From: a virus | Taxonomy: Duplodnaviria; Caudoviricetes | Virus record (IMG/VR): IMGVR_UViG_3300046331_000070 | Coordinates: 1-63,331 of that record | DNA length: 63,331 bases | Reading direction: 5' to 3' (one strand) | Shown here: positions 1 to 63,331 of the stretch, piece after piece | How positions within the stretch are numbered: the first letter of the stretch is position 1 | How the letters are laid out: each line of letters begins with the position of its first letter | Made by a program: the position numbers and the translations under genes | Notes under the pieces: generated by a model | The model's input: only the letters and a program-made list of their open reading frames with translations | Databases searched by the model: none | Told to the model about the DNA's origin: nothing

Positions 1-2
1 CT

Positions 3-1070
3 GTTGCTGATGGTAAAGCAGTTACTGCGGGTTCTTATGCAAATTCAGCATACACCCAAGCAAACACAGCAACAAACAATGCTGCTGGTGCTTCACTATA
101 TGCCAATGGTGCATTTATACAAGCAAACAGTGCATTCTCTACTGCAAACGATGCTCTACCAAAAGCTGGTGGTACCGTAACAGGTATAACATATTTTACC
201 GGCGGGAATACTGCCAACTCAACTATACAATTAGAGGGTTATAATCAAAGAGGTGGTGTTGGTTATCACGGATTCTTGATGGCCAATAATACAAATGCTC
301 CACTTGGACAGAAACACTTCAGAATTGATTCTGGTGGAACTCTGCAAATTATTGATAGTGAATATACAAAAACAATACTTTCTTTGACAGATGCTGGTGT
401 ATTATTTTCGCCAACAGTATCTGGTATGGTAAAATTGTCAGGAAGCACTGGTGGTGCCGGAACACAACCATTAGATTTTACTTCAGGAACATTATTAACC
501 ACACCAGAATCAGGTTCTGTTGAATATGATGGTAACAATTTCTATGGCACAATAGATACAACAAACGGCCGAGGATTAATTCCTGTTACTCATTATTATA
601 GATTGGTCGCAGATAGTGCAGCAACGACTACAACTATTGCACCATTTTTTGGTACAAACTCATCAATACCTTTGGTTGCAAACGGCATTTATGAAATTGA
701 AATTGAAGCATGGTTCTTAAAGACTACGGCCGGACAATTAACTTGGACAATAACAAACTCAACCACTGTAACAAGTATGAATATTGTTCTAAACCACACT
801 CCAGCTGCAGGTTATACAAATGGACCTACAGCAACCAACTATTTTGTGGGTGGATTGTTTAATCAAACGGCGGCCGCGGCAGCCTTTGGTGTAACGGCAT
901 CACTAACAAATGCAACCAGTCATTACGCCAAATTTAAAATTACACTAGAAAATGGCGCTTCAACATCATTAAGATTGAATGTGACCAATTCGGCCGGCAC
1001 TATTACTCCTCGTCGTGGTAGTTTCTGGAAAGCAACGAGAATTGCAAACGTTGGTACTCTGGCAGCATAA
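3..1070 (+). CDS. Tail fibre/virion structural protein, 5'-truncated (frame of ORF 276..1070 is open from the window start)
   Basis: Open frame from nt 3 with A[YF]xxAN repeats (SAYTQANTA, GAFIQANSA) and a Gly/Thr-rich beta-type C-terminus; lies just upstream of gp13. Confidence 0.6.
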   Translation, partial: VADGKAVTAGSYANSAYTQANTATNNAAGASLYANGAFIQANSAFSTANDALPKAGGTVTGITYFTGGNTANSTIQLEGYNQRGGVGYHGFLMANNTNAPLGQKHFRIDSGGTLQIIDSEYTKTILSLTDAGVLFSPTVSGMVKLSGSTGGAGTQPLDFTSGTLLTTPESGSVEYDGNNFYGTIDTTNGRGLIPVTHYYRLVADSAATTTTIAPFFGTNSSIPLVANGIYEIEIEAWFLKTTAGQLTWTITNSTTVTSMNIVLNHTPAAGYTNGPTATNYFVGGLFNQTAAAAAFGVTASLTNATSHYAKFKITLENGASTSLRLNVTNSAGTITPRRGSFWKATRIANVGTLAA

Positions 1071-1071
1071 T

Positions 1072-1079
1072 CATAAATA
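1072..1079 (+). promoter_or_regulatory. T4-type late promoter (CATAAATA)
   Basis: One mismatch to the gp55 consensus TATAAATA, just upstream of gp13. Confidence 0.6.
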
Positions 1080-1104
1080 AGCAATACAAAATATAGGTAA
1101 AAAA

Positions 1105-1878
1105 ATGGCAACAATTACCAACAGATCAGATTTTAAAAATTACTGTTTGCGTAGACTAGGATTTCCAGTAATTGAAATCAACGTTGATGACGACCAGGTA
1201 GAAGATCGCATTGATGATGCGTTACAATACTGGCAAGATTATCATTTTGATGGTCTACAAAAATTCTACTATATCAAAAAAGTTACTCAAACAGATATTG
1301 ACCAAAAATATATTGACCTAAGTGATGCTCGCGATAACGCAAACAACACCATGGAAATTGTTGGTGTTACTAAGATATTTCCAATTCAAGATTCACAATC
1401 ATCAATCAACATGTTTGACCTTAGATACCAACTAAGATTAAATGAGTTGTATGACTTCACATCAGCGTCCTACATTAATTATACTCTAACTCAACAACAT
1501 CTTCGTTCTTTAGAATTGATGTTCACAGGTGAAGTTCCTATTAGGTTCCAGAGACACATGCAAAGGTTGTACATTGATTGGGCATGGGGACAACAAGAAG
1601 CACCAGTAGGTACAACAGTTATTGCCGAATGTTATTCATCTATTAATCCTGATGTGTACAACCATGTATGGAATGACCGTTGGTTGAAAGAGTATGCAAC
1701 AGCATTAATCAAGAGAAGTTGGGGCAACAACCTTAAAAAGTTCTCAAACATCCAATTGCCAGGTGGTGTTATGTTGAATGGCGACAAAATTTATCAAGAA
1801 GCAGCTGATGAAATTGATGCATTACATAAAGAGATGGAAACTCAATATGGCGCACCTCTTGAATTTTTCTTAAACTAA
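1105..1878 (+). CDS. gp13: Neck protein gp13
   Basis: YCLRRLGFPVIEINVDDDQ..DALQY, WLKEYATALIK and QLPGGVMLNG motifs; T4 synteny. Confidence 0.92.
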   Translation: MATITNRSDFKNYCLRRLGFPVIEINVDDDQVEDRIDDALQYWQDYHFDGLQKFYYIKKVTQTDIDQKYIDLSDARDNANNTMEIVGVTKIFPIQDSQSSINMFDLRYQLRLNELYDFTSASYINYTLTQQHLRSLELMFTGEVPIRFQRHMQRLYIDWAWGQQEAPVGTTVIAECYSSINPDVYNHVWNDRWLKEYATALIKRSWGNNLKKFSNIQLPGGVMLNGDKIYQEAADEIDALHKEMETQYGAPLEFFLN

Positions 1879-1879
1879 T

Positions 1880-2761
1880 ATGGCAACCAGTGTATATTTT
1901 AATAACTACAACTCTCTTGCTGAGCAACGAGTAGTTGAGGACTTGATTACAGAATCCATAAAAATTATGGGTTTTGATGCATACTATTTACCAATCGAAA
2001 ATGAAAGTGATAGAGATATTCTATTTGGTGAAGATCCCGTTAAGAAATTTAGTTCAGCATTTCCTGTTGAATTTTACTTATCGAGTGCATTGGAATATGG
2101 TGGCGAAAGAGAGTTTTTCTCCAAGTTCGGTCTTGAGATCAAGAACAACATCACCATCATTGTATCTAAACGTTCGTTCTCACAACGTGTACCACAAAAT
2201 CATTTCACAAGACCAAGAGAAGGTGATTTGATTTATGTGCCATTCTTGAACGGCACAGGTGAGTTGTTTGAGATTAAGTTTACTAACCAAACCAAAGACT
2301 TCTTCATGTTGGGTCGTAAGATTCCTTTCTTCTATGAATTGGAACTTGAGAAATTCAAATACTCACAAGAACGTATCGAAACTGGTGTGTCTCAAATTGA
2401 TGATGTTGTTACTAATTCTTCTTATACAATTGAGTTGAATATTGCAGAAGGTACCGGATCATACGAACAAAAAGAAATTGTTTACCAGTCACCAGACAAC
2501 ACACACGCAAATGCATCAGTTGTGGCTATAGTACAAGAATGGAGACCATTGGCAAACACATTGCATGTTACTAATATTGCTGGAGAGTTTGTAGACAACC
2601 AAATCATTATCGGTGCATCAAGCAATGCATCATATAGATTGTCCACATATGATCCACTACAAGATAATAGTCGCAATGAAGTTTATGACAACAAGTACAT
2701 AGACAACCAGGCAAATTCCATCATTGATTTCAGTGAAACAAACCCATTTGGTTCAATATAA
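1880..2761 (+). CDS. gp14: Neck protein gp14
   Basis: EQ..EDLITESIKI.G, FSKFGLEI, RPREGDLIY.P, C-terminal DFSETNPFG. Confidence 0.92.
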   Translation: MATSVYFNNYNSLAEQRVVEDLITESIKIMGFDAYYLPIENESDRDILFGEDPVKKFSSAFPVEFYLSSALEYGGEREFFSKFGLEIKNNITIIVSKRSFSQRVPQNHFTRPREGDLIYVPFLNGTGELFEIKFTNQTKDFFMLGRKIPFFYELELEKFKYSQERIETGVSQIDDVVTNSSYTIELNIAEGTGSYEQKEIVYQSPDNTHANASVVAIVQEWRPLANTLHVTNIAGEFVDNQIIIGASSNASYRLSTYDPLQDNSRNEVYDNKYIDNQANSIIDFSETNPFGSI

Positions 2762-3778
2762 ATGTCAAAAACTTTCTATCATCGCATAATTCGTAAATTG
2801 GTTGTTGGATTCGGCAACCTTTTTAATGATATTACATTAGTAAGATATAATCCAGATTTATCGGAGTCAGAACGTTTTCTTGTACCTATTGCATATGCAT
2901 CAAAAGAAAAATATGTAATGCGTTTAGAAGAAGATTTTAACTTAGACAAAAAGGTTCAAATTACATTACCTAGAATTTCTTTTGAGATGACAGGTTTTGC
3001 ATATGACGCATCAAGAAAACATAATACAAATGTTAAAAATTTTGCACAAACTTCTAATGGTCTGATTTCACAATATAATCCAGTACCATACAACTTTGAT
3101 TTCAGCATATACATTTATGTGAGAAACATTGAAGATGGTACACAGATCATTGAACACATTTTACCATACTTCACACCAGATTACACAATTAAACTGAACA
3201 TGATACCTGAAATGGGTATTGTTAAAGAAGTTCCTGTGATATTAAATTCAACCACTCAAGACATACAATATGAAGGTAACCGAGATAGTGATCCTCGCTT
3301 AATTATTTGGACGTTAAACTTTACCGTTAAAGCATTCATATTTGGTGCAACATCAACAGCCAATGTAATTACACATTCAATTACATCAATATTACATAAA
3401 ATAACACCAGAAGATTCTGTGCAATTTGTTATGGATGCAAATAGTGGTGTTGGTAATTACCAAATAGGCGAAACTGTATTTCAAGGTTATACAGCGGCCA
3501 ATGCTGTTGCTATGGGTAAAGTGGTAACATGGACAAACAATAATTTAGTATTAACCAATATTAATGGTAATTTTGTTTCGTCAGAACCAGTATATGGTGT
3601 AACGAATGGCGCAAATTATAAATTTGTATCTTATAGTCCTGTTTCGTTCAAATATGCTCAGATTGATGATTATGCCAATGTAGAAGTTGACAACACACAT
3701 ATTACCTCAGATGCAATTATATCAATTGACAACACAGATACAATATCAACAACAATAATCGAGAGTCCAAATGTCTAA
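2762..3778 (+). CDS. gp15: Tail sheath stabiliser/terminator gp15
   Basis: FYHRIIRK.VVGFGNLFN, LPRISFE, PVPYN, QIIEHILPYFTP. Confidence 0.92.
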   Translation: MSKTFYHRIIRKLVVGFGNLFNDITLVRYNPDLSESERFLVPIAYASKEKYVMRLEEDFNLDKKVQITLPRISFEMTGFAYDASRKHNTNVKNFAQTSNGLISQYNPVPYNFDFSIYIYVRNIEDGTQIIEHILPYFTPDYTIKLNMIPEMGIVKEVPVILNSTTQDIQYEGNRDSDPRLIIWTLNFTVKAFIFGATSTANVITHSITSILHKITPEDSVQFVMDANSGVGNYQIGETVFQGYTAANAVAMGKVVTWTNNNLVLTNINGNFVSSEPVYGVTNGANYKFVSYSPVSFKYAQIDDYANVEVDNTHITSDAIISIDNTDTISTTIIESPNV

Positions 3779-4193
3779 GCAAACAATTAATATTGGAACA
3801 AAACCAAACGATGGCACAGGTGATACATTAAGAGTTGCTTTTGGTAAAACCAATAATAACTTCACTGAGTTATATACCACAACACAAAATTTATCCAATA
3901 CATCAAATGTCACTGTTGTGTTTTCACAATCTGCATACAATTATGCCAACACAATACCAGTTATTAATCTAGGCAACATTTATTTTGATAATTCGGAAAT
4001 ACGAACAACAGTTGGTGGCATTAGTATCATTAATGTCAACGAACAGTCTTGGATTTTTGACGTAAGTGGAAATTTAATATTTCCTGACCAAACAGTTCAA
4101 ACTGGCGCATCAATATCTATTACCGAATTAAAAACCTTGGTAGCAAATTCAACCAGTTTTTCAGATTTTCAAGTAAGAATTGCAGCATTATAA
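3771..4193 (+). CDS. Small virion protein with gp9/gp10-like N-terminal motif
   Basis: MSKQTINIGT.PNDGTGDTLR.AF.K.N.NF.ELY, the N-terminus typical of T4 gp9/gp10-family baseplate and fibre proteins. Confidence 0.65.
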   Translation: MSKQTINIGTKPNDGTGDTLRVAFGKTNNNFTELYTTTQNLSNTSNVTVVFSQSAYNYANTIPVINLGNIYFDNSEIRTTVGGISIINVNEQSWIFDVSGNLIFPDQTVQTGASISITELKTLVANSTSFSDFQVRIAAL

Positions 4194-4207
4194 TATAAAC
4201 AAAAAAT

Positions 4208-4630
4208 ATGAACACCTTTGACAAGAATATGGAGCAGTTGTTTGATGTAACTCCTACAGAAATAGTGGAAACACCTAAACAAACTTTGTTGCCTGCAATA
4301 AAATCCACCAATGAACCTGATTTAAAAGGTGATTTGGTGGATGCTTATCAACAATCTAAAGATAACCTGCAAGAATTAATTGACCAAGGTAAAGATGCCA
4401 TGGAAGAAATCTTGCAGGTTGCCAAAGCAGGTCAACATCCTCGTGCATTTGAAGTTTATGGAACTCTACTGAAGAACATGGTAGACGCCAATAAAGAACT
4501 TCTAAATATACAAAAGCAAATGCGCGATATGGATGGAAAGAAAAAGGACGGTGGAGACACCATCATCGATAAAGCCGTTTTTGTAGGTTCAACTAATGAA
4601 TTGAGTAAATTACTAAAAAATGGCAATTGA
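4208..4630 (+). CDS. gp16: Terminase small subunit gp16
   Basis: HPRAFEV and VFVGSTNEL motifs; directly upstream of gp17. Confidence 0.88.
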   Translation: MNTFDKNMEQLFDVTPTEIVETPKQTLLPAIKSTNEPDLKGDLVDAYQQSKDNLQELIDQGKDAMEEILQVAKAGQHPRAFEVYGTLLKNMVDANKELLNIQKQMRDMDGKKKDGGDTIIDKAVFVGSTNELSKLLKNGN

Positions 4631-6299
4631 TAATAAAGATTCCTATCGTGACAATCCTCTACTAAAACGTGCAGGAGTACAATTAGAATATACACAAGAA
4701 CAGGTTGATGAGTATATTAAGTGTGCCAAAGACCCCGTATATTTTGCAAAGAACTATATCAAAATTGTCAACGTTGATGAAGGTCTAATCAACTTTAAGA
4801 TGTGGCCGTTTCAAGAAGAAATGTTGAATCTATTTAAAAACAATAGATTCGTAATCACAAAATGTCCTCGTCAGGTTGGTAAAACCACCACAACAGTTGC
4901 ATACCTTCTTCATGCAACACTATTCCAAGAGTCACAAAACGTTGCCGTATTGGCCAACAAAGGTTCACTTGCACGAGATATTCTTGCAAAGTACCAGTTG
5001 GCATACGAAAACTTACCTATGTGGCTACAACAAGGTGTCATTACATGGAATAAAGGTAACGTAGAACTAGAAAATGGTTCAAAGATTATTGCGGCGTCAA
5101 CCTCATCAAGTGCGATTCGAGGTGGTGCATTTAACATTGTATTCTTGGACGAATTCGCGTTCGTTCCAGCAAACATTGCACATGAATTCTTTAACTCTGT
5201 TTACCCTGTAATCTCATCAGGTAAAAAAACAAAGATTATTATTGTATCTACACCAAACGGTATGAATCTATACTACAAGTTATGGATGGATTCAATCAAT
5301 AAGAAAAATAACTATGTGAATTTTGAGATTCACTGGTCGATGGTACCAGGAAGAACAGAGGAATGGAAAGAAGAAACAATCAGGAACACATCTGAACGAC
5401 AATTCAGACAAGAGTTTGAAACAGAGTTCTTAGGTTCTTCAAATACTTTAATTTCAGGTCATAAGTTGCAACAAATGGTCTACATAGACCCAATTGCCAC
5501 ACATGACATGATGAAAATATATGAAAGACCAATCAAGGCAGATGGGGAAAGACATAAACGAGATCACCTATATGCAATGACAGTTGACGTTTCGGAAGGT
5601 AAAAACTTAGACTCGTCAGCATTTAGTGTATTTGATATTACAGAAACACCATATAGACAGGTTGCATCATATAGAAGTTCATCAATTTCACCTATACTGT
5701 TCCCCACTGTCATATATAATGCTGCAAAATGGTATAATGATGCCTACGTTTTAGTGGAAATAAATAACAATCCACAAGTGGCAGACATGATACACCAAGA
5801 TTTAGAGTACGAAAACTTGTGGAAAATCTTTACAGGTAACAAAAAACCACAAGAACTGTCATCAGGATTTGGTCGTGGTGTACAGATGGGTCTTAAAATG
5901 TCAACACAAGTCAAGAGAATAGGTTGTTCAAACCTAAAAACTCTGATTGAAGGTGACAAACTTATAATTAATGATTTTGATACATACTCTGAGTTAACCA
6001 CATTTGTGGCGAACAAGACTTCATTTGCTGCTGAAGAAGGCGCAAATGATGACTCAGTGATGACTTTGGTTGTATTTGCATGGATTACTACTCAGAAATA
6101 TTTCAGAGAAATTGTAAACCATGATTTGAGAAAACAAATCCAACTGGAAAATATGAACCAGTTTGATGAAGAAAACTTGCCGGCACCAATAATCGATGAT
6201 GGTTTAGAACATGATTTTGATGTATTTGATGGTGACGTATGGGAAAATGCAAATGGCGGTGAGATTTACGCATCATTCATTCGTGAATTGACGAGGTAA
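4620..6299 (+). CDS. gp17: Terminase large subunit gp17
   Basis: PRQVGKTT Walker A, FLDEFAF Walker B, STPNG, nuclease DVSEG..DD. Confidence 0.97.
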   Translation: MAIDNKDSYRDNPLLKRAGVQLEYTQEQVDEYIKCAKDPVYFAKNYIKIVNVDEGLINFKMWPFQEEMLNLFKNNRFVITKCPRQVGKTTTTVAYLLHATLFQESQNVAVLANKGSLARDILAKYQLAYENLPMWLQQGVITWNKGNVELENGSKIIAASTSSSAIRGGAFNIVFLDEFAFVPANIAHEFFNSVYPVISSGKKTKIIIVSTPNGMNLYYKLWMDSINKKNNYVNFEIHWSMVPGRTEEWKEETIRNTSERQFRQEFETEFLGSSNTLISGHKLQQMVYIDPIATHDMMKIYERPIKADGERHKRDHLYAMTVDVSEGKNLDSSAFSVFDITETPYRQVASYRSSSISPILFPTVIYNAAKWYNDAYVLVEINNNPQVADMIHQDLEYENLWKIFTGNKKPQELSSGFGRGVQMGLKMSTQVKRIGCSNLKTLIEGDKLIINDFDTYSELTTFVANKTSFAAEEGANDDSVMTLVVFAWITTQKYFREIVNHDLRKQIQLENMNQFDEENLPAPIIDDGLEHDFDVFDGDVWENANGGEIYASFIRELTR

Positions 6300-6315
6300 T
6301 GTAAATCCAACGATT

Positions 6316-6323
6316 CATAAATA
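6316..6323 (+). promoter_or_regulatory. T4-type late promoter (CATAAATA)
   Basis: Upstream of gp18. Confidence 0.6.
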
Positions 6324-6376
6324 TCTGTATGGTAAATTATCTACCACAGAACACATAATAATTCAAGGAGAATACA

Positions 6377-8086
6377 ATGGCGTTTCAAATCTCTCCAGGC
6401 GTAAATGTATCCGAAGTCGATTTAACAACCGTAGTTCCTTCGGTTCTTACTACTGCCGGTGCTTTTGCTGGAACATTTCCATGGGGTCCTGCAAATCAAT
6501 TAGTTTTGATTGACAGTGAAATCAATTTAGTAAAACAATTTGCACCTAAGGGTCCAGATTCAGATTCAGCAGTTTCATTTTTTACTGCTGCGAACTTCTT
6601 ATCATACGGCAACAACTTACAATTGGTTCGTGCGGTTGGTAGCAATTCAAACAATGCAACTGTAACGGGCGAATCCATTCAAGTTTTGAATAAAGATGAA
6701 TTCGAAGCAGCATACCTAAACATCGATAATGGCGACGTTTATGGTTCATTTATTGCAAGATGTCCTGGTGAATTAGGTAACTCACTTTCTGTTGCTGTTT
6801 GTGCAAACACGGCATTATTTTCAACATGGACATACAAAAATTACTTCTCTAGCGCACCAGACACTTCAGATTATGCCACATCACAAGGTGGTTCAAAAGA
6901 TGAAATGCATATTGTTGTTATTGATAGAAAAGGTCTATTCACTGGTGTTGCCAATACTGTATTAGAAACTTACGCATTTGTATCTAAAGCAGGTGACGCT
7001 AAGATTGATGGAGCAACTAATTATTACAAACAAGTTGTATTCAATAATTCAAAATATGTATTTGCAATTGATCCTGTTGATTATCTAAATCAAGTTAGCA
7101 CATGGGGATCACCGGCAGCTGGACAAACATTTACAAGTCCATCAACAAACCAATCAGTCAATCTATTGGCCGGTACAGATGATGCACCAGCTTTAGGTGA
7201 CTTAGAACTTGCTTATGATATTTTTCAAAACAAAGAAGTTATTGATATTTCACTGGTACTAACAGGTGATGCTAATGTAACTCTGCAAAACTATATCATC
7301 AGTACAATTGGTAACCCAGATCCACTAACATATGCTCGTAGAGACTGTGTAATTTTTGTTTCACCTCCACAAGATGCTGTAGTGAACCAATTAGGTAGTG
7401 AAGTCAACAACATCCAAGAGTGGACAACAGCACTAACAAAATCGTCATATGCAGTTGCAGATTCAGGTTGGAAATATCAATTTGACAAATACAACAACGT
7501 ATATCGTTGGATCCCATTGAATGGTGACATTGCTGGTCTATGTGTTAATACAGATACAGTAAGAGATCCATGGTTCTCACCAGCAGGTTTCAATCGTGGT
7601 GCAATCAAGAACTCAATTAAGTTGGCATGGAACCCTAGCAAATCACAAAGAGATGTTATATACGCACTAGGTGTTAATCCAGTGGTTGCTTTCCCAGGTC
7701 AAGGAACTGTTCTGTTTGGAGATAAAACACTACAAAGCAAACCTTCAGCATTTGATCGTATCAATGTTCGTAGATTGTTTATTGTTCTAGAAAAGTCAAT
7801 TTCAACTGCATCTAAGTTCTCACTATTTGAATTAAATGATGAGTTTACAAGAGCACAGTTTGTTTCGTTGATTACTCCGTTCTTGAGAGATGTACAAGGT
7901 CGTCGTGGTATTACAGACTTTAAAGTGGTTTGCGATACTACAAATAACACACCACAGGTTATTGACTCCAACCAATTTGTTGGTGATATTTACATTAAAC
8001 CAGCACGTTCAATTAACTTCATCCAATTGAATTTTGTTGCTGTTGCAACTGGCGTTGAATTCACAACAGTCGTTGGATCTGTTTAA
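6377..8086 (+). CDS. gp18: Tail sheath protein gp18
   Basis: SPGVNVSEVD, PWFSPAG.NRG, FDRINVRRLF, KPARSINFI. Confidence 0.97.
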   Translation: MAFQISPGVNVSEVDLTTVVPSVLTTAGAFAGTFPWGPANQLVLIDSEINLVKQFAPKGPDSDSAVSFFTAANFLSYGNNLQLVRAVGSNSNNATVTGESIQVLNKDEFEAAYLNIDNGDVYGSFIARCPGELGNSLSVAVCANTALFSTWTYKNYFSSAPDTSDYATSQGGSKDEMHIVVIDRKGLFTGVANTVLETYAFVSKAGDAKIDGATNYYKQVVFNNSKYVFAIDPVDYLNQVSTWGSPAAGQTFTSPSTNQSVNLLAGTDDAPALGDLELAYDIFQNKEVIDISLVLTGDANVTLQNYIISTIGNPDPLTYARRDCVIFVSPPQDAVVNQLGSEVNNIQEWTTALTKSSYAVADSGWKYQFDKYNNVYRWIPLNGDIAGLCVNTDTVRDPWFSPAGFNRGAIKNSIKLAWNPSKSQRDVIYALGVNPVVAFPGQGTVLFGDKTLQSKPSAFDRINVRRLFIVLEKSISTASKFSLFELNDEFTRAQFVSLITPFLRDVQGRRGITDFKVVCDTTNNTPQVIDSNQFVGDIYIKPARSINFIQLNFVAVATGVEFTTVVGSV

Positions 8087-8112
8087 TAAATAAACGATAA
8101 TAGGAGAAAACA

Positions 8113-8655
8113 ATGGCATTCAACGTAGCAGAATTTAGAGCAAATATGATTGGGGACGGTGCTCGTCCCAATCTGTTTTCAGTCTCTTTAACCTTCCCAA
8201 CTATTGCATCAAATGGAAGTGCTGCCAGTTCAAAAGTGACATTCATGGCTAAAGCAGCACAGTTACCAGGTTCTACACTTGGTACTGTGCCAGTATATTA
8301 CTTTGGTCGTGAAATGAAATTTGCTGGTAACAGATCATTTGCAGATTGGACATTAACAATTATTAATGATGAAGATTTTACAATTCGTAACTCTATCGAA
8401 TCGTGGATGAATTCAATCAATAGCAATACATCAAATGTAAGAAATACTTTAGCTAAAAATCCTTCACAATACTCTGTTGATGCTGAAGTTACTCAGTTCG
8501 GCAAGTCAGGTGAATCATTGAAAAAGTATAAGTTTGTTGGTATGTTCCCTATTGATCTGGCACCAATCGACCTAGATTGGGGATCAAATGATGTAATGGA
8601 AGAATTTACCGCAACATTTGCATATCAATATTGGGAAACAAATACAACCAATTAA
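8113..8655 (+). CDS. gp19: Tail tube protein gp19
   Basis: GARPNLF, AAQLPGS, GR..KFAG.R.F.DW. Confidence 0.95.
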   Translation: MAFNVAEFRANMIGDGARPNLFSVSLTFPTIASNGSAASSKVTFMAKAAQLPGSTLGTVPVYYFGREMKFAGNRSFADWTLTIINDEDFTIRNSIESWMNSINSNTSNVRNTLAKNPSQYSVDAEVTQFGKSGESLKKYKFVGMFPIDLAPIDLDWGSNDVMEEFTATFAYQYWETNTTN

Positions 8656-8664
8656 TGATTTTAT

Positions 8665-8690
8665 AGGGGAGGACTTCGGTTCTCCCTTTT
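8665..8690 (+). terminator. Rho-independent terminator after gp19
   Basis: GGGAGGAC-TTCG-GTTCTCCC followed by T-run. Confidence 0.8.
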
Positions 8691-8723
8691 ATGTTTTTTT
8701 GATTTCGGAATTATACACAAAAT

Positions 8724-10397
8724 ATGGCAAATACAAATAAATTTTCACTATTCGGTTTTACAATTGCTCGTAATAAAGAACAAGACGAGGATGCAGTACA
8801 ACCATCATTTACACCACCTTCTTCGGACGATGGTGCGTTAACCATTACGTCTGCGGCTTACTATGGTACATATGTTGACTTAGATGGTACGGCAAAAAAT
8901 GAAGTAGAATTGATTTCTCGTTATAGAGAAATGGCTATGCAACCAGAAATTGAGTCTGCAATTGATGATGTTGTGAATGAAGCAATTTGTCAAGATGATG
9001 ATGGCAAGATTACACAGATCGTTTTGGATGATTTACAACAACCAGAAAAGATCAAAAAAGCAATCAAAACAGAATTTCAAAATGTGTTGCGTCTGTTGAA
9101 TTATAAAAAGATGGCACAAGACATTTTCCGTAGATATTATATTGATGGTAGAATGTACTACCATATTATTATTGATAAAACCAATCCTACTGCGGGCATT
9201 AAAGAACTACGTTACATTGATCCACGCAAACTTCGTAAAGTTCGTGAGGTCAAAAAACAAAAAGATGAACGCACTGGTGCTGATATCATGAATGTAGTTA
9301 ATGAATACTACATCTACAACGATAAGGTAGTATCAGGAACGTCGTCCAGTTATGGTCCAGTTGGAGTTCGAATAACTCCAGACTCTATCGTTTCAGTAGT
9401 CTCAGGACTCATGGATTCTCGTCGTGCAGTCGTATTATCATATCTACACAAAGCAATCAAACCTTTGAACCAACTTCGCATGATTGAAGATGCAACGGTT
9501 ATCTACCGTATCTCTCGTGCTCCAGAACGTAGAATTTTCTACATTGACGTTGGTAACTTACCTAAATTAAAAGCAGAACAATATCTTCGTGATATTATGG
9601 TCAAGTACAAAAATAAACTTGTCTATGATGCAAACACTGGTGAGATTCGTGATGACCGTAAGTTCCTATCGATGATGGAAGATTTCTGGTTACCTCGTAG
9701 AGAAGGTGGTAAAGGTACAGAGATCACTACATTACCTGGTGGTCAGAATTTAGGTGAATTGGAAGATGTAAAATACTTCCAAAAGAAACTATATGGTTCA
9801 TTGAATGTACCAGTTTCTCGTCTTGAACCGAACCAAGGTTTCTCTATTGGTCGTGTTGCGGAAGTTACTCGTGATGAGTTAAAGTTTGCAAAGTTTGTTG
9901 ACCGTATGCGTAACAAATTTTCAGATGTATTCAACCAAGTTCTTCGTGTGCAATGTGTACTTAAAGGTATCTGTACTGATGAAGAATGGGACGAATTTAA
10001 AGAGAACATCTATTACGATTATATCAAAGACAACAACTTCTCAGAACTAAAAGAAGCTGAGTTGATGACAAATAGATTAGAGTTGTTAAGTGCAGTTGAT
10101 CCATATACAGGTAGATATTTCTCTCAAAAATGGATTCAACAAAATGTATTGCGTTTAACTGATGATGATATTGAAGAAATGCAATCAGAAATTGATAAAG
10201 AGAAAGAAGAAGGTCTTGGATTGCCAGTTGGTGTGACAAATGATATTGCACAACAACAAATGGCATCAACAATCCAAACTGACGCTTCTCAACAACAAGC
10301 ACAGAATCAATCAGATATTCAGTTGCAGGCCGCAAAAGATATGCCTCAACAAAAAGAAGAATCTGATACATTTACTAAACTGAAACGTATATTATAA
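8724..10397 (+). CDS. gp20: Portal protein gp20
   Basis: YRISRAPERRIFYIDVGNLPK, EDFWLPRREGGKGTEI. Confidence 0.97.
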   Translation: MANTNKFSLFGFTIARNKEQDEDAVQPSFTPPSSDDGALTITSAAYYGTYVDLDGTAKNEVELISRYREMAMQPEIESAIDDVVNEAICQDDDGKITQIVLDDLQQPEKIKKAIKTEFQNVLRLLNYKKMAQDIFRRYYIDGRMYYHIIIDKTNPTAGIKELRYIDPRKLRKVREVKKQKDERTGADIMNVVNEYYIYNDKVVSGTSSSYGPVGVRITPDSIVSVVSGLMDSRRAVVLSYLHKAIKPLNQLRMIEDATVIYRISRAPERRIFYIDVGNLPKLKAEQYLRDIMVKYKNKLVYDANTGEIRDDRKFLSMMEDFWLPRREGGKGTEITTLPGGQNLGELEDVKYFQKKLYGSLNVPVSRLEPNQGFSIGRVAEVTRDELKFAKFVDRMRNKFSDVFNQVLRVQCVLKGICTDEEWDEFKENIYYDYIKDNNFSELKEAELMTNRLELLSAVDPYTGRYFSQKWIQQNVLRLTDDDIEEMQSEIDKEKEEGLGLPVGVTNDIAQQQMASTIQTDASQQQAQNQSDIQLQAAKDMPQQKEESDTFTKLKRIL

Positions 10398-10400
10398 ATA
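10393..10400 (+). promoter_or_regulatory. T4-type late promoter (TATAAATA)
   Basis: Perfect consensus overlapping the gp20 stop. Confidence 0.7.
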
Positions 10401-10419
10401 ACTAGATTTGGAGATTAAT

Positions 10420-10602
10420 ATGGACAATGCAAGAGCAATTATTGATTATGCATATAACGACAATGGTAAAGAAATGCGTGATGCTCTTTACTCTGCAATT
10501 CACGATAGAGTTGCGGCACATATCGATGCACAAAAAATTGAAATGGCACAAAGCCTAATCAAACAACCAGAACAAGCTGAAGTTGAAGATACTCCAGTTT
10601 AA
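10420..10602 (+). CDS. Probable prohead core protein (gp67-like)
   Basis: Small acidic helical ORF in the gp67 position; GGAG SD before the ATG at 10420. Confidence 0.55.
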   Translation: MDNARAIIDYAYNDNGKEMRDALYSAIHDRVAAHIDAQKIEMAQSLIKQPEQAEVEDTPV

Positions 10603-10617
10603 ATAGAAGGATAACAA

Positions 10618-11148
10618 ATGAGTAACGTATATACTTCGCAGATACTAAAAGACACAACAGAACATGTTGTCATTAAATTAACAGGAATATTTGATGGCAG
10701 CGGACAAGAAAGTAATGCGGTTCGTATTCAAGCAAACACATTATATGGTGCGTTAGATGCAAACAATGTACCACTTGGATCAAGTCTAAGTGCCAGCAAT
10801 ACTGCGAAACCATTTTATGGTCTAACAGTACATCGCGTTTGGTATGATACATATAATGGCACCGGCGGAGATGTAGAACTGTATTGGAAAGCAGATACCC
10901 CAGTAACTTTAATGATGTTATCGGGTAATTCTGAATATGATGGTGCAGGCAATTGGGTAACAATTCCTAATGCAGCAAAAGGAACAGCAAACTGCACAGG
11001 TGATATTGGTATCACAACAAGAGGGTATGCAGCAAATACATCTTATACAATCGTTATGGAATTGCGTAAAGATAATGCATACTACCAACGTGGTCAATTT
11101 AATGATCCTGCTGCATTTAACTTCCCACCATACGGTGTTACACCTTAA
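10618..11148 (+). CDS. Hypothetical virion protein (beta-rich)
   Basis: ORF with SD inside the head operon. Confidence 0.55.
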   Translation: MSNVYTSQILKDTTEHVVIKLTGIFDGSGQESNAVRIQANTLYGALDANNVPLGSSLSASNTAKPFYGLTVHRVWYDTYNGTGGDVELYWKADTPVTLMMLSGNSEYDGAGNWVTIPNAAKGTANCTGDIGITTRGYAANTSYTIVMELRKDNAYYQRGQFNDPAAFNFPPYGVTP

Positions 11149-11161
11149 TTAAGGCAATAAC

Positions 11162-11806
11162 ATGAAATTCATTAAAGAAGTAAACGAGACAATCAACTAT
11201 CTTGCCGAAGAAAAAGACGGCAAGAAAGTTTTGTATATCGAAGGACCATTTTTACAATCAGAAGTTGTTAACCGTAATGGTCGTAAGTACATGAAAGAGT
11301 CAATGGCTCGTGAAGTGGAAAGATATACATCAGAATATATTAATAAAAATCGTGCCTTTGGTGAACTGGGTCATCCAGACACCCCATCAATTAACCTAGA
11401 TAGAGTATCACACTTAACAGTGGGACTACGACAAGAAGGCAATGATTGGATAGGCAAAGCAAAAATTCTTGACACTCCTATGGGTAATATCGTTAAGAGT
11501 CTAATCGAAGGTGGCGCACAAATTGGTGTGTCATCTAGAGGTATGGGTTCTCTTAAAAATGTAAATGGTATTAACATTGTGCAAGACGACTTTCATCTAG
11601 CCACAGCGGCCGATATTGTAGCAGACCCTTCAGCACCTAATGCATTTGTTCAGGGCATTATGGAGGGTAAAGAATGGATGATGGTTGAAGGTGTTTGGAC
11701 TGAAGTTCAACATCAAGAAGCTAAGTCTTTAATTCGAAAAGCAACTCAAAAAGAAATCGAAGCTGTTAGCTTACGAATTTGGGAAAACTTCATCAAAAAA
11801 CTTTAA
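11162..11806 (+). CDS. gp21: Prohead protease gp21
   Basis: NRNGR.Y, GELGHP, GVSSRGMGS, DIVADPSAP.AFV. Confidence 0.96.
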   Translation: MKFIKEVNETINYLAEEKDGKKVLYIEGPFLQSEVVNRNGRKYMKESMAREVERYTSEYINKNRAFGELGHPDTPSINLDRVSHLTVGLRQEGNDWIGKAKILDTPMGNIVKSLIEGGAQIGVSSRGMGSLKNVNGINIVQDDFHLATAADIVADPSAPNAFVQGIMEGKEWMMVEGVWTEVQHQEAKSLIRKATQKEIEAVSLRIWENFIKKL

Positions 11807-11807
11807 T

Positions 11808-11815
11808 TATAAATA
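11808..11815 (+). promoter_or_regulatory. T4-type late promoter (TATAAATA)
   Basis: Perfect consensus upstream of gp22. Confidence 0.75.
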
Positions 11816-11845
11816 TCCAGTATAAAAAAATCAAGGAGATTTTCA

Positions 11846-13102
11846 ATGGCAAAATTTAATCTGAGCGAAGCCGCTAAAGACATTCTAACCGGTAATGTTT
11901 CAGGCAAGCAAAGTGGTCAAGACAAAGCAGGAAAGTTACCAAGTTCGGTAGCGTATGGCACTAAAGATGCAGGAATGATTGGTCACGATCCAGTAAGAGA
12001 TCACGATGAACTACCTGACTACACAAAGGGTACACCAACCGCAACACCTCCAGGTGCAACACCGCCTGTTGGATCAGAACCAATGAAGAAACTAAAAGGT
12101 CAACCGCAAGAGACCGAAGGTTCAGCACAAAAAACTGATATGCCAGAACCAACCGATTACGCATCAATTCGTGACCGCGTTAAGGCTAAACTAGCAAAAC
12201 AAACAATGTCTGCAAATCCAGGTGCTGTTGCTCCTTACGTTCCAGAAGAAGTTGAAATGGAAGATGAAGATTTTGTTGCAGAAGAAAAAGAAGAAGGTCA
12301 TGAGGACGAAGCAGAAGATAAGAAACTTATCAAGTCCATGATGAAAAAAGAAAAGATGAAAGAAAAAATGAAAGAAGATATCGACGCTCTATTGGGTGAA
12401 GATAACCTTTCAGAAGAATTCGTTGCTCGTGCATCAACCATTTTTGAAGCAGCAGTTGTAACTCGTACAGAAGCAATTCTGGAAGAAATCGAGAATGAAC
12501 TAGTTGACCAATTTGAAATGGCGGTAGAAGAAATCAAAGAAGATTTGGCAAATAAAGTTGATGACTACCTAAATTACATGGTACAAGAATGGGTTACAGA
12601 GAACAAACTGGCAATCGACAAAGGTATTCGTTCAGAGATCGTTGAAGATTTCATTGAAGGTCTAAAAGGTCTGTTTGAAGATCACTATATCGATATTCCA
12701 GAAGATAGAGTTGATGTTGTTGAAGAACTAGTAACTAAAGTTGAAGAACTGGAAAACAGTCTAAACGAACAAATTAACACCGCTGTTCAACTGAAAAAAG
12801 AGTTGAATGAGCAAAAAAAGATTGAGGCTATCCACACAGCAAGTGAAGGCCTGTCGCAAACTCAAGTAGAAAAAATGAAAGCACTCGCAGAGAGTCTAGA
12901 ATTTACTACTGAGGATGAATTTGCAGATAAAGTTGTATCTCTAAGAGAGTCATATTTCAAGAGTTCAGTTAAGACTGCCGATACATCTGCTTTGGATGAA
13001 GAAGTAATGATTGAAGAAGAAAAGAAGAAGGCACCTGCTGGATCTGAATCTGCTTTAATCGAACAATATGCAAGAACAATTTCTCAAACATTGGTAAAAT
13101 AA
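11846..13102 (+). CDS. gp22: Prohead scaffold protein gp22
   Basis: Acidic coiled coil; LSEEF..RA.TIFEAAV, KVDDYLNY...EW..EN. Confidence 0.92.
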   Translation: MAKFNLSEAAKDILTGNVSGKQSGQDKAGKLPSSVAYGTKDAGMIGHDPVRDHDELPDYTKGTPTATPPGATPPVGSEPMKKLKGQPQETEGSAQKTDMPEPTDYASIRDRVKAKLAKQTMSANPGAVAPYVPEEVEMEDEDFVAEEKEEGHEDEAEDKKLIKSMMKKEKMKEKMKEDIDALLGEDNLSEEFVARASTIFEAAVVTRTEAILEEIENELVDQFEMAVEEIKEDLANKVDDYLNYMVQEWVTENKLAIDKGIRSEIVEDFIEGLKGLFEDHYIDIPEDRVDVVEELVTKVEELENSLNEQINTAVQLKKELNEQKKIEAIHTASEGLSQTQVEKMKALAESLEFTTEDEFADKVVSLRESYFKSSVKTADTSALDEEVMIEEEKKKAPAGSESALIEQYARTISQTLVK

Positions 13103-13142
13103 TAAATAGATTACCATAATAAGATACCTATAAGGAGAACTC

Positions 13143-14483
13143 ATGTATCTAACCGAAGAACTACAAAAAAAATGGAGTCCAGTTCTGGAACACGCAGAAC
13201 TAGCTTCAATTAAAGATCCATACAAAAAGGCAGTTACTGCGTTGGTTCTAGAAAACCAACAGCAATCGATGAACTCAGATCGTCAAGCGCTGAACGAAGC
13301 ATCAGCAACAGCACCAACTAACGTTGCTGGTGGTGTTTCTAACTTCGATCCAATCTTGATCTCTCTAGTTCGCCGTGCGTTGCCTAACCTGATCGCTTAT
13401 GATGTTGCTGGTGTTCAACCGATGACTGGACCTACTGGTCTGATCTTCGCAATGCGCGCTCGTTACTCTGCACAATCAGGTGCACCAACCAACACAAACG
13501 AAGCATTCTACAACGAAGCAAATACCATTTTCTCTGGTACTGGTTCTTCTGCTAACCCATACGGTTTCCAAGGTAACAATGCAACTGATATCGTTACCAA
13601 TGCTGGTGCAAACTTAACTGCAAACAGCTACACAACCGGTATCGGCCTGCCTACAGCAACTGCTGAAGCATTAGGTGCAGATAGCAATCCAGCATTCCAA
13701 CAAATGGCATTCAGCATTGAGAAAGTTACTGTAACTGCTCAATCTCGTGCGTTGAAGGCTGAATACTCACTAGAACTAGCACAAGACTTGAAAGCAATTC
13801 ATGGTCTGGATGCTGAGACAGAACTAAGCAACATTCTGTCAACAGAAATTCTTGCTGAGATCAACCGTGAAGTTATTCGTACCATCTACACAACTGCTGT
13901 TGCAGGTGCTCAGTACGGTACAACTAACGCTGGTGTGTTTGACTTAGATACCGACTCAAACGGTCGTTGGTCTGTTGAACGTTTCAAAGGTCTGATTTTC
14001 CAAATCGAACGTGATGCTAACGTTATTGCTAAGCAAACTCGTCGTGGAAAAGGTAACGTAATGATCGTTTCGTCTGACGTTGCATCTGCAATGGCAATGG
14101 CTGGCGTTCTTTCTTACACACCTGCACTAAATGCTGATCTACAAGTTGATGACACTGGTAACACCTTCGCAGGTATGTTACACGGTCGTATTAAAGTGTA
14201 TATCGATCCATATTTTGGTGGATACACAAGCAATCAAGAACTAGTTACCATCGGTTACAAAGGTACATCACCTTACGATGCTGGTCTGTTCTATTGCCCA
14301 TACGTTCCTCTACAAATGGTTCGTGCAGTTGACCAGTTCACATTCCAACCTAAGATTGGTTTCAAAACACGTTACGGTATGGTTGCAAACCCATTCGCAA
14401 ACGGTTTGGCATCAAGCAACGGTGCATTGAATGCTCGTAGCAACGTTTACTACCGCATCTTCGGTGTTAAAAACCTGATGTAA
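13143..14483 (+). CDS. gp23: Major capsid protein gp23
   Basis: GVQPMTGPTGLIFAMR, SRALKAEYS.ELAQDL, FQPKIGFKTRYG. Confidence 0.98.
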   Translation: MYLTEELQKKWSPVLEHAELASIKDPYKKAVTALVLENQQQSMNSDRQALNEASATAPTNVAGGVSNFDPILISLVRRALPNLIAYDVAGVQPMTGPTGLIFAMRARYSAQSGAPTNTNEAFYNEANTIFSGTGSSANPYGFQGNNATDIVTNAGANLTANSYTTGIGLPTATAEALGADSNPAFQQMAFSIEKVTVTAQSRALKAEYSLELAQDLKAIHGLDAETELSNILSTEILAEINREVIRTIYTTAVAGAQYGTTNAGVFDLDTDSNGRWSVERFKGLIFQIERDANVIAKQTRRGKGNVMIVSSDVASAMAMAGVLSYTPALNADLQVDDTGNTFAGMLHGRIKVYIDPYFGGYTSNQELVTIGYKGTSPYDAGLFYCPYVPLQMVRAVDQFTFQPKIGFKTRYGMVANPFANGLASSNGALNARSNVYYRIFGVKNLM

Positions 14484-14523
14484 GTTTGTAGTAACATAAA
14501 ATCACCTTTAAGAGTGATATTTG

Positions 14524-14552
14524 AAAGACCACCTTCGGGTGGTCTTTTTTTT
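14524..14552 (+). terminator. Rho-independent terminator after gp23
   Basis: AAAGACCACC-TTCG-GGTGGTCTTT followed by T-run. Confidence 0.9.
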
Positions 14553-14556
14553 GCTT

Positions 14557-14564
14557 CATAAATA
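14557..14564 (+). promoter_or_regulatory. T4-type late promoter (CATAAATA)
   Basis: Immediately after the terminator, upstream of gp3. Confidence 0.65.
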
Positions 14565-14583
14565 GTAGTATAAGGAGATTCAC

Positions 14584-15102
14584 ATGACCGCTTTAAATAG
14601 AAACCCTAGAAATACAAACTTTCTGCAACCCACCAAATATCTATTGACATTTGACAGAATCAGTGACGTTCAATATCAATGTCAGGCAGTTAATTTACCA
14701 GGTGTATCATTAGGTGTGGTTACAAGAGAAACTCCATTCATCGATATGTACTCTCCAGGCACCAAGTTGACATACAATGGTTTAGACATTACATTTTATA
14801 TTGATGAAGAACTTACCTCGTGGAAGAATTTACAAAACTGGTTTCTTTCTATTGCTAATCCGGATGGTTTTGAATCACGAGATCACAGTAGAGAATTAAG
14901 AACACAAGGATTAAAACATTTTTCTGATGCAACACTGACAATATTATCCAACTTAAATAATCCATTGGTTCGAATTAAGTTTGCAAATGTATTCCCAACC
15001 AATCTAGGCGATTTGAATTTTGATACACAATTATCAGCAGATACTATTATGTCTGCAACAGCATCTTTTAAATATGATTTTTACACAATAGAATCTGCAT
15101 AA
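14584..15102 (+). CDS. gp3: Tail completion protein gp3
   Basis: NFLQP..Y, Q.VNLPGV.LG, SDATLTIL, FP..L..L.F. Confidence 0.85.
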   Translation: MTALNRNPRNTNFLQPTKYLLTFDRISDVQYQCQAVNLPGVSLGVVTRETPFIDMYSPGTKLTYNGLDITFYIDEELTSWKNLQNWFLSIANPDGFESRDHSRELRTQGLKHFSDATLTILSNLNNPLVRIKFANVFPTNLGDLNFDTQLSADTIMSATASFKYDFYTIESA

Positions 15103-15132
15103 CATTACTACTCTTTATTATTGGAATTAATT

Positions 15133-15567
15133 ATGGAAAACCTTGAACAAGTATTGAAGAACTGGGAAACTGATGCACAAATGGATCAGACAGAACCTAG
15201 TAAAGAACTACTAAGAATACCATTGTTACACAGTAAGTATCTGAATATGCTTACCAAACACAAAATCGCATCTAAGAAGGCACACTTTGATTACCTTCGT
15301 ATGCGTAAAATTAAATGGGAATACTTTACTGGTAAATTAAGTAAAGATGAACTTGAAGAATATGGTTGGGAACAATTCCAATTTGCACTTAAATCCGACA
15401 TTAATACATACTTAGAAGCAGATGGTGATTTAATTAAGTTGTTGGAGAAAAAGGTTTACCATGAAGAAGTTGTATCGGTCATTGAATCTATCATGGCTGA
15501 ATTGAAACAACGTACATGGCAATTGAGAGACTTTATATCATGGGAAAAATTCGTGAATGGCCAGTGA
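15133..15567 (+). CDS. uvsY: Recombination mediator UvsY
   Basis: IPLLHSKYL, KWEYFTGK, YLEAD; upstream of uvsW. Confidence 0.9.
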   Translation: MENLEQVLKNWETDAQMDQTEPSKELLRIPLLHSKYLNMLTKHKIASKKAHFDYLRMRKIKWEYFTGKLSKDELEEYGWEQFQFALKSDINTYLEADGDLIKLLEKKVYHEEVVSVIESIMAELKQRTWQLRDFISWEKFVNGQ

Positions 15568-17059
15568 TCTAGTAATATCAAAAAAAGACGAAGTATTTGC
15601 CAAGATAACTTGCGAAAAACATATTGCAAGAGAACTATCAGAATATTTTACATTCATGGTACCAGGACACCAGTTTGTTCCTGCGTTCAGAAATAAAATA
15701 TGGGACGGCAAGATTCGTCTTTTCAATCTACAAACATATACAATCTACCTAGGACTACTTTCATACATACAAGAATTTTGTGTGGAGAGAGGTTATGTTT
15801 GTGAATATGATGAGACTCGTGTTGATATTGAAGATGAGTATTCTGTATATCACTTCAACAAATTCGTAGAGAGTCTCAACTTACACTCACAAAACAAACC
15901 AATAGGTGTCAGAGAACACCAACAAGACGCATTTATACATGCAATGCAAAGACGTAGAGCATTGTTATTGTCACCTACGGCGTCAGGTAAATCATTGATA
16001 CTGTATTTGTTGTTCAGACAACTACTAGACTTTCAGGACTTAAAAGGTCTTATTATTGTTCCCACCACATCTTTGGTTGAACAGTTATACTCAGACTTCC
16101 AAGATTATTCTTCACACAATGGTTTTGATGTTGAATCAAATGTACATAGAATTTATCAAGGTAAGAGTAAAACCACAGACAAGAAACTAACCATATCCAC
16201 ATGGCAATCATTGTATGAACTGCCTAGTGATTACTTTGAACAGTTTGATTATGTTTTTGGTGATGAGGCACACTTATTTAAATCACAATCATTAACCAAG
16301 ATCATGACCGCAGCAGTGAATACAAAGTATCGCATTGGTCTAACTGGTACATTAGATGGCACAAAAACGCACAAATTAGTATTAGAAGGTTTATTTGGTG
16401 CTGAAGAACGTGTAATTACCACAAAAGAACTTATTGATAGAAAACAACTATCGGCATTCAATATCAAATGTTTAATATTAAAGCATCCTGATGATGTATG
16501 TGAGGAGATGAAAGACTGCACCTATCAAGAAGAAATCGAGTATTTGATATCTAATGAACAGAGAAATAAATTCATCAAAAATCTTGCAATTAGTTTAGGT
16601 ACTAATACACTTATTCTATACCAAATGGTTGAAAAACATGGCGAAATACTGTATAATGCTATCAAGAACTCCGAAAAAATAGGAGATCGAAAAGTCTTTT
16701 TTGTTCATGGTAAAGTAGATGCCACGGTTAGAGAAGATATACGAAAAATAATGGAGACAGAAAATGACGCTATTGTCGTGGCTAGTTTTGGTACCTTTTC
16801 TACTGGAACTAATATTAGGAACTTGCATAACATTATATTTGCGAGCCCTTCAAAGTCAAGAGTGCGAAATCTGCAATCGATTGGACGAGGCTTACGGCAG
16901 GCTGACGGAAAAGATATGGCGACTCTTTACGATATAGCAGATGATCTGAGACACAAGAAACATATGAACTTTACCTTAAAGCATTTTGTGGAACGAGTCA
17001 AGATTTATACAGAAGAAAAGTTTCCCTTTAAGTTGTACAATATAGGACTAAAAAAATGA
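15557..17059 (+). CDS. uvsW: SF2 DNA helicase UvsW
   Basis: SPTASGKS, DEAH, GLTGT, QSIGRGLR. Confidence 0.96.
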   Translation: MASDLVISKKDEVFAKITCEKHIARELSEYFTFMVPGHQFVPAFRNKIWDGKIRLFNLQTYTIYLGLLSYIQEFCVERGYVCEYDETRVDIEDEYSVYHFNKFVESLNLHSQNKPIGVREHQQDAFIHAMQRRRALLLSPTASGKSLILYLLFRQLLDFQDLKGLIIVPTTSLVEQLYSDFQDYSSHNGFDVESNVHRIYQGKSKTTDKKLTISTWQSLYELPSDYFEQFDYVFGDEAHLFKSQSLTKIMTAAVNTKYRIGLTGTLDGTKTHKLVLEGLFGAEERVITTKELIDRKQLSAFNIKCLILKHPDDVCEEMKDCTYQEEIEYLISNEQRNKFIKNLAISLGTNTLILYQMVEKHGEILYNAIKNSEKIGDRKVFFVHGKVDATVREDIRKIMETENDAIVVASFGTFSTGTNIRNLHNIIFASPSKSRVRNLQSIGRGLRQADGKDMATLYDIADDLRHKKHMNFTLKHFVERVKIYTEEKFPFKLYNIGLKK

Positions 17060-17409
17060 TTAAAATTGTAAGACTCAAAGATAATGGTTTTGATATCATA
17101 TGTAATATGTTAGATCAAACGGCAGAATCAGTAACATTAGATCAACCTATGGAATTCGAAGTTCGTAATAAAGAACTTGCTATGAATTATTGGTTGCCTA
17201 TTAATATGATTAAAGAGAATTCGGTATCTATCAAATTAGATAACATTCTATGTGTGATCGAACCTACCGCAGAATTTGTTGAGTTCTATGCAAATACTGT
17301 GGAACGTATCGGTGGTGTTTTATCTGGTGATGAAGATCAAGAACACTATGAAGATATAATGGATGCTATGGATGAACTAGATAGTAATAAAGGATTGGTT
17401 ATTCATTAA
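17056..17409 (+). CDS. Hypothetical protein between uvsW and gp55
   Basis: ATGA overlap with uvsW; acidic tail. Confidence 0.6.
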   Translation: MIKIVRLKDNGFDIICNMLDQTAESVTLDQPMEFEVRNKELAMNYWLPINMIKENSVSIKLDNILCVIEPTAEFVEFYANTVERIGGVLSGDEDQEHYEDIMDAMDELDSNKGLVIH

Positions 17410-17429
17410 CATCATCAGGCAACACCGAG

Positions 17430-17458
17430 ATGATACATCATGGCAAGCCGTTTGTCAA
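17430..17458 (-). promoter_or_regulatory. Sigma70-type promoter on the minus strand
   Basis: Minus strand reads TTGACA-17 nt-TATCAT. Confidence 0.5.
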
Positions 17459-17481
17459 CAACTTTTAATGGTACACTTGAA

Positions 17482-18036
17482 ATGACAACTACGAAAAAAA
17501 CAAAAAACTACATAAACAATGAAGATTTCCTGAAAGCTTTGGTGGATTACAAAGCACAAACTAAGGAAGCCAAAGAGAATAACCTTCCTAAACCCATCAT
17601 TCCTAATTACATTGGGGAATGTTTCATGAAAATTGCTGAAGGTTTATCACATAAACCCAACTTCATTAACTATACCTACCGTGACGAAATGATGTCCGAT
17701 GGTATCGAAAACTGCCTGATGTATTTTGAAAACTTTGATGAAACAAAATCGAAGAATCCATTTGCATACTTCACCCAAGTTATCTACTTTGCATTTCTCC
17801 GCAGAATACAAAAAGAAAAAAAACAACTGTACGTCAAATACAAAGCTACCGAACTGTTTGGTATACTTGATGAATTTGAAATGTTGGAATCAGAAGATGG
17901 ATCATCCAAACAATTTGAACTATATGACAACATATCCGAATTCATAGAAACCTATGAGGATGCCAGAAAAGCAAAGAAAGCAGAAAAAGAAGCGGCAAAG
18001 AAGCCAAAAGGTATTGAAAAATTTATGGAGGAGTGA
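17482..18036 (+). CDS. gp55: Late sigma factor gp55
   Basis: YINNEDFL, IGECFMKIAEGLS.KPNF, NPFAYFTQ. Confidence 0.96.
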   Translation: MTTTKKTKNYINNEDFLKALVDYKAQTKEAKENNLPKPIIPNYIGECFMKIAEGLSHKPNFINYTYRDEMMSDGIENCLMYFENFDETKSKNPFAYFTQVIYFAFLRRIQKEKKQLYVKYKATELFGILDEFEMLESEDGSSKQFELYDNISEFIETYEDARKAKKAEKEAAKKPKGIEKFMEE

Positions 18037-18040
18037 TATA

Positions 18041-18493
18041 ATGAAAGTCGGATTTGTTGCATCATGCTTTGATTTGTTCCATGCAGGACATATCATGATG
18101 CTTAAAGAAGCAAAACAGCATTGTGACTATTTGATTGCAGGTCTACAAACAGACCCCACCTTAGATCGACCAGAGAAGAACCGTCCAATTCAGTCAATAG
18201 TTGAACGTCATATACAGTTAGAAGCATGTAAGTACATTGACGAGATCGTGGTCTACGCCACAGAGAAAGATTTATTGGATGTATTGTTATCTTTTCCAAT
18301 CGATGTTCGTATCATTGGTGAAGAATACAAACACAAGAGTTTCACAGGCAAAGAATTACCTATTGAGTTATGTTACAACAAACGCAGACACAGTTTCAGT
18401 ACATCAGAATTGAGACAACGCGTAATTGATCGTGAAAAGGCAAAGAATGAAAGTAGCAACAATAACAGATCAACATTTCGGATCGCGGAATGA
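18041..18493 (+). CDS. Cytidylyltransferase (TagD-like)
   Basis: FDLFHAGH (HxGH), GLQTDP, STSELR. Confidence 0.85.
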   Translation: MKVGFVASCFDLFHAGHIMMLKEAKQHCDYLIAGLQTDPTLDRPEKNRPIQSIVERHIQLEACKYIDEIVVYATEKDLLDVLLSFPIDVRIIGEEYKHKSFTGKELPIELCYNKRRHSFSTSELRQRVIDREKAKNESSNNNRSTFRIAE

Positions 18494-19529
18494 TTCGGTA
18501 AACTTCTTGGATTTTTACGAGAAGTTCTACAAAGGTACTTTTTTCCCCACATTGGAAAAAGAAGGTATCAAAACTGTATTGATTCTTGGTGATACATTCG
18601 ACCGTAGAAAATACATAAACTTCTATTCACTAAAAAGAACCAAAGAAATGTTCTTTGATAGACTACAGGAATTGGGTGTTGAAGTTTACATGCTTGCTGG
18701 CAATCATGATACCTATTTCAAGAATACCAATGATGTTAATTCCGTAGACTTGTTACTGAAAGAATATGATAACGTCACGGTTATTGATACACCACAAACA
18801 TTGCATTTACAATTTGGTGATACAACTCACGATATTTGTATGATTCCATGGATATGTGTTGATAACTATGAACAATGCATGACTGAAATGAAAAATACAT
18901 CTGCTACAATATGTATGGGTCATTTTGAAATCTCTGGTTTTGCAATGTATCGTGGTATGCCATCACATGAAGGCATCGACAGAAGCACCTTCAGAAAATT
19001 TGATATGACTTTTTCTGGTCATTATCACCACAAATCACAGGCAGATGACATATATTACCTAGGTAATCCATATGAAATGACCTGGCAGGATTACAATGAT
19101 GACCGAGGTTTTCATTTGTTTGATTTGGATACCAAGGACTTAGAGTTCATCAAAAATCCCAATAAGATGTTTCATCGAATCGTCTATGATGACAAAGTGG
19201 AATCCATCAAAGAAATTAATGAAAAAGATTTCTCAGGATATACTGGTACATATGTTAAAGTGGTAGTAATTAACAAAACCAACCCATATTTGTTTGACAA
19301 ATTCATGAATAGTCTGTATAATGTTAATCCAATAGACATTAGTATTGCTGAAGATATGTCTGATTTGTTGGATGGCACAGATGATGAATCTGTTGATGAA
19401 GCAGAAGATACGTTGACTTTATTGAATAAATTTGTTGATGGTATCACAGAAGAAAACTTGGATAACGATAAATTGAAAACTCTATTAAAAGAACTTTATG
19501 TCGAAGCATTGAACACTGAACAAGCATGA
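18447..19529 (+). CDS. gp47: Recombination nuclease gp47 (Mre11/SbcD-like)
   Basis: TDQHFG, LGDTFD, GNHD, SGHYH. Confidence 0.95.
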   Translation: MKVATITDQHFGSRNDSVNFLDFYEKFYKGTFFPTLEKEGIKTVLILGDTFDRRKYINFYSLKRTKEMFFDRLQELGVEVYMLAGNHDTYFKNTNDVNSVDLLLKEYDNVTVIDTPQTLHLQFGDTTHDICMIPWICVDNYEQCMTEMKNTSATICMGHFEISGFAMYRGMPSHEGIDRSTFRKFDMTFSGHYHHKSQADDIYYLGNPYEMTWQDYNDDRGFHLFDLDTKDLEFIKNPNKMFHRIVYDDKVESIKEINEKDFSGYTGTYVKVVVINKTNPYLFDKFMNSLYNVNPIDISIAEDMSDLLDGTDDESVDEAEDTLTLLNKFVDGITEENLDNDKLKTLLKELYVEALNTEQA

Positions 19530-21244
19530 TATTATTTCAATATGTTAAATGGAAAAACTTTTTATCGACTGGTGCTGCATATACAGAGATAAACTTTACC
19601 AAATCAACCAACACACTAATCATCGGACACAATGGTGCAGGTAAATCTACCATTCTTGATGCATTGTGTTTTGGCCTGTTTGGTAAACCGTTTCGTAAGA
19701 TCAATAAACCACAACTGTTGAACTCAATCAATCAACGGGATTGCACAATTGAAATTGGTTTCAATATTGGTCAAAAAAAGTATAAGATTGTGCGTGGTAT
19801 CAAACCTAATGTGTTTGAAATCTACTGCAATGATGTCTTGCTGAATCAAGATGCTGCTGCAAAAGACTATCAGGAAATATTAGAGAAGAATATTCTCAAA
19901 TTAAATTATAAGTCCTTCACGCAGGTAGTTATTCTTGGTTCAGCATCCTTTGTTCCCTTCATGCAATTGTCTGCGGCCGACCGTAGAACAATCATTGAAG
20001 ATTTGTTAGACATCCAAATTTTCTCCACTATGAACGGTGTGTTGAAAGATAAGATGTACAATCTGAAAGACAATATCTCTAAAGGCAGGTATGCCGTTGA
20101 GTTAATTGAAGAAAAGATTGAAATGCAGTTGGCAAACATCGAAGAACACAAGAAACATAATGATGATGAGATTGCCAGTAAAAAGCAAGAGATTGACACA
20201 TCCAAAAAACAACTAAAAGACATACTGAAACAGGTGGAGTTAATCAATAAACACATTGATGTTTTAACTTCCAAGATCGGTGATAAAAAAGAAAAGTTGG
20301 AAAAGAAATCAAAATCCTTATTCACATTACAAGGTAAATTAGAAAGCAATATCAAGAAGAATGAAAAAGATATTGAGTTCTATGAACATAATGATTCTTG
20401 TCCTACATGTAAACAATCGATTGAATCTAATTTCAAACAACAACAAGTAGATGAACGTAAAGAAAAGGTTGTACTGCAACAATCAGGATTAACTGAACTA
20501 TCTGATGAGTTAAAAAATGTTCAAGGTGAAATGAAAACCATTTCAGATATTGTAAAACATATCAATGAACACAGTAATGAAATTACCAAACATAATGCAA
20601 CCATGTTGGCAATATCAAAGTATATTAAGAAGTTGCAGGCAGAGATTACTGCCTTGTCGGTAAAATACAATGATGCAGAAGATAGTAACCAAAAATTAAA
20701 AGACCTTCGTACAGATTTAATAATGCAAACAGAAGCATTACAAGAAGGTGCAGAAGAAAAACAGTATTTGGAGTATGCAGCAACATTGTTGAAAGACACC
20801 GGTATTAAAACCAAAATCATTAAGCAATATTTGCCGGTGATGAATAAGATGATTAATAAGTATTTGACTGCAATGGATTTCTTTGTTAACTTCAATATCA
20901 ATGAAAATTTTGAAGAAACAATCAAGAGCAGACACCGTGATGAGTTTTCGTATGCAAACTTTTCTGAAGGTGAAAAAATGCGTATTGACCTGGCACTGTT
21001 GTTCACATGGAGACAGATTGCCAAGATGAAGAACTCGACCAATACAAACTTGTTGATCTTGGATGAAGTGTTTGATTCAAGTTTAGATACAGTAGGTACT
21101 GAAGAATTCTTAAAGTTGATACATGAAATGAGAACAGATACAAACGTGTTCGTTATTTCACATAAAGGTGACCAACTGTTTGATAAATTCAGAAGCGTAA
21201 TTAGGTTCGAAAAGGTAAACAATTTTAGTAGGATTGCAAAATGA
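19526..21244 (+). CDS. gp46: Recombination ATPase gp46 (Rad50/SbcC-like)
   Basis: GHNGAGKS, CPTC zinc hook, FSEGEK, LDEVFD. Confidence 0.96.
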   Translation: MILFQYVKWKNFLSTGAAYTEINFTKSTNTLIIGHNGAGKSTILDALCFGLFGKPFRKINKPQLLNSINQRDCTIEIGFNIGQKKYKIVRGIKPNVFEIYCNDVLLNQDAAAKDYQEILEKNILKLNYKSFTQVVILGSASFVPFMQLSAADRRTIIEDLLDIQIFSTMNGVLKDKMYNLKDNISKGRYAVELIEEKIEMQLANIEEHKKHNDDEIASKKQEIDTSKKQLKDILKQVELINKHIDVLTSKIGDKKEKLEKKSKSLFTLQGKLESNIKKNEKDIEFYEHNDSCPTCKQSIESNFKQQQVDERKEKVVLQQSGLTELSDELKNVQGEMKTISDIVKHINEHSNEITKHNATMLAISKYIKKLQAEITALSVKYNDAEDSNQKLKDLRTDLIMQTEALQEGAEEKQYLEYAATLLKDTGIKTKIIKQYLPVMNKMINKYLTAMDFFVNFNINENFEETIKSRHRDEFSYANFSEGEKMRIDLALLFTWRQIAKMKNSTNTNLLILDEVFDSSLDTVGTEEFLKLIHEMRTDTNVFVISHKGDQLFDKFRSVIRFEKVNNFSRIAK

Positions 21245-21828
21245 GTGAAATTTTAACAATTAATACAAACGACTCAACAGTGACATCAGTTAAGGTAAAA
21301 ACTTTTGATTTGGTGCCAGAGAATCATCCGGTGTTACATCAAACATTACCTGAATTTGATTTTAAAAATCCACCTGTGGATCCTATCGAGTTTGCATCAA
21401 CATTAGTTGAATCATGTAAACGACACAACGGTTTAGGACTATCTGCAAACCAATGTGGATTTAAATACCGAGTGTTTGTTATGGGTTCGAGTGATGAGTA
21501 TGTGGCATTCTTTAATCCTAAGGTAACAAAAATGGAAGGCGAAGCACACATGGATGAAGGTTGCCTGTCATTCCCTCTGTTAAATCTTAGAGTTACTAGA
21601 CCTAAAAGTATTGAAGTTGAATACCAGGACTTTACAGGACAAACAAAAACTACCAGATTTGAGGGACTATCCGCAAGAATCTTTCTGCATGAGCTTGACC
21701 ATATGAACGGGATAGTATATACTAGTAGAGTGAAACCTTTAGCACTTCAATTCGGTTTGAAGAAACTAAGAAAACTGGCAATTAAGTTGCGTAAAGGACA
21801 TAGACATTTAATTGCACCATCACAATAA
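21241..21828 (+). CDS. def: Peptide deformylase
   Basis: GLGLSANQ, EGCLS, HELDH. Confidence 0.93.
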   Translation: MSEILTINTNDSTVTSVKVKTFDLVPENHPVLHQTLPEFDFKNPPVDPIEFASTLVESCKRHNGLGLSANQCGFKYRVFVMGSSDEYVAFFNPKVTKMEGEAHMDEGCLSFPLLNLRVTRPKSIEVEYQDFTGQTKTTRFEGLSARIFLHELDHMNGIVYTSRVKPLALQFGLKKLRKLAIKLRKGHRHLIAPSQ

Positions 21829-21837
21829 AGAAGATTA

Positions 21838-23103
21838 ATGGCAACTCCAATAGATCATGTAAACAAACAATGGGACGAATGGTCATCCAATAATCCCGTT
21901 GATAGTTTTGCACACATTGATACCGAAACACTTAAAAAGGTTCTTATTGAGGACTTAACTTATGCTTCTGGTATGGATGTGCGTGAATATACTTTGTACC
22001 AAAAATGGTGTGAAGTTAAAGAGCGTTATCCAACACATGAAATGAGTACATTGTTTGGTGATGAAGTGCAGATGGTTAATCCGGAACAGAAAAAACTAGT
22101 AGATATGGTTCGTTCCAATTTCTGGATGCCAGAAAGTCCAGATGATTACGCCAATTTGAAACCTACCATGTCATTGTACAATGGTGACCTTGCTGAAACT
22201 TGGAATGCCATTCGTACATTTTCTTCTACAATGAAGAATAATTCAAATATTGGTCGTAATCTATTCTATACCGTGACAGATGAAGTCACTGGTAAGTACC
22301 TTGGTGTCATTTGTATATCGTCCGACTTCTTGGATCTCACTCCAAGAGACAAAGCGATTGGTTGGTCGAGAGATGTTAAGACTCAACAACATATGATTAA
22401 CCACACAGCAATCGGTTCGACCATCGTACCTTTACAACCTCTTGGTTATAACTACATGGGTGGTAAATTGCTGGCACTGATGTGTCTTTCTGACACGGTG
22501 CAAAAAGACTGGAAAGAAAAATACAAGGACGTTCTTGTTGGTGTTACCACTACATCATTATATGGCAACACCAAAACAAATGGTTTGTCACAGTATGATG
22601 GACTAGAACATTGGAACAAGATGGGTTTTTCTTCTGGTTCAGTTGCTTTTGAACCTAGTCGGGCAACTAAAAAAATGGTCTTTGATTGGATTAAAGAAAA
22701 TTATCCAAGAAAGTATTTCGAATGGTGGGAAGCAAAAAACACTCAAGGTTTGCCACTCAAACGAGATCATAAGAACCGTTCACTCAACTTTGCTTATTCA
22801 AAACTTGGTATTCCCAAGGAACTGATTCGCACTGAGCATCAACGAGGAATCTATTTCTCTCCTCTTTATAATAACACCAATGAGTATCTTCGCAAGGAGA
22901 TTGGTGATGCAGACCTGGTAAAGTCCTTTGATACCAGTTCAGAGGCGCTTGCCAATATTTGGAAAACCAAGTATGCTAAGGGTCGTATATCAATGTTGAA
23001 GAAAAAGAATACCGTTTCCTACGAGGCGTTATTCTATGATGACCTGATATACTTGTCCTGGGAAGATACCAAGACAAAATATTTACCTCAGATTGGTAGA
23101 TAA
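21838..23103 (+). CDS. DUF4338/DruA-like protein (paralog 1)
   Basis: PRD..IGW, VPLQPLGYNYMGGKLLA, TTTSLYG, SQYDG. Confidence 0.6.
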   Translation: MATPIDHVNKQWDEWSSNNPVDSFAHIDTETLKKVLIEDLTYASGMDVREYTLYQKWCEVKERYPTHEMSTLFGDEVQMVNPEQKKLVDMVRSNFWMPESPDDYANLKPTMSLYNGDLAETWNAIRTFSSTMKNNSNIGRNLFYTVTDEVTGKYLGVICISSDFLDLTPRDKAIGWSRDVKTQQHMINHTAIGSTIVPLQPLGYNYMGGKLLALMCLSDTVQKDWKEKYKDVLVGVTTTSLYGNTKTNGLSQYDGLEHWNKMGFSSGSVAFEPSRATKKMVFDWIKENYPRKYFEWWEAKNTQGLPLKRDHKNRSLNFAYSKLGIPKELIRTEHQRGIYFSPLYNNTNEYLRKEIGDADLVKSFDTSSEALANIWKTKYAKGRISMLKKKNTVSYEALFYDDLIYLSWEDTKTKYLPQIGR

Positions 23104-23125
23104 TTCAAGTGTACCACAAATATGC

Positions 23126-23154
23126 TTGACAAGTACACTACATATTGATATAAT
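23126..23154 (+). promoter_or_regulatory. Sigma70-type promoter
   Basis: TTGACA-17 nt-TATAAT, perfect. Confidence 0.8.
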
Positions 23155-23213
23155 GTGTACTCTTGCATAACGCAAGGAAATTAAATGACAACTTTATTAT
23201 TATAGGAAATACT

Positions 23214-23492
23214 ATGACTACAGCACAAAAAACCTCCGCAAAAACCAAAATTCTGAACTTCCTGAACAAGACTGAGGGTTACAATACTCTGACTGTTGCT
23301 CAGGCACAAGCACGTTTTGGTATTCAAAATGTCTCAGCACGTATTGATGAATTGCGTCAAGAAGGTCATGTGATCTATACCAACACCAAAACTCGTGGTG
23401 ATGGTTCAAAAGTAAAATCTTACCGTATGGGCAAACCAACCAAAGCTATGGTTCGTGCTGCCCTGCAAACTGGTTACAGTCTGACTGCTTAA
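23214..23492 (+). CDS. Small winged helix-turn-helix DNA-binding protein
   Basis: LTVAQAQARFGIQNVSARIDELRQEG.VI.T, a wHTH pattern. Confidence 0.7.
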   Translation: MTTAQKTSAKTKILNFLNKTEGYNTLTVAQAQARFGIQNVSARIDELRQEGHVIYTNTKTRGDGSKVKSYRMGKPTKAMVRAALQTGYSLTA

Positions 23493-23505
23493 TTAGTTTT
23501 ATGCT

Positions 23506-23543
23506 AGGGAGATACCACCGTAATGGTGGTTCTCCCTTTTTTT
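23506..23543 (+). terminator. Rho-independent terminator
   Basis: AGGGAGATACCACC-GTAA-TGGTGGTTCTCCCT followed by T-run. Confidence 0.8.
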
Positions 23544-23558
23544 GTTTCTGGAGAAAAA

Positions 23559-24377
23559 ATGGAAATTTCAATTAAAAAAGAAGAACTACAAAAGAAAAGC
23601 ATTTTTGTAGCAACTCCAATGTATGGTGGTTTGAATCACGGTCTTTATGCCAAAGCTTGTTTGGACCTACAAGCAATCTGTATGCAATATGGCATCGCAG
23701 TTAAATTCTCATTCTTGTTTAATGAATCACTTATTACTCGTGCTCGTAACTATTTGGTAGATGAATTCATTCATCGTTCTGATTGCACACATATGTTGTT
23801 CTTGGATGCAGACGTACACTTTAATCCACAAGATGTGATTGCATTGCTCGCACTCGATAAAGATGTTATCGGTGGACCTTATCCTAAAAAAGCAATCAAA
23901 TGGAAATCTGTATTGAAAGCGATTCAAAAGAATCCTAATATTGATATTAGTGTTCTGGAGAAATTGACTGGTGATTACGTTTTTAATCCAGTACAAGGCA
24001 CACAACAATTCTCAGTTACTGAACCACTAGAAGTTCTTGAGATTGGTACCGGTTTCATGATGGTTAAACGTGAAGTCTTTGAAAAGATGACTGAATCATA
24101 TCCAACCATTCGTTACAAACCGGATCATGTTGGCCAAGCAAACTTTGATGGTTCACGTTACATTCATGCGTTTTTTGACACTGTTATTGATACTAAAGAC
24201 AGTATTACAGGTGGTGGTTCAGATCGTTACCTGTCAGAAGATTATATGTTCTGTCAAATGTGGCGCAAGATCGGTGGACAAATTTATCTTTGCCCATGGA
24301 TGAGAGCAGATCACATTGGTACCTATCACTTCCGTGGTGATATGCCGGCAGTAGCAAACTTCGTCGGAGAGATGTGA
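23559..24377 (+). CDS. GT-A fold glycosyltransferase-like protein
   Basis: IFVATPMYGG, SLITRARN, FLDAD (DxD), GTGFM, SEDY.FC, HIG. Confidence 0.75.
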   Translation: MEISIKKEELQKKSIFVATPMYGGLNHGLYAKACLDLQAICMQYGIAVKFSFLFNESLITRARNYLVDEFIHRSDCTHMLFLDADVHFNPQDVIALLALDKDVIGGPYPKKAIKWKSVLKAIQKNPNIDISVLEKLTGDYVFNPVQGTQQFSVTEPLEVLEIGTGFMMVKREVFEKMTESYPTIRYKPDHVGQANFDGSRYIHAFFDTVIDTKDSITGGGSDRYLSEDYMFCQMWRKIGGQIYLCPWMRADHIGTYHFRGDMPAVANFVGEM

Positions 24378-24715
24378 TGACAAAAGGCCGTAAATTCGAT
24401 GGTGGTAAACTTGAATACGGCCTTTTGCCTCCCTATGCACTGGAAGAAACAGTAAAAGTTCTTACTTTCGGCGCACAAAAATATGAACGTGATAATTGGC
24501 AAAAAGTACCTGATTCCAAACGCAGGTACTTTGATGCTATGGAACGTCATGTTTGGGCATGGAAAAAAGGTGAACAACTGGATCCTGAATCAGGTATCCA
24601 CCATTTGGCACACGCAATGTGCTGCTTGATGTTTTTGTATGAACATGATACAATATACTCTGTTGAACAAATTGATAATGAGGAAACAAATGAAAAAGAC
24701 AGTGACACTGAATGA
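24377..24715 (+). CDS. dATP/dGTP diphosphohydrolase domain protein (DUF5664-like)
   Basis: KFDGGK...LLP, FGAQKY..DNW, DPESG.HHLAHA. Confidence 0.8.
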   Translation: MTKGRKFDGGKLEYGLLPPYALEETVKVLTFGAQKYERDNWQKVPDSKRRYFDAMERHVWAWKKGEQLDPESGIHHLAHAMCCLMFLYEHDTIYSVEQIDNEETNEKDSDTE

Positions 24716-24950
24716 TATTCAGGATCGTATTAAAAAAACTACTTACACTTTAATGCCGGGTACAACTACCACAATGTGTCAACTAGAAATGGTTAATGGA
24801 TATTCGGTGTGGGGTATGAGTGCATGTGTAGATCCTTCCGCGTATAATCAAGGTTTGGGTGAAAAATATTCTTATGAAGATGCTATCAATAAACTTTGGC
24901 CACTAGAAGGCTATCTGTTATCTGAACGTCTTTATCAAGCAAGTTTGTAA
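24690..24950 (+). CDS. Phage Gp49/66-family protein
   Basis: T.C.L...NGY.V.G.SACVDP..Y...LG, LWPLEGY.L. Confidence 0.75.
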   Translation: MKKTVTLNDIQDRIKKTTYTLMPGTTTTMCQLEMVNGYSVWGMSACVDPSAYNQGLGEKYSYEDAINKLWPLEGYLLSERLYQASL

Positions 24951-24968
24951 TGAAATACAAGGAAAAAA

Positions 24969-25646
24969 ATGAAACTATCAAATGAAACACTAACAATTCT
25001 GAAGAACTTTGCCAGCATCAATTCAGGCATCGAATTCAAACAAGGCAATAAGATTGCCACGATTTCTGCAACCAAAACTGTTCTTGCTAAAGCAGGACTA
25101 AAAGATCAATTCCCAGAAGATTTCTGTGTATATGATTTGAACCAGTTTTTGTCTGTACATTCACTATACAAAGAAACTGAACTGGAATTTGATACCAGTA
25201 ATGTCATCTTCAAAAGTGGACGTAGCAAGATCAAATATCGCAAGACTAGTAAGAACATGATTGTTACGCCACCAGAAAAAGATTTGAATCTTCCTTCCGT
25301 GGATGTATCGTTCACATTGAAAGATGAGGACTTGAATACTCTGTTGAAAACAGCAAGCGTTCTACAATCGCCTTGTGTTGCCTTTGAATCTGATGGCGAC
25401 AAAATCTATGTGACATCTTTTGATCCTAAAGATAATTCATCACATACAAACTCCACAGAAGTGTCAGATGGTAATGGTAAAACATTCAAGGCAATCTTCC
25501 TGACAGAAAATCTGAAGATGATTGCAGGTTCGTATGAAGTTGAAGTATCATCAAAAGGTCTTGCATCATTCAAGAACACTAAAGAAGATATTCAATATTG
25601 GATCGCAATCGAATCCAAAGACTCAGACCTAACTTTTAAAGGATAA
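24969..25646 (+). CDS. gp45: Sliding clamp gp45
   Basis: MKLSNETL.ILKNFASIN, YDLNQFL, YWIA.E. Confidence 0.93.
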   Translation: MKLSNETLTILKNFASINSGIEFKQGNKIATISATKTVLAKAGLKDQFPEDFCVYDLNQFLSVHSLYKETELEFDTSNVIFKSGRSKIKYRKTSKNMIVTPPEKDLNLPSVDVSFTLKDEDLNTLLKTASVLQSPCVAFESDGDKIYVTSFDPKDNSSHTNSTEVSDGNGKTFKAIFLTENLKMIAGSYEVEVSSKGLASFKNTKEDIQYWIAIESKDSDLTFKG

Positions 25647-25652
25647 TTAAGT

Positions 25653-25868
25653 ATGTTGACTTTCACAGATGCAGTAACCGATCAATCAGTATCTATTAAT
25701 CCAACATATGTTGTTGCGGTCTTTGTTGTGCCAGATGGAGACCTTGCAGGCAAGACAATGATTAACTTGACCAATGGTGCATTGGCAGTTAATGAAAATG
25801 AACTGGATGTATTAGGTTTAATTAAAAATACATTGTCTGCCGGTGGTGGATGTGGTCGTTGCGGTTAA
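25653..25868 (+). CDS. Hypothetical protein
   Basis: SD plus a short beta-rich ORF within the operon. Confidence 0.55.
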   Translation: MLTFTDAVTDQSVSINPTYVVAVFVVPDGDLAGKTMINLTNGALAVNENELDVLGLIKNTLSAGGGCGRCG

Positions 25869-25880
25869 TAGGGAATAATT

Positions 25881-26156
25881 ATGGCAACAATTCAAACACT
25901 ATTCGGAACATTTAATGATGACCAATTGACGGCACTGAAAGGTGCAATCAATGAGATGGAAACTGTGATGCATAAAATGGATTCACAGAAACAAGAAATG
26001 AAAGATATTCTTGATGCAACTTTTGACAGTCTGAAAGTGCCTAAGAAAATTCTTCGTAAGATGGCTCGTGTACAATACAAGCAATCCTTCCAAGAGGAAA
26101 TTGCGGAATCGAAAGAATTTGAAGCATTATTTGAAGGCATGACGGAAGCAAAATGA
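25881..26156 (+). CDS. Phage dsDNA-binding protein (T4 DsbA-like)
   Basis: Helical; K..L.KMA...YK..F.E....FE.L pattern. Confidence 0.55.
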   Translation: MATIQTLFGTFNDDQLTALKGAINEMETVMHKMDSQKQEMKDILDATFDSLKVPKKILRKMARVQYKQSFQEEIAESKEFEALFEGMTEAK

Positions 26157-26551
26157 CGATAGAATCCCGTAGAAAGTTTATTCGAGGTGCGGGACTTCTT
26201 GGTGTATTAGCAACAGGTGTTATGGCAGCAAAAACTGCTTCATCAACACCTGTTGTGATTAACAACAACACACACATACACAATAAAACACCAGAGGTCG
26301 ATCCAAAGATTCTTAAACTAATTGAAGAATCTAATCCAGCAGTCCTTCAGTTACAAACAACATATGGTGAATTGACACCATTAACCGATACAGAACACGA
26401 AAATGTTTATATTGCGAATAGTCTTTATGGTTATTCAAAATATATTCCTGGAACAGAGAAACATGTATTTGTAAAACTTATAGCAGGTCCTGACGGTGAG
26501 TTATATTTGGGTGTGGATGGTCAATGGAAAAAAGTGTTGACTACAATTTAA
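26153..26551 (+). CDS. Hypothetical protein with twin-arginine signal peptide
   Basis: SRRKFI followed by hydrophobic GAGLLGVLATGVMAA. Confidence 0.65.
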   Translation: MTIESRRKFIRGAGLLGVLATGVMAAKTASSTPVVINNNTHIHNKTPEVDPKILKLIEESNPAVLQLQTTYGELTPLTDTEHENVYIANSLYGYSKYIPGTEKHVFVKLIAGPDGELYLGVDGQWKKVLTTI

Positions 26552-26578
26552 TTATTATTTTATATTATGGAGTTTTGA

Positions 26579-27514
26579 ATGTCAGATCATGTATTGTGGG
26601 TAGAAAAGTATCGTCCTAAAACTGTTGAAGAATGTATCTTGCCTGATAATATCAAAGATACATTTCTTGAATATGTTAATCGTAAAGAAATCCCTAATCT
26701 TCTACTGTCTGGCACAGCAGGTGTTGGTAAAACAACAATCGCAAAAGCACTTTGTAATGAAGTGGGTTGTGATTATATCGTCATCAACGGTTCAGATGAA
26801 TCTGGTATCGATGTTTTGCGGAACAAAATTAAGAACTATGCTTCTTCAATGTCCTTGGCCGGTGGTCGTAAAGTCGTTATTATCGATGAAGCAGACTATC
26901 TAAATCCAAATTCAACTCAACCTGCGCTGCGTGGTGCAATCGAGGAGTTTGCGGATAATTGTTCTTTCATCTTTACATGTAACTATAAGAATCGGATTAT
27001 CGATCCTATTCATTCTCGTTGCACTGTTATTGATTTTAAGATCAATGGTAACAAAGCAAAACTTGCAACCCAATTCATGAAACGTGTGGAGTGGATTCTT
27101 GGTGAAGAAAATATCACATTCGAAAAAGATGTGGTTGCTGCGGTTATCATGAAACACTTTCCAGACAATCGACGTATTCTGAATGAACTTCAGCGATATG
27201 GTGTTTCTGGTTCAATCGACAAAGGCATTCTATCGTCTGTATCTGATGTGCAATTAGGTGAACTGACCAAGGCACTGAAAGATAAAGACTTTGCAAATTG
27301 TCGTAAATGGGTTACCAATAACTTAGACAATGATCCATCACGCATCTTCCGTAAGATTTATGATGTGTTGTATGAACTGTTGAAACCACAATCTGTTCCA
27401 CAATTGGTCTTGGTTCTTTCAAAGTATCAATACCAAGCAGCATTCGTGGCAGATCATGAAATCAATCTGATTGCTTGTTTAACTGAAATCATGGTGGATT
27501 GTGAGTTCAAATAA
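26579..27514 (+). CDS. gp44: Clamp loader large subunit gp44
   Basis: WVEKYRP, GTAGVGKT, IIDEAD, SRC. Confidence 0.96.
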   Translation: MSDHVLWVEKYRPKTVEECILPDNIKDTFLEYVNRKEIPNLLLSGTAGVGKTTIAKALCNEVGCDYIVINGSDESGIDVLRNKIKNYASSMSLAGGRKVVIIDEADYLNPNSTQPALRGAIEEFADNCSFIFTCNYKNRIIDPIHSRCTVIDFKINGNKAKLATQFMKRVEWILGEENITFEKDVVAAVIMKHFPDNRRILNELQRYGVSGSIDKGILSSVSDVQLGELTKALKDKDFANCRKWVTNNLDNDPSRIFRKIYDVLYELLKPQSVPQLVLVLSKYQYQAAFVADHEINLIACLTEIMVDCEFK

Positions 27515-27903
27515 TGCCGGATCTTTTCAAAGAAATCATTCCGTCAATTCTTCAGACCAAGAAATCGGTCATTAATGATGATATTGACGTAAAAGATTAT
27601 GTACCTTTTGTAGTTAACCGAGCCATGTCCTATCATATGGACTGTGTTCTTTATGTCAACGAACTCAATCTGCGATCAAGTATTGACAAGGATATGCAAT
27701 ACCAATACCTTCTAAATACAATCAGACCAATGAAACGGAAATTTCAACCGTGGCAAAAGTCAGACGTAGATAAGAATATTGATTGTGTGAAAACCTATTT
27801 TGGTTATTCAAACAACAAAGCCAAAGAGGCTCTTAGAATTCTTACTGATGAGCAAATCGCTGAAATAAAAAGAATAACAGAAAAAGGCGGAGTGAACAAG
27901 TAA
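27514..27903 (+). CDS. gp62: Clamp loader small subunit gp62
   Basis: Y.PF.VNR.MS, MQY.YL, YFGYS..KA.EAL.IL. Confidence 0.92.
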   Translation: MPDLFKEIIPSILQTKKSVINDDIDVKDYVPFVVNRAMSYHMDCVLYVNELNLRSSIDKDMQYQYLLNTIRPMKRKFQPWQKSDVDKNIDCVKTYFGYSNNKAKEALRILTDEQIAEIKRITEKGGVNK

Positions 27904-28316
27904 TGATAGAAATTAAAGACTTAGTTGAGGTGACACTAACAGAAAAAGATGACTTCCTGAAAGTACGAGAAACATTGACCCGCATTGGTGTTGCATCTAA
28001 AAAAGATAAAACATTATTCCAGTCGTGTCATATTCTACACAAACGTGGCCAATATTATGTGGTGCATTTTAAAGAACTATTTGCACTAGATGGTAAACCT
28101 GCCGACATTACAGAGAATGATCTTGCTCGTAGAAATGCAATTGTTAATTTGTTGGAAGATTGGGGTCTAATTACTATTGTCAGAAAGTCACAGACAGAAG
28201 TGCCAGAACCAATTTTTCTATCACAAATTAAGATTCTTTCACATAAAGAAAAGCATGAATGGGAATTAGTACCGAAATATAATATCGGTAAAAAAACCAT
28301 AAACATAAATAGTTAA
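27903..28316 (+). CDS. regA: Translational repressor RegA
   Basis: DDFLKVRETLTRIG, QSCHILHK.G.YY.VHFKELF, W.LVPKY.IG. Confidence 0.96.
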   Translation: MIEIKDLVEVTLTEKDDFLKVRETLTRIGVASKKDKTLFQSCHILHKRGQYYVVHFKELFALDGKPADITENDLARRNAIVNLLEDWGLITIVRKSQTEVPEPIFLSQIKILSHKEKHEWELVPKYNIGKKTININS

Positions 28317-28341
28317 TATTAATCAATAAAAAGGAAATATA

Positions 28342-28737
28342 ATGGATTTCAGACAAACCATCATCAATACTCTATTAGGTGAACAAACTCAATTGCAAGA
28401 GGATCGTAAAACACATACTTATGGTTTAAAACTTGCTAGCAAAAAAAGCACAGTCGATCCAGAAGATGATGATGAGTACGGTCAAGTACATAGAACACAC
28501 ACAAAATATGATATCATACACAGACCAACTGGTAAAAAAGTTGGTGAAGGTGACCATCATTGGAATAGCGTTACTGGTTCACATGACAGTTGGACAGCAA
28601 AGGTTCATGGAAAAACAGTAGAAATTCCAAAAAATTCTGATGTTGGTGGAACCAAAGGTCACCAATTGTCGTTGAATAAAACACTCAATAACAAAAAATG
28701 GGTCGCGGCCGCTGCCGAGAAATTATCAAAAGATTGA
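28342..28737 (+). CDS. Hypothetical late protein, possible head-internal protein
   Basis: CATAAATA upstream; N-terminal LxE motifs; His/Lys-rich body. Confidence 0.5.
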   Translation: MDFRQTIINTLLGEQTQLQEDRKTHTYGLKLASKKSTVDPEDDDEYGQVHRTHTKYDIIHRPTGKKVGEGDHHWNSVTGSHDSWTAKVHGKTVEIPKNSDVGGTKGHQLSLNKTLNNKKWVAAAAEKLSKD

Positions 28738-28744
28738 TAATTGT

Positions 28745-28752
28745 TATAAATA
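28745..28752 (+). promoter_or_regulatory. T4-type late promoter (TATAAATA)
   Basis: Perfect consensus at the start of the hsp20 leader. Confidence 0.65.
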
Positions 28753-28904
28753 AAAGTATCTCATCGGGATGGGAACGTTTATAAAGATTCATCTTAGGAC
28801 CGCTAAGTCACGAATCGTATAAAGCTGGCACAACGATATGGTGTCCCCGTAACAGTAAGCGGGATTTAACTGATATGCCTTCGGGGTATCTGCAATTTAA
28901 TAAA

Positions 28905-28922
28905 CTCGCTTAATTTAAGGAG
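28905..28922 (+). promoter_or_regulatory. ROSE-like RNA thermometer hairpin over the hsp20 SD
   Basis: CTCGCTT-AATTT-AAGGAG: UYGCU pairs with AGGA leaving a bulged G, as in ROSE elements. Confidence 0.6.
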
Positions 28923-28930
28923 AAACAACT

Positions 28931-29389
28931 ATGTCTAAGACATTTAAGCCACTGCTATTTTCTATGGATTCATTCAAGTCACTAGATCCATTCACAATCG
29001 GATTCGACAAACTAGTGGATGAATTTCAAGATACAATGAAAACTGTATCAAAGAACATTCCAACATACCCACCATACAATATCAAACAAGTTACTGATAA
29101 CAAATACGTTATCGAGATGGCTGTTGCAGGTTTCGCAAAGACTGATATTGAAATTACACTGGATGGTAAAAATCTGGTCGTAGAAGGTGTATCAAAAGAA
29201 TCAGAAGATGCAGCTGCATATATCTTTAAAGGTATTGCAAATAGAAACTTCAAACACTTGTTCAAATTAACCGACAAAATTGAAATCAAAGATGCTGAAA
29301 TGGCAAATGGTATGTTAAAGATTTGGTTGGAGAACATTGTCAAAGCACAAGATGCTGTTAAGAAAATCTCAATAGGTGAACCAAAATGA
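28931..29389 (+). CDS. hsp20: Small heat-shock protein (IbpA/Hsp20)
   Basis: YPPYNI, IEMAVAGF, GIA.R.F, A.M.NGML.I. Confidence 0.93.
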   Translation: MSKTFKPLLFSMDSFKSLDPFTIGFDKLVDEFQDTMKTVSKNIPTYPPYNIKQVTDNKYVIEMAVAGFAKTDIEITLDGKNLVVEGVSKESEDAAAYIFKGIANRNFKHLFKLTDKIEIKDAEMANGMLKIWLENIVKAQDAVKKISIGEPK

Positions 29390-29451
29390 ACTGGTGGCCT
29401 GTAAGTGATGAAGAATGGGAAGAATTAAACTTCCCAAAACCTAAACAGTAA
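29386..29451 (+). CDS. 21-aa peptide MNWWPVSDEEWEELNFPKPKQ
   Basis: ATGA overlap with the hsp20 stop; ends just before the terminator; not in the ORF track. Confidence 0.45.
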   Translation: MNWWPVSDEEWEELNFPKPKQ

Positions 29452-29455
29452 TCCT

Positions 29456-29482
29456 AAGGGGGCTTGACAAGTCCCCTTTTTT
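29456..29482 (+). terminator. Rho-independent terminator
   Basis: AAGGGGGCTTG-A-CAAGTCCCCTT followed by T-run. Confidence 0.75.
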
Positions 29483-29492
29483 AGTTTATAAT
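29464..29492 (+). promoter_or_regulatory. Sigma70-type promoter
   Basis: TTGACA-17 nt-TATAAT, perfect. Confidence 0.8.
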
Positions 29493-29501
29493 GGTCACAT
29501 C

Positions 29502-29699
29502 ATGAAAACTATCACTAAAGAAATTATCAAAAAACTCCGTGTGGTTACCACACAAGAAATCTTCTATTCATATTCTCATTGGCCAACCAAGGAGATTGAT
29601 GGTATTGAATTCTTGTCTGTGGTTAAACGCGATCCTTCAGGACACGATACTCAATCTGTTCATTGGATGCGTAAAGACTCATTGGAAGTTGTCAAGTAA
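29502..29699 (+). CDS. Hypothetical protein
   Basis: ATG 9 nt after the -10 box (nearly leaderless). Confidence 0.55.
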   Translation: MKTITKEIIKKLRVVTTQEIFYSYSHWPTKEIDGIEFLSVVKRDPSGHDTQSVHWMRKDSLEVVK

Positions 29700-29705
29700 A
29701 GAATT

Positions 29706-29781
29706 GGGCTTGTAGCTTAATGGTTAAAGCAGCGAACTCATAATTCGTTGAGTGTCGGTTCAATCCCGTCCAAGCCCACCA
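29706..29781 (+). tRNA. tRNA-Ile2/Met (CAT), Ile2-like
   Basis: Cloverleaf; GCGAA-CTCATAA-TTCGT; CCA end; body resembles ileX-type tRNA. Confidence 0.85.
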
Positions 29782-29793
29782 TTATATTATATT

Positions 29794-30288
29794 ATGAAAA
29801 CAAAATACATTCAATCGTTCATGGGAGCAGCAGAGCACTTTGCTGACTTGTCCACAGCCAGACGTTTACATGTTGGTGCAATCATTGTTAAAGACGATAG
29901 GATTATTTCTATTGGATACAATGGTACACCAAGTGGGTGGGACAATAATTGTGAAGATTATGATTATATGTCAGTTGATGCTGGCGGATGGATTGATACA
30001 CCCACTATTGAAAAGCAATGGCCATACACCGACCGTTTTGGACGCCGTTATGCGTTGAAAACAAAGCCAGAGGTACTACACGCAGAAACTAATGCAATCG
30101 CCAAACTGGCACGTTCCACAGAGTCTGGAGACGGCGCCACACTGTTTGTTACACATGCACCGTGTTTAGATTGTGCTAAATTGGTATATCAGAGTGGTAT
30201 TTCCACTGTTTATTATCGAAATGACTATAAACTGGATACTGGAATTAATTTTCTCCGCCAAGCTGGTGTCAAAATAGAAAAGGTATAG
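29794..30288 (+). CDS. cd: dCMP deaminase
   Basis: VGA.IV, GYNG.P.G, HAE.NAI, PC..C. Confidence 0.92.
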   Translation: MKTKYIQSFMGAAEHFADLSTARRLHVGAIIVKDDRIISIGYNGTPSGWDNNCEDYDYMSVDAGGWIDTPTIEKQWPYTDRFGRRYALKTKPEVLHAETNAIAKLARSTESGDGATLFVTHAPCLDCAKLVYQSGISTVYYRNDYKLDTGINFLRQAGVKIEKV

Positions 30289-30329
30289 GTCATAAATATG
30301 TAGAGATACGCAACCCATCTGGAGGTTTC

Positions 30330-30839
30330 ATGCAAATTTCAATTCGCAATTGTCCGGATAAGGCCTTCAAAGAGTATGTATTAGATGCAGCAGAATTTTA
30401 TGCAAAAGAATTGTTACCAAGTAACAGAGTAAGAAATAATTGTGCATTAAAGATTAGATTTTCAAATAAGATCGATGAATTTGGTTATGCAAGTGTATTG
30501 AAATGTAACAAATCAAACCAACCTCGTAGTTTTCTTATAGAAATACATCCAGGTATTGGTGCAAGACGAATCTTAGAAACACTAGCACATGAAATGGTTC
30601 ACGTTAAACAATATGTTAATGGTGAATTAAATGATAGATTATCTGCATGGTGTGGTGTGAAGGTAGATTCGACAAAGGTTGATTATTGGTCACACCCATG
30701 GGAGATTGATGCGTTTGGTAGAGAGACAGGTTTACTTTATAAATATGCAACATCAAGATGTTTATGGGAGATATTTGATGATTTTAGAAATCCAGAATTA
30801 CCAATTGTGTCCACTCCGATAAGGTGGTTGAGTGTATAA
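30330..30839 (+). CDS. Zincin-like metallopeptidase
   Basis: LAHEMVHVKQY (HExxH) and PWEIDA; late promoter CATAAATA at 30291. Confidence 0.75.
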   Translation: MQISIRNCPDKAFKEYVLDAAEFYAKELLPSNRVRNNCALKIRFSNKIDEFGYASVLKCNKSNQPRSFLIEIHPGIGARRILETLAHEMVHVKQYVNGELNDRLSAWCGVKVDSTKVDYWSHPWEIDAFGRETGLLYKYATSRCLWEIFDDFRNPELPIVSTPIRWLSV

Positions 30840-31346
30840 ATGAGTCATATAACACACGGCGAACACACCTACGGAACAAATTACATATCAATATATCAGT
30901 GGGGTGAAGGTTCTAAATTAAACATTGGGAAATATTGTTCTATTGCAGAGAATTGCAAGGTGTTTCTTGGTGGTAATCATAGAGTAGATTGGATATCAAC
31001 CTTCCCTTTTGATAAACAAACAGGTTCTAACGGTGATGTAAATATTGGCAATGATGTTTGGATAGGACATGGTGTTACAATCATGTCAGGTATCAACATT
31101 GGCGACGGTGCTGTTATTGCAGCAAATTCACATGTAGTCAAAAACGTAGAACCTTATGCAATTGTTGGTGGTAATCCCGCAGAGTTAATCAAATATCGTT
31201 TTGATGATACCATAACAGATTGTTTATTAAAATTGAAATGGTGGGATTTACCAGAAGATGCAAAAAATGAAATTAAAAAAGAACTAAGTGCTGTGCCAGA
31301 CCATAGTAAATTGATACGTTGGATAGAAAAATACAAAAAAAGTTAA
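30840..31346 (+). CDS. Hexapeptide-repeat (LbH) acetyltransferase, CatB/Vat-like
   Basis: IGKYCSIA, IGNDVWIG, GGNPA, KWWD. Confidence 0.85.
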   Translation: MSHITHGEHTYGTNYISIYQWGEGSKLNIGKYCSIAENCKVFLGGNHRVDWISTFPFDKQTGSNGDVNIGNDVWIGHGVTIMSGINIGDGAVIAANSHVVKNVEPYAIVGGNPAELIKYRFDDTITDCLLKLKWWDLPEDAKNEIKKELSAVPDHSKLIRWIEKYKKS

Positions 31347-31376
31347 ATATTTGTTGTTTTTTTGCGAAAAACACGC

Positions 31377-31405
31377 TTGCCAACAATAAAAGTTTACTAT
31401 ATACT
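31377..31405 (+). promoter_or_regulatory. Sigma70-type promoter of the leader and tRNA array
   Basis: TTGCCA-17 nt-TATACT. Confidence 0.65.
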
Positions 31406-31436
31406 CCTAACAAGTTAAAAAATTAAGAAAGAACAA

Positions 31437-31532
31437 ATGTTTTCCATACATAAACCCTTCGCAAGTCAACCAGAGTATCGCAATATTACATGCGATAATG
31501 GCTCATGGTCGGCGTTTGGAGTTTGTGTATAG
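31437..31532 (+). CDS. Putative attenuator leader peptide MFSIHKPFASQPEYRNITCDNGSWSAFGVCV
   Basis: 31 codons, 19 different amino acids; its 3' end forms the antiterminator strand; SD is weak. Confidence 0.65.
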   Translation: MFSIHKPFASQPEYRNITCDNGSWSAFGVCV

Positions 31533-31559
31533 ATTAAAAGTTGTTCTTAAAACTTACAC

Positions 31560-31598
31560 AAACCCAGACGACCAAAAGTTCTCTGGGTTTTTTGTTTT
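31560..31598 (+). terminator. Attenuator terminator
   Basis: AAACCCAGA/TCTGGGTTT stem followed by T-run; 5' arm can alternatively pair with 31513-31529. Confidence 0.75.
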
Positions 31599-31601
31599 AT
31601 G

Positions 31602-31654
31602 TGTTGCGTAAAAACAACAGTGTGGTTGACAAATAGAACCGGTTGTTATATAAT
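31602..31654 (+). promoter_or_regulatory. Sigma70 promoter with upstream TGTTG-N8-CAACA palindrome (copy 1)
   Basis: Palindrome 31602-31619; TTGACA at 31626, 17 nt, TATAAT at 31649. Confidence 0.8.
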
Positions 31655-31694
31655 ACGTTCTGTTGTGTTGATTTAGTAAGAAATTTAGATCAGT

Positions 31695-31768
31695 TGGGGA
31701 TTAGTTAAATGGTATAACTACGGATTTTGATTCCGTCGTTACAAGTTCGATTCTTGTATCCCCTGCCA
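31695..31768 (+). tRNA. tRNA-Gln (TTG)
   Basis: ACGGA-TTTTGAT-TCCGT; CCA. Confidence 0.9.
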
Positions 31769-31909
31769 TAATTAAGTGTTATAAGGTATCGTGTATTGAC
31801 GAATACACTATTCGGGTCCAACCGGCCGGGAACGGATCCTGACATAACTGCATCGGCTTTGGATGGGAAGCACCCAACTCTTAAATTGGCAGATAGCACT
31901 TAATTATGG
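31766..31909 (+). ncRNA. Structured RNA cassette closed by a 17-bp stem
   Basis: CCATAATTAAGTGTTAT/ATAGCACTTAATTATGG; internal hairpins GTGTATT/AATACAC and GGGTCC/GGATCC. Confidence 0.55.
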
Positions 31910-31917
31910 TAACAAAT

Positions 31918-32007
31918 GGAAGTGTGGCAGAGCCTGGTTTATTGCACCTGACTTGAAATCAGACGTATCGAAAGGTACCGTGGGTTCGAATCCTACCACT
32001 TCCGCCA
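31918..32007 (+). tRNA. tRNA-Ser (TGA)
   Basis: CTGA-CTTGAAA-TCAG; long variable arm; CCA. Confidence 0.92.
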
Positions 32008-32059
32008 GTATTAAAAATACTAAATAACAGATGACTCAACTGTTACTTAGGAAAATAAA

Positions 32060-32458
32060 ATGAATGTTAATCAAAAAGGTGTTAAAGGACTTATCAAAGT
32101 TATTGATGATTTACAAGATAGTGGTTATTATACGTTTACTGCGTTTGATGACCATTCACCAATAGATTTAATTGCTGTAGACAAACTTGGTAATTCTTAT
32201 AGACTTCAAGTGAAGTATAGAGAAAAAGATCCAAGAAAAATTAGTGAAAAATATTCAATCAACGCTTTTAGTGTTGTATCGGGCAAAAAAGTTCCAATAG
32301 ATAGAAATATGATCGATGGTTGGGCAGTTTATTTGGCCAACGTCAATCGGGTTGTTTACATTAATAAAACTCTATTAAATGATAAAGTTTGTTTAGTTAT
32401 TGACCCAAATAAGAATTATGGAGAATTGGATGAGTGGTTTAAATCGGCACCCTGCTAA
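32060..32458 (+). CDS. PD-(D/E)XK-type free-standing homing endonuclease
   Basis: KG..G, PIDLI...RLQVKY motif; inserted between two tRNA-Ser genes. Confidence 0.7.
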   Translation: MNVNQKGVKGLIKVIDDLQDSGYYTFTAFDDHSPIDLIAVDKLGNSYRLQVKYREKDPRKISEKYSINAFSVVSGKKVPIDRNMIDGWAVYLANVNRVVYINKTLLNDKVCLVIDPNKNYGELDEWFKSAPC

Positions 32459-32511
32459 GGTGTTGTGTTAGGAAACTAGCGCCGTGGGTTCAAATCCCAC
32501 ATTCTCCGCCA
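32420..32511 (+). tRNA. tRNA-Ser (GCT)
   Basis: GCACC-CTGCTAA-GGTGT; long variable arm; CCA. Confidence 0.92.
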
Positions 32512-32516
32512 GATAT

Positions 32517-32609
32517 ACTCCTGTAGTGTAACGGTAGCACGACGAGATTTATATCCTCGATTCGCTAGATGGGCGGTTAGAAAGGGTTCGAATCCCTTCG
32601 GGAGTACCA
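32517..32609 (+). tRNA. Atypical tRNA-Ile (TAT) with long variable arm
   Basis: ACTCCTG/CGGGAGT acceptor stem; CGAG(A)-TTTATAT-(C)CTCG; variable hairpin TCGCT/GGCGG; normal T-arm; CCA. Confidence 0.7.
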
Positions 32610-32625
32610 ATTTTAGAAAGTTATT

Positions 32626-32829
32626 ATGTTTAAAGTGTATTGGACAGTAATAGGACAAACCTATGGTCAAGAATTTGAAGATATGACACAAGCACTTAAT
32701 CAATGTCAAAGTTTAAGAAACAGTGGTGCAAGGTTTGTTACAATGTGTAGTGAGAATCCGGATAATGTCACAAAGATGGGCGTTGCAGAAACCGGTTCTG
32801 ACTATAATTGGAAAAAACGTAGAGTTTAA
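32626..32829 (+). CDS. Hypothetical protein
   Basis: Fills the gap between two tRNAs exactly; plausible composition. Confidence 0.6.
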   Translation: MFKVYWTVIGQTYGQEFEDMTQALNQCQSLRNSGARFVTMCSENPDNVTKMGVAETGSDYNWKKRRV

Positions 32830-32830
32830 T

Positions 32831-32907
32831 GTGGGTGTGTCGCTGAATGGTTAGGCAAAGGATTGCAAATCCTCATTATGCAGGTTCGAGTCCTGTCACC
32901 CACTCCA
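32831..32907 (+). tRNA. tRNA-Cys (GCA)
   Basis: AGGA-TTGCAAA-TCCT; U73; CCA. Confidence 0.88.
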
Positions 32908-32912
32908 AACGA

Positions 32913-32965
32913 TGTTGTGTAAAAACAACACACTGGTTGACAAATAGAATTAGATGTTATATAAT
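32913..32965 (+). promoter_or_regulatory. Sigma70 promoter with TGTTG-N8-CAACA (copy 2)
   Basis: Palindrome 32913-32930; TTGACA at 32937, 17 nt, TATAAT at 32960; near-duplicate of 31602-31683. Confidence 0.8.
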
Positions 32966-32999
32966 ACGTTCTGTTGTGTTGATTCAGTAAGAAACAAGT

Positions 33000-33061
33000 T
33001 GTTGCAGGAAAACAACAGTGTGGAAATAGAAGTTGCCAAAACGAGTGACTTCTGATATAAT
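33000..33061 (+). promoter_or_regulatory. Sigma70 promoter with TGTTG-N8-CAACA (copy 3)
   Basis: Palindrome 33000-33017; TTGCCA at 33033, 17 nt, TATAAT at 33056. Confidence 0.7.
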
Positions 33062-33107
33062 GTTGTTTCAGTAGTTGATGTTCATTAAAAATTTAAGTTT
33101 TATCAGT

Positions 33108-33182
33108 GTACCGTTAGACTTCTGGTGAGGTCACCACCCTTTCAAGGTGGCTAGATGGGATCGTAACCCATACGGTATACCA
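33108..33182 (+). tRNA. tRNA-Glu (TTC)
   Basis: CCACC-CTTTCAA-GGTGG; atypical T-loop ATCGTAA; CCA. Confidence 0.88.
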
Positions 33183-33293
33183 TATTAAAACATATTGCAT
33201 GACCGCCTCAGTGAAGGGATTCTAGAAGCCCGGTAGCGATCAATGCTTAAACATGCAGATGGGTTCGCATGGTGCAGTGTGTTTTAATATGGT
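33179..33293 (+). ncRNA. Stem-closed RNA cassette, family A
   Basis: ACCATATTAAAACATATTGCAT/GTGCAGTGTGTTTTAATATGGT, 22 bp including G-U pairs. Confidence 0.6.
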
Positions 33294-33301
33294 AATTCAA
33301 T

Positions 33302-33386
33302 GGGGATGCGGCTAAGTTGGAGAGTGGCGGCTGACTGTAAATCAGTTCTTTCGGGTGAGTAGGTTCGATTCCTTCCATCCCCACCA
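33302..33386 (+). tRNA. tRNA-Tyr (GTA)
   Basis: GCTGA-CTGTAAA-TCAGT; variable arm; CCA. Confidence 0.9.
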
Positions 33387-33450
33387 AGTTTTAATTTTTT
33401 TATAAAGGAAATTGTATGAAGCGAAAATCAAGTAAAACACGAAAACCCTC

Positions 33451-33525
33451 GGGGGTATAATTCAATGGTTAGAATATCCGGCTTTTAACCGGTCAATCAG
33501 AGTTCGAGTCTCTGTGCTCCCACCA
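33451..33525 (+). tRNA. tRNA-Lys (TTT)
   Basis: CCGG-CTTTTAA-CCGG; CCA. Confidence 0.9.
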
Positions 33526-33617
33526 ATATTAAAACATATTACTGACAATAGCGCAACGATAAGATGCCATGAGCACCTACAATAGAAGCACGATAAGATA
33601 GTATGTTTCAATATTGG
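33523..33617 (+). ncRNA. Stem-closed RNA cassette, family A, with internal tandem repeat
   Basis: CCAATATTAAAACATATTA/TAGTATGTTTCAATATTGG; loop has 2x ACAATAG-N4-ACGATAAGAT. Confidence 0.6.
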
Positions 33618-33644
33618 AAAATTATAAACAAGATTGGTGATAAT

Positions 33645-34571
33645 ATGATATTAGTTACTGGCGGCGCAGGATTTATCGGGTTAAACTTTGTAAAACATCT
33701 TTTAAAACTTAATGAAGATGTGGTTGTGGTTGACAACCTTACATATGCTAGTAATCCTAATGTTTTAATGTCGTTAAAAGTAAAACATGAATGTGTTGAC
33801 ATTGTAGATAATGTTGCATTAACATCGACACTAGATAATTATTCTTTCACTAAAATTTATCATTTTGCTGCTGAAAGTCATGTGGACAATTCAATTAATG
33901 ATGTGATGCCCTTTGTAAATTCTAATATAATCGGCACAATTAATTTATTGAATTATTTTAAAAATAAAGATGTAAAATTTATTCAGGTATCTACTGATGA
34001 GGTTTTTGGTGAAGTACCATACCCCGGCAAGTTTAATGAATATTCTAATATTGTTCCTCGTAATCCATATTCAGCAAGTAAAGCGAGTGCTGAACATTTT
34101 GTTAATGCATATAAGAATTCATATAAAATGAACACCGTTATTGTTAATAGTAGCAATAATTATGGACCGTATCAACATATTGAAAAGATGATTCCAAAAA
34201 CAATCACAAACATTATACAGAACAAAAATATTCCCGTATATGGCCAAGGCTTACAGATTCGTGATTGGATTTATGTAGAGGATACATGTGAAGCTATCTA
34301 TAAAATTTCTATGTTGGACAATAATATAGATAGATATTGTATTGGTGCTGATTATGAAATTAAAAATATCGATTTGGTTAAACGAATTGTATTAATGATG
34401 GACGCAAGCACCGATTTGATTAGTTATGTAAATGATAGACCTGGCCACGATATGCGTTACAGTACAGAAATTATTCAATTGCTACGCGATACGGACTGGC
34501 GGGTTACTCACTCATTAGATGTGGGACTTCAAAAAACAATCGAATGGTATAAAAATGAAAATAGGATTTAA
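33645..34571 (+). CDS. rmlB: dTDP-glucose 4,6-dehydratase
   Basis: GGAGFIG, AAESHVD, STDEV, YSASK, DRPGHD.RY. Confidence 0.93.
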   Translation: MILVTGGAGFIGLNFVKHLLKLNEDVVVVDNLTYASNPNVLMSLKVKHECVDIVDNVALTSTLDNYSFTKIYHFAAESHVDNSINDVMPFVNSNIIGTINLLNYFKNKDVKFIQVSTDEVFGEVPYPGKFNEYSNIVPRNPYSASKASAEHFVNAYKNSYKMNTVIVNSSNNYGPYQHIEKMIPKTITNIIQNKNIPVYGQGLQIRDWIYVEDTCEAIYKISMLDNNIDRYCIGADYEIKNIDLVKRIVLMMDASTDLISYVNDRPGHDMRYSTEIIQLLRDTDWRVTHSLDVGLQKTIEWYKNENRI

Positions 34572-35070
34572 TTGTTCAAGTTTTGATTTGTTTCATGCAG
34601 GTCATGTAACAATGTTAAAGATGGAAAAAGAATTATGTGATTATCTAATTGTGGCACTACAAGTTGATCCGACTGTCGATAGACCAGGCATTAAAAACAA
34701 ACCTACACAATCAATTTATGAACGATATGTACAATTACAATCGTGTAAGTATGTGGATGAAATATTGGTATATTCGACCGAATATGATTTACTTCAATTA
34801 TTGATGACACAAAAAATTAATATTCGTTTTTTAAGTGATGAATATCTAAACCGTGATTTTACTGGTAAACAATATTGTGTCCAGAATGGGATTGAATTGC
34901 ACTATCATAGACGTGAACACGGATATAGTTCCACAGAGTTGCGTAATCGAGTATATATACTCGAAAAGCAAAAACATGAACTGCAAGAACATGATATTGA
35001 TTTACCACAACATTCAACGGAATTAGTTGCAAAAAGTTTACCTATCATGTATGTTAAAACTGCAATATAA
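34555..35070 (+). CDS. Cytidylyltransferase (TagD-like), second copy
   Basis: FDLFHAGH, LQVDP..DRP, SSTELR. Confidence 0.85.
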   Translation: MKIGFNCSSFDLFHAGHVTMLKMEKELCDYLIVALQVDPTVDRPGIKNKPTQSIYERYVQLQSCKYVDEILVYSTEYDLLQLLMTQKINIRFLSDEYLNRDFTGKQYCVQNGIELHYHRREHGYSSTELRNRVYILEKQKHELQEHDIDLPQHSTELVAKSLPIMYVKTAI

Positions 35071-35099
35071 TCATCAGTTAATAATTATAAATGAAATTG

Positions 35100-35174
35100 G
35101 GTCTCAAAGTGTTCATGGACGCACATATGCCTGTCACGCATATAGAAGGGGATCGTTACCCCTTGAGACCGCCA
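35100..35174 (+). tRNA. tRNA-Asp (GTC)
   Basis: TATGC-CTGTCAC-GCATA; atypical T-loop ATCGTTA; G73; CCA. Confidence 0.88.
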
Positions 35175-35365
35175 GAGCAAAAGATGTCTGTGTGGTGTCT
35201 TTCGGGAATCACTAAGGTATCCAACGGTTGTAAGTGACGATGGGTGATATCGGAACTTTCAAGAATAAGTTGCAACTAATCTCGGTGCTCCCGTTCTCCC
35301 GAGTTAAAATGACTGACTGTAAGTTCTCCCTCTACGAGATAAAACTTTCAGTAATAACGGGGCCA
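35175..35365 (+). ncRNA. Candidate structured RNA ending in GCCA
   Basis: GAGCA/TGCTC-closed domain, then CCCGTT/AACGGG-closed domain followed by GCCA. Confidence 0.4.
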
Positions 35366-35381
35366 GAATTTAAAGTTTTAT

Positions 35382-35461
35382 TGCGGGATAGAGGAGTCCG
35401 GTCGTCCTCGCTAGTCTCATAAGCTAGAAATCGTGTGGTTCGAATCCCACTCCCGCAACCA
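35382..35461 (+). tRNA. tRNA-Met (CAT), initiator-like body
   Basis: TGCGGGA/TCCCGCA; CTAGT-CTCATAA-GCTAG; CCA. Confidence 0.85.
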
Positions 35462-35512
35462 AGTTTCAAATAGTTAATATATATAAATAGATTAACAAAA
35501 GGAGTTAATCAA

Positions 35513-35854
35513 ATGAATATATGTCAATGGCATCTTTGTAACAGTGAAACAAAAACAAAATTTTGCAGTACAAAATGCAAAAATAAATTTCATGTTGTAA
35601 AGAGAAGAAAAGTATTAAAGGAACAGGCTCTAACCTATATGGGTGGAAAATGTAGTATATGTGACTATGATAAATGTACATCCGCATTAGAGTTTCATCA
35701 CATAGACGAGAAAGAAAAAGATTTTGGAATCTCACAAGATGGTAATACTAGAACGTGGGAAGAAATAAAAAAAGAATTAGATAAGTGTGTTTTACTCTGT
35801 GCAAACTGCCATAGAGAAGTTCATGCTAAATTGAATAGTTTTATTCCTCAGTAG
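35513..35854 (+). CDS. HNH endonuclease
   Basis: CxxC pairs, ALEFHH, LLCANCHREVH; late promoter TATAAATA at 35482. Confidence 0.85.
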   Translation: MNICQWHLCNSETKTKFCSTKCKNKFHVVKRRKVLKEQALTYMGGKCSICDYDKCTSALEFHHIDEKEKDFGISQDGNTRTWEEIKKELDKCVLLCANCHREVHAKLNSFIPQ

Positions 35855-35919
35855 CTCAGCGGTAGAGCGACGCACTGTTAATGCGTTGGTCATTGGTTCG
35901 ATCCCAGTCTGAGGAGCCA
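35845..35919 (+). tRNA. tRNA-Asn (GTT)
   Basis: ACGCA-CTGTTAA-TGCGT; CCA. Confidence 0.92.
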
Positions 35920-35922
35920 AGT

Positions 35923-36148
35923 TTTGTAGTTTGTGTTAGATGTTGGGAAAGCAAAGCCTCGAAAACTTTGTGAAAGGGATAATCAGCGCGAATCTGGCTA
36001 AACTAGTAATCTCTGTTACTGACTATTACTGATGTGTCCATACTGGCCTACATAGTCGAAAGATTATGTGTGAGTACACCGCACCGTGCCGGACGGCTGA
36101 CGGGTGAACGATGAAGATAATAAGGACTTCATGCGAACTACAAATTCA
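35923..36148 (+). ncRNA. Large structured RNA, family B
   Basis: TTTGTAGTTTGTGT/ATGCGAACTACAAA closing stem; ACATAGTC-GAAA-GATTATGT hairpin inside. Confidence 0.55.
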
Positions 36149-36150
36149 AT

Positions 36151-36239
36151 ATCCCCCTTGCATACGGGGTACAATGTGATAAATTGTGTGCAGTCATACA
36201 GACCCCGACTTCGTATCCTCGGTCGATAAACGAGGATAC
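36151..36239 (+). ncRNA. Two adjacent H-type pseudoknot candidates
   Basis: CCCC/GGGG with loop TGCAT pairing to GTGCA; CGAC/GTCG interleaved with GTATCCTCG/CGAGGATAC. Confidence 0.45.
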
Positions 36240-36311
36240 ATATTAAAGCACATACTCGTCAATCTGGAACCGCGATGCCGAAAAGATTGGTGACAATGTG
36301 TGCTTTAATAT
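36240..36311 (+). ncRNA. Stem-closed RNA cassette, family A
   Basis: ATATTAAAGCACATA/TGTGTGCTTTAATAT; inner CAATCT/AGATTG. Confidence 0.6.
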
Positions 36312-36316
36312 AATTT

Positions 36317-36391
36317 GGGCTGTTAGTGCTAACGGGAACACATCTGGTTTGCAACCAGAAATTGAGAGTTCGATTCTCTCACGGTCCACCA
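36317..36391 (+). tRNA. tRNA-Ala (TGC)
   Basis: TCTGG-TTTGCAA-CCAGA; G3-U70; CCA. Confidence 0.9.
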
Positions 36392-36399
36392 AGTTTTAT

Positions 36400-36475
36400 G
36401 CCCCCTTAGCTCATCTGGTAGAGCACATGATTTGTAATCCTGAGGTGGTCTGTTCGAGTCAGACAGGGGGCACCA
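36400..36475 (+). tRNA. tRNA-Thr (TGT)
   Basis: Loop TTTGTAA; GCCCCCT/AGGGGGC; CCA. Confidence 0.9.
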
Positions 36476-36612
36476 GTATCCCGATTTACACTTTTGCGTG
36501 ATTAAAAGTGCGTCATTGCTAATACGATAGATGGCTCAGTTCTTATGATATTACTGCGAAGTCCCGCTACATGGGAGCCTTGAAAAATCATAGGTGTATT
36601 CAGATACCGCCA
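36476..36612 (+). ncRNA. Candidate structured RNA ending in GCCA
   Basis: GTATC/GATAC end-pairing; CACTTTT/AAAAGTG, TATGAT/ATCATA and TCCC/GGGA helices; 3' CGCCA. Confidence 0.45.
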
Positions 36613-36677
36613 AAATAACAATATCTGACGGACAGGGTAACTACTCAGTCTGGGGCTTATGGGAATAAGTAGCCAGA

Positions 36678-36787
36678 CACTTTATTAAAACATATTGTGG
36701 AGAGCACTGTATAGACTAGGAAGGTTTGACCCGACCTAATATATCACTCGGTATCCTGCGGCCGCAACAGTATGTTTTAATAAAGTG
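36678..36787 (+). ncRNA. Stem-closed RNA cassette, family A
   Basis: CACTTTATTAAAACATATTGT/ACAGTATGTTTTAATAAAGTG, 21 bp. Confidence 0.6.
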
Positions 36788-36860
36788 CGGGATTAGTTTA
36801 GGGGCAAAACTAGAGATTTCCAATCTTTCGTCATCGGTTCGATTCCGATATCCCGCTCCA
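36787..36860 (+). tRNA. tRNA-Gly (TCC)
   Basis: AGAGA-TTTCCAA-TCTTT; U73; CCA. Confidence 0.9.
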
Positions 36861-36867
36861 AGTTTAT

Positions 36868-36935
36868 GCGGCAAGGTATTAACCACACAGTGGCACCCCC
36901 ATTGTGGCTTAGTGAGAATCTAGGTTGCCGCTCCA
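36868..36935 (+). ncRNA. tRNA-like RNA lacking a D-arm, Gly-type acceptor stem
   Basis: GCGGCAA/TTGCCGC-T-CCA; T-like arm CTTAG-TGAGAAT-CTAGG; 8-bp hairpin CACAGTGG/CCATTGTG. Confidence 0.65.
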
Positions 36936-36943
36936 GTTTCAAT

Positions 36944-37017
36944 CTCGGTGTAGTGTAGTGATAACATACGTGGTTTGGGACCATGTGTCGAAGGTTTGAT
37001 TCCTTCTACCGAGACCA
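36944..37017 (+). tRNA. tRNA-Pro (TGG)
   Basis: CGTGG-TTTGGGA-CCATG; CCA. Confidence 0.88.
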
Positions 37018-37019
37018 AT

Positions 37020-37094
37020 GGTAGTGTAGCATAACGGTAGTGCGCCACCTTCATACGGTGTAAAGTGTAAGTTCGATTCTTACCACTACTACCA
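37020..37094 (+). tRNA. tRNA-Met (CAT)
   Basis: CACC-TTCATAC-GGTG; CCA. Confidence 0.85.
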
Positions 37095-37103
37095 AGGTTT
37101 AAT

Positions 37104-37179
37104 ACCACCTTCGTATAATGGATGATTACCTAACGCTACGAACGTTATTACGGGAGTTCGATTCTCTCAGGTGGTACCA
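37104..37179 (+). tRNA. tRNA-Arg (ACG)
   Basis: TAACG-CTACGAA-CGTTA; CCA. Confidence 0.88.
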
Positions 37180-37186
37180 AGTTTTT

Positions 37187-37260
37187 GCTCCGATAGTTAA
37201 ATGGTATAACTTTGGCTTGATAAGCCAACATCACAAGTTCAATTCTTGTTCGGAGTACCA
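37187..37260 (+). tRNA. tRNA-Ile (GAT)
   Basis: TTGGC-TTGATAA-GCCAA; CCA. Confidence 0.9.
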
Positions 37261-37268
37261 AGTTTTAT

Positions 37269-37342
37269 TACGGTGTAGTATAATGGCAGTGCTGCGGTCT
37301 CCAAAACCGCCAGTGGGGGTTCGATTCCCTCCACCGTAGCCA
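37269..37342 (+). tRNA. tRNA-Trp (CCA)
   Basis: GCGGT-CTCCAAA-ACCGC; CCA. Confidence 0.9.
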
Positions 37343-37357
37343 ACAAAGGGAGTTATT

Positions 37358-37828
37358 ATGAAACGATTGGATTTAATGGAAGTAAAAGCGTTCATTGATG
37401 CACAGAGTCCAGAAACTAAAATTTATCTGGGTGCTGACTCAGAACGTTTTAGATTGAACGATGTGTGGTACGCTGATTACACATTAGCCGTAGTCGTTCA
37501 TATTGACGGTAGACATGGTTGTAAAATCTTTGGTGAAGTTGTTCGCGAAAGAGATTATGACCAAAAGAAAAGCAAACCTTCAATGCGTTTGATGAATGAA
37601 GTATATAAAGTTTCAGAGTTGTTTCAAAAACTATCTGACGTATTAGAAGATCGTCATGTTGAAGTTCACTTGGATATTAACCCAAACGAAATGTACGGTT
37701 CTTCATGTGTAATTAATCAAGCAATTGGTTATATCAAAGGAACTTGTAATGTTATTCCAATGGTTAAACCACAAGCGTTTGCAGCATCATATGCAGCAGA
37801 TAGATTGAAACACGTTTTATACGCATAA
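37358..37828 (+). CDS. RNase H-like YkuK/DUF458 family protein
   Basis: IYLGADS, RLMNEV, EVHLDIN, KP.AFAASYAAD. Confidence 0.8.
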   Translation: MKRLDLMEVKAFIDAQSPETKIYLGADSERFRLNDVWYADYTLAVVVHIDGRHGCKIFGEVVRERDYDQKKSKPSMRLMNEVYKVSELFQKLSDVLEDRHVEVHLDINPNEMYGSSCVINQAIGYIKGTCNVIPMVKPQAFAASYAADRLKHVLYA

Positions 37829-37835
37829 GTACAAT

Positions 37836-37911
37836 GGTGTCCATGGTCTAACGGTTATGACCCAGGATTGTGATCCCTGGAATGTGAGTTCAACTCTCAC
37901 TGGACACCCCA
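37836..37911 (+). tRNA. tRNA-His (GTG)
   Basis: G-1:C73; loop TTGTGAT; CCA. Confidence 0.88.
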
Positions 37912-37914
37912 AGT

Positions 37915-38025
37915 TTTGTAGTCTATGTCTGGTACATAGGTAAACGGCGTTGCGGAATGGCGAAAGTCACGTTAAACATCGAATCGCAAACTAATAGAGT
38001 TGTGTCTCTGCCTACTACAAATCCA
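37915..38025 (+). ncRNA. Structured RNA, family B, ending in TCCA
   Basis: TTTGTAGT/ACTACAAA-T-CCA; inner CTATGT/ACATAG, TTGCG/CGCAA, TGGC-GAAA-GTCA, AGAG/CTCT. Confidence 0.55.
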
Positions 38026-38027
38026 AT

Positions 38028-38101
38028 GCCTCGGTAGTTTAATGGTAGAACGCCATCCTTACACGGTGGATATGGGAGTTCAATTCTCCAACGAGGTACC
38101 A
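38028..38101 (+). tRNA. tRNA-Val (TAC)
   Basis: CCATC-CTTACAC-GGTGG; CCA. Confidence 0.88.
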
Positions 38102-38103
38102 AT

Positions 38104-38179
38104 GCATCTTTAGCTGATGTGGTCATAGCAGGCGCCTGAAGAGCGTCGGAACGTGGTTCGATTCCACGAGGATGCACCA
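38104..38179 (+). tRNA. tRNA-Phe (GAA)
   Basis: GGCGC-CTGAAGA-GCGTC; CCA. Confidence 0.9.
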
Positions 38180-38230
38180 GAATTTATTATATATACTATT
38201 GCTCAATAAGAGTATTTTAGAGGAGTTATC

Positions 38231-38527
38231 ATGCGATTTTTAAAAACGATGATGTTCCTATTATGCCTAACAAGCACAATAGTGTATGCAGATGCACCAA
38301 CGCCGTATGAGTTACAAAAACCAGTAAAGTGTGCGAAAGCAAAAGAATTATTGGAATATTTTGAAAGTGAATATGGTGAAAAATTGTCATGGGTCGGAAA
38401 AGATGAAGCGTCCGATTCATTCATTGCAATTTTAATGAATAAAACAAATACAACTTGGACGATTGTACAATACACTCCACAAGTTGCATGTGTATTAGGT
38501 TCTGGTAAACAAGCCAGTCCTATTTGA
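38231..38527 (+). CDS. Hypothetical exported protein
   Basis: AGGAG SD; Sec-type signal peptide (..IVYA/DA); two Cys in the mature part. Confidence 0.65.
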   Translation: MRFLKTMMFLLCLTSTIVYADAPTPYELQKPVKCAKAKELLEYFESEYGEKLSWVGKDEASDSFIAILMNKTNTTWTIVQYTPQVACVLGSGKQASPI

Positions 38528-38534
38528 TGAAAAT

Positions 38535-38609
38535 GCTTCGGTAGCATAATGGTTAATGCCACTGCCTCTAAATCAGCCTATGTGGGTTCAATTCCCACCC
38601 GATGCACCA
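38535..38609 (+). tRNA. Putative amber suppressor tRNA (CTA)
   Basis: Canonical spacing places loop CTCTAAA with anticodon CTA; anticodon stem has only 3 WC pairs (CTG/CAG); D- and T-arms intact; CCA. Confidence 0.7.
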
Positions 38610-38626
38610 TTTATAAGGAGAAGTTT

Positions 38627-38665
38627 ATGAAAGAGTTTTTCGCATAGATTACACACCCGCCATAA
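38627..38665 (+). promoter_or_regulatory. Leader mini-ORF MKEFFA(TAG)ITHPP(TAA)
   Basis: Strong SD TAAGGAG; in-frame TAG at 38645, TAA at 38663 abutting the anti-SD strand. Confidence 0.55.
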
Positions 38666-38719
38666 ATTCTTCTTGTTAACCTGAGTAATAAATTATTTTA
38701 AATAACAAGGAGAATTACA

Positions 38720-39121
38720 ATGAGTATCGAATTAAAAATCAAATCAAAACATTTAAGCCTAGAATCAAAAGTCATTCGTTTTGAAGAACAGAAATTACAG
38801 AAACAAATACAGTGGCACACCAGTAGAGAAAAGAAACAAGCATGGGAAATAAAAGATGCTTGGCCATTATGTTTAAAAATCGGCAGTCTTACTTCACATC
38901 GAAAGTATAATGTTCGTAATGAAAATAGAGCAACTTTCTTAGCAAGAGCATATCTTGCAGGACAACCTTATAATCAAGTAGAGAATAAGAGAAAACCAGA
39001 GAAAGAAGGTACGTTTGAGATGGTCGTATTACCTAGAGTTTTAAAGATGGTTCAGAAATATGGTGGACGGAAAACCAGGGAATTAACGCTTGACAAACTC
39101 AAAGAATGGTGTTATAATTAA
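38720..39121 (+). CDS. Hypothetical basic protein
   Basis: SD AAGGAG lies inside a 14-bp hairpin; Lys/Arg-rich helical ORF. Confidence 0.7.
   Translation: MSIELKIKSKHLSLESKVIRFEEQKLQKQIQWHTSREKKQAWEIKDAWPLCLKIGSLTSHRKYNVRNENRATFLARAYLAGQPYNQVENKRKPEKEGTFEMVVLPRVLKMVQKYGGRKTRELTLDKLKEWCYN
39090..39118 (+). promoter_or_regulatory. Sigma70 promoter upstream of tRNA-Leu
   Basis: TTGACA-17 nt-TATAAT with extended TGn. Confidence 0.8.
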
Positions 39122-39130
39122 CAAATAAAT

Positions 39131-39207
39131 GCGGGAGTGGCGAAAATGGTAAACGCAGCGGTCTTAGAAGCCGTAAGCTGAGAGTTCGAGTCTCTCCTTC
39201 CGCACCA
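39131..39207 (+). tRNA. tRNA-Leu (TAG), short variable loop
   Basis: GCGGT-CTTAGAA-GCCGT; A73; CCA. Confidence 0.88.
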
Positions 39208-39213
39208 ATTAAT

Positions 39214-39289
39214 CTGGCGTTCGTATATCGGATTAATACAGCGCTCTTCTAAAGCGCGAAGGGGGGTTCGATTCCCTCACGCCGGACCA
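39214..39289 (+). tRNA. tRNA-Arg (TCT)
   Basis: GCGCT-CTTCTAA-AGCGC; CCA. Confidence 0.9.
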
Positions 39290-39338
39290 GTTTAAAACCA
39301 AAATGTTATAAATATATTTATTACACTTTGGAGTTCAG

Positions 39339-39836
39339 ATGCAAAAACGCTCACAGAATAGAGATTTGGCTATACAACAAAAACAAAAAACGTACATGAG
39401 TACACCATGTAAAAAGTGTGGTTCGGAAGAAAAATACGTTTCGAGTTATGGTTGTGTGAGTTGTAATATTGAAAGAAATTCTCACAAATTATTTGATGAA
39501 GAATTGATGAGTAAATATAAAACACCTGCTGTATTAAATTCAAAAACATACAGATATAGAACTAAAAAAAGAAATCAAATGCCGGATGATGCAGATCCAA
39601 AATTAATATTAAAATTTTATGAAGAATCTGAAAGATTGACCAAAGAAACTGGAATAAAATATAGTGTAGATCATATTATACCGATTTCTAAAGGTGGTTT
39701 ACATCACCAAGACAATCTTCAAGTGATAACATTAAGTGAAAATAGTAGAAAAGGAAATAGATTATGCCAGCAGTATTCCTCACATCCGACAGCCACTTCG
39801 GACACACCGGTGTGTGTAGATTCACTGATTCTGTGA
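39339..39836 (+). CDS. HNH endonuclease
   Basis: CxxC..CxxC, VDHIIP..KGGLHH..NLQ...EN..K; late promoter TATAAATA at 39307. Confidence 0.88.
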   Translation: MQKRSQNRDLAIQQKQKTYMSTPCKKCGSEEKYVSSYGCVSCNIERNSHKLFDEELMSKYKTPAVLNSKTYRYRTKKRNQMPDDADPKLILKFYEESERLTKETGIKYSVDHIIPISKGGLHHQDNLQVITLSENSRKGNRLCQQYSSHPTATSDTPVCVDSLIL

Positions 39837-40333
39837 CAGGTTTAAAGATTAGACCATGGACCGATCCAGATGAAATGGATGAGGAAATGGTCAAAAGATG
39901 GAACGATACGGTACGACCAAACGATAAAGTTTACCACCTTGGTGATGTTGTTATCAACCGTAAGGCACTCAAAACTATGAGCAGACTTAACGGTGATAAA
40001 GTTCTCATTCGTGGTAACCATGATATCTTCCGTGATGAAGAATATCGTGAATATTTTCGTGAACTTCGTGCATATCATGTAATGAACGGAATGATTCTTT
40101 CACATATTCCTATTCATGAAGAAAGTATTGGTCGTTTTGGAACAAACATTCATGGACACCTACATACAAGGCGTGTCATGAAAGATGGAATAATTGATCC
40201 AAGATACCATTGCGTATGCGTTGAACAAACAGACTTTGCACCTATTCTTTTCGAAGATGTTGTTAAGAGAATCTTAGCTGAAGGTGGTTCTGTTGGATTC
40301 AAAGAAAGAGTAGTCCGGTCCTCTGCTGATTAA
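39764..40333 (+). CDS. Calcineurin-like metallophosphoesterase
   Basis: SDSHFGH, HLGDV, GNHD, HGHLH. Confidence 0.9.
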   Translation: MPAVFLTSDSHFGHTGVCRFTDSVTGLKIRPWTDPDEMDEEMVKRWNDTVRPNDKVYHLGDVVINRKALKTMSRLNGDKVLIRGNHDIFRDEEYREYFRELRAYHVMNGMILSHIPIHEESIGRFGTNIHGHLHTRRVMKDGIIDPRYHCVCVEQTDFAPILFEDVVKRILAEGGSVGFKERVVRSSAD

Positions 40334-40421
40334 TCAGTACGATATGGCCAGAATTTACTGGTGAAATTATACGACGGTATAATGTACGGACATCTCGGGT
40401 GTGAGAAACACCCACGAATTT

Positions 40422-40508
40422 GCGAGTGTGGTGAAATAGGTAGACACAACAGACTTAAAATCTGTCGCTCGTGAGGGCGTGCCGGTTCGATTCCGGCCAT
40501 TCGCACCA
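40422..40508 (+). tRNA. tRNA-Leu (TAA)
   Basis: ACAGA-CTTAAAA-TCTGT; long variable arm; CCA. Confidence 0.92.
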
Positions 40509-40530
40509 GTTTAGCACTATATAAAGATAT

Positions 40531-40605
40531 GCGGGCATAATTCAGTGGTAGAATGCTTCCTTGCCAAGGAAAATGTCGAGAGTTCGAATCTCTCTGCCCG
40601 CTCCA
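40531..40605 (+). tRNA. tRNA-Gly (GCC)
   Basis: TTCC-TTGCCAA-GGAA; U73; CCA. Confidence 0.92.
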
Positions 40606-40615
40606 TGATTAACTT

Positions 40616-40870
40616 ATGAAAGACAACATGAACATTAGACCATTATCAAATAAAGTTGCAGTTAAACGTATGGCTGCGGAGAAAGCAACCGCTTCTGGTA
40701 TCATCCTTAAACGCACAGAAGAACCAGATCGTGCATTAGTTACTGCAATTGGTCCTGACATTACAGAAGTTGAAACTGGTGATGTTGTATTGCTAAATTG
40801 GAACAAAGCGACCAAATTTGATGATGATATGTTTATCATCAGTATTGATGAAATCGTTTTAGTTTATTAA
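40616..40870 (+). CDS. groES: Co-chaperonin GroES (Cpn10)
   Basis: IRPL.NKV.V, TASGII, V.AIG, GD.VL. Confidence 0.85.
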   Translation: MKDNMNIRPLSNKVAVKRMAAEKATASGIILKRTEEPDRALVTAIGPDITEVETGDVVLLNWNKATKFDDDMFIISIDEIVLVY

Positions 40871-40876
40871 ACGATT

Positions 40877-41044
40877 ATGTCTGACGGCGGTAAAGGAAGT
40901 AACCCAAGACCTTTCAGTGTTGATTCAAAAACATTTGAAAGTAATTGGGATAACATCTTCAAGAAAACACCAAAAGAGATTGATGATTCAAAGGCCGAAG
41001 ATGAGGCCTTTGAATCTATCATTAATAAAAAAACTACGGATTAA
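40877..41044 (+). CDS. Small hypothetical protein (55 aa, MSDGGKGSNPRP..NWDNIF)
   Basis: Fills the gap after groES; below the ORF-track cutoff. Confidence 0.6.
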   Translation: MSDGGKGSNPRPFSVDSKTFESNWDNIFKKTPKEIDDSKAEDEAFESIINKKTTD

Positions 41045-41586
41045 TACCTGTAATACATAATCATCCACCACAATCCGTAAAATAGACCCGAAACAACAGT
41101 TATACTTGTTATGACTGTTGCCCACAACTCCACATTACTCCAAAACATCTCACGTTTTCTTTCTTTGATTCGTGCTTGTCTTTTTATTTCTAGAACGCGC
41201 TCAGTTTCTGCTTTGATCTTTGCTTGATCTGCTAAACGGCGTTTCTCTAATATCTCATCGCGTTTACGTTCCATTGCAAACCAAACTTCCGCAGAGTCTA
41301 GTTCATAGATAATCATATTTCTCAATGCTTCTTCATCATCTTTTAATTGTTTTTCTTTCAAAACAATATCTAATGCCATCATTGTAACATCTTCTGTACA
41401 ATTTGGATCATTAGCTGCACGTTGCAATTCTACTGCGGCCACTTTTACTTCTGCTGAACTCTTAAAGAAACTACCTAAATCTTGCGTTACAGATTGTATA
41501 TCTTTACCTAATGCTATTGCTTGTTTAATACCTTTTACTGCCGCTTGCGCTGCGGTGAACGCTAAACCAATTGTTACTGGATCCAT
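41041..41586 (-). CDS. Coiled-coil protein with C-terminal transmembrane helix
   Basis: Start at MDPVTIG; charged coil; hydrophobic C-terminus. Confidence 0.7.
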   Translation of the reverse strand: MDPVTIGLAFTAAQAAVKGIKQAIALGKDIQSVTQDLGSFFKSSAEVKVAAVELQRAANDPNCTEDVTMMALDIVLKEKQLKDDEEALRNMIIYELDSAEVWFAMERKRDEILEKRRLADQAKIKAETERVLEIKRQARIKERKREMFWSNVELWATVITSITVVSGLFYGLWWMIMYYRY

Positions 41587-41597
41587 CTTTTTCTCTC

Positions 41598-42143
41598 TTA
41601 AAGGAGTGTTGTGAACATCCAATAAGCATTACCCAACAAAATTGCACCAAACACACCCACACATACACTTGACCAAAACAATCCCATGCTCACCGATAAT
41701 ATAGCAGCGGATAATAACACTATTGAAATTTGTAATGCAGAACCTGCAAAAGTGTACCAAGGACTACGTTGTTTGGCATCAGCACGACCTTCTTCCAACT
41801 TAATCGCTTTGGCCATCAACTCCTTCTTACCTTCACCCGTAATCGGGTTACTCTCATAACTTTCTGCTTTACTTCTATATTTTTCTGCATTTCTTTTGTT
41901 GCCTAAATCTTCTGCTTGTGCAGCAGCTAATTCATATGCAGTCTGTTTAATACTTTTTGCTTGGTAGAATGACCAAGTGTCATTTGCTTGAATTGTATTT
42001 GTTAATATTTTACTACTGTTACTATTTGCAAAATATGTATTAATTGCCAACAAAGCAGCGATGACCGTGATTGCCCATCCTGCTCGGTCTTTAATATGTG
42101 CTTCGCGTTCTGATCTTGATTGCTTCTTAATTTCTTCTGACAT
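41598..42143 (-). CDS. Membrane protein, DUF4337-like
   Basis: About 3 TM segments; ANDTWSFYQAKSIK motif. Confidence 0.7.
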   Translation of the reverse strand: MSEEIKKQSRSEREAHIKDRAGWAITVIAALLAINTYFANSNSSKILTNTIQANDTWSFYQAKSIKQTAYELAAAQAEDLGNKRNAEKYRSKAESYESNPITGEGKKELMAKAIKLEEGRADAKQRSPWYTFAGSALQISIVLLSAAILSVSMGLFWSSVCVGVFGAILLGNAYWMFTTLL

Positions 42144-42150
42144 TCTTACC

Positions 42151-42381
42151 TCATTTGCCTCGGATGGTCAATTTCATATCGTCTGCAAGTTTTGTGATCG
42201 CCTCGTCTGCATTTTTTAATACTGGACCCCAAAACCCACCAGTTAGTGCGTCCAACGCCTTGGTATAGTGGTGGAATCCATTTCTTTTCAGGTCTACAAA
42301 CTCACACAAGAAGGTGTTCTGTTTTGCAACCAGGTCGTTTATAGTCATTGGTACGATAGGTACGGTTTGTGTCCACAACAT
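42151..42381 (-). CDS. Hypothetical protein
   Basis: AAGGA SD before MLWTQ; minus-strand CATAAATA at 42419-42426. Confidence 0.55.
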   Translation of the reverse strand: MLWTQTVPIVPMTINDLVAKQNTFLCEFVDLKRNGFHHYTKALDALTGGFWGPVLKNADEAITKLADDMKLTIRGK

Positions 42382-42450
42382 AATTATGTCCTTAAAAGAA
42401 TGGCAATTACCATTATTGTATTTATGTCGAATAGTTACCACAAATATATC

Positions 42451-42479
42451 TTGACTTTTGCACAATCATAGATTATAAT
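42451..42479 (+). promoter_or_regulatory. Sigma70 promoter of the DNA polymerase operon
   Basis: TTGACT-17 nt-TATAAT. Confidence 0.75.
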
Positions 42480-42543
42480 AAGGTGTAGTTTTTCAGATGT
42501 TATAAGTAAAAACCTTACCAACCCACAATATCATGGAGATTAT

Positions 42544-42852
42544 ATGGATATTATTGTACTAAAACTCACCTCAAACGAAGAAGTCCTAGCAGAGATTGAA
42601 TCTCAGTCAGACACCCAATACGTTCTTAAAAACCCAGTAGGAGTCGCAATTGTCCGTGGCAAAGATGGACAACCTAGTGTCGGTTTCGCACCATTCCCAC
42701 TTCATGCAGAACAAAAATCAAATGCAATCATTGCCATTGATAAGTCACATGTAGTATATTCTTATGTTCCTGCTGAAGATTTTATCAGTAATTATAACCA
42801 GATTTTCGGTTCAGGTATCGTATTGCCTTCACAACAAATCATCACAGGTTAA
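42544..42852 (+). CDS. Hypothetical protein upstream of gp43
   Basis: GGAG SD; KL..EE..A..LKNP..Y...FGSGI..P pattern. Confidence 0.7.
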   Translation: MDIIVLKLTSNEEVLAEIESQSDTQYVLKNPVGVAIVRGKDGQPSVGFAPFPLHAEQKSNAIIAIDKSHVVYSYVPAEDFISNYNQIFGSGIVLPSQQIITG

Positions 42853-44147
42853 TGAAAAACTTCTATACTAATGTCCAGAATGTCGGTGGAAATATTCTCT
42901 ACCGTGGAATTATGGATGGAAAAAGAGTAAAGCAGAAGATCGAATACTCTCCATCCCTTTATGTGCCATCCAAGAAAAAGGAAACACAATATAAGACACT
43001 TGATGGACAATATCTAGACAGAAAACTATTTGGTAACATCTATGAAGCCAGAGATTACGTTAAACAATTTGACGGGGTTTCTGGTGGAGTAAAAATCTAT
43101 GGTAATACCAGATATGAATATGCCTACATTGCAGAACAACATGCAGAAATGGTTGAATGGGACCAAGATAAAATTCTGACTGCAATTATCGATATTGAGG
43201 TTGGATCAGAAAATGGTTTCCCTGATCCATATTTGGCCAATGAACCTATCACAGCAATTGCCATTACCTATATTGGTGGTCAGACCATCGTATTTGGTTG
43301 TGGTGATTATGTGGTACAAGGTGAAGAAATCTATATTAAATGTAGAGACGAATGGACTCTTTGTAAGAAGTTCATGGAAGTATGGACTAAAAAGTGTCCA
43401 GATATCATCACGGGTTGGAATACCAAGTTCTTCGATATTCCATACATTGTCAATCGGTTTCGTAAGATTCTAGGTGAAGATGAAACTCGTAAATTGTCTC
43501 CATGGTTCTATATCAAAGAACGTAAGACAAACATCAATGGTCGTCAACTGATTGCATATGAAATGGTTGGTGTATCTTCTCTTGATTATATCGAACTATA
43601 CAAATGGTATGCACCAGGTGGAAAGTCACAAGAATCCTATCGACTGGATGCTATTGCACAGGTCGAATTAGGTGAAGGTAAAATCTCGTATGATGAATAT
43701 GAGAACTTGCATCAATTGTATCGTTTGAACTATCAGAAGTTTATTGAATACAACATCAAAGACGTTGCACTGATTCTACGGTTGGAAGATAAGTTGAAAT
43801 TGTTGGAGTTGGCAATGACTCTGGCATACGATACCAAATGTAATTATGAGGATGTATTTGCACAAACTCGTATGTGGGATTCACTGACATATTCTTATCT
43901 GTTGCAGAAAGATATTATTGTTCCTCCACGCGAGACTCAGGACAAAGATGCTGCATTTGAAGGTGCCTATGTTAAAGAAGTTCAGGTAGGTAAACATGAT
44001 TGGGTTGCATCATTCGACTTGAACAGTCTGTATCCTCACTTGATGATGCAATATTCCATAAGTCCTGAAAATCTTGTGGAAAGAAGCTATATTGAAGGTA
44101 GAAAACAAAAATTAATTAATGAATTAAAGTCGAGAAATACTAAATAA
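42852..44147 (+). CDS. gp43: Family B DNA polymerase gp43, N-terminal part (exonuclease plus motif A)
   Basis: DIEV ExoI, GWN..FD ExoII, YN..D ExoIII, SFDLNSLYP. Confidence 0.95.
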   Translation: MKNFYTNVQNVGGNILYRGIMDGKRVKQKIEYSPSLYVPSKKKETQYKTLDGQYLDRKLFGNIYEARDYVKQFDGVSGGVKIYGNTRYEYAYIAEQHAEMVEWDQDKILTAIIDIEVGSENGFPDPYLANEPITAIAITYIGGQTIVFGCGDYVVQGEEIYIKCRDEWTLCKKFMEVWTKKCPDIITGWNTKFFDIPYIVNRFRKILGEDETRKLSPWFYIKERKTNINGRQLIAYEMVGVSSLDYIELYKWYAPGGKSQESYRLDAIAQVELGEGKISYDEYENLHQLYRLNYQKFIEYNIKDVALILRLEDKLKLLELAMTLAYDTKCNYEDVFAQTRMWDSLTYSYLLQKDIIVPPRETQDKDAAFEGAYVKEVQVGKHDWVASFDLNSLYPHLMMQYSISPENLVERSYIEGRKQKLINELKSRNTK

Positions 44148-44176
44148 GTAGATGTGGTTACTTAATAGGAAAATCG

Positions 44177-44710
44177 ATGAAATATGATATTACTAAAGAT
44201 AAGCTTTATGAATTGTTTATTGATAAAAATATGAGGCGCAGTGAGGTTGCTGAATATTTTGGATGTTCTGAGGCAAACATCAAGAAATACCTACAAAAGT
44301 TTGACATAAAGAAACCTTTTGTGTTAGAATGTAGAAACAAAGAACGCAAGGCCAAGGTCAAGTGTTTACATTGTGATGAAGCATATCAAACTCAACAGTT
44401 TAGAACCGAGAGTGAAAAATACGATTCAAAGTATTGTAGTTATTCTTGTGCTCAAAAAAGTCGTTACCTAGGTGAAGAACATAAACAAAGAATTAGAAAT
44501 GAAATTTCTGCAAGACGTAGAGCCAGATTACGCAATCAAACACCAAATTTGTCTAAGGAAGAAAAACAGAAAATGCAAGAGTATTATTTGATTTGTCCTA
44601 AAGGATATGAAGTAGATCATATACAACCAATTGCAAAAGGTGGATTACATCATCCGGACAATTTACAAATATTGACTAAAACTGAAAATAGAAAGAAGTG
44701 GTGTAAATAA
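44177..44710 (+). CDS. HNH homing endonuclease splitting gp43
   Basis: N-terminal HTH, zinc finger, VDHIQP..KGGLHH..NLQ...EN.KK. Confidence 0.88.
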   Translation: MKYDITKDKLYELFIDKNMRRSEVAEYFGCSEANIKKYLQKFDIKKPFVLECRNKERKAKVKCLHCDEAYQTQQFRTESEKYDSKYCSYSCAQKSRYLGEEHKQRIRNEISARRRARLRNQTPNLSKEEKQKMQEYYLICPKGYEVDHIQPIAKGGLHHPDNLQILTKTENRKKWCK

Positions 44711-46068
44711 TGTTTCGTAATGTAAAAGAATTAACAACCGAAGAACTACAAAAAGAACTTCAGGCCATAGAATTATTTGAACAAGAAATTAGTAAAGTCA
44801 ATGTTAATAACATGTTGAACAAATCGATCGATACCTCTTTTCTTGGACCATTGCAATGCACACTCACACCTAATGGACAGTTGTTTAGAACCGACCGGCA
44901 GGGTTTCTTGCCTGCGATGATGGAAGAAATGTATGAAGATCGTAAGAAGTTCAAGAAGTTGATGTTGAAGGCAAAGCAAGAGTACGAAGATGAAAAGGAT
45001 GAATCTAAGAAGTATGATATTGAAAAACGTATTGCACGATTCGATAACCTACAACTTGCAAAGAAAGTATCTCTAAACTCTGCATATGGTGCCTTGGGTT
45101 CACAATACTTCCGTTTCTATGATCTACGCAATGCACTAGGCGTAACATCAGCAGGACAGTTATCCATTCGTTGGATTGAAGCAAAGATCAATGACTGGAT
45201 GAACAAGATCATTGGTGGCGAATCAAAAGACTATGTTATTGCTTCTGACACAGATTCGATTTATCTTCGTATGGGTGAATTGGTTAATAAGTTTATCAAA
45301 GACACATCAGATAAACAAAAGGTCATTGCACTCATGGATAAAATCTGTGAAGAAAAGATTCAACCATATATTGACAAGAGTTACAATGAGTTGGCAGAAT
45401 ACGTCCACGCCTATGCACAGAAAATGCAAATGAAACGTGAAGGTCTTTCTGACAAAGGTATCTGGACTGCCAAGAAACGTTATATTCTGAATGTGTATAA
45501 CAATGAAGGTGTTCAGTATAATGAACCAAAAATGAAAGTGATGGGACTTGAGATGATTAAGTCCTCAACACCTTCAGTGATTCGTGGTAAAATGAAAGAA
45601 TCAATTCTGATAATGGTGAACGGCACTGAAGATGATATCCACAAATTCATTAAAGACTTTAGGGAAGAATTCAAGAAGTTGCCACCAGAAGATATTTCAT
45701 TCCCTCGTGGTATGAATGGCCTGAGAAACTATTCTGATCCGGTAACATTGTATAAGAAAGGTACTCCGATTCATGTTAAAGGTGCAATTCTATATAATCA
45801 CTTCCTGAAACAACATGATTTGACTAAAAAATATCCTCTAATCCAAGAAGGTGAAAAGATTAAGTTTTGTTATCTAAAGATGCCGAATCACTTTAAAGAT
45901 ATGGTAGTTTCGTATCCTTCGCGCTTACCTAAAGAATTTGGGCTTGACAACTACATCGATTATGATGTACAATTTGATAAATCGTTTCTTGAGCCCATTA
46001 AGGTCATTCTTGACTGTATGAAGTGGACGACAGAAAAAACAAACTCTTTGGAAGATTTTTTCGGATGA
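44710..46068 (+). CDS. gp43: Family B DNA polymerase gp43, C-terminal part
   Basis: Q.AKK..LNSAYG motif B, DTDS motif C, KKRY, KSSTP. Confidence 0.95.
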   Translation: MFRNVKELTTEELQKELQAIELFEQEISKVNVNNMLNKSIDTSFLGPLQCTLTPNGQLFRTDRQGFLPAMMEEMYEDRKKFKKLMLKAKQEYEDEKDESKKYDIEKRIARFDNLQLAKKVSLNSAYGALGSQYFRFYDLRNALGVTSAGQLSIRWIEAKINDWMNKIIGGESKDYVIASDTDSIYLRMGELVNKFIKDTSDKQKVIALMDKICEEKIQPYIDKSYNELAEYVHAYAQKMQMKREGLSDKGIWTAKKRYILNVYNNEGVQYNEPKMKVMGLEMIKSSTPSVIRGKMKESILIMVNGTEDDIHKFIKDFREEFKKLPPEDISFPRGMNGLRNYSDPVTLYKKGTPIHVKGAILYNHFLKQHDLTKKYPLIQEGEKIKFCYLKMPNHFKDMVVSYPSRLPKEFGLDNYIDYDVQFDKSFLEPIKVILDCMKWTTEKTNSLEDFFG

Positions 46069-47147
46069 TATTCTTTACCTTTTTAACGGCAATTGCATTA
46101 TCTGGTATTGCCGCATACTATTCAGTGATTGGTCTGACATCCATATTTGTGGGTGCTTTCTGGCCAATCATTTTTATGGGTGCAACACTTGAAGTCGCCA
46201 AATTGGTAACAACATCTTGGTTATATCGAAACTGGAATACTGCACCGAGATTGTTCAGGCACTACCTGACTTTTTCGGTGTTGATTCTTATGTTGATTAC
46301 TTCAATGGGTATTTTTGGATTCTTATCTAAGGCACACATTGACCAATCTGCATCATCAGGTGATGTGGTCGCTAAAGTTGCACTGATTGATGAAAGGATT
46401 AAAATTGAAAAAGACAATATTGAGGCATCGAAGCTGGCAATTAAACAGTTGGATGAAGCAGTTAATCAAGTTATGGGCAGGTCAACGGATCAAAGGGGTG
46501 CCGAGAAATCGGTCCAGATTAGACGTTCCCAACAAAAAGAAAGAAGTGTATTATTATCTGAGATATCTCAAGCACAAAAAAAGATTAATGAATACACTGA
46601 AGAAAAGTCGCCTTTAGCATCAAGTGTTCGTAAATTAGAAACTGAAATTGGTCCTTTGAAATATGTTGCAGATGTGTTCTATGGTACTGGTGCAGATAGT
46701 ATTGATAAAGCAGTACGTTTGGTAATTCTTTTGATTATGATTGTGTTTGATCCATTGGCAATTCTACTATTGGTTGCTGCAAATATGTCATTGATCGAAA
46801 AGAAGAAAACAGTCAATGAAGAACAAGAAGATGAACCAAAATATGTTGCAGATGTTACTATGCCTGAACCAGAAGAATATGAAGAAGATGATGAACCAAT
46901 ACCAGAAGGCCTGATTAAATTGTTTCAAGACGGCAAAGAACGTGACCGTAAATATCAGAAAAGTGTAGAAATTGACAAAGATAATTTAGCATTTGTTATT
47001 GATGAATCTTCAGGTGAATCTATACCATCGTTTACAGGAACACAAAAGGGTTTATTGCCGGAAAAAGATCCACCCGGATCAAAGAAATTAGAACCTAAGT
47101 ATGATTACAATGAAGCATATTCGTTTCGTGAAAAAGGAAAAACATGA
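46065..47147 (+). CDS. Membrane protein with coiled coil
   Basis: 3 N-terminal TM segments, TSMGIFGFLSKAH, coil, FDPLA TM. Confidence 0.75.
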   Translation: MIFFTFLTAIALSGIAAYYSVIGLTSIFVGAFWPIIFMGATLEVAKLVTTSWLYRNWNTAPRLFRHYLTFSVLILMLITSMGIFGFLSKAHIDQSASSGDVVAKVALIDERIKIEKDNIEASKLAIKQLDEAVNQVMGRSTDQRGAEKSVQIRRSQQKERSVLLSEISQAQKKINEYTEEKSPLASSVRKLETEIGPLKYVADVFYGTGADSIDKAVRLVILLIMIVFDPLAILLLVAANMSLIEKKKTVNEEQEDEPKYVADVTMPEPEEYEEDDEPIPEGLIKLFQDGKERDRKYQKSVEIDKDNLAFVIDESSGESIPSFTGTQKGLLPEKDPPGSKKLEPKYDYNEAYSFREKGKT

Positions 47148-48220
47148 GCATTTTAGATAAAATTAAAAAGAATAGTAGCATTAAAGAGTCTGCTATTTTG
47201 GCGAAATCAAAGTTCTTTACTGGTAAAGACATGATTTCAACTGCGGTGCCAATCATCAATGTGGCACTGTCTGGTAAACTTGATGGTGGTTTAACACCAG
47301 GTCTTACAATGTGGGCAGGTCCATCCAAACACTTTAAGACAGCATTTTCGTTATTGATGGCAAAATCTTATTTGGACAAATATGAAAACGCAGCCTTACT
47401 ATTCTATGACAGCGAATTTGGTACTCCTCAATCGTATTTTGATTCGTTTGGAATTGATCCCAACCGAGTATTACATACTCCTATTATGGATGTTGAGCAA
47501 CTCAAGTTTGACATTATGGGTCAACTGACCAATTTAGATCACGATGATAAATTAATTATCATTATCGATTCGATTGGTAACTTGGCATCAAAGAAAGAAG
47601 TTGATGATGCACTTGACGGCAAATCTGTTGCTGATATGTCTCGTGCAAAACAAATCAAATCATTATTCCGTATGGTAACTCCATATCTGACAATGAAAGA
47701 TATTCCAATGATTGTTGTGAATCACACATACAAAGAAATTGGTTTGTATCCTAAAGACATCGTTGGTGGTGGAACAGGTTCATATTATTCCGCAGATAAC
47801 ATCTTCATTCTTGGTCGTCAACAAGAAAAAGAAGGTACAGAAGTTATTGGATACAATTTTATTATTAATGTAGAAAAAAGTCGTTATGTTCGTGAAAAAT
47901 CTAAGATACCTGTTTCTGTATCTTTCGATGGTGGTATCAGTAAGTGGTCTGGTCTTTTGGATATTGCTCTCGAAAGTGGTCATGTAATCAAACCAAGCAA
48001 TGGTTGGTACTCACCTAGAGATGAAGATGGTGTTTATGCAGATAAGAAGTATCGACTAAAAGAAACTGACACTAAAGAATTCTGGATGCCAATTCTGAAA
48101 CAGAAATCATTCCAGGAATATGTTGAGAACAAATATCGTGTTGCATCAGGAGAAATTATGCAAGGAGATATTAGTGCGGCATTTGACGTTGACACCATGA
48201 ATGGTACGGAGGCAAAATGA
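47144..48220 (+). CDS. uvsX: RecA-like recombinase UvsX
   Basis: AGPSKHFKT, YDSEFG, DSIGNLAS, GGG.G..YS. Confidence 0.96.
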   Translation: MSILDKIKKNSSIKESAILAKSKFFTGKDMISTAVPIINVALSGKLDGGLTPGLTMWAGPSKHFKTAFSLLMAKSYLDKYENAALLFYDSEFGTPQSYFDSFGIDPNRVLHTPIMDVEQLKFDIMGQLTNLDHDDKLIIIIDSIGNLASKKEVDDALDGKSVADMSRAKQIKSLFRMVTPYLTMKDIPMIVVNHTYKEIGLYPKDIVGGGTGSYYSADNIFILGRQQEKEGTEVIGYNFIINVEKSRYVREKSKIPVSVSFDGGISKWSGLLDIALESGHVIKPSNGWYSPRDEDGVYADKKYRLKETDTKEFWMPILKQKSFQEYVENKYRVASGEIMQGDISAAFDVDTMNGTEAK

Positions 48221-48534
48221 TTGAAGGTACAGATTACTGTTTCATCTATCCTAAAAATGACGGTACTGCCGTCCACATTAAATTACTAACAGGACCATAC
48301 GTTGATACACTATTCAAGTATGGTAAGGTTAAATTTAAAGAAGAAAACGATCAGGTCTATTTACTTTTTGCTTACGATGTGTTAGAATCTACTGTATCGA
48401 AGCCAAAAAAGTTGGAGAAAGATGCCGACTTCAAAAATTACCTAGGTGATTTATTGGTACAAATTATGTCAGGCAATTTAGAGGATATTATTGATGAAGT
48501 TGGAACAGACGATACTGAAGAATCTAGTATTTAA
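48217..48534 (+). CDS. Hypothetical protein (position of T4 gp40)
   Basis: Between uvsX and gp41, translationally coupled. Confidence 0.6.
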   Translation: MIEGTDYCFIYPKNDGTAVHIKLLTGPYVDTLFKYGKVKFKEENDQVYLLFAYDVLESTVSKPKKLEKDADFKNYLGDLLVQIMSGNLEDIIDEVGTDDTEESSI

Positions 48535-49873
48535 TGAGGACTACCTGAGAAAGGTAGTTCCTTTTTTAAAAGAAGAATATTTCACAGATAGAACTGATAG
48601 AGTAATTTTTAATGAAATCCTCTCATTCACGGATACTTACAACACTCCACCTACAATTGAAGCAATCCAATTGGCCATTAAAGAAAAGAGAAATCTCACA
48701 AATGATGAGGTGGAGAACTGCGAAAAGTATCTACAAGAGATTGAGAAAACTAGCAAAGAAACATCACAGAGTGAATGGCTCGTCGATAAGACGGAAAAGT
48801 TTTGCCAAGAAAAGGCCATTTACAATGCTGTTTTGGGGTCTATTTCTATACTCGATGGAAAAGACAAGACAAATGACAAAGGTTCAATCCCGAAGATTTT
48901 GTCGGATGCGTTATCGGTCAGCTTTGACAGTTCCGTTGGACATGACTATTTAAACGATTCGAATGACCGTTATGAATTCTACCATAGAAAAGAAGAAAGA
49001 ATCCCATTTGATCTGGACTATTTCAACAAAATTACTAAAGGTGGTTTACCGAATAAAACTCTTAACATTGCTCTGGCGGGTACGGGTGTGGGTAAGAGTT
49101 TATTCATGTGTCACGTTGCTGCCTCATGTATGGTACAAGGTAAAAATGTACTCTACATCACCATGGAAATGGCTGAAGAAAAGATTGCAGAACGTATTGA
49201 TGCGAATCTACTGAATGTAACACTTGACGACCTTGCTCAATTGTCGAAAGAAATGTATGACAAAAAGGTTGAACGTGTAAAAGAAAAGACTACTGGTAAG
49301 TTGATTATTAAAGAATACCCAACTGCATCATCCTCAGCAACACATTTTAGAACATTATTGAATGAACTCAATCTCAAGAAGTCTTTCGTTCCTCACATTA
49401 TTTTTATTGATTACCTCAACATTTGTTGCAGTTCAAGAATTAAAGCCGGAGCCAACATCAATTCATACACTTACGTTAAATCAATCGCAGAAGAATTGCG
49501 AGGTCTTGCCGTTGAATTCGGAGTACCGATTGTATCTGCAACGCAAACAACAAGATCCGGTTTTACTTCCTCAGACCCAGGACTTGAAGATACAAGTGAG
49601 TCTTTTGGTTTGCCCGCTACTGCTGACATGATGTTTGCCTTGATTACGTCCGAAGAACTAGAATCTCTCGGTCAAATCATGGTAAAACAATTGAAGAATC
49701 GATATTCTGATCCAACATTTCATAAACGATTCACGATTGGTGTGGATAGAGCAAAGATGAAATTGTATGATGTAGAACAATCTGGTCAAGACGGAATCTC
49801 TGATGCAGGACATAGTGGACCTAGTGGACCAAGACCAGCACCTAAAAAATCATTTGATGGATTTAAAGTATAA
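48494..49873 (+). CDS. gp41: Replicative helicase gp41
   Basis: AGTGVGKS, IDYLNI, SATQTTR, SESFGLP.TAD, QLKNRY. Confidence 0.96.
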   Translation: MKLEQTILKNLVFNEDYLRKVVPFLKEEYFTDRTDRVIFNEILSFTDTYNTPPTIEAIQLAIKEKRNLTNDEVENCEKYLQEIEKTSKETSQSEWLVDKTEKFCQEKAIYNAVLGSISILDGKDKTNDKGSIPKILSDALSVSFDSSVGHDYLNDSNDRYEFYHRKEERIPFDLDYFNKITKGGLPNKTLNIALAGTGVGKSLFMCHVAASCMVQGKNVLYITMEMAEEKIAERIDANLLNVTLDDLAQLSKEMYDKKVERVKEKTTGKLIIKEYPTASSSATHFRTLLNELNLKKSFVPHIIFIDYLNICCSSRIKAGANINSYTYVKSIAEELRGLAVEFGVPIVSATQTTRSGFTSSDPGLEDTSESFGLPATADMMFALITSEELESLGQIMVKQLKNRYSDPTFHKRFTIGVDRAKMKLYDVEQSGQDGISDAGHSGPSGPRPAPKKSFDGFKV

Positions 49874-50976
49874 TGTTTACTAAAGAAGATGCAATTCATT
49901 GTGCAAAAGTGTTTCAAGATTACTTTGGTAATTTCGAACGCATTGATGAGTATATGCGAGATCAGAAACTAAATTCACTGGCAGATTTGCCTACCAATCC
50001 TCTATTCCCGATTGAAGATGAATTGTTTTCTGATTTCACCATGCACCCAAATGATATGGATTTTGAGGTGTGTGAAATTGATAATGAAACGTGGACAAAT
50101 CTACTTAACATTACCTCGTCACATGTAAACATTGCACCTGTTGGTCGTAATGTGAAGTTGGCAGTACGCGAGAAAACCACTGGAAAGTACGTTGGATTCA
50201 TTCGTCTTGGTTCACCCGTAATCAACTGCAAACCACGAAATGAAATGCTTGGACAAGTGTTTACGCAACAACCTGAGTGGGGTAAACGATTCAACGACTC
50301 AGCAATGATGGGTTTTGTTATTGTGCCTGCACAACCATTTGGTTATAATTACTTGGGTGGTAAATTACTTGCCGGTATTTGCACATCTCATGCCGTTCGT
50401 GAAATTGTCAACAAGAAATACAATATGAATTTGTGTCTCTTTGAAACAACAAGTTTGTATGGTTCATCCAAGAATGTGTCGCAATATGACGGCATGAAAC
50501 CTTTCATTCGTTATAAAGGCTTGACAGATAGTGATTTCTTGCCTATGATGCACGGTAAACCATATTCAGACCTTCGTGATTATGTGCAAAACAAAGTTGG
50601 TCCTTTGGTTGAAGATACAGCATCAAGTAAAAAGTTAAAAATTAGTATGAAAATCATTTCAATGACAAAGGCTGCACTGAAGGGTACACCTGAGTTAGAA
50701 GGTTTTATCAAAACGATTACTGATGCGAAGAAACTGACTGAACAAAAACGTTACTACATTTCACACTATGGTTATAAAAACATGGTTGATTATGTTACTT
50801 GCAAAACAGACACATTAATCAAAGATGATACTTATGACAAATTTGAATTGGAAAATGTCATTGCATGGTGGAAAAACAAAGCAAGTAACCGTTTCGACAC
50901 ATTGAAGGCAGATGTTAGACTAAGAACTGAATTGGAAATCTGGACTTCTGGCAAACCTATTGATATCATCAGATAA
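49873..50976 (+). CDS. DUF4338/DruA-like protein (paralog 2)
   Basis: VPAQPFGYNYLGGKLLA, ETTSLYG, SQYDG shared with 21838..23103. Confidence 0.6.
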   Translation: MFTKEDAIHCAKVFQDYFGNFERIDEYMRDQKLNSLADLPTNPLFPIEDELFSDFTMHPNDMDFEVCEIDNETWTNLLNITSSHVNIAPVGRNVKLAVREKTTGKYVGFIRLGSPVINCKPRNEMLGQVFTQQPEWGKRFNDSAMMGFVIVPAQPFGYNYLGGKLLAGICTSHAVREIVNKKYNMNLCLFETTSLYGSSKNVSQYDGMKPFIRYKGLTDSDFLPMMHGKPYSDLRDYVQNKVGPLVEDTASSKKLKISMKIISMTKAALKGTPELEGFIKTITDAKKLTEQKRYYISHYGYKNMVDYVTCKTDTLIKDDTYDKFELENVIAWWKNKASNRFDTLKADVRLRTELEIWTSGKPIDIIR

Positions 50977-51007
50977 ATATCCATTACACATATTAATGGA
51001 TTAAAAC

Positions 51008-52111
51008 ATGCCAGCAATTCCAACAAAAGTAACTGAGGCTCCTTCTTCGGGTATCTCTGGTGCAGGTTCAGAAATAACCGCACTGGCCGAAAGTTTACAG
51101 GCTTATGCTTGTGCAACTAGACAATTCTTAGGTAAAGATTTAGTTGATGTTGCACAGATAACAGAAAAGACGATTGGTGATGCTGATTGTGATCGAACTT
51201 TGGCTGCTTGTATGAAAGGTTTGGATGAAGGTTGGTTTCATAGTGTAATAGTCACAACAAATGCAATATTCCATGACGTTCCTGATAGTAAATCACAAAA
51301 ATTTACTTTTTATCGCGGTGGAAAATTAGTCGAACAGATTTATTCCGAATTTGGTAAATTCAGAAAAGAAAGTGGTGTAACGGGTGATGACAAATGGAAT
51401 CCGGCGGATATTTGGATGGCCAAAAAAGGATTCGTTTTCAAAAAAGACTGGGCCACATTAACAGAATATAATCGTTATATTTACGACCAATTCGCATTAA
51501 CAAATCTAGTTGGCATTTCACTCAAAAAGATACCAAAGGGTGAAGCACATTCCAAAATATATAATAATGGTTTGCCTCTAGTTGCAGAATTTAATGGTAT
51601 AAAATTGGGACCTAATATGTTAGATTCCAAAGACATTTACATAAAATTCAAATCTGAAGGTAAAGAAGGTGAGATTCAATTAAGAAACTTCTCAAGTCGA
51701 CCAGTTACTAGTTCATGGCAAGGTGAAATTAAAGGTAAGACTGCGGCCGGTGGTAAAATTGGTGGTGGACTTGTCATGCGAGCAGCAATTGAATCGGGTG
51801 TAGAAAAAAGTAAATTAACATTACCAAATGAATTTACCGGACAGATTGCAAAACCATCAGATGCAACATTTAAAAAATTTGCAATGATGTTTAAAGAGTT
51901 GTCTGGTTCAAAAGCCAAATTAGAGGATCTTATTCTAGAAGCAAAAATTGGACATAGAAAAGATCAAACTTGGTGGATGTCAAAATATTTGGGTGTTGAT
52001 TATGTATATACGACCATGAAATCTGGTAAAATTGGCGATGTTGCTAAATGGTTATATGAATATGGATCATCAGCAACAAAAAATAGTAGCATTTTTATAA
52101 AGTATAGTTAA
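51008..52111 (+). CDS. Hypothetical protein, possible PD-(D/E)XK nuclease-like fold
   Basis: DKWNPADIW..GISLKK; late-like GATAAATA upstream. Confidence 0.5.
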   Translation: MPAIPTKVTEAPSSGISGAGSEITALAESLQAYACATRQFLGKDLVDVAQITEKTIGDADCDRTLAACMKGLDEGWFHSVIVTTNAIFHDVPDSKSQKFTFYRGGKLVEQIYSEFGKFRKESGVTGDDKWNPADIWMAKKGFVFKKDWATLTEYNRYIYDQFALTNLVGISLKKIPKGEAHSKIYNNGLPLVAEFNGIKLGPNMLDSKDIYIKFKSEGKEGEIQLRNFSSRPVTSSWQGEIKGKTAAGGKIGGGLVMRAAIESGVEKSKLTLPNEFTGQIAKPSDATFKKFAMMFKELSGSKAKLEDLILEAKIGHRKDQTWWMSKYLGVDYVYTTMKSGKIGDVAKWLYEYGSSATKNSSIFIKYS

Positions 52112-52112
52112 T

Positions 52113-52394
52113 ATGGCACTTACAGACTTTGACAAGATTATGAAAGAATACCAACATCTAGACAATGATTTTGGTTTCTCTGCGGTATCAGAAGAAGAAT
52201 ATAATAAAGTAATTAATGATACTACATCAACAGCAGACAATTATAAAGCACGATTGGAAGAATTGGAGAAGATGATTGTTCCATTCCTAAATAAATTACA
52301 CAGTACAGGCGATAAAGAATATATCTATTGGCCTAATCGTAAACCAGCAATTGAAAAACAAATAGAGAAGATACTAAAACTAACAAGAGGTTGA
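52113..52394 (+). CDS. Hypothetical protein
   Basis: DFGFSAV, PFL..L..KEYIYWPNR. Confidence 0.65.
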   Translation: MALTDFDKIMKEYQHLDNDFGFSAVSEEEYNKVINDTTSTADNYKARLEELEKMIVPFLNKLHSTGDKEYIYWPNRKPAIEKQIEKILKLTRG

Positions 52395-52396
52395 TT

Positions 52397-53104
52397 ATGT
52401 CTGTAACAGTGATTATACCAACTACCGGTGCACCGGAGTTGAGCAAGGCAATCGAGAGTGTTTTATTGAATCATGATACAATATGTTATGTTGTTTGTGA
52501 TGGTGAAGAAAATGCAGGAAAAGTAAAAGTTATTACTAGTGAATTTGCAGGTAATAAAAATTTAAAAGTTAGTGTTTTACCCATCAATGTCGGAGCCAAT
52601 GGTTTTTATGGCCACCGAGTCTATGCATCATTTACACATCTAGTCAATACGGAATATGTACTATATCTGGACCAAGACAATTGGTTTCATCCAGATCATG
52701 TGCAATCATGTGTCGATACAATCGAAGAAGGTAAATTAGATTGGTGTTATTCGTTGCGAAAAATCAGATCCAAAGACGGTACATTTATTTGTAATGATGA
52801 CTGTGAATCTTTAGGCAAGTGGCAATCTTATCATGGCATTAATCATGTAGATACAAATAGTTATTGCCTTAAAACATCGGTTGCGATACAATTAGCATCT
52901 GCATGGCATGGAGGTTGGGGACAAGATCGTGTTTTCTTAGCAACCGTTTCTAAGTATTTTCCTAACTATGATTGCACAAAAAAATATAGCGTCAACTATC
53001 GAGTTGATGGAAATGCCGGATCAGTTACTGGTGATTTCTTCCTAAATGGCAATGAAGTGATGAACAAAAAATATAATGGAGTTTTCCCATGGAATACAAT
53101 TTAA
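52397..53104 (+). CDS. Glycosyltransferase family 2
   Basis: VTVIIPT, AIESVL, YLDQD, QDR. Confidence 0.8.
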   Translation: MSVTVIIPTTGAPELSKAIESVLLNHDTICYVVCDGEENAGKVKVITSEFAGNKNLKVSVLPINVGANGFYGHRVYASFTHLVNTEYVLYLDQDNWFHPDHVQSCVDTIEEGKLDWCYSLRKIRSKDGTFICNDDCESLGKWQSYHGINHVDTNSYCLKTSVAIQLASAWHGGWGQDRVFLATVSKYFPNYDCTKKYSVNYRVDGNAGSVTGDFFLNGNEVMNKKYNGVFPWNTI

Positions 53105-53958
53105 TTATCGGTGCAGCAACCGGTTACAACTACAATCAACTCAAGCCTTGGGCAGAATCTATTGGTAAAGTTTGCGATGAATACACCGATAAGGTGTTGT
53201 TTGTCGGTAATATGTCAGAAGAAACTAGATCGAAACTTATCGAACAGAATTTTCTTCTAATTGAAATGCCTAATCTTCCAGGTGTGCCAGTTCATGTTGC
53301 ACGTTTTCTTGCAATCTATGACTACCTAAGAGATTCACACAGACAATACAAATATGTTGTTACCACTGATGTAAAGGATGTTTATTTTCAAACCAATCCA
53401 TTTAATTGGATGGATAAGATAATGACACCAGGTTCAATGTGTCGTTTGGTTGTTGGTTCTGAAAGTATGTTGTATAAAGATGAACCTTGGGGCAATGAGA
53501 ATCTTTTGCAAACTTATGGTCCATATGTACATAACATATTCAAAGAAAATAAGATTTATAACGTTGGAGTGATCGGTGGTCATTCTGAATATGTAAAAGA
53601 CTTAGTGTTCAACATATTCAGCAATGCGACCAACAGGCCTATTCCTATCGTTGACCAAGCGGTCTTTAATGTATTGATACAGACCAGACCATACAAAGAT
53701 GTAATTTACTTTGCAGAACAATCAGATGGTTGGGCTTGTCAGGCAGGTACGACAGTTGATCCATCAAAAATTGAACAATTCCGACCATTCTTAACTGAAG
53801 CAGAACCAAGTTTCAAAGAAGGTATTGTATGGACAAGTAAAGAAACACCATTCTGTATCGTACACCAATATGATCGTGTACCAGAATGGAAGAAATTCAT
53901 ACAAGAGAAATACGAACAAGACGATCCAAATAACTTTTTTACATATAGGACAGCATAA
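53089..53958 (+). CDS. GT-A glycosyltransferase-like protein
   Basis: RF..Y, TDVKDV.FQ, N.GVIGG, DQ..FN, HQYDR. Confidence 0.7.
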   Translation: MEYNLIIGAATGYNYNQLKPWAESIGKVCDEYTDKVLFVGNMSEETRSKLIEQNFLLIEMPNLPGVPVHVARFLAIYDYLRDSHRQYKYVVTTDVKDVYFQTNPFNWMDKIMTPGSMCRLVVGSESMLYKDEPWGNENLLQTYGPYVHNIFKENKIYNVGVIGGHSEYVKDLVFNIFSNATNRPIPIVDQAVFNVLIQTRPYKDVIYFAEQSDGWACQAGTTVDPSKIEQFRPFLTEAEPSFKEGIVWTSKETPFCIVHQYDRVPEWKKFIQEKYEQDDPNNFFTYRTA

Positions 53959-54527
53959 TGAGTGATGTGATTAAATTTAACACCGAAACACAGGCATTTG
54001 GTATCATACCAGGACAATTCAAATGTTCAGGTTATGGTCTTGCAGAACTAATCAAAGACATTCCTAATTCAAGAGGAATTGAAATTGGATGTGATGTTGG
54101 TGACACCACAGAATTTCTATTGAAAACACATCAGACTTTAATGCTTGATGGTGTTGATCCATACGAAAATTATGTCGATTGGAACGGTAACAACCTAAAC
54201 GAACGACAAGTTGTTTATGATAATTTCATGCAACGAGTAAAACCATTCGGTACACGATTCAATTTGTTCCGTGAATATTCAGATGATGCTGCAAAAGAAA
54301 TTGCAGATGAACATTACGACTTTATCTTTATTGATGGTTTACATACTTACGAACAGTTGACCAAAGATTGTGCAAACTATTACTCTAAAGTGAAACCTGG
54401 TGGTATCTTTGCAGGACACGATTACAATGCCATTGAAGGTGTTCGTCGGGCTGCTGATGAATTTGCTGCAAGTGTCGGTAAAGAGATTCTTAAAACTGAA
54501 TGTGACGTTTGGTACTGGGTAAAATGA
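53958..54527 (+). CDS. Class I SAM-dependent methyltransferase
   Basis: IEIG, DFIFIDG.H.Y, KPGG...GHDY. Confidence 0.85.
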   Translation: MSDVIKFNTETQAFGIIPGQFKCSGYGLAELIKDIPNSRGIEIGCDVGDTTEFLLKTHQTLMLDGVDPYENYVDWNGNNLNERQVVYDNFMQRVKPFGTRFNLFREYSDDAAKEIADEHYDFIFIDGLHTYEQLTKDCANYYSKVKPGGIFAGHDYNAIEGVRRAADEFAASVGKEILKTECDVWYWVK

Positions 54528-55225
54528 AAAAGTGCATAGTGTTGTCGGGTGAATATAGAACTTTCGATAAGACATGGCAAAACATCCAAAAATTCATTGA
54601 GTTGAATGATTTGGATGTTTATTGCCATGTGTGGGCAGATAAAAATTCAACCGAAAATAAAAGACAATTCCATGCGATTCGTGATAGGTTAAAACCGAAA
54701 CAAATGTTGCAAGAACCAATGGAACCATATTGTGACATCTTTGATGGCATCGACCAACACATTAGATTCAATAATCCAAAAGGTCCTAATCAAGACCGTC
54801 TTGCAGGTAATGCTTCGATGCATTATAGTAGAAAAAAGGCATTTGATTTAATCAAAGAAGAATATGATGTGTTGGTATATTGCAGATATGATATAGCAAT
54901 TACCCCATTTGAGTTTCATGCAAATATTCCTGTATTGTTGTCACCAACGGAACAGGCATATAATATCATCTCTGATATTTTTGCAATCATGCCGTTTGAA
55001 TTTGCACCAGATTACTTTTTGTATGATAATTATGAACAACTACATTCCACACCGTTTGAACCAGAGTTTGAGAACTGGTTGCGCGATGTGAAAAACTATG
55101 GTGAAGAAAATATCAGAATACATAAAGAAGATCGATATTGTCCTCATATGATGTTATTAAATAACTTAGTCATGAATGATGTTCCTTACACACTATTAGA
55201 TTTGCCTGTACAAATACAACGATGA
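54524..55225 (+). CDS. Glycosyltransferase-like protein
   Basis: SG..R, DVY.H.W, YD.....R.D, D.FA; paralog of the next gene. Confidence 0.55.
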   Translation: MKKCIVLSGEYRTFDKTWQNIQKFIELNDLDVYCHVWADKNSTENKRQFHAIRDRLKPKQMLQEPMEPYCDIFDGIDQHIRFNNPKGPNQDRLAGNASMHYSRKKAFDLIKEEYDVLVYCRYDIAITPFEFHANIPVLLSPTEQAYNIISDIFAIMPFEFAPDYFLYDNYEQLHSTPFEPEFENWLRDVKNYGEENIRIHKEDRYCPHMMLLNNLVMNDVPYTLLDLPVQIQR

Positions 55226-55896
55226 AAATTGCATTATGTTTTTCTGGCCAAGCCAGATCATTTGAAAAAGGTTACGAATACTATAAACGTAACCTGTTGG
55301 ATCATTATGATGTGGATGTGTATATTCATTCTTGGAAATTCCCAGAGAGTGAGAAGATGATTGAATTGTACAGACCTAGAGCCTGTCAATTTGAAACACC
55401 ACTTGTCAATGATGCTAATGAGAAATACACCAATACTCCAAACGCATCCAAATACCCTCCACAGTCTACATTCAATATGTTCTATTCGATGTTTGAATGT
55501 AGTCAGATGATTGGCAAGGAGTATGATTGGATCATTCGTTCACGACCTGATTATGCACTGAATGTAAAGATTCCGTTTGAAGAACTAGATAACACCAAGT
55601 TATACATTCCTAATTGCAGAATGGTACCAGAAAGAGATTTTGGTAATGACCAATTTGCATTTAGTAGTTGGGAGAATATGTTATCGTATATGTCAACATA
55701 TATTTTCTTAGATGATTATTATAATGAAGGAGCTCAGTTCATTGGTGAAGATTTAATGCAGGCAAATCTACGTCATAGAAATCTTTGTGGAGAAAATCTT
55801 GTTTATGTCAATATGAACAATCCATTCCCACCAGGTAAACATAATGGAACTTGGCATTCTCTGATTAGAGATGATTACGAACAATGGACAAAGTAG
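55222..55896 (+). CDS. Glycosyltransferase-like protein
   Basis: KIALCFSGQ.R, DVYIHSW, YDWIIRSRPD, NDQFA. Confidence 0.6.
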   Translation: MKIALCFSGQARSFEKGYEYYKRNLLDHYDVDVYIHSWKFPESEKMIELYRPRACQFETPLVNDANEKYTNTPNASKYPPQSTFNMFYSMFECSQMIGKEYDWIIRSRPDYALNVKIPFEELDNTKLYIPNCRMVPERDFGNDQFAFSSWENMLSYMSTYIFLDDYYNEGAQFIGEDLMQANLRHRNLCGENLVYVNMNNPFPPGKHNGTWHSLIRDDYEQWTK

Positions 55897-56627
55897 TAAA
55901 GGAATTTAAAGGACATTCTGGAAGTAAAGTGTATCTCATGGAAGATATGGACACACTTTACGTTAAGAAGATTGGTAATATAGAACGGAACATAGAGAGG
56001 TTAAAAGACCTTCATGATAAAGGTTATCCTGTTCCTAAATTGTATTACTATGATGAAGATTATGTTTCTATGGAATACATCCATGGAATGGATATGAAGA
56101 ACTACTTGATCCATAATAATATAAACCAATTAAGCCGGTTTATAATTAACACCTTAAGCAGTTTTGGTGTTTCTTCAACATCAAAATACTACACCGATAT
56201 ATATGACAGCAAGATTTCATGGATTGATGGAACAGAAGGTTTTCCATTCAAAAAAGAAGAATTAATAGCAAGATTACCAGAATATCTACCTCAATCCACA
56301 TATCATGGTGATATGACACTAGAAAACATCATGTCTGGTAACAAACAATTCTACATGATTGATGCTGTATCGATTGAATATGATTCATACATATTTGATA
56401 TAGCCAAGATGAGACAAGATTTGGAGTGTAAATGGTTTATCAGAAATGATGATGTCAAACTGGATGTCAAGTTAAAGAATCTTCAGGATAGAATACTAGA
56501 AAAGTTCCCATTAGCAAACAATGATTACCTTCTAATACTGATGTTGTTGCGTGTCTATAAGCATACAGTAAAAGGTGATCCAGAACATGAATTTATAATG
56601 AAAGAGATTAAAAGATTATGGAAATAA
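55884..56627 (+). CDS. APH/choline-kinase-like phosphotransferase
   Basis: GHSG, PVPK, HGD.TLENI, ID, D.AK..QDL. Confidence 0.75.
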   Translation: MDKVVKEFKGHSGSKVYLMEDMDTLYVKKIGNIERNIERLKDLHDKGYPVPKLYYYDEDYVSMEYIHGMDMKNYLIHNNINQLSRFIINTLSSFGVSSTSKYYTDIYDSKISWIDGTEGFPFKKEELIARLPEYLPQSTYHGDMTLENIMSGNKQFYMIDAVSIEYDSYIFDIAKMRQDLECKWFIRNDDVKLDVKLKNLQDRILEKFPLANNDYLLILMLLRVYKHTVKGDPEHEFIMKEIKRLWK

Positions 56628-57646
56628 TTGTACCTGCAGCCGGATTGTCGACCAGATTTCCGGATATGAAACCAAAATATCTGCTGTATGATTACAAACA
56701 TGAATTGATGTTAGCGAATGCCATTAAACCATATTTGTATCTGGGCATTAAAGTCAACATTGGTATTCTGAAAGAACATGATGAGAAATACAATGCGTCA
56801 GAATTCCTGAAACATGAATTTGGTCATGATATTAATATTGTTGTCTTAGATCAACCAACCAAAGGTCCTGCTGATACTGTGTACCAGATTCTGATGAAAA
56901 CTGGTTTACATACATCACCAATTCTCATTAAAGATTGTGATAGTTTCTTCAATCATGATATTGATACAGGAAATTATGTTTGTGTTTCGAAAATATATCA
57001 ACACGAAGTCTTGAAGAAATTATCTTCTAAAAGTTTTGTGGTTTCGAACGAACAAGATATCATTACCGATATTGTTGAGAAACGAGTTGTTTCGGATACA
57101 TTCTGTGTTGGTGGTTACAAATTCTCCAGTGCAGCACTATACAAAGAGACATATCAACAAATTTCACAACAGAATGAAATCTTTGTTTCGGATGTTATTG
57201 GTCGATGCATCAATTCAGGTTCAATCTTTACTGAAAAAGTTGTGACTGATTATACCGATGTTGGTACCGCACAAGATTGGTTTGAGTATAATGATAAGCC
57301 AGTAATCTTCTGTGATATTGATGGTACAATCATTGAGGCACAATCTCGTGTTGGTAAAAATGATTATTCGTCACCACCAGTTGTGTTAACCAAGAATGTT
57401 GAACGTCTTTTGGAATTATATAATAAAGGTGCTCAGATCATCTTTACAACTGCACGACAATCATACCATATAAAAGTCACCAGGAAGATACTGGACGATT
57501 TAGGATTCATTAATTGTAGTCTGATAATGGATTTGAAGAACGCTCGTAGGATCGTAATTAATGACTTTAATAATGCAAACCCATTCCCAAGAGCAGAAGC
57601 AATCAACATAGTTAGAAATTCGGATACATTATGCAATTACCTATAA
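56618..57646 (+). CDS. Nucleotidyltransferase fused to HAD phosphatase
   Basis: PAAG.STRF...PK N-terminal domain; CDIDGTI and TTAR C-terminal domain. Confidence 0.8.
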   Translation: MEIIVPAAGLSTRFPDMKPKYLLYDYKHELMLANAIKPYLYLGIKVNIGILKEHDEKYNASEFLKHEFGHDINIVVLDQPTKGPADTVYQILMKTGLHTSPILIKDCDSFFNHDIDTGNYVCVSKIYQHEVLKKLSSKSFVVSNEQDIITDIVEKRVVSDTFCVGGYKFSSAALYKETYQQISQQNEIFVSDVIGRCINSGSIFTEKVVTDYTDVGTAQDWFEYNDKPVIFCDIDGTIIEAQSRVGKNDYSSPPVVLTKNVERLLELYNKGAQIIFTTARQSYHIKVTRKILDDLGFINCSLIMDLKNARRIVINDFNNANPFPRAEAINIVRNSDTLCNYL

Positions 57647-58338
57647 TTCCAGATAAAAACCTGTTCATAGTAACTTCTGCTGTCAAACCAGTAATTGGTG
57701 TTTTTGACCATGATGAAAGGTTTGAACAAACAATCACATCACTGAAATCTATACGAAATAAAGTTCCTGATGCGATCATATTGTTGGTTGATTGTTCGGT
57801 ATCAACACTAACCCATGATGAGAAGAAGTTGCTGACTGAAAACTCCAATATTTTTCTGAATTTGTCATCAGAACCAAATTGTGCCCATTTTTCAAAGACG
57901 GGCATGAAAAGTCATGCAGAAAATGCCATGTTGTTTTTCACATTACAGACATTGAAGAATAACAAAGATATCAGTAACCTATTAAACACAGTCAAAAGAA
58001 TTTTCAAGTTTTCTGCAAGGTCTGAGTTGGATGATACCTTTGATATTACTGAATATGACAACCTTTTTGGTAAATTTGTATTCAAAGATCGCCTTCCAAC
58101 ATGGATGTCAAATGTTCAACATGGCGCAGACCACCTGTTTATTACCAGGATGTTTTCATTTTGTCCGTCTTTGATCGACACATATTTGCAGGTTATACAG
58201 AAAAATATGCAGGTTTTGGATACCTTGGATACCGAACATGCACACTTTGTAAACATTCCCAAAGACAACCTGGTTGAATTTGTAATGATACATTGTCATG
58301 GATGGCTTGCGGGAAATGGCGAAATCGAATATTATTGA
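57631..58338 (+). CDS. Hypothetical protein, possibly glycosyltransferase-related
   Basis: FIVTSA, ERF.QT...SI, IFK.S.R; last gene of the sugar cluster. Confidence 0.55.
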   Translation: MQLPIIPDKNLFIVTSAVKPVIGVFDHDERFEQTITSLKSIRNKVPDAIILLVDCSVSTLTHDEKKLLTENSNIFLNLSSEPNCAHFSKTGMKSHAENAMLFFTLQTLKNNKDISNLLNTVKRIFKFSARSELDDTFDITEYDNLFGKFVFKDRLPTWMSNVQHGADHLFITRMFSFCPSLIDTYLQVIQKNMQVLDTLDTEHAHFVNIPKDNLVEFVMIHCHGWLAGNGEIEYY

Positions 58339-58371
58339 CAACTATATATCGATCCCAACAATTCTATTTTC

Positions 58372-58412
58372 TTGCCATTTTTGGCCAGATGAGTTATAAT
58401 ATTGTATAAATA
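58372..58412 (+). promoter_or_regulatory. Adjacent sigma70 and late promoters
   Basis: TTGCCA-17 nt-TATAAT, then TATAAATA at 58405. Confidence 0.6.
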
Positions 58413-58459
58413 ACCTAACAAGGCAACCATAGTGTGTTGCATTTCTTAAAGGTATTCCA

Positions 58460-59677
58460 ATGAAATCATTTATCTCCTTCTTAAAAGAAGAAACTGAAGA
58501 ATCTAGTCAGCTGAAACATATTCATCACGCTGAAGATCGTCCACTAATGCATGGCCATGCGGGTTTCGAACACGCATTTGGTGCTCTACATCAGGCTCAT
58601 GCACATATTAAGGCTGGTCACCAGAGCAGCAATCTAACGATGAAATATGATGGTTCTCCATCAATTGTCTTTGGTCACCACCCCAAAACTGGTAAATTCT
58701 TTGTTGCAACGAAGTCAGCATTCAACAAGAATCCAAAGATCAATCACACCGAAGCGGATATTGACAAGAACCACGGTCATGCACCAGGTCTTGCACATAC
58801 ACTAAAACATGCTCTGAAACATCTACCTAAAGTAACACCAAAAACTGGTGTTTACCAAGGTGACCTGATGCACCATGCAGATACCAAGACCTTACATGAA
58901 GGTTATATGGTTGAAGCGAAATCAAGTAAGGTTTCGTTTACTCCAAACACCATCACTTATACTGCTCACGGTCCAGAAGCAGAAAAGATCAAGAAATCTA
59001 AAGTTGGTGTGGTTGTTCATCAACAATATCACGGTTCGGATATTGACAAGATGCACGCTTCTGCTCATCCTGATATGAGCAAGTTCAAAGAACATCCAGA
59101 CGTTCACTTACATGGTGCAGAACATGATACCAGTAAAGTTAAACACAGTGAACAAAATGAAAAGACCTTCCAGAAGCACATGACTGCTGCCAAAGAGATT
59201 CATGACACACATGGTCATAAAATGTATGATGCGGTTCATCCAAAACACTCAGGTGAGACTGGCCATCTATCGACATACATTAACCATACTGTAAGACACG
59301 ATGAAGTTCCTAGTGTTGAAGGATTTAAGAAACATCTGAAATCTCAACATGATAAGATGGCATCTAAAGTCAAAACAGAAAAATCAAAAGCAGAAAAGAC
59401 TAAACAAGGCGAATCTGAACTTGCACACGTTGAGAAACATAAAGCACACTATGGTAATCTTTTTGCAATGCATCATCACCTACATCAGGCAAAAAATGCA
59501 TTGGTCAATTCTTTAGAGACACATGAAGGTAGATATCAACACCACATTGAAGGTAAGAAATCAAAGCCAGAAGGTTTTGTAGTTAATCACAAACCAGAAG
59601 GTGGAAAAGAAGAACCTACTAAGTTGGTCAATCGTGCTGAATTTGCAAAACAGAATCTATTAAAAGTTAGAAAATGA
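58460..59677 (+). CDS. His-rich protein with ligase-like KxDG motif (DUF6267-like)
   Basis: KYDGSP, QGD.M, EGFV, KLVNR.EF; N-terminal MKSFISFLKE. Confidence 0.65.
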   Translation: MKSFISFLKEETEESSQLKHIHHAEDRPLMHGHAGFEHAFGALHQAHAHIKAGHQSSNLTMKYDGSPSIVFGHHPKTGKFFVATKSAFNKNPKINHTEADIDKNHGHAPGLAHTLKHALKHLPKVTPKTGVYQGDLMHHADTKTLHEGYMVEAKSSKVSFTPNTITYTAHGPEAEKIKKSKVGVVVHQQYHGSDIDKMHASAHPDMSKFKEHPDVHLHGAEHDTSKVKHSEQNEKTFQKHMTAAKEIHDTHGHKMYDAVHPKHSGETGHLSTYINHTVRHDEVPSVEGFKKHLKSQHDKMASKVKTEKSKAEKTKQGESELAHVEKHKAHYGNLFAMHHHLHQAKNALVNSLETHEGRYQHHIEGKKSKPEGFVVNHKPEGGKEEPTKLVNRAEFAKQNLLKVRK

Positions 59678-60300
59678 TATCCTTTAAGGACTTTTTAGTT
59701 GAAGAACAGAAACCAAAAACACTTCATGCATTTGACATGGATGAGGTGTTGTTTCACCACGACAATTCAAAAGTAAAGGTTCATGTAAAAGACAAAGAAG
59801 GTAAGCACGTTAAATCATTGACGAATCAAGAATTCAATTCACACAAATTAGAGCCAGGTCATAAGTATGACTTTAGTGAGTTTCGTTCTTCTAAGGTGTT
59901 CAAGAAATCTGCACATCCTATTCACAAAATGATTAACAAATTAAAGGCGATACATAAGAATAAACAAGATGTTAATATCGTAACTGCTCGTGCAGATATG
60001 GATAATAAACATCATTTTAAAGATACACTACATAAACATGGTATTGATGCTGATAAAGTTCATGTTCGCCGTGCTGGTAACTTGAATGCTCCTAGTCCAG
60101 GAGAAGCAAAACATAAAGTAATTAGTGATTTGATTAAAAAACATGGTTACAAAAAGGTTCACTTGTATGATGATTCTAAGGATAACTTGCATCACTTCTT
60201 AAAATTAAAGCATGAACATCCGAATGTTGAATTACATGCTCATCACATTGAACACAATCCAGATACTGGCCACGTTAAAACTACAACTACCGTCAAATGA
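59674..60300 (+). CDS. His-rich HAD-superfamily phosphatase
   Basis: FDMDEVL, VTAR, K, YDDS..N; N-terminal MISFKDFLVE. Confidence 0.75.
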   Translation: MISFKDFLVEEQKPKTLHAFDMDEVLFHHDNSKVKVHVKDKEGKHVKSLTNQEFNSHKLEPGHKYDFSEFRSSKVFKKSAHPIHKMINKLKAIHKNKQDVNIVTARADMDNKHHFKDTLHKHGIDADKVHVRRAGNLNAPSPGEAKHKVISDLIKKHGYKKVHLYDDSKDNLHHFLKLKHEHPNVELHAHHIEHNPDTGHVKTTTTVK

Positions 60301-62105
60301 AATCGTTTTTAGAATTAGTAGAAGAAACAAAAGCACCAGAGCATCACCATGTGATGACTTTTGGTCGAATGAATCCGCCTACAACCGGTCATCTTAAATT
60401 AATTGACAAAGTAAAAGAGATTGCAAAGAAGCACAATGCAACTCATACTGTTGTCACATCACATTCACAAGATGCTAAAAAGAATCCATTATCTGCTGAA
60501 CAGAAGGTTAAACACCTGAAACGTTATTCGCCAGGTACAAACTTCCAAGCGTCTACCAAAGAACATCCAACATTCTTGCATCATGCCGCAGAACTACACA
60601 AGAAAGGTGTAACTCACCTTCATATGGTAGTTGGTTCTGATCGTGTAAAAGAAATGAAGGAGAAGTTACACAAGTATAATGGTACACACGAAGGTGCATT
60701 GTATAATTTCAAGAAAGTTACTGTACATTCTGCTGGCGAACGTGATCCTGATGCAGAAGGTACTGAAGGTATGTCCGGCACTAAGATGCGTGAACATGCT
60801 AAGAACAAAGATGTGAAATCTTTTAAACAAGGTGTTCCATCTCATGTTTCAGACACACACGCAAAAGAATTGATGCATGATACCCGTACAGGTATGGGAC
60901 TGCACGAATCTGCATATCACGGTATCTTCAAAGCAATTTTTGTTACTGGTGGACCTGGTTCAGGTAAAGATGTTGTTATCCGTGAAGCGATTGCAGAACA
61001 ACGTGCTGTTGAATTGAATTCAGTACAAGCATTTGAATACTTGGCAGATAAACAGAAGTTATCAGAAAAGACTAGTGATTATCGTAGAGAAGCAATTCGT
61101 AACCGTACACCATTAATCATCAATGGTCCTGCAAACGATAATGAACGCATCTTGTACATCAAAGAAGAATTAGAAGAACTTGGTTACTCCACACTGATGG
61201 TTTTTGTGGACACCAATGAACAAGCAAGTAAAGAGAGAAATGAAAAACTGACTAAAATGGTTTCTGAGTCGGTTCGCCATGATAAATGGTTGCAATCACA
61301 AAGAAACAAAACAACTTTCTCCAAGAAGTTTGAAGATTTCATCTATTTTGACAACAGTGCGTCATTCGTCGATGACGAGATAATGACGGAAACATACCAA
61401 CAAGTTAATGCGTTCATTGATGGAAAATCATACAATGATGTAGCATTCTCATGGTTGGAGAACCAAGGTAAACTGAATATCAACGGTTCAATTAAATCTC
61501 TCTATAAGGAAAACAAAAATGTTAACAAAACTAGTAACCAAGATTCTAAGTCTATTCAAAAAACCAGAGGTGTTACCATCACCGCCGGTAGAAGTCCAAA
61601 AGCAGACGGTCCAGACGATTTCACCCCAGACAATCAAGCAACCGACCCCAACGCAGACAACATCAAGTGGGACGCCAACAAAAAAAGAGGCGGTTACACC
61701 TTCAAAACCTACACCGAAGCCAAAGGGTCAGCCAAAGAACCCACCATCAAAGTCTATCCCGAACCCAAAGAAACCAAGTTCAGCAAAGACAAAGAAAAAA
61801 TAAAGAATTCGAAATGGTTAAATAGTCCATCAGGTGCCATTAAAGCTCCAGGAATTGGACCAGAATATGACACCCGCACCCAAGGAACAGTATATCCTAT
61901 GTCAGGTATGGGTGATGTGACGTACCGAGAAGAAACAAACTTCAAGTCTTTCAGAAACAGAATTAAAGAAGCCATCGATGATCCAGGTGCAAACGACATG
62001 GGTGTTGGTGGTGTCTTAAATGGTGCTTCGAATAAAGAACCTTTAGTTACACCACAAGATGTTAAAAATGGTGGATTACTAATAAAGAAAAAAAAGAATC
62101 GTTAA
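60297..62105 (+). CDS. Cytidylyltransferase-like domain fused to a P-loop kinase domain
   Basis: FGRMNPPTTGH, VVGSDR, MSGTKMR; then GGPGSGK; N-terminal MKSFLELVE. Confidence 0.75.
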   Translation: MKSFLELVEETKAPEHHHVMTFGRMNPPTTGHLKLIDKVKEIAKKHNATHTVVTSHSQDAKKNPLSAEQKVKHLKRYSPGTNFQASTKEHPTFLHHAAELHKKGVTHLHMVVGSDRVKEMKEKLHKYNGTHEGALYNFKKVTVHSAGERDPDAEGTEGMSGTKMREHAKNKDVKSFKQGVPSHVSDTHAKELMHDTRTGMGLHESAYHGIFKAIFVTGGPGSGKDVVIREAIAEQRAVELNSVQAFEYLADKQKLSEKTSDYRREAIRNRTPLIINGPANDNERILYIKEELEELGYSTLMVFVDTNEQASKERNEKLTKMVSESVRHDKWLQSQRNKTTFSKKFEDFIYFDNSASFVDDEIMTETYQQVNAFIDGKSYNDVAFSWLENQGKLNINGSIKSLYKENKNVNKTSNQDSKSIQKTRGVTITAGRSPKADGPDDFTPDNQATDPNADNIKWDANKKRGGYTFKTYTEAKGSAKEPTIKVYPEPKETKFSKDKEKIKNSKWLNSPSGAIKAPGIGPEYDTRTQGTVYPMSGMGDVTYREETNFKSFRNRIKEAIDDPGANDMGVGGVLNGASNKEPLVTPQDVKNGGLLIKKKKNR

Positions 62106-62118
62106 TACGGAGAAAACT

Positions 62119-63331
62119 ATGATTAATAAAAAGGTTGCAGCAGTCGCTGATGCTGTTAGAGATATTTTACAACAAGAAGCAAAAGAATTATCAGCAAAGC
62201 AGAAGAAAATTGCTGCTCTTGCTGGTGATAAAGATAAGATCGATGCAGAAGATTTTAAAAAACTTCGTGGTGAAGAACTTGAAATTACCATGACTGCTGA
62301 AGAATTTGAACAATTGGATGAATTGTCTAAAAAAACTTTAGGTGCTTATATAAAGAAAGCTTCTGTTAATAATATGGCTCAAGGTATTAAATTTGGTTCA
62401 CACGCAGAAAAAGGTGAAACAGATGATGCCATTAAGGTTGGTAATAAGTTTAGTAAACGTAGTGGTAACATCGGTAAAGCTACTGATAGATTAACCAAAG
62501 AAGAAGATAGTACACAATCAGCAATGTCTATGTTTTCTAGAATCATGGAAAAAGTTGCTGAACGTGAACTAGATGAAGCATTCCCTACTGTTGCTGATGC
62601 TCGAAAAAAAGCAAATGCGCCACAACCAAGTGGTGGTGCAGGTATCAAACAAGGTACACGTTACGGTGGTGGTCGTCAAGCACCTGATGTAGAACCAGAA
62701 GATGATGACGAAAAGAAACCATTTACTCGTATGAGTGGTGCTCACAAGAATCGCAGAACAGATACCAAACTGTATAAAGAAGAAGAAGTTGACGAAGCTG
62801 CTGGTAAGCTAGCCGAGGAAGGTGTAGTAAAAGATATCAAGCGTTTGGTTACTGGTAAAGATGCAAAAAGTCGTGCTGGCCAAGAAATTGCTAAATCACA
62901 AGATGCTAATATGAAAGGCGACTACAAAACCTCTAAGAAGCATTTTGACCGTTTTGATAAATTAGATAAATTAACACAAAAAGAAGAATTTGAATCTGTC
63001 GATGAAGCTAAAGATGAATATGACAAAATGTTTGATAAACTTATGAAAAAATCTGGTGACAGATTGACGAAAAAGTATTCAAATGATGTTAAAAAAACAA
63101 AAGATAACAATAGCGGTAAATCATTGGATAAACACATCAAGAAAAATCCAAATGTAATCAAAACCTATTCAAATGATGTTCAAAGAACAAAAAAAATGTA
63201 TGGTGAAGAAGTTGATGAATCTGCATTCGATCCATTAAAACACGTTAAGAATCCTACTCCAGGTGAAAAGACTGCTGCGAAAGATGTTAAACGTGGAAGT
63301 TATGCTGATCGTGCTGCAATGTTAAAATCAG
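62119..63331 (+). CDS. Probable head-internal protein, 3'-truncated by the window
   Basis: GGAG SD; frame appears open to the window end; recurring [LV]DE motifs separating basic segments (QLDELSKKTLGAYIKKA). Confidence 0.65.
   Translation, partial: MINKKVAAVADAVRDILQQEAKELSAKQKKIAALAGDKDKIDAEDFKKLRGEELEITMTAEEFEQLDELSKKTLGAYIKKASVNNMAQGIKFGSHAEKGETDDAIKVGNKFSKRSGNIGKATDRLTKEEDSTQSAMSMFSRIMEKVAERELDEAFPTVADARKKANAPQPSGGAGIKQGTRYGGGRQAPDVEPEDDDEKKPFTRMSGAHKNRRTDTKLYKEEEVDEAAGKLAEEGVVKDIKRLVTGKDAKSRAGQEIAKSQDANMKGDYKTSKKHFDRFDKLDKLTQKEEFESVDEAKDEYDKMFDKLMKKSGDRLTKKYSNDVKKTKDNNSGKSLDKHIKKNPNVIKTYSNDVQRTKKMYGEEVDESAFDPLKHVKNPTPGEKTAAKDVKRGSYADRAAMLKS

What the first reader, a model, noticed from the sequence alone, without database searches (positions are those of the whole stretch)
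31377..31598. Candidate pan-amino-acid attenuator in front of the tRNA array
Seen: a sigma70 promoter, then the 31-codon leader MFSIHKPFASQPEYRNITCDNGSWSAFGVCV. It uses 18 different amino acids in its first 24 codons and 19 overall (only Leu is missing). Repeated residues mostly change codon (Ile ATA/ATT, Ser TCC/AGT/TCA/TCG, Gly GGC/GGA, Pro CCC/CCA). Its 3' end (31513-31529, CGTTTGG-A-GTTTGTGTA) can pair over 16 bp with 31555-31570 (TACACAAACCCAGACG), which includes the 5' arm of the terminator AAACCCAGA/TCTGGGTTT plus T-run, so the two helices are mutually exclusive. Knowledge: this is trp/his-type attenuation geometry, but those leaders repeat a single amino acid. Inference: a stall at almost any codon (starvation, or host anticodon nucleases) frees the antiterminator and boosts transcription of the tRNA set. 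The Leu tRNAs, whose amino acid is missing from the leader, lie behind their own promoter at 39090. Caveats: the SD is weak and further promoters lie downstream of the terminator.
Basis: partly seen in the sequence, partly recalled or inferred. Interest (0 to 1): 0.9.

Follow-up and report, generated by a model that had tools for sequence, protein, structure and literature searches.

The report
Translation-sensing attenuator before phage tRNA genes
A short translated leader with a switchable terminator sits in front of the tRNA gene array of a family of uncultured T4-like freshwater phages, and its tiny reading frame almost always contains all 20 amino acids, as if the phage measures how well translation is running before making more tRNA.

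Summary
The same element was recovered in 48 + 65 IMG/VR contigs of related T4-like phages. Wherever sequence continued, it lay directly upstream of the tRNA array. In 12 of 42 cases no promoter separates the terminator from the first tRNA.

The ORF is open in 45 of 45 distinct copies (other frames 6 and 0). It starts either leaderless or behind an SD. Its amino-acid sequence drifts almost neutrally (272 non-synonymous vs 78 synonymous codon changes).

The antiterminator helix (ORF 3' end with the terminator's 5' arm) is 88-91% paired and covaries. A region-1:region-2 helix is conserved in sequence but lacks covariation.

35 of 58 distinct full-length leader peptides contain all 20 amino acids and 15 contain 19. 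Random expectation is 14.5-17, and every null I tried fails to reproduce this.

Best reading: a trp-type ribosome-mediated attenuator turned into a general sensor of elongation or aminoacyl-tRNA supply, controlling phage tRNA transcription. There are no expression data, the host is unknown, and Val and Gly often lie where a stall would not antiterminate.

The parts
31377..31405 (+). Leader promoter P1 (TTGCCA-17-TATACT)
   Evidence: One search gives 10 of 12 matches. A homologous promoter scoring 10-12 of 12 stands before 34 of 45 distinct elements.
31437..31532 (+). Leader ORF, 31 codons plus TAG (MFSIHKPFASQPEYRNITCDNGSWSAFGVCV), weak SD (AAGAAAGAA)
   Evidence: The ORF is listed. The homologous frame is open in 45 of 45 distinct elements, against 6 and 0 for the other frames. 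It has 19 amino-acid types.
31443..31457 (+). Region 1 (TCCATACATAAACCC, codons 3-7), which can pair with region 2
   Evidence: It pairs with region 2 in the MFE of the full leader. On alignment A5, 84.6% of cells are paired but there is no covariation. Cognate partners score -10.6 against -9.6 kcal/mol for permuted partners, P=0.0004.
31465..31513 (+). Central hairpin P (base TATCGCA/TGCGATA, extended by CCAGAG/CTCATGG) inside the ORF; possible pause hairpin
   Evidence: Present in the MFE. As helix 2 of the model it is 77.9% paired, with 5 of 15 pairs changed on both sides. The upper stem differs between clades but stays complementary.
31511..31529 (+). Region 2, the 5' arm of the antiterminator, encoded by the last codons of the ORF (G-V-C-V)
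   Evidence: Searches show the pairing. The 2:3 helix is 87.6% and 91.1% paired with covariation.
31538..31555 (+). Small A/T-rich spacer hairpin (AAGTT/AACTT)
   Evidence: Seen only in the MFE; weak and not tested for conservation.
31555..31570 (+). Region 3, the 3' arm of the antiterminator; overlaps the terminator's 5' arm
31560..31598 (+). Intrinsic terminator (AAACCCAGA, 13-nt loop, TCTGGGTTT, then TTTGTTTT)
   Evidence: Read. The terminator helix is 99% paired, with 7 of 11 pairs changed on both sides. It is part of the MFE in 41 of 45 elements.
31626..31654 (+). Second promoter P2 (TTGACA-17-TATAAT) between the terminator and tRNA-Gln
   Evidence: One search gives 12 of 12 matches. A P2 is present in 30 of 42 elements and absent in 12 of 42.
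31695..31768 (+). tRNA-Gln(UUG), first of 27 tRNA genes downstream (31695-40605)
   Evidence: The first tRNA after the element is Gln in 34, Trp in 4, Ser in 3 and Glu in 1 of 42, and Gln in 60 of 65 further loci.

Best explanation
The region 31377-31598 is a ribosome-mediated (trp-type) transcription attenuator that forms the 5' leader of the phage's tRNA operon.

Proposed mechanism:
- Transcription starts at P1 and the short ORF is translated.
- The last codons of the ORF are also the 5' arm (region 2) of an antiterminator helix. Its 3' arm (region 3) includes the 5' arm of an intrinsic terminator.
- If the ribosome keeps pace with RNA polymerase, it sits on or just past region 2 when region 3 emerges. 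The terminator then forms and transcription stops before tRNA-Gln.
- If the ribosome lags or stalls more than about 12 codons before the stop, region 2 is free and pairs with region 3. The terminator cannot form and polymerase reads into the tRNA genes.

The leader holds one to three codons of nearly every amino acid instead of a run of one. It therefore reports general elongation speed, that is, sufficiency of any aminoacyl-tRNA, rather than one amino acid. The result would be a feedback loop: slow decoding leads to more phage tRNA.

Shown: the anatomy, its conservation, covariation of 2:3 and 3:4, the open and translatable frame, the position before tRNA arrays, and the amino-acid diversity.

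Inferred: that the ORF is translated, that the terminator works in the unknown host, that stalls cause readthrough, and what the physiological trigger is (late-infection tRNA shortage or tRNA-cleaving host defences).
For: 1. Family. The neighbouring 169-aa gene led to 80 loci. nhmmer and a covariance model found the element in 48 of them plus the window, giving 45 distinct RNAs. A motif scan found 66 more contigs, and all 65 new loci were hit by the model.

2. Position. 42 of 45 elements have a tRNA 2-300 nt after the terminator; the other loci end first. In 12 of 42 there is no promoter in between, with gaps of 2-53 nt. In 60 of 65 further loci, tRNA-Gln lies 88-107 nt downstream.

3. Switch. 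A 2:3 duplex of -11 to -25 kcal/mol overlaps 6-12 nt of the terminator's 5' arm in 45 of 45 elements. Cognate arms average -18.4 against -15.3+-0.36 kcal/mol for permuted arms, with 0 of 10,000 permutations as good. On alignments not fitted to this helix it is 87.6% and 91.1% paired, against 27-63% when slid. 6 of 11 pairs change on both sides, and 0 of 500 shuffles reach the covariation score.

4. Terminator. It is 99% paired with 7 of 11 covarying pairs.

5. Translation. The frame is open in 45/45 elements against 6/45 and 0/45 for the other frames. 18 of 45 have ATG 6-7 nt after the -10 box (leaderless type) and 22 have an SD-like motif. The stop codon lies 22-40 nt before the terminator arm in all of them.

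6. Not a conserved protein. There are 272 non-synonymous against 78 synonymous codon changes, and differences by codon position are 165/162/225.

7. Ribosome-position model. The antiterminator is blocked when the A site is 1-10 codons before the stop (formed in 11-49% of elements). It is allowed from 12 codons upstream (82%) and in 89-100% from 13 codons upstream.

8. Diversity.
- 20 of 39 distinct peptides have all 20 amino acids and 11 have 19. Of 19 further full-length peptides, 15 have 20 and 4 have 19.
- Null means are 14.5-16.5 for proteome windows, 14.3-17.2 for the structure-preserving simulation and 14.4-17.9 for codon-position shuffles.
- P(20 types) per peptide is 0.0002-0.009, 0.001-0.027 and 0.001-0.07 respectively.
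- Column permutation gives a mean of 17.71+-0.17 types against 19.18 observed, and 2.3+-1.4 (maximum 9) peptides with 20 types against 20 observed, in 5000 permutations.
- Distant pairs sharing only 6-9 types in identical residues each complete the set independently, with P about 0.004-0.05 even under the family's own flat composition.
Against: - No transcript evidence. The only RNA run that held any words of the stretch covered the tRNAs and the RNA between them, not the leader, and it consists of contigs.
- The host is unknown and no cultured relative exists.
- In 30 of 42 elements, including the window, a strong promoter follows the terminator. Readthrough can then add only part of tRNA transcription.
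- Each amino acid occurs only one to three times, a far weaker design than the codon runs of the classical his, leu, thr and phe leaders (recalled knowledge).
- In a simple footprint model, Val is absent from the stall-sensitive part in 29 of 39 peptides, Gly in 18, Ala in 13 and Trp in 12.
- The 1:2 helix has no covariation beyond shuffles.
- Equilibrium folding of the RNA truncated before the terminator's 3' arm forms the antiterminator even without a ribosome in 39 of 45 elements. 'No translation' may therefore also mean readthrough.
- Helices inside the ORF raise the expected diversity by 1-2 types.
- The peptides are related by descent, so the counts are not independent.
Confidence: 0.6

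Rival explanations
1. It is an attenuator, but it senses only whether translation as a whole keeps up (ribosome availability, initiation, global inhibition), not each aminoacyl-tRNA. On this view the flat amino-acid composition merely avoids bias toward any single amino acid, or is a side effect of packing both strands of several helices into a reading frame.
For: - The anatomy is the same as in the best explanation.
- The naked truncated RNA already forms the antiterminator in 39 of 45 elements, so absence of a ribosome would suffice for readthrough.
- Val and Gly often lie only in the insensitive 3' part.
- The structure-aware null raises the expected diversity to 14.3-17.2 types.
- The Anabaena tRNA array is induced by general translational stress (PMC8421152, abstract read).
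Against: - All-20 composition in 35 of 58 distinct full-length peptides is not reproduced by the structure-preserving null, where P is 0.001-0.027 per peptide, nor by column permutation.
- Rare residues (His, Cys, Trp) move between positions in different clades yet remain present.
- A pure on/off translation sensor needs no particular composition.
Confidence: 0.22
2. It is an independent early transcription unit that makes a small RNA or a small protein with its own promoter and terminator. Its position before the tRNA array is a matter of synteny only, and the alternative pairing serves the RNA's own stability or function in trans.
For: - The unit has its own promoter and terminator.
- In 30 of 42 cases the tRNAs have their own promoter just downstream.
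- Attenuator RNAs and leader peptides can act in trans in Sinorhizobium (PMC6614838 and PMC7298713, seen only in the search listings).
Against: - In 12 of 42 cases the first tRNA starts 2-53 nt after the terminator with no promoter of its own.
- The peptide evolves near-neutrally, which argues against a functional protein.
- The frame is nevertheless kept open in 45 of 45 elements, with leaderless and SD starts interchanging, which argues against a plain non-coding RNA.
- Covariation links the ORF's 3' end specifically with the terminator's 5' arm.
- There is no Rfam match.
Confidence: 0.1
3. It is a nascent-peptide arrest sensor of the TnaC or SecM type. A conserved peptide motif (E-Y-R ... 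D ... S-W ... G-F-C-V) would stall the ribosome in response to a small molecule or a factor.
For: A motif with Q, EYR(T), SW and G is present in at least 60% of the 39 aligned peptides. A conserved Trp lies 7-10 residues before the end of the shorter peptides.
Against: - The conserved residues coincide with conserved RNA helices: TATCGC/GCGATA, CCAGAG/CTCATGG and GGGTTTTGTGT.
- Overall non-synonymous to synonymous change is 272:78.
- Divergent members (L044, L062, L064, L037, L075) lack most of the motif but keep the RNA switch.
Confidence: 0.05

Closest known systems
Ribosome-mediated transcription attenuators of amino-acid operons (E. coli trp, his, leu, thr, ilv, pheA leaders; Yanofsky model) - recalled knowledge
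   Same: - A promoter-proximal short ORF.
- An intrinsic terminator before the regulated genes.
- A mutually exclusive antiterminator whose 5' arm lies at the ORF's 3' end.
- A possible upstream region 1 that pairs with region 2.
- Ribosome position decides between the structures.
   Different: - The regulated genes are tRNA genes of a phage, not biosynthetic genes.
- The leader has no run of one codon but one to three codons of (nearly) all 20 amino acids.
- There is an extra conserved hairpin inside the ORF.
- Many copies are leaderless.
- No Rfam leader family matches.
Antibiotic-responsive ribosome-stalling attenuators (for example the mef/mel leader, PMC4335068, seen in a search listing only; erm/cat-type leaders recalled)
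   Same: A short leader ORF plus terminator in which any slowing of the ribosome gives readthrough. This is general sensing of translation rather than of one amino acid.
   Different: Those systems control resistance genes and usually depend on particular peptide or drug contexts. Here the output is the translation machinery's own substrate (tRNA), and the composition is flat.
Inducible long tRNA gene array (L-array) of Anabaena sp. PCC 7120 (PMC8421152; abstract and outline read; word search of the main text)
   Same: An accessory, horizontally mobile array of about 23 tRNA genes whose transcription is induced when translation is impaired.
   Different: It is bacterial, not phage. The words attenuat-, leader, terminator, uORF and small ORF do not occur in its main text, so no leader-peptide mechanism is described there. 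No sequence relation was tested.
T-box riboswitches (recalled)
   Same: A terminator/antiterminator switch in a leader that responds to tRNA charging.
   Different: T-boxes bind one uncharged tRNA directly and need no ORF. Here there is an ORF, no Rfam T-box match, and no specifier loop was seen.

Membership tests
Ribosome-mediated (trp-type) transcription attenuator | Short ORF with a start signal close to the promoter | tested here: met
   The ORF is open in 45 of 45 distinct elements. 18 are of the leaderless type and 22 have an SD-like motif. The window ORF is 31437-31532.
Ribosome-mediated (trp-type) transcription attenuator | Intrinsic terminator between the leader ORF and the regulated genes | tested here: met
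   A G+C-rich stem of 8-12 bp plus a T-run was found in 47 of the 48 elements scanned; L074 was missed by the finder. The helix is 99% paired and covaries.
Ribosome-mediated (trp-type) transcription attenuator | Antiterminator helix mutually exclusive with the terminator | tested here: met
   It overlaps 6-12 nt of the terminator's 5' arm in 45 of 45 elements. It is 87.6% and 91.1% paired, with 6 of 11 pairs covarying.
Ribosome-mediated (trp-type) transcription attenuator | A ribosome at the end of the ORF masks the antiterminator's 5' arm | tested here: met
   The arm ends between 18 nt before and 14 nt after the first base of the stop codon. Masked folding blocks the antiterminator when the A site is 1-10 codons before the stop.
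Ribosome-mediated (trp-type) transcription attenuator | Region 1:2 helix (anti-antiterminator) that gives termination without translation | tested here: inconclusive
   It is present in the MFE of the five leaders printed and 84.6% paired. It shows no covariation beyond shuffles. Cognate against permuted partners gives P=0.0004. Truncated naked RNA prefers 2:3 in 39 of 45 elements.
Ribosome-mediated (trp-type) transcription attenuator | Tandem or enriched codons of the amino acid made by the regulated operon | tested here: not met
   There are no codon runs. The peptides hold 16-20 amino-acid types in 25-43 residues, and the regulated genes are tRNAs.
Ribosome-mediated (trp-type) transcription attenuator | Readthrough rises when the ribosome stalls in the leader | not testable with these tools
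   This needs reporter or in vitro coupled assays. No RNA reads cover the leader.
Rfam leader and riboswitch families (Trp/His/Leu/Thr leaders, T-box and others) | Match to a curated covariance model | tested here: not met
   cmscan of 29000-41500 at E<=1 gave only tRNA matches and chance hits, and nothing at 31377-31598.

The most novel reading that the evidence does not exclude
The leader is an evolved 'all-20' probe. By carrying at least one codon for every amino acid in about 35 codons, it lets the phage detect a shortage or destruction of any aminoacyl-tRNA and answer by transcribing its own complete tRNA set. Triggers could be host tRNA decay after host DNA breakdown, or attack by anticodon nucleases of anti-phage defence systems. 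This would be a self-regulating counter-defence circuit, and the first attenuator known to control tRNA genes.
Probability: 0.4. Interest if true: 0.9.

Novelty: new variant of a known kind. Interest (0 to 1): 0.82.

Why it matters
Phage tRNA genes have been known for more than 50 years. Their role is now linked to tRNA-targeting host defences (PMC10264068 and PMC11555353, abstract starts seen). How their expression is regulated is little explored as far as I know; that is recalled, not searched.

A conserved leader-peptide attenuator in front of tRNA arrays would be the first case of attenuation controlling tRNA genes that I could find. It would also be the first natural leader whose composition looks selected to sample every amino acid. 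That turns a textbook single-amino-acid sensor into a general speedometer of translation.

It gives a directly testable model for demand-driven tRNA supply during infection. It also offers a compact natural part (about 160 nt) for reporting translational stress. Its abundance in freshwater metagenomes suggests ecological relevance: about 110 contigs were found here, and more than 570 relatives of the neighbouring gene exist.

Tried and rejected
- Direct DNA similarity of 31300-31700 to 50,697 phage records: no match. tblastn of the neighbouring 169-aa protein found only relatives below 40% identity (Cr30, phiM12-like, cyanomyoviruses, Melnitz), so there is no cultured close relative.
- Rfam at E<=1: nothing on the leader.
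- RNAalifold on the raw MAFFT alignment A2 gave no structure, because the terminators were misaligned. I replaced it with alignment-free duplex tests and covariance-model alignments.
- Shuffle z-scores for 1:2 pairing were uninformative, with mean z -0.42.
- I looked for a match between amino acids missing from a leader and tRNAs missing from its array. None is evident. The window lacks Leu but has two tRNA-Leu genes. L059-type leaders lack Ala, Gly and Gln, yet Gly or Gln tRNAs occur downstream in L060, L066 and L073. The arrays are only partly within the loci.
- Expression. One sequencing-run search listed 23 DNA runs, 19 labelled freshwater metagenome, and one marine metatranscriptome with 0.05 of the words. 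Laying X24, X4, X6 and X8 showed RNA contigs only over 31691-32009, that is, the tRNAs and the RNA between them, at 85-99% likeness. There were none over the leader. These are contigs, so this says nothing about starts, ends or absence.
- Literature. Five searches found no description of an attenuator or leader peptide before phage tRNA genes, nor of an all-20-amino-acid leader. Only listings and abstract starts were seen, except PMC8421152 (abstract, outline and word search). Supplements were not opened. Subscription journals are not covered.
No earlier notes were used.
- I did not use the search for homologous proteins, structure prediction or complex prediction. The peptide is 31 aa and evolves near-neutrally, so these would not bear on the question.
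- L074 carries an element whose terminator my finder missed (its T-run is interrupted). L086 and L087 carry a partial version in which the upstream gene's own 3' end supplies region 2. L138 has an uncertain start. L142 and L170 are cut at the 5' end. None of these is included in the peptide counts.
Full report
**What the window is.** The window is a 63-kb IMG/VR viral contig, which CheckV estimates to be 38% complete. It encodes a T4-type large terminase, a gp20 portal and UvsW. It carries 28 tRNA genes between 29706 and 40605, including one with a CUA anticodon. Nineteen of the 23 DNA runs listed that hold parts of this stretch are labelled freshwater metagenome. No cultured phage is close: there is no DNA match, and the neighbouring protein is below 40% identical to proteins of Cr30, phiM12-like phages and cyanomyoviruses.

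**Check of the observation.**
- The promoter is TTGCCA-17-TATACT at 31377-31405.
- The ORF is 31437-31532.
- The two complementary segments are 31513-31529 and 31555-31570.
- The terminator is 31560-31568 / 31582-31590, followed by a T-run.
- The ORF has 18 amino-acid types in its first 24 codons and 19 overall, without Leu.
- It has 28 distinct codons among 30.
- A perfect promoter at 31626-31654 lies between the terminator and tRNA-Gln at 31695.

Taken alone, the composition is unusual but not decisive. P is 0.004-0.042, depending on the null. It is the only one of 132 six-frame ORFs of 29-33 aa to reach 19 types.

**Relatives.** The peptide was too short for the locus finder, so I used the flanking genes.
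- Two near-identical contigs (L002, L003; 95.6% identity) have the ORF, spacer and terminator unchanged except for one loop base. Their differences lie upstream and downstream.
- The 169-aa gene two genes upstream of the leader has more than 570 relatives in IMG/VR. In the 80 loci fetched, it is usually followed within 250-900 nt by tRNA-Gln(UUG).
- The 150-200 nt before that tRNA hold a conserved element: promoter, short ORF, terminator.
- nhmmer and a covariance model recover 48 elements, which are 45 distinct RNAs and 39 distinct peptides.
- A scan for two conserved motifs found 66 further contigs, and every one of the 65 new loci is hit by the model.

**Position.**
- In 42 of 45 distinct elements, a tRNA follows the terminator by 2-300 nt. 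The other three loci end first.
- The first tRNA is Gln in 34, Trp in 4, Ser in 3 and Glu in 1.
- In 30 of 42 a sigma70-like promoter scoring 10-12 of 12 lies in between, as in the window.
- In 12 of 42 the gap is 2-53 nt and holds no promoter, so the first tRNAs can only be transcribed by reading through the terminator.
- In the second set, tRNA-Gln lies 88-107 nt downstream in 60 of 65 loci. The other five loci end within 160 nt.

The element is therefore the leader of the tRNA operon, not a chance neighbour.

**The RNA switch.** In all 45 distinct RNAs, the 3' end of the ORF forms a duplex of -11 to -25 kcal/mol with the sequence that flanks and includes 6-12 nt of the terminator's 5' arm.

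The arms co-evolve. Examples are GTGTA/TACAC, GTGGA/TCCAC (L103), TTCGT/ACGAA (L075), TTTGAA/TTCAAA (L108) and TATGT/ACATA (L038).

Cognate arms average -18.4 kcal/mol, against -15.3+-0.36 for permuted partners. None of 10,000 permutations did as well.

On a covariance-model alignment fitted to the other conformation (A4), the helix is 87.6% paired. On one fitted only to the central hairpin and terminator (A5), it is 91.1% paired. Slid controls give 27-63%. 6 of 11 pairs change on both sides, and 0 of 500 shuffles reach the covariation score. These shuffle counts are not probabilities, because the sequences are related.

The terminator itself is 99% paired, with 7 of 11 covarying pairs.

In the minimum-free-energy fold of the complete naked leader, the terminator forms in 41 of 45 elements. 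In the five leaders printed (window, L113, L043, L103, L075), codons 3-8 (ACAUAAACCC and variants) pair with the same region 2, enclosing a central hairpin.

This gives the classical 1:2 + 3:4 versus 2:3 layout. The 1:2 helix is supported less well.
- It is 84.6% paired, but with no covariation beyond shuffles on A5.
- The advantage of cognate over permuted partners is modest: -10.6 against -9.6, P=0.0004.
- RNA truncated before the terminator's 3' arm prefers 2:3 even without a ribosome in 39 of 45 elements.

Whether 'no translation' gives termination (as in trp) or readthrough therefore remains open.

**Translation.**
- The homologous frame is open in 45 of 45 elements, against 6 and 0 for the other two frames.
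- Length differences within the ORF keep the frame.
- The start is either an ATG 6-7 nt after the -10 box (18 of 45, leaderless type) or ATG/GTG/TTG behind an SD-like motif about 32 nt after it (22 of 45).
- The stop lies 22-40 nt before the terminator arm in all.
- The peptide is not conserved as a protein. Nearest-neighbour comparisons give 272 non-synonymous against 78 synonymous codon changes, and 165/162/225 differences at codon positions 1/2/3.
- The residues that are conserved (E-Y-R, S-W, G-F-C-V) are encoded by the conserved helices.

So the act of translation is what appears to be selected, not the product.

A simple footprint model masks 15 nt before to 12 nt after the A-site codon. 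It predicts that the antiterminator is blocked when the A site is 1-10 codons before the stop. It predicts that the antiterminator forms when the ribosome is 12 or more codons upstream, in 82% of elements at 12 codons and in 89-100% from 13 codons upstream. The model ignores the steric block by a ribosome sitting between regions 2 and 3. It therefore overestimates antitermination at the stop codon of the longer ORFs.

**Amino-acid diversity.**
- Of 39 distinct peptides (25-43 aa), 20 contain all 20 amino acids. A further 11 contain 19, four contain 18, three contain 17 and one contains 16. An interim tally of 21 was corrected.
- Of 19 further full-length distinct peptides from the motif scan, 15 have 20 types and 4 have 19.
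- The initiator is counted as Met.

Expected numbers under three nulls:

| Null | Mean types | P(all 20) per peptide |
|---|---|---|
| Random windows of 744 phage ORFs | 14.5-16.5 | 0.0002-0.009 |
| Simulation keeping each ORF's base pairs, family base composition and open frame | 14.3-17.2 | 0.001-0.027 |
| Shuffles within codon positions | 14.4-17.9 | 0.001-0.07 |

Permuting residues within alignment columns keeps site conservation. It gives 17.71+-0.17 types against 19.18 observed. It gives 2.3+-1.4 peptides with 20 types (maximum 9 in 5000 permutations) against 20 observed.

Distant pairs share only 6-9 types among identical residues, for example L056/L105, L101/L109 and L056/L109. Each member completes the set with its own residues. 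P is about 0.004-0.02 each, even when new residues are drawn from the family's own flat composition.

Rare residues change place but persist. His sits at six or more different positions in different clades. In L043, L046 and one new peptide, the usual His5 and Arg15 have swapped or moved.

Synonymous codons are also more varied than the phage's codon usage predicts: 1153 distinct codons in total against 1081+-10.6. This could simply reflect lack of codon adaptation.

**Limits of the 'pan-amino-acid' reading.**
- In the stall-sensitive part defined by the footprint model (median 25 codons) the median is 18 types.
- Val is missing from that part in 29 of 39 peptides, Gly in 18, Ala in 13 and Trp in 12. 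These residues are often supplied only by the region-2 codons.
- The short L059-type leaders have only 16-18 types.
- Amino acids missing from a leader do not correspond to tRNAs missing from the visible part of the array.
- The peptides share ancestry, so none of the counts is a set of independent trials.

**Conclusion.** The element works like a trp-type attenuator. It meets the structural criteria tested (ORF, terminator, exclusive antiterminator, ORF end on the antiterminator arm). It lacks the family's signature codon run, regulates tRNA genes rather than biosynthetic genes, and matches no Rfam leader.

The most economical explanation of an ORF that must stay open, drifts freely in sequence, and yet keeps essentially every amino acid is that it samples decoding of all aminoacyl-tRNAs. 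In other words, it measures elongation speed, and it couples a slowdown to more transcription of the phage's tRNA set.

My estimates are about 0.85 that it is a functional attenuator of the tRNA operon, and about 0.6 for the full statement including general amino-acid and tRNA sensing.

Five literature searches found no prior description. The nearest functional analogue in print is the Anabaena tRNA array induced by translational stress. No leader or attenuator vocabulary occurs in that paper's main text.

Noticed in passing
window 31769-31917: A structured RNA of about 149 nt lies between tRNA-Gln and tRNA-Ser and is closed by a 14-bp stem (TAATTAAGTGTTAT/ATAGCACTTAATTA). Its MFE is -42 kcal/mol with z -2.96, and it has no Rfam match. 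Counterparts with a similar closing stem lie after the first tRNA in L031, L037 and L108. Contigs of a marine metatranscriptome match 31781-31911 at about 85-95%. It may be a stable RNA like the small RNAs of the T4 tRNA region (recalled).
   Followed up: partly
window 38535-38609: A tRNA with anticodon CUA, which ARAGORN labels 'Pyl', is a likely amber suppressor. The window's leader ORF ends in TAG; readthrough would add 6 codons up to a TAA at 31551. Stop codons of relatives' leaders are mixed TAA and TAG.
   Followed up: no
window 29464, 31626, 32937, 39090 (also 33033): Perfect or near-perfect TTGACA-17-TATAAT promoters are repeated inside the tRNA array as cassettes of about 80 nt. Each has an upstream small hairpin (GTGTTG...CAACA) and a conserved downstream stretch.
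   Followed up: partly
L077, L079, L081, L082, L088, L090, L092-L094, L097-L099, L102, L104 (about 10-330 nt after the 169-aa gene): A sister clade has a different unit in place of the attenuator. It consists of a consensus promoter, a tRNA-like RNA of about 75 nt (GCGG...CCGCTCCA) that ARAGORN did not call, and usually a small lysine-rich ORF (MAVSKSKKKNPMLTKNGKPRLGPLN...) before tRNA-Thr, Met or Gly.
   Followed up: no
L086, L087 (3456-3587): This is a reduced version of the element. The 3' end of the upstream 169-aa gene itself seems to supply a region-2-like segment (GAGGATTTTGTAAG) that is complementary to the flank of a following terminator (TTCAAAACCTCAAGG...).
   Followed up: no
window 32060-32458: A PD-(D/E)XK endonuclease gene (PF11645, E 7e-7) is inserted inside the tRNA array between tRNA-Ser(UGA) and tRNA-Ser(GCU). 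Homologues sit at the same place in L031-L037.
   Followed up: no
window 32517-32609: The tRNA-Ile(UAU) call is 93 nt long, unusually long for a tRNA-Ile, and abuts tRNA-Ser(GCU).
   Followed up: no

Follow-up and report, generated by a model that had tools for sequence, protein, structure and literature searches.

In rRNA operons the leader-trailer helices, and in phage T7 the early RNase III sites, use a helix of about two turns as a processing signal in a polycistronic transcript. A variable centre between conserved ends, at which units are exchanged, is typical of integron attC sites and of the PeSL (promoter-stem-loop) cassettes of T4-type phages. In engineered tRNA-guide RNA arrays, as in mitochondrial tRNA punctuation, RNase P and the tRNA 3' endonuclease free the intervening RNAs. 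Phage T4 (NC_000866) carries two small, stable non-tRNA RNAs of unknown function, species 1 and 2 (rnaC and rnaD), which adjoin tRNA genes on the tRNA strand. According to PMC4201824, bacterial and phage Y RNAs (YrlA) are 80-130 nt long; their two ends pair into a long stem by which Ro60/Rsr binds them and which closes a variable module, a tRNA mimic in YrlA. As described in PMC12286853, GOLLD and ROOL are structured phage RNAs of unknown function, often found near tRNA islands.

The window analysed here (the whole 63,331-nt stretch of DNA) comes from an uncultivated, freshwater, T4-like phage, and its tRNA gene cluster holds RNA cassettes in which a constant closing helix surrounds a different interior, or payload, each time. 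The same cassette design was found in about 150 further viral contigs (IMG/VR), and searches of Rfam, the literature and five isolate genomes yielded no counterpart of the family. From comparisons of sequence, we consider it rather probable that the cassettes are tRNA-punctuated small RNA genes with a single processing or stability handle and swappable payloads.

Cassettes of the window

The sequence-only reading had proposed four cassettes with one closing stem and different interiors, and a fifth with an analogous stem. We confirmed the four and located all five inverted repeats (Table 1). Matches to the motif TATTAAARCAYAT with at most one mismatch occur seven times in 63 kb against 1.40 expected, a number reached by none of 100 shuffles, and all seven fall within the four cassettes. 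Every cassette is predicted to form a closed hairpin, with z from -4.3 to -5.6 and a stability that none of 200 shuffled sequences equals. The G-U pairs in the stems are real, as is the compensatory change from A-T to G-C (cassette 3, position 8), and the CCA of the preceding tRNA is indeed paired in three stems (Glu, Lys and Gln). The four interiors are unrelated, each falling in its own similarity cluster; the payload of cassette 1 has no relative among the retrieved loci, and cassette 3 has an orthologue in contig L117.

Table 1. Cassettes, neighbouring tRNAs and promoters in the window
Feature	Position	Strand	Inverted repeat	Fold z vs shuffles	Family model (bits)	Remarks
Sigma-70-type promoter	31626..31654	+				12/12 consensus; upstream of tRNA-Gln and fifth cassette
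tRNA-Gln	31695..31768	+				CCA paired in stem of fifth cassette
Fifth cassette	31766..31909	+	31766-31782/31893-31909, 17 nt, 94%	-4.35	13.2	Separate RNA class; own closing stem from CCA of tRNA-Gln
Sigma-70-type promoter	32937..32965	+				12/12 consensus; upstream of Glu/cassette 1/Tyr/Lys/cassette 2 group
Second sigma-70-type promoter	33033..33061	+				11/12, with TG; same Glu-to-cassette 2 group
tRNA-Glu(UUC)	33108..33182	+				3' ACCA forms first pairs of cassette 1 helix
Cassette 1	33179..33293	+	33178-33199/33273-33294, 22 nt, 91%	-4.34	55.8 on +, 37.7 on -	Family helix; 5' arm begins inside ACCA of tRNA-Glu; core pairing 33183-33195 with 33277-33289
tRNA-Tyr	33302..33386	+				12 nt downstream of cassette 1
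tRNA-Lys(UUU)	33451..33525	+				CCA paired within cassette 2 helix
Cassette 2	33523..33617	+		-4.96	53.3	Family helix, both arms seen; begins inside CCA of tRNA-Lys(UUU)
Cassette 3	36240..36311	+	36240-36252/36299-36311, 13 nt, 100%	-5.64	43.8	Family helix, G-C at position 8
tRNA-Ala	36317..36391	+				6 nt downstream of cassette 3
Cassette 4	36678..36787	+	36678-36713/36752-36787, 36 nt, 78%	-4.93	56.3	Family helix, outer pairs CACUU/AAGUG; last base is first of tRNA-Gly
tRNA-Gly(UCC)	36787..36860	+				Begins 4 nt past core 3' arm of cassette 4

The fifth cassette has a real inverted repeat, with the closing stem ..UUAAGUGUUAU / AUAGCACUUAA.., but it is not a loose relative of the other four: it reaches only 13.2 bits (E = 1.3) with the family model, and its interior is a conserved class of its own, present in contigs L151, L012, L064, L078 and L066.

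The constant helix and selection on the transcript

The helix common to the four cassettes, (A)CCA-UAUUAAARCAYAUU / AGURUGYUUYAAUA-UGG(U), is A/U-rich, with an uninterrupted run of pairs (median 19), a U-G wobble that hardly varies, one A-U/A-C/G-C position and a conserved 13-bp core; the conservation of this core, like the borders of the family, is partly circular, since loci were retrieved with a window-derived pattern and the model was built from those loci. In IMG/VR viral contigs the exact two-arm pattern was found at 113 loci with a gap of 40-70 and at 39 loci, 37 of them new, with a gap of 71-100; a reversed control pattern gave two loci only. The two-arm pattern also occurred at three unrelated loci in 596 Gb of prokaryotic genomes, none with tRNAs and two of them long perfect palindromes. 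One-stranded tRNA arrays accompany 146 of 150 loci; they are present in 109 of 114 sources (113 loci and the window; one strand per locus, 1641 tRNAs in 1.05 Mb) and at all 37 new wide-gap loci. Within five contigs of 177-285 kb, model matches are confined to one region per contig. Phages that share only 34-39% identity with the window in the major capsid protein still have the helix, and DNA-level processes could account for part of the strong sequence conservation of the arms. No protein gene co-occurs consistently with the cassettes, the best being a phosphatase (24 of 109 loci) and PF04308 (14 of 109 loci, and two of the five large contigs).

The long terminal stem closing a variable module recalls YrlA. 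However, the sequence of its stem is unrelated to the family helix, a TROVE/Ro60 gene was found in none of five sequences (the window and four large contigs), and the Rfam YrlA model gave 23.9 bits (threshold 69) over tRNA-Ala/Thr and not over a cassette.

The asymmetric form of the helix was found only on the tRNA strand in 127 cases (94 + 33) and only on the opposite strand in none, and a further 18 + 4 matches are symmetric. At two positions the search pattern did not fix R/Y on either arm; in 88 unique sequences, position 8 holds 36 GC, 40 AU and 12 GU pairs with no AC, and position 11 holds 42 CG, 31 UA and 15 UG with no CA. Among 118 representatives, pairing is possible in 89.5% of cells and falls to 32-48% once the partner column is shifted by 1-3 places; changes on both sides are present in 17 of 21 pairs, which none of 500 shuffles reached. 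Flanking pairs that played no part in selection also covary, for example at columns 4-146 (CG 74, UA 18, AU 5) and at columns 20-130 (five pair types). Furthermore, each of the four cassettes of the window receives from the family model a score 10-18 bits higher on the + strand than on the - strand. The bias to the tRNA strand, the presence of G-U without A-C and the covariation of the flanks together lead us to conclude that selection acts on the transcript, which the sequence-only reading had supposed from the stems of the window.

Payload diversity and exchange

The variability of the payloads extends well beyond the window: 189 unique cassettes fall into 125 interior clusters, of which 89 are singletons, with payloads of 23-151 nt and more than 100 unrelated structured classes. 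In many of these classes, internal hairpins are maintained by compensatory changes. A T-arm-like hairpin lies directly before the 3' arm in 19 of the 189 cassettes (0.065 expected), in 10 of the 125 classes, and four of these cases also align with D-like and anticodon-like arms. Such cases might suggest tRNA genes, decayed or aberrant, in which the repeat has taken the place of the acceptor stem. However, 115 classes lack a T-arm, interiors are as short as 23 nt, the helix is under selection rather than in decay, and cassettes were not called as tRNAs by ARAGORN or the Rfam tRNA model, all of which makes this origin very improbable indeed. T4 rnaC resembles the T-arm payload classes in fold, since its ends pair and a T-arm immediately precedes the 3' strand, but its terminal pairing is short (3 + 5 bp in the predicted fold, against the cassette median of 19 bp). 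Neither rnaC nor rnaD has sequence or model similarity to the family, the best match in the T4 stretch (11 bits) lying elsewhere, and T4 has two RNAs and no constant helix common to more than 100 payload classes.

The arrays also contain GOLLD, tmRNA and Polynucleobacter-1 RNAs, as well as genes for RNA-repair-type enzymes (a P-loop kinase of AAA_33 type, a metallophosphoesterase and a dual-specificity phosphatase) and for HNH, GIY-YIG and PD-(D/E)XK nucleases. In one cassette-bearing array a GOLLD RNA (207.5 bits) lies 8 nt upstream of a cassette. GOLLD and ROOL differ from the cassettes in that they are several hundred nucleotides long with one conserved fold each, and the family helix does not enclose them.

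It is possible, if somewhat unlikely, that the payloads are decoys, sponges or mimics against host factors, diversifying in an arms race; the targets might be tRNA-targeting defence nucleases, tRNA-binding or RNA-repair proteins, or the ribosome. This proposal concerns payload function and is compatible with small RNA genes as the best explanation of the cassettes. The extreme diversity of the classes, the turnover of payloads between close relatives, the tRNA-like classes with a T-arm stacked on the helix, the RNA-repair-type enzymes and the other enigmatic phage RNAs of the arrays are consistent with it. However, no match was found between a payload and a host RNA, a known aptamer or an Rfam family, and visual inspection recognised no mimic of an anticodon loop. 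When sites of related loci were compared, the payload was the same in 88 of 95 comparisons, unlike the prediction of a fast arms race. Thus, payload exchange appears to be infrequent on short time scales.

Exchange is nevertheless evident between the window and its close relative L117 (80-97% identity). Cassette 4 is exactly absent from L117, which has 7 nt in its place; different payloads lie inside the same arms at two sites; and a copy of payload 2 (96.6%) is found at a different site. Similarly, a conserved array-leader site with identical flanks holds at least seven payload classes. These genome comparisons show that payloads are replaced, moved, gained and lost as units bounded by the helix, and the variable payloads that had been proposed for one stem are borne out by such replacement within identical arms between near-identical genomes. 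The breakpoints lie inside the constant arms, which thus also provide the homology for recombination between phages.

The presence or absence of whole cassettes, the replaced and moved payloads, the swaps at the leader site, the nuclease genes within arrays and arms conserved far better than the capsid protein might all point to DNA-level elements, either miniature inverted-repeat mobile elements or attC-like recombination sites, in which a recombinase or homing nuclease would recognise the arms and transcription would be incidental. The data are also compatible with a single DNA strand that is folded and has a fixed polarity. However, the asymmetry of the helix follows the transcript strand (127 against 0), and tolerance of G-U with A-C never present at the free positions would not be imposed by recognition of duplex DNA. 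The outer pairs covary with context (ACCA/UGGU vs CACUU/AAGUG) and interior hairpins are maintained. The empty site of cassette 4 in L117 shows no target duplication, and neither a tyrosine recombinase nor an integrase was found in the window or the five contigs of 177-285 kb. We therefore regard DNA-level elements as quite unlikely, and the cassettes do not behave as DNA terminal repeats with target duplications. The cassettes share with attC sites and PeSL cassettes the repeated ends round a variable centre between co-oriented genes, and the exchange seen against L117. They differ from them in that their interiors are conserved structured RNAs with the pairing pattern of a transcript, their arms contain no promoter, and the family consensus does not appear to fit the attC core sites.

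tRNA neighbours and the proposed route of release

Across the family, 73 of 227 cassettes directly follow a tRNA, and all 73 of these tRNAs end in CCA that is paired in the helix. A tRNA lies within 15 nt downstream of 75 cassettes (one nucleotide away in 26), 42 have tRNAs on both sides within a few nucleotides, and 121 have no abutting tRNA on either side. The upstream partners are skewed, with Lys-UUU the commonest (25), followed by Glu-UUC (13), Leu-UAG (9), Thr-UGU (8) and Gln-UUG (6), and a Lys(UUU)-cassette-Met site is retained in several lineages despite different interiors. This adjacency, skew and site retention would suit a cis-acting element for tRNA maturation or folding insulation, in which the helix sequesters the upstream CCA and the leader of the next tRNA, ordering or timing their processing, and the interior is an unimportant, drifting loop. 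However, with 121 cassettes abutting no tRNA, fold-back control of tRNA ends, which the sequence-only reading had offered as an alternative, cannot be the general role, and L070 has nine model matches within 2.7 kb and a single tRNA. Furthermore, the interiors are not drifting: classes are shared between contigs with compensatory changes and recur in different helix contexts, as does that of cassette 4 in L082 (86% identity). A role confined to tRNA maturation is thus unlikely.

Of the modular platform first proposed, the constant stem with variable payloads, the selection at the RNA level and the placement in a tRNA transcription unit are strongly supported, as seen in about 150 loci, in the strand bias of the wobble pairs, in the more than 100 payload classes and in the replacement of payloads within identical arms. 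In the reading that we favour, the cassettes would be genes for structured RNAs of 60-130 nt inside phage tRNA transcription units, each RNA being a closed hairpin whose constant terminal helix closes a variable payload. They would be co-transcribed with the tRNAs from host-type early promoters; in the window, no + strand terminator was found between promoters and cassettes. Release may then be achieved by the enzymes that mature tRNAs: one cut would fall behind the CCA of the upstream tRNA, and RNase P would act at the downstream tRNA, as at tRNA-Tyr, where such a cut would trim the 3' side of cassette 1. The 42 cassettes between tRNAs resemble the RNAs of tRNA-guide arrays and mitochondrial punctuation in this respect, but over half of the cassettes are unflanked by tRNAs, and tRNA punctuation therefore cannot be the sole release route.

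For cassettes without an adjoining tRNA, the helix of about two turns might be cut by an enzyme specific for double strands, for instance the RNase III of the host. As in rRNA leader-trailer helices and the T7 sites, a helix formed from both sides of the RNA would be the common processing signal. However, the family helix shows a strong sequence conservation that RNase III does not call for, and it overlaps a tRNA CCA end in one third of cases; an A/U-rich helix with a median of 19 bp is also at the lower limit for RNase III, which counts against this step. Neither the window nor the five large contigs yielded an RNase III gene, and a host enzyme must therefore be assumed.

The constant helix may thus be a handle for processing, for protection from exonucleases and/or for recognition by one conserved factor, while the specific function would be carried by the payload. 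Judged from the genomes compared here, the cassette design looks like an undescribed modular route by which phages obtain many different small RNAs.

Cassettes with a common closing helix in the window and in other phages

The source of the window is an uncultivated freshwater T4-like myovirus. The window, a fragment of an IMG/VR viral record that is about 38% complete, carries a T4-like gene set (terminase, tail sheath, gp20-type portal, gp23-type capsid protein and a split DNA polymerase). The portal shares about 55% identity with Kyanoviridae cyanophage portals, no isolate being closer, and parts of the window sequence are present in 24 freshwater data sets, all of them DNA contig sets. There are 28 tRNA genes at 29.7-40.6 kb, + strand throughout, and among them lie cassettes 1-4, which share one closing helix (the family helix) around unrelated interiors (payloads), and a fifth cassette with its own stem. 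A repeat search found the inverted repeats of all five where the sequence-only reading had placed them, and the common arm motif that it had described, 13 nt long, occurs seven times against 1.4 expected, always within cassettes. All five also fold as the closed hairpins that had been proposed (z -4.3 to -5.6), and three stems do pair with the CCA of the preceding tRNA. On the 63 kb, a covariance model of the family helix (R1) recovered exactly cassettes 1-4, at 43.8-56.3 bits, and for each of them the + strand outscored the - strand by 10-18 bits. The fifth cassette had been taken for a family fellow with an analogous stem; it reached only 13.2 bits with this model (E = 1.3) and belongs to an RNA family of its own. 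An Rfam scan placed nothing on the cassettes, either over the whole window at curated thresholds or over 29-41 kb at E up to 5, and over the array Rfam 15 gave only tRNA matches at the curated threshold. Other long intergenic stretches of the array did not stand out as structured RNAs (fold z 0.17, -2.09 and -0.01).

Positions of cassettes, promoters and accompanying features in the window and in compared loci
Feature	Sequence	Position	Strand	Remark
Cassette 1	window	33179-33293		family helix
Cassette 2	window	33523-33617		family helix
Cassette 3	window	36240-36311		family helix
Cassette 4	window	36678-36787		family helix
Fifth cassette	window	31766-31909		second stem type
Stem-loop and promoter module	window	31596-31690; 32910-33000	+	about 90 nt, twice
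Sigma-70 promoter, perfect consensus	window	31626-31654	+	precedes fifth-cassette group
Sigma-70 promoter, perfect consensus	window	32937-32965	+	precedes cassette 1/2 group
Sigma-70-type promoter, 11/12	window	33033-33061	+	third promoter
PD-(D/E)XK nuclease-type ORF	window	32060-32458		overlaps tRNA-Ser start
tRNA-Ile(UAU)	window	32517-32609	+	93 nt
Sugar-nucleotide gene pair	window	33646-35070	+	directly 3' of cassette 2
tRNA-Met	window	35381-35460	+	80 nt
HNH ORF and tRNA-Asn block	window	35470-35910	+	HNH endonuclease-like ORF 35513-35854; tRNA-Asn 35845-35919
YrlA model match	window	36335-36454		over two tRNAs
Recurrent array gene families, examples	window	37358-37828; 39764-40333		also L043, L075, L015, L023
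tRNA with anticodon CUA	window	38535-38609	+	ARAGORN label Pyl
HNH nuclease-type ORF	window	39339-39836		
DNA polymerase ORFs	window	42852-44147; 44710-46068	+	about 560 nt apart
S10-Clostridia leader match	window	43034-43115		inside first polymerase ORF
GOLLD, tmRNA and Polynucleobacter-1 (listed jointly)	L040; L032; L014; L111	7302-7765; 3936-4294; 9381-9527 and 10790-11187; 1678-1833		
T-arm payload	L112	3430-3542		anticodon-like loop with UUA
T4 rnaC/rnaD stretch	L118	1409-1672		R1 blank
Palindromes	L124; L126	790-873; 5691-5761		Saprospiraceae MAG contigs

The array contains several further features. The anticodon CUA reads the amber stop codon, and the gene that carries it (55.9 bits with the Rfam tRNA model) may encode a suppressor tRNA. 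Long tRNA-Ile(UAU) genes recur in related arrays at 90-95 nt (e.g. L040, L011 and L022). The sugar-nucleotide pair comprises an NAD-dependent dehydratase/epimerase and a cytidylyltransferase-like gene; its ORF probably starts at 33646 and not at the listed 33603, because the latter falls in the 3' arm of cassette 2. This whole 1.6-kb block is missing from L117, a close collinear relative of the window (80-97% identity) in which the cassette is followed at once by tRNA-Asp, and the HNH endonuclease-like ORF with its tRNA-Asn is missing there as well. The sole non-tRNA Rfam match of the window, to the S10-Clostridia leader (35.2 bits, where the threshold is 35.1), is probably a false positive.

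The family extends well beyond the window. A two-arm pattern, consisting of TATTAAARCAYAT, a gap and RTRTGYTTYAATA and holding no tRNA information, was run on 2.9 million viral contigs. A gap of 40-70 gave 113 loci, and a gap of 71-100 gave 39, of which 37 were new. The reversed pattern, used as a control, matched 2 loci, and the true pattern found 3 in bacterial and archaeal genomes totalling 596 Gb, none with a tRNA. Two of those three are long, nearly perfect palindromes that are unrelated to the family, their ends matching the arm pattern by chance. By comparison, tRNA arrays are present at 109 of the 114 viral sources (the 113 loci and the window), with 1641 tRNAs in 1.05 Mb and always on one strand per locus, and at all 37 new loci of the second scan (490 tRNAs). 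Grouping at 90% identity reduces the 109 loci to 86. Five contigs of 177-285 kb were all positive, with R1 matches confined to one region apiece, and the gp23-type capsid protein of four of the five is only 34-39% identical to that of the window; thus, the helix sequence has been kept across deeply diverged phages. R1 was blank on five isolate genomes picked by protein likeness or tRNA content (S-CRM01, S-WAM1, S-CREM1, HTVC008M and Melnitz), a result that applies to those five only and is meaningful for them because the same search was positive in 5/5 family contigs. Searching 50,697 phage records by blastn in distant mode (E up to 10) with a consensus-like cassette returned nothing, although the low-complexity filter may mask the A/T-rich arms and this blank therefore carries little weight.

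The helix as part of the transcript

Pairing in the arms is that of an RNA. Among loci with tRNAs, the two-arm pattern, which is not strand-symmetric, matched the tRNA strand only in 94 + 33 cases, both strands in 18 + 4 and the opposite strand only in none. At two positions the pattern left purine or pyrimidine free on both arms, and in the 88 unique sequences positions 8 (GC 36, AU 40, GU 12, AC 0) and 11 (CG 42, UA 31, UG 15, CA 0) hold only Watson-Crick or G-U combinations. An alignment (A1) with a single representative for each payload class, 118 in all, shows 89.5% pairing in the 21-pair helix, compared with 32-48% when partners are slid; both-side changes occur at 17 of the 21 pairs, and none of 500 shuffles reached the observed values. 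The count is in part circular where the 13 core pairs are concerned, because the sequences were selected for those pairs. The unselected outer and inner pairs covary as well (columns 3-147, 4-146, 5-145, 19-131 and 20-130). Two irregularities recur: core position 13 is a U-G wobble in 93 of the 118 representatives and 76 of the 88 pattern matches, and position 5 is A-U, G-C or A-C (57 A-U, 28 G-C and 32 'other' among the 118). Uninterrupted helices have a median of 19 pairs (IQR 17-20, maximum 24), or 16-28 pairs with tolerated mismatches, and enclose interiors with a median of 49 nt (range 23-151). An unbiased scan for tRNA-abutting stems of at least 14 pairs in the family loci returned the family consensus in 135 of 214, and the other stems include many A/U-rich variants, which likewise start at ACCA. 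These comparisons show selection acting on the helix of the transcript strand, and we hold the reading as an RNA family with high confidence. We also considered, and rejected, the arms as T4 MotA boxes, late promoters or NtcA sites: they covary as a helix, and a + strand promoter scan was blank there.

The relation of the cassettes to tRNAs is close but not obligatory. Of the 227 strict cassettes placed relative to tRNAs, 73 start directly after a tRNA, and every one of those 73 tRNAs ends in a CCA that is paired in the helix; a tRNA follows within 15 nt in 75, after a single nucleotide in 26 of them. Both arrangements hold for 42/227 and neither for 121/227. The CCA precedes the core in 118 cassettes, and CCA/UGG is therefore part of the helix consensus even where there is no tRNA. 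One locus, L070, has nine R1 matches in 2.7 kb with one tRNA. Given this locus and the many cassettes that have no tRNA neighbour, tRNA-processing enzymes alone would explain the release of only part of the family.

Payloads and their exchange

The 228 strict cassettes reduce to 189 unique sequences and 125 clusters of interior similarity, 89 of which are singletons. Members of a cluster have conserved single-stranded motifs in alternation with hairpins, and the hairpins vary by compensatory substitutions, as in the class AGGCAAC-[hairpin]-UAGUAAGGUGGCAU, a pattern of change that shows the payloads to be structured and under selection. A T-arm-like hairpin occurs in 19 of the 189 cassettes (10 of the 125 classes, one of them counted only through spurious pairing that encloses a real tRNA) against 0.065 expected. 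It always lies 14-22 nt from the cassette end and would therefore stack on the closing helix, and four of these cassettes align with D-like and anticodon-like arms.

The fifth cassette, with a length of about 145 nt, is not a variant payload and represents a second RNA family in the arrays. L151 matches its interior at 92% identity over 79 nt, and L012, L064 and L078 do so at 73% over 112 nt; L066 can be aligned with it as well, and L022 and L060 in part. Conserved blocks and varying hairpins can be seen in the alignment, as can a closing stem specific to this family (..AAGUGUUAUC / GAUARCACUU..).

Over 13 related loci the only Rfam families were tRNA, tmRNA, GOLLD and Polynucleobacter-1, none of them on a cassette. 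The GOLLD match reached 207.5 bits, and the tmRNA genes matched beta-, alpha- and permuted-type models; enclosure by the helix was considered for GOLLD, tmRNA and Polynucleobacter-1, and none lies within it. These known RNAs hint at freshwater Burkholderiales-type hosts.

Comparison with L117 revealed how payloads are replaced. After tRNA-Glu, L117 has the same arms around another payload, which is longer, and then an additional second-type cassette. At the site after tRNA-Lys, both genomes have the unusual outer helix CCAAUAUU../..AAUAUUGG and the inner helix and payload differ, so the breakpoints lie within the arms. Payload 2 of the window is found in L117, 96.6% identical, between tRNA-Gln and tRNA-Ser, and after tRNA-Gln the window has a second-type cassette where L117 has a family-type one. 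Elsewhere, a conserved array-leader site (flanks AAAAU...AGCG and CACAC..) carries at least seven payload classes across contigs, with one clean swap between L057 and L080. The helix is thus shown, by alignment of related genomes, to bound a modular exchange. Exchange is not rampant: of 95 comparisons made site by site in related loci, with reciprocal pairs counted, 88 gave the same payload, 6 a different or added cassette and 1 none. In four DNA data sets aligned to 31600-37400, tRNA genes are joined in other orders on contigs from related phages, and two such joints touch cassette arms (33183 to 35095 and 33191 to 36786); the likeness is 85%, the sides are short and unknown letters lie between them, and we base no conclusion on these joints.

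The stems might instead be terminal repeats of a DNA element that duplicates its target, as the sequence-only reading had considered. At the single informative site this does not fit: cassette 4 is exactly absent from L117, where seven other nucleotides lie between the same flanks (..CCAGACA and TGCGGG..), and there is no target duplication of the kind left by a miniature inverted-repeat transposable element. Copies of such elements also share their interior, whereas the 189 unique cassettes fall into 125 clusters.

Processing, precedents and significance

The cassettes are co-oriented with the tRNAs and lie downstream of strong promoters, and a window scan of the + strand found no terminator-like site inside the cassette/tRNA groups that follow them. 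The modules of about 90 nt, each a short stem-loop and then a perfect TTGACA-17-TATAAT promoter, resemble the promoter-stem-loop shuffling modules of T4-type phages. Cassettes would be co-transcribed with the tRNAs, tRNA-processing enzymes would excise them where tRNAs abut, a double-strand-specific nuclease would do so elsewhere, and the helix would be the shared handle by which the RNAs are processed, stabilised or recognised. Processing helices of RNase III, a candidate nuclease, have about two turns and are built from sequence on either side of the mature RNA; the lengths to set beside this are the median of 19 uninterrupted pairs and the 16-28 pairs reached with mismatches. We place moderate confidence in this handle mechanism.

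The conserved wobble and mismatch, together with a degree of sequence conservation beyond the needs of pairing, argue for one recognising factor, although the arms may instead be held constant in part by recombination. A recognising factor would be host-encoded, because no phage gene consistently co-occurs. No gene family is common to more than 24 of the 109 loci, each of which reaches only 5-7 kb to either side. An RNase III gene was absent from the window and the large contigs tested, all incomplete records. The tyrosine recombinase domain PF00589 was found neither in the window (0/1) nor in the large contigs (0/5), records that are 38-86% complete (control positive in 14/14 genomes), and TROVE/Ro60 (PF05731) gave 0/5 among incomplete records including the window (control positive in 2 genomes). 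PF04308 occurs in 2/5 large contigs. Genes that recur in the arrays encode a dual-specificity phosphatase (24 of 109 loci), a metallophosphoesterase (21), an RNA polymerase omega/Rpb6-like protein (20), the PF04308 RNase H-like protein (14), radical SAM proteins (11) and an AAA_33 P-loop kinase (11); together they look like an RNA-repair and RNA-modification toolkit.

Stable non-tRNA RNAs in phage tRNA clusters have been known since T4, with function unexplained, and GOLLD and ROOL are large phage RNAs near tRNA islands with no known role. The T4 stable RNAs species 1 and 2 (rnaC/rnaD) are the nearest precedents. They share with the cassettes their place in a phage tRNA cluster, on the tRNA strand, and the layout of rnaC is that of the T-arm payload cassettes. 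However, there is no homology: R1 was blank at rnaC/rnaD, its best match elsewhere in the T4 stretch reached 11 bits, and the stem motif is missing. Integron attC sites carry the core sites RYYYAAC and GTTRRRY at their ends; the consensus arms of the cassettes, UAUUAAAAC / GUUUYAAUA, do not fit these, and no adjacent IntI tyrosine recombinase was found in the window or the five large contigs. Integron attC and T4-type shuffling cassettes describe the movement of units, and the cassettes lack defining features of those families; processing stalks and tRNA punctuation are principles that describe how the cassettes may work. YrlA/Y RNAs have a long end-to-end stem closing a variable or tRNA-like module, at 80-130 nt, as do the cassettes (a feature taken from PMC4201824), but the cassettes have no neighbouring Ro60 gene in the five records, and the only match to the YrlA Rfam model scored 23.9 bits (threshold 69). 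In the literature covered, a search that included the arm sequence as text found neither this helix described nor any cassettes with a constant stem in the tRNA arrays of phages; a catalogue of 10,006 candidate viral RNAs (PMC10690425) may contain single payload classes in its supplementary tables. The cassettes are of a known kind, the non-tRNA RNAs of phage tRNA clusters, and the constant handle with exchangeable payloads is a new organising principle.

The evidence for the family is comparative throughout, and the phages are uncultivated. It is conceivable, though we consider it rather unlikely, that the arrays are a natural RNA display system, in which host processing and stabilising machinery reads the constant helix while co-infecting phages trade more than 100 unrelated structured payloads by recombination within the arms, the payloads being decoys or mimics against host tRNA-directed defences or other RNA-binding factors. 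If this were true, the integron would have a counterpart made of RNA genes. More than 100 new classes of small structured RNA would come from the family at once, and its common constant part, which has no counterpart in the earlier cases, lets these RNAs be found (the covariance model works) and pulled down, and their recognisers sought. The design of a constant handle and exchangeable payloads also offers a ready natural scaffold with which small RNAs of any choice could be expressed in tRNA arrays. Finally, this design, with exchange observed among near-identical genomes, suggests how phages in general may acquire and test new RNA functions.
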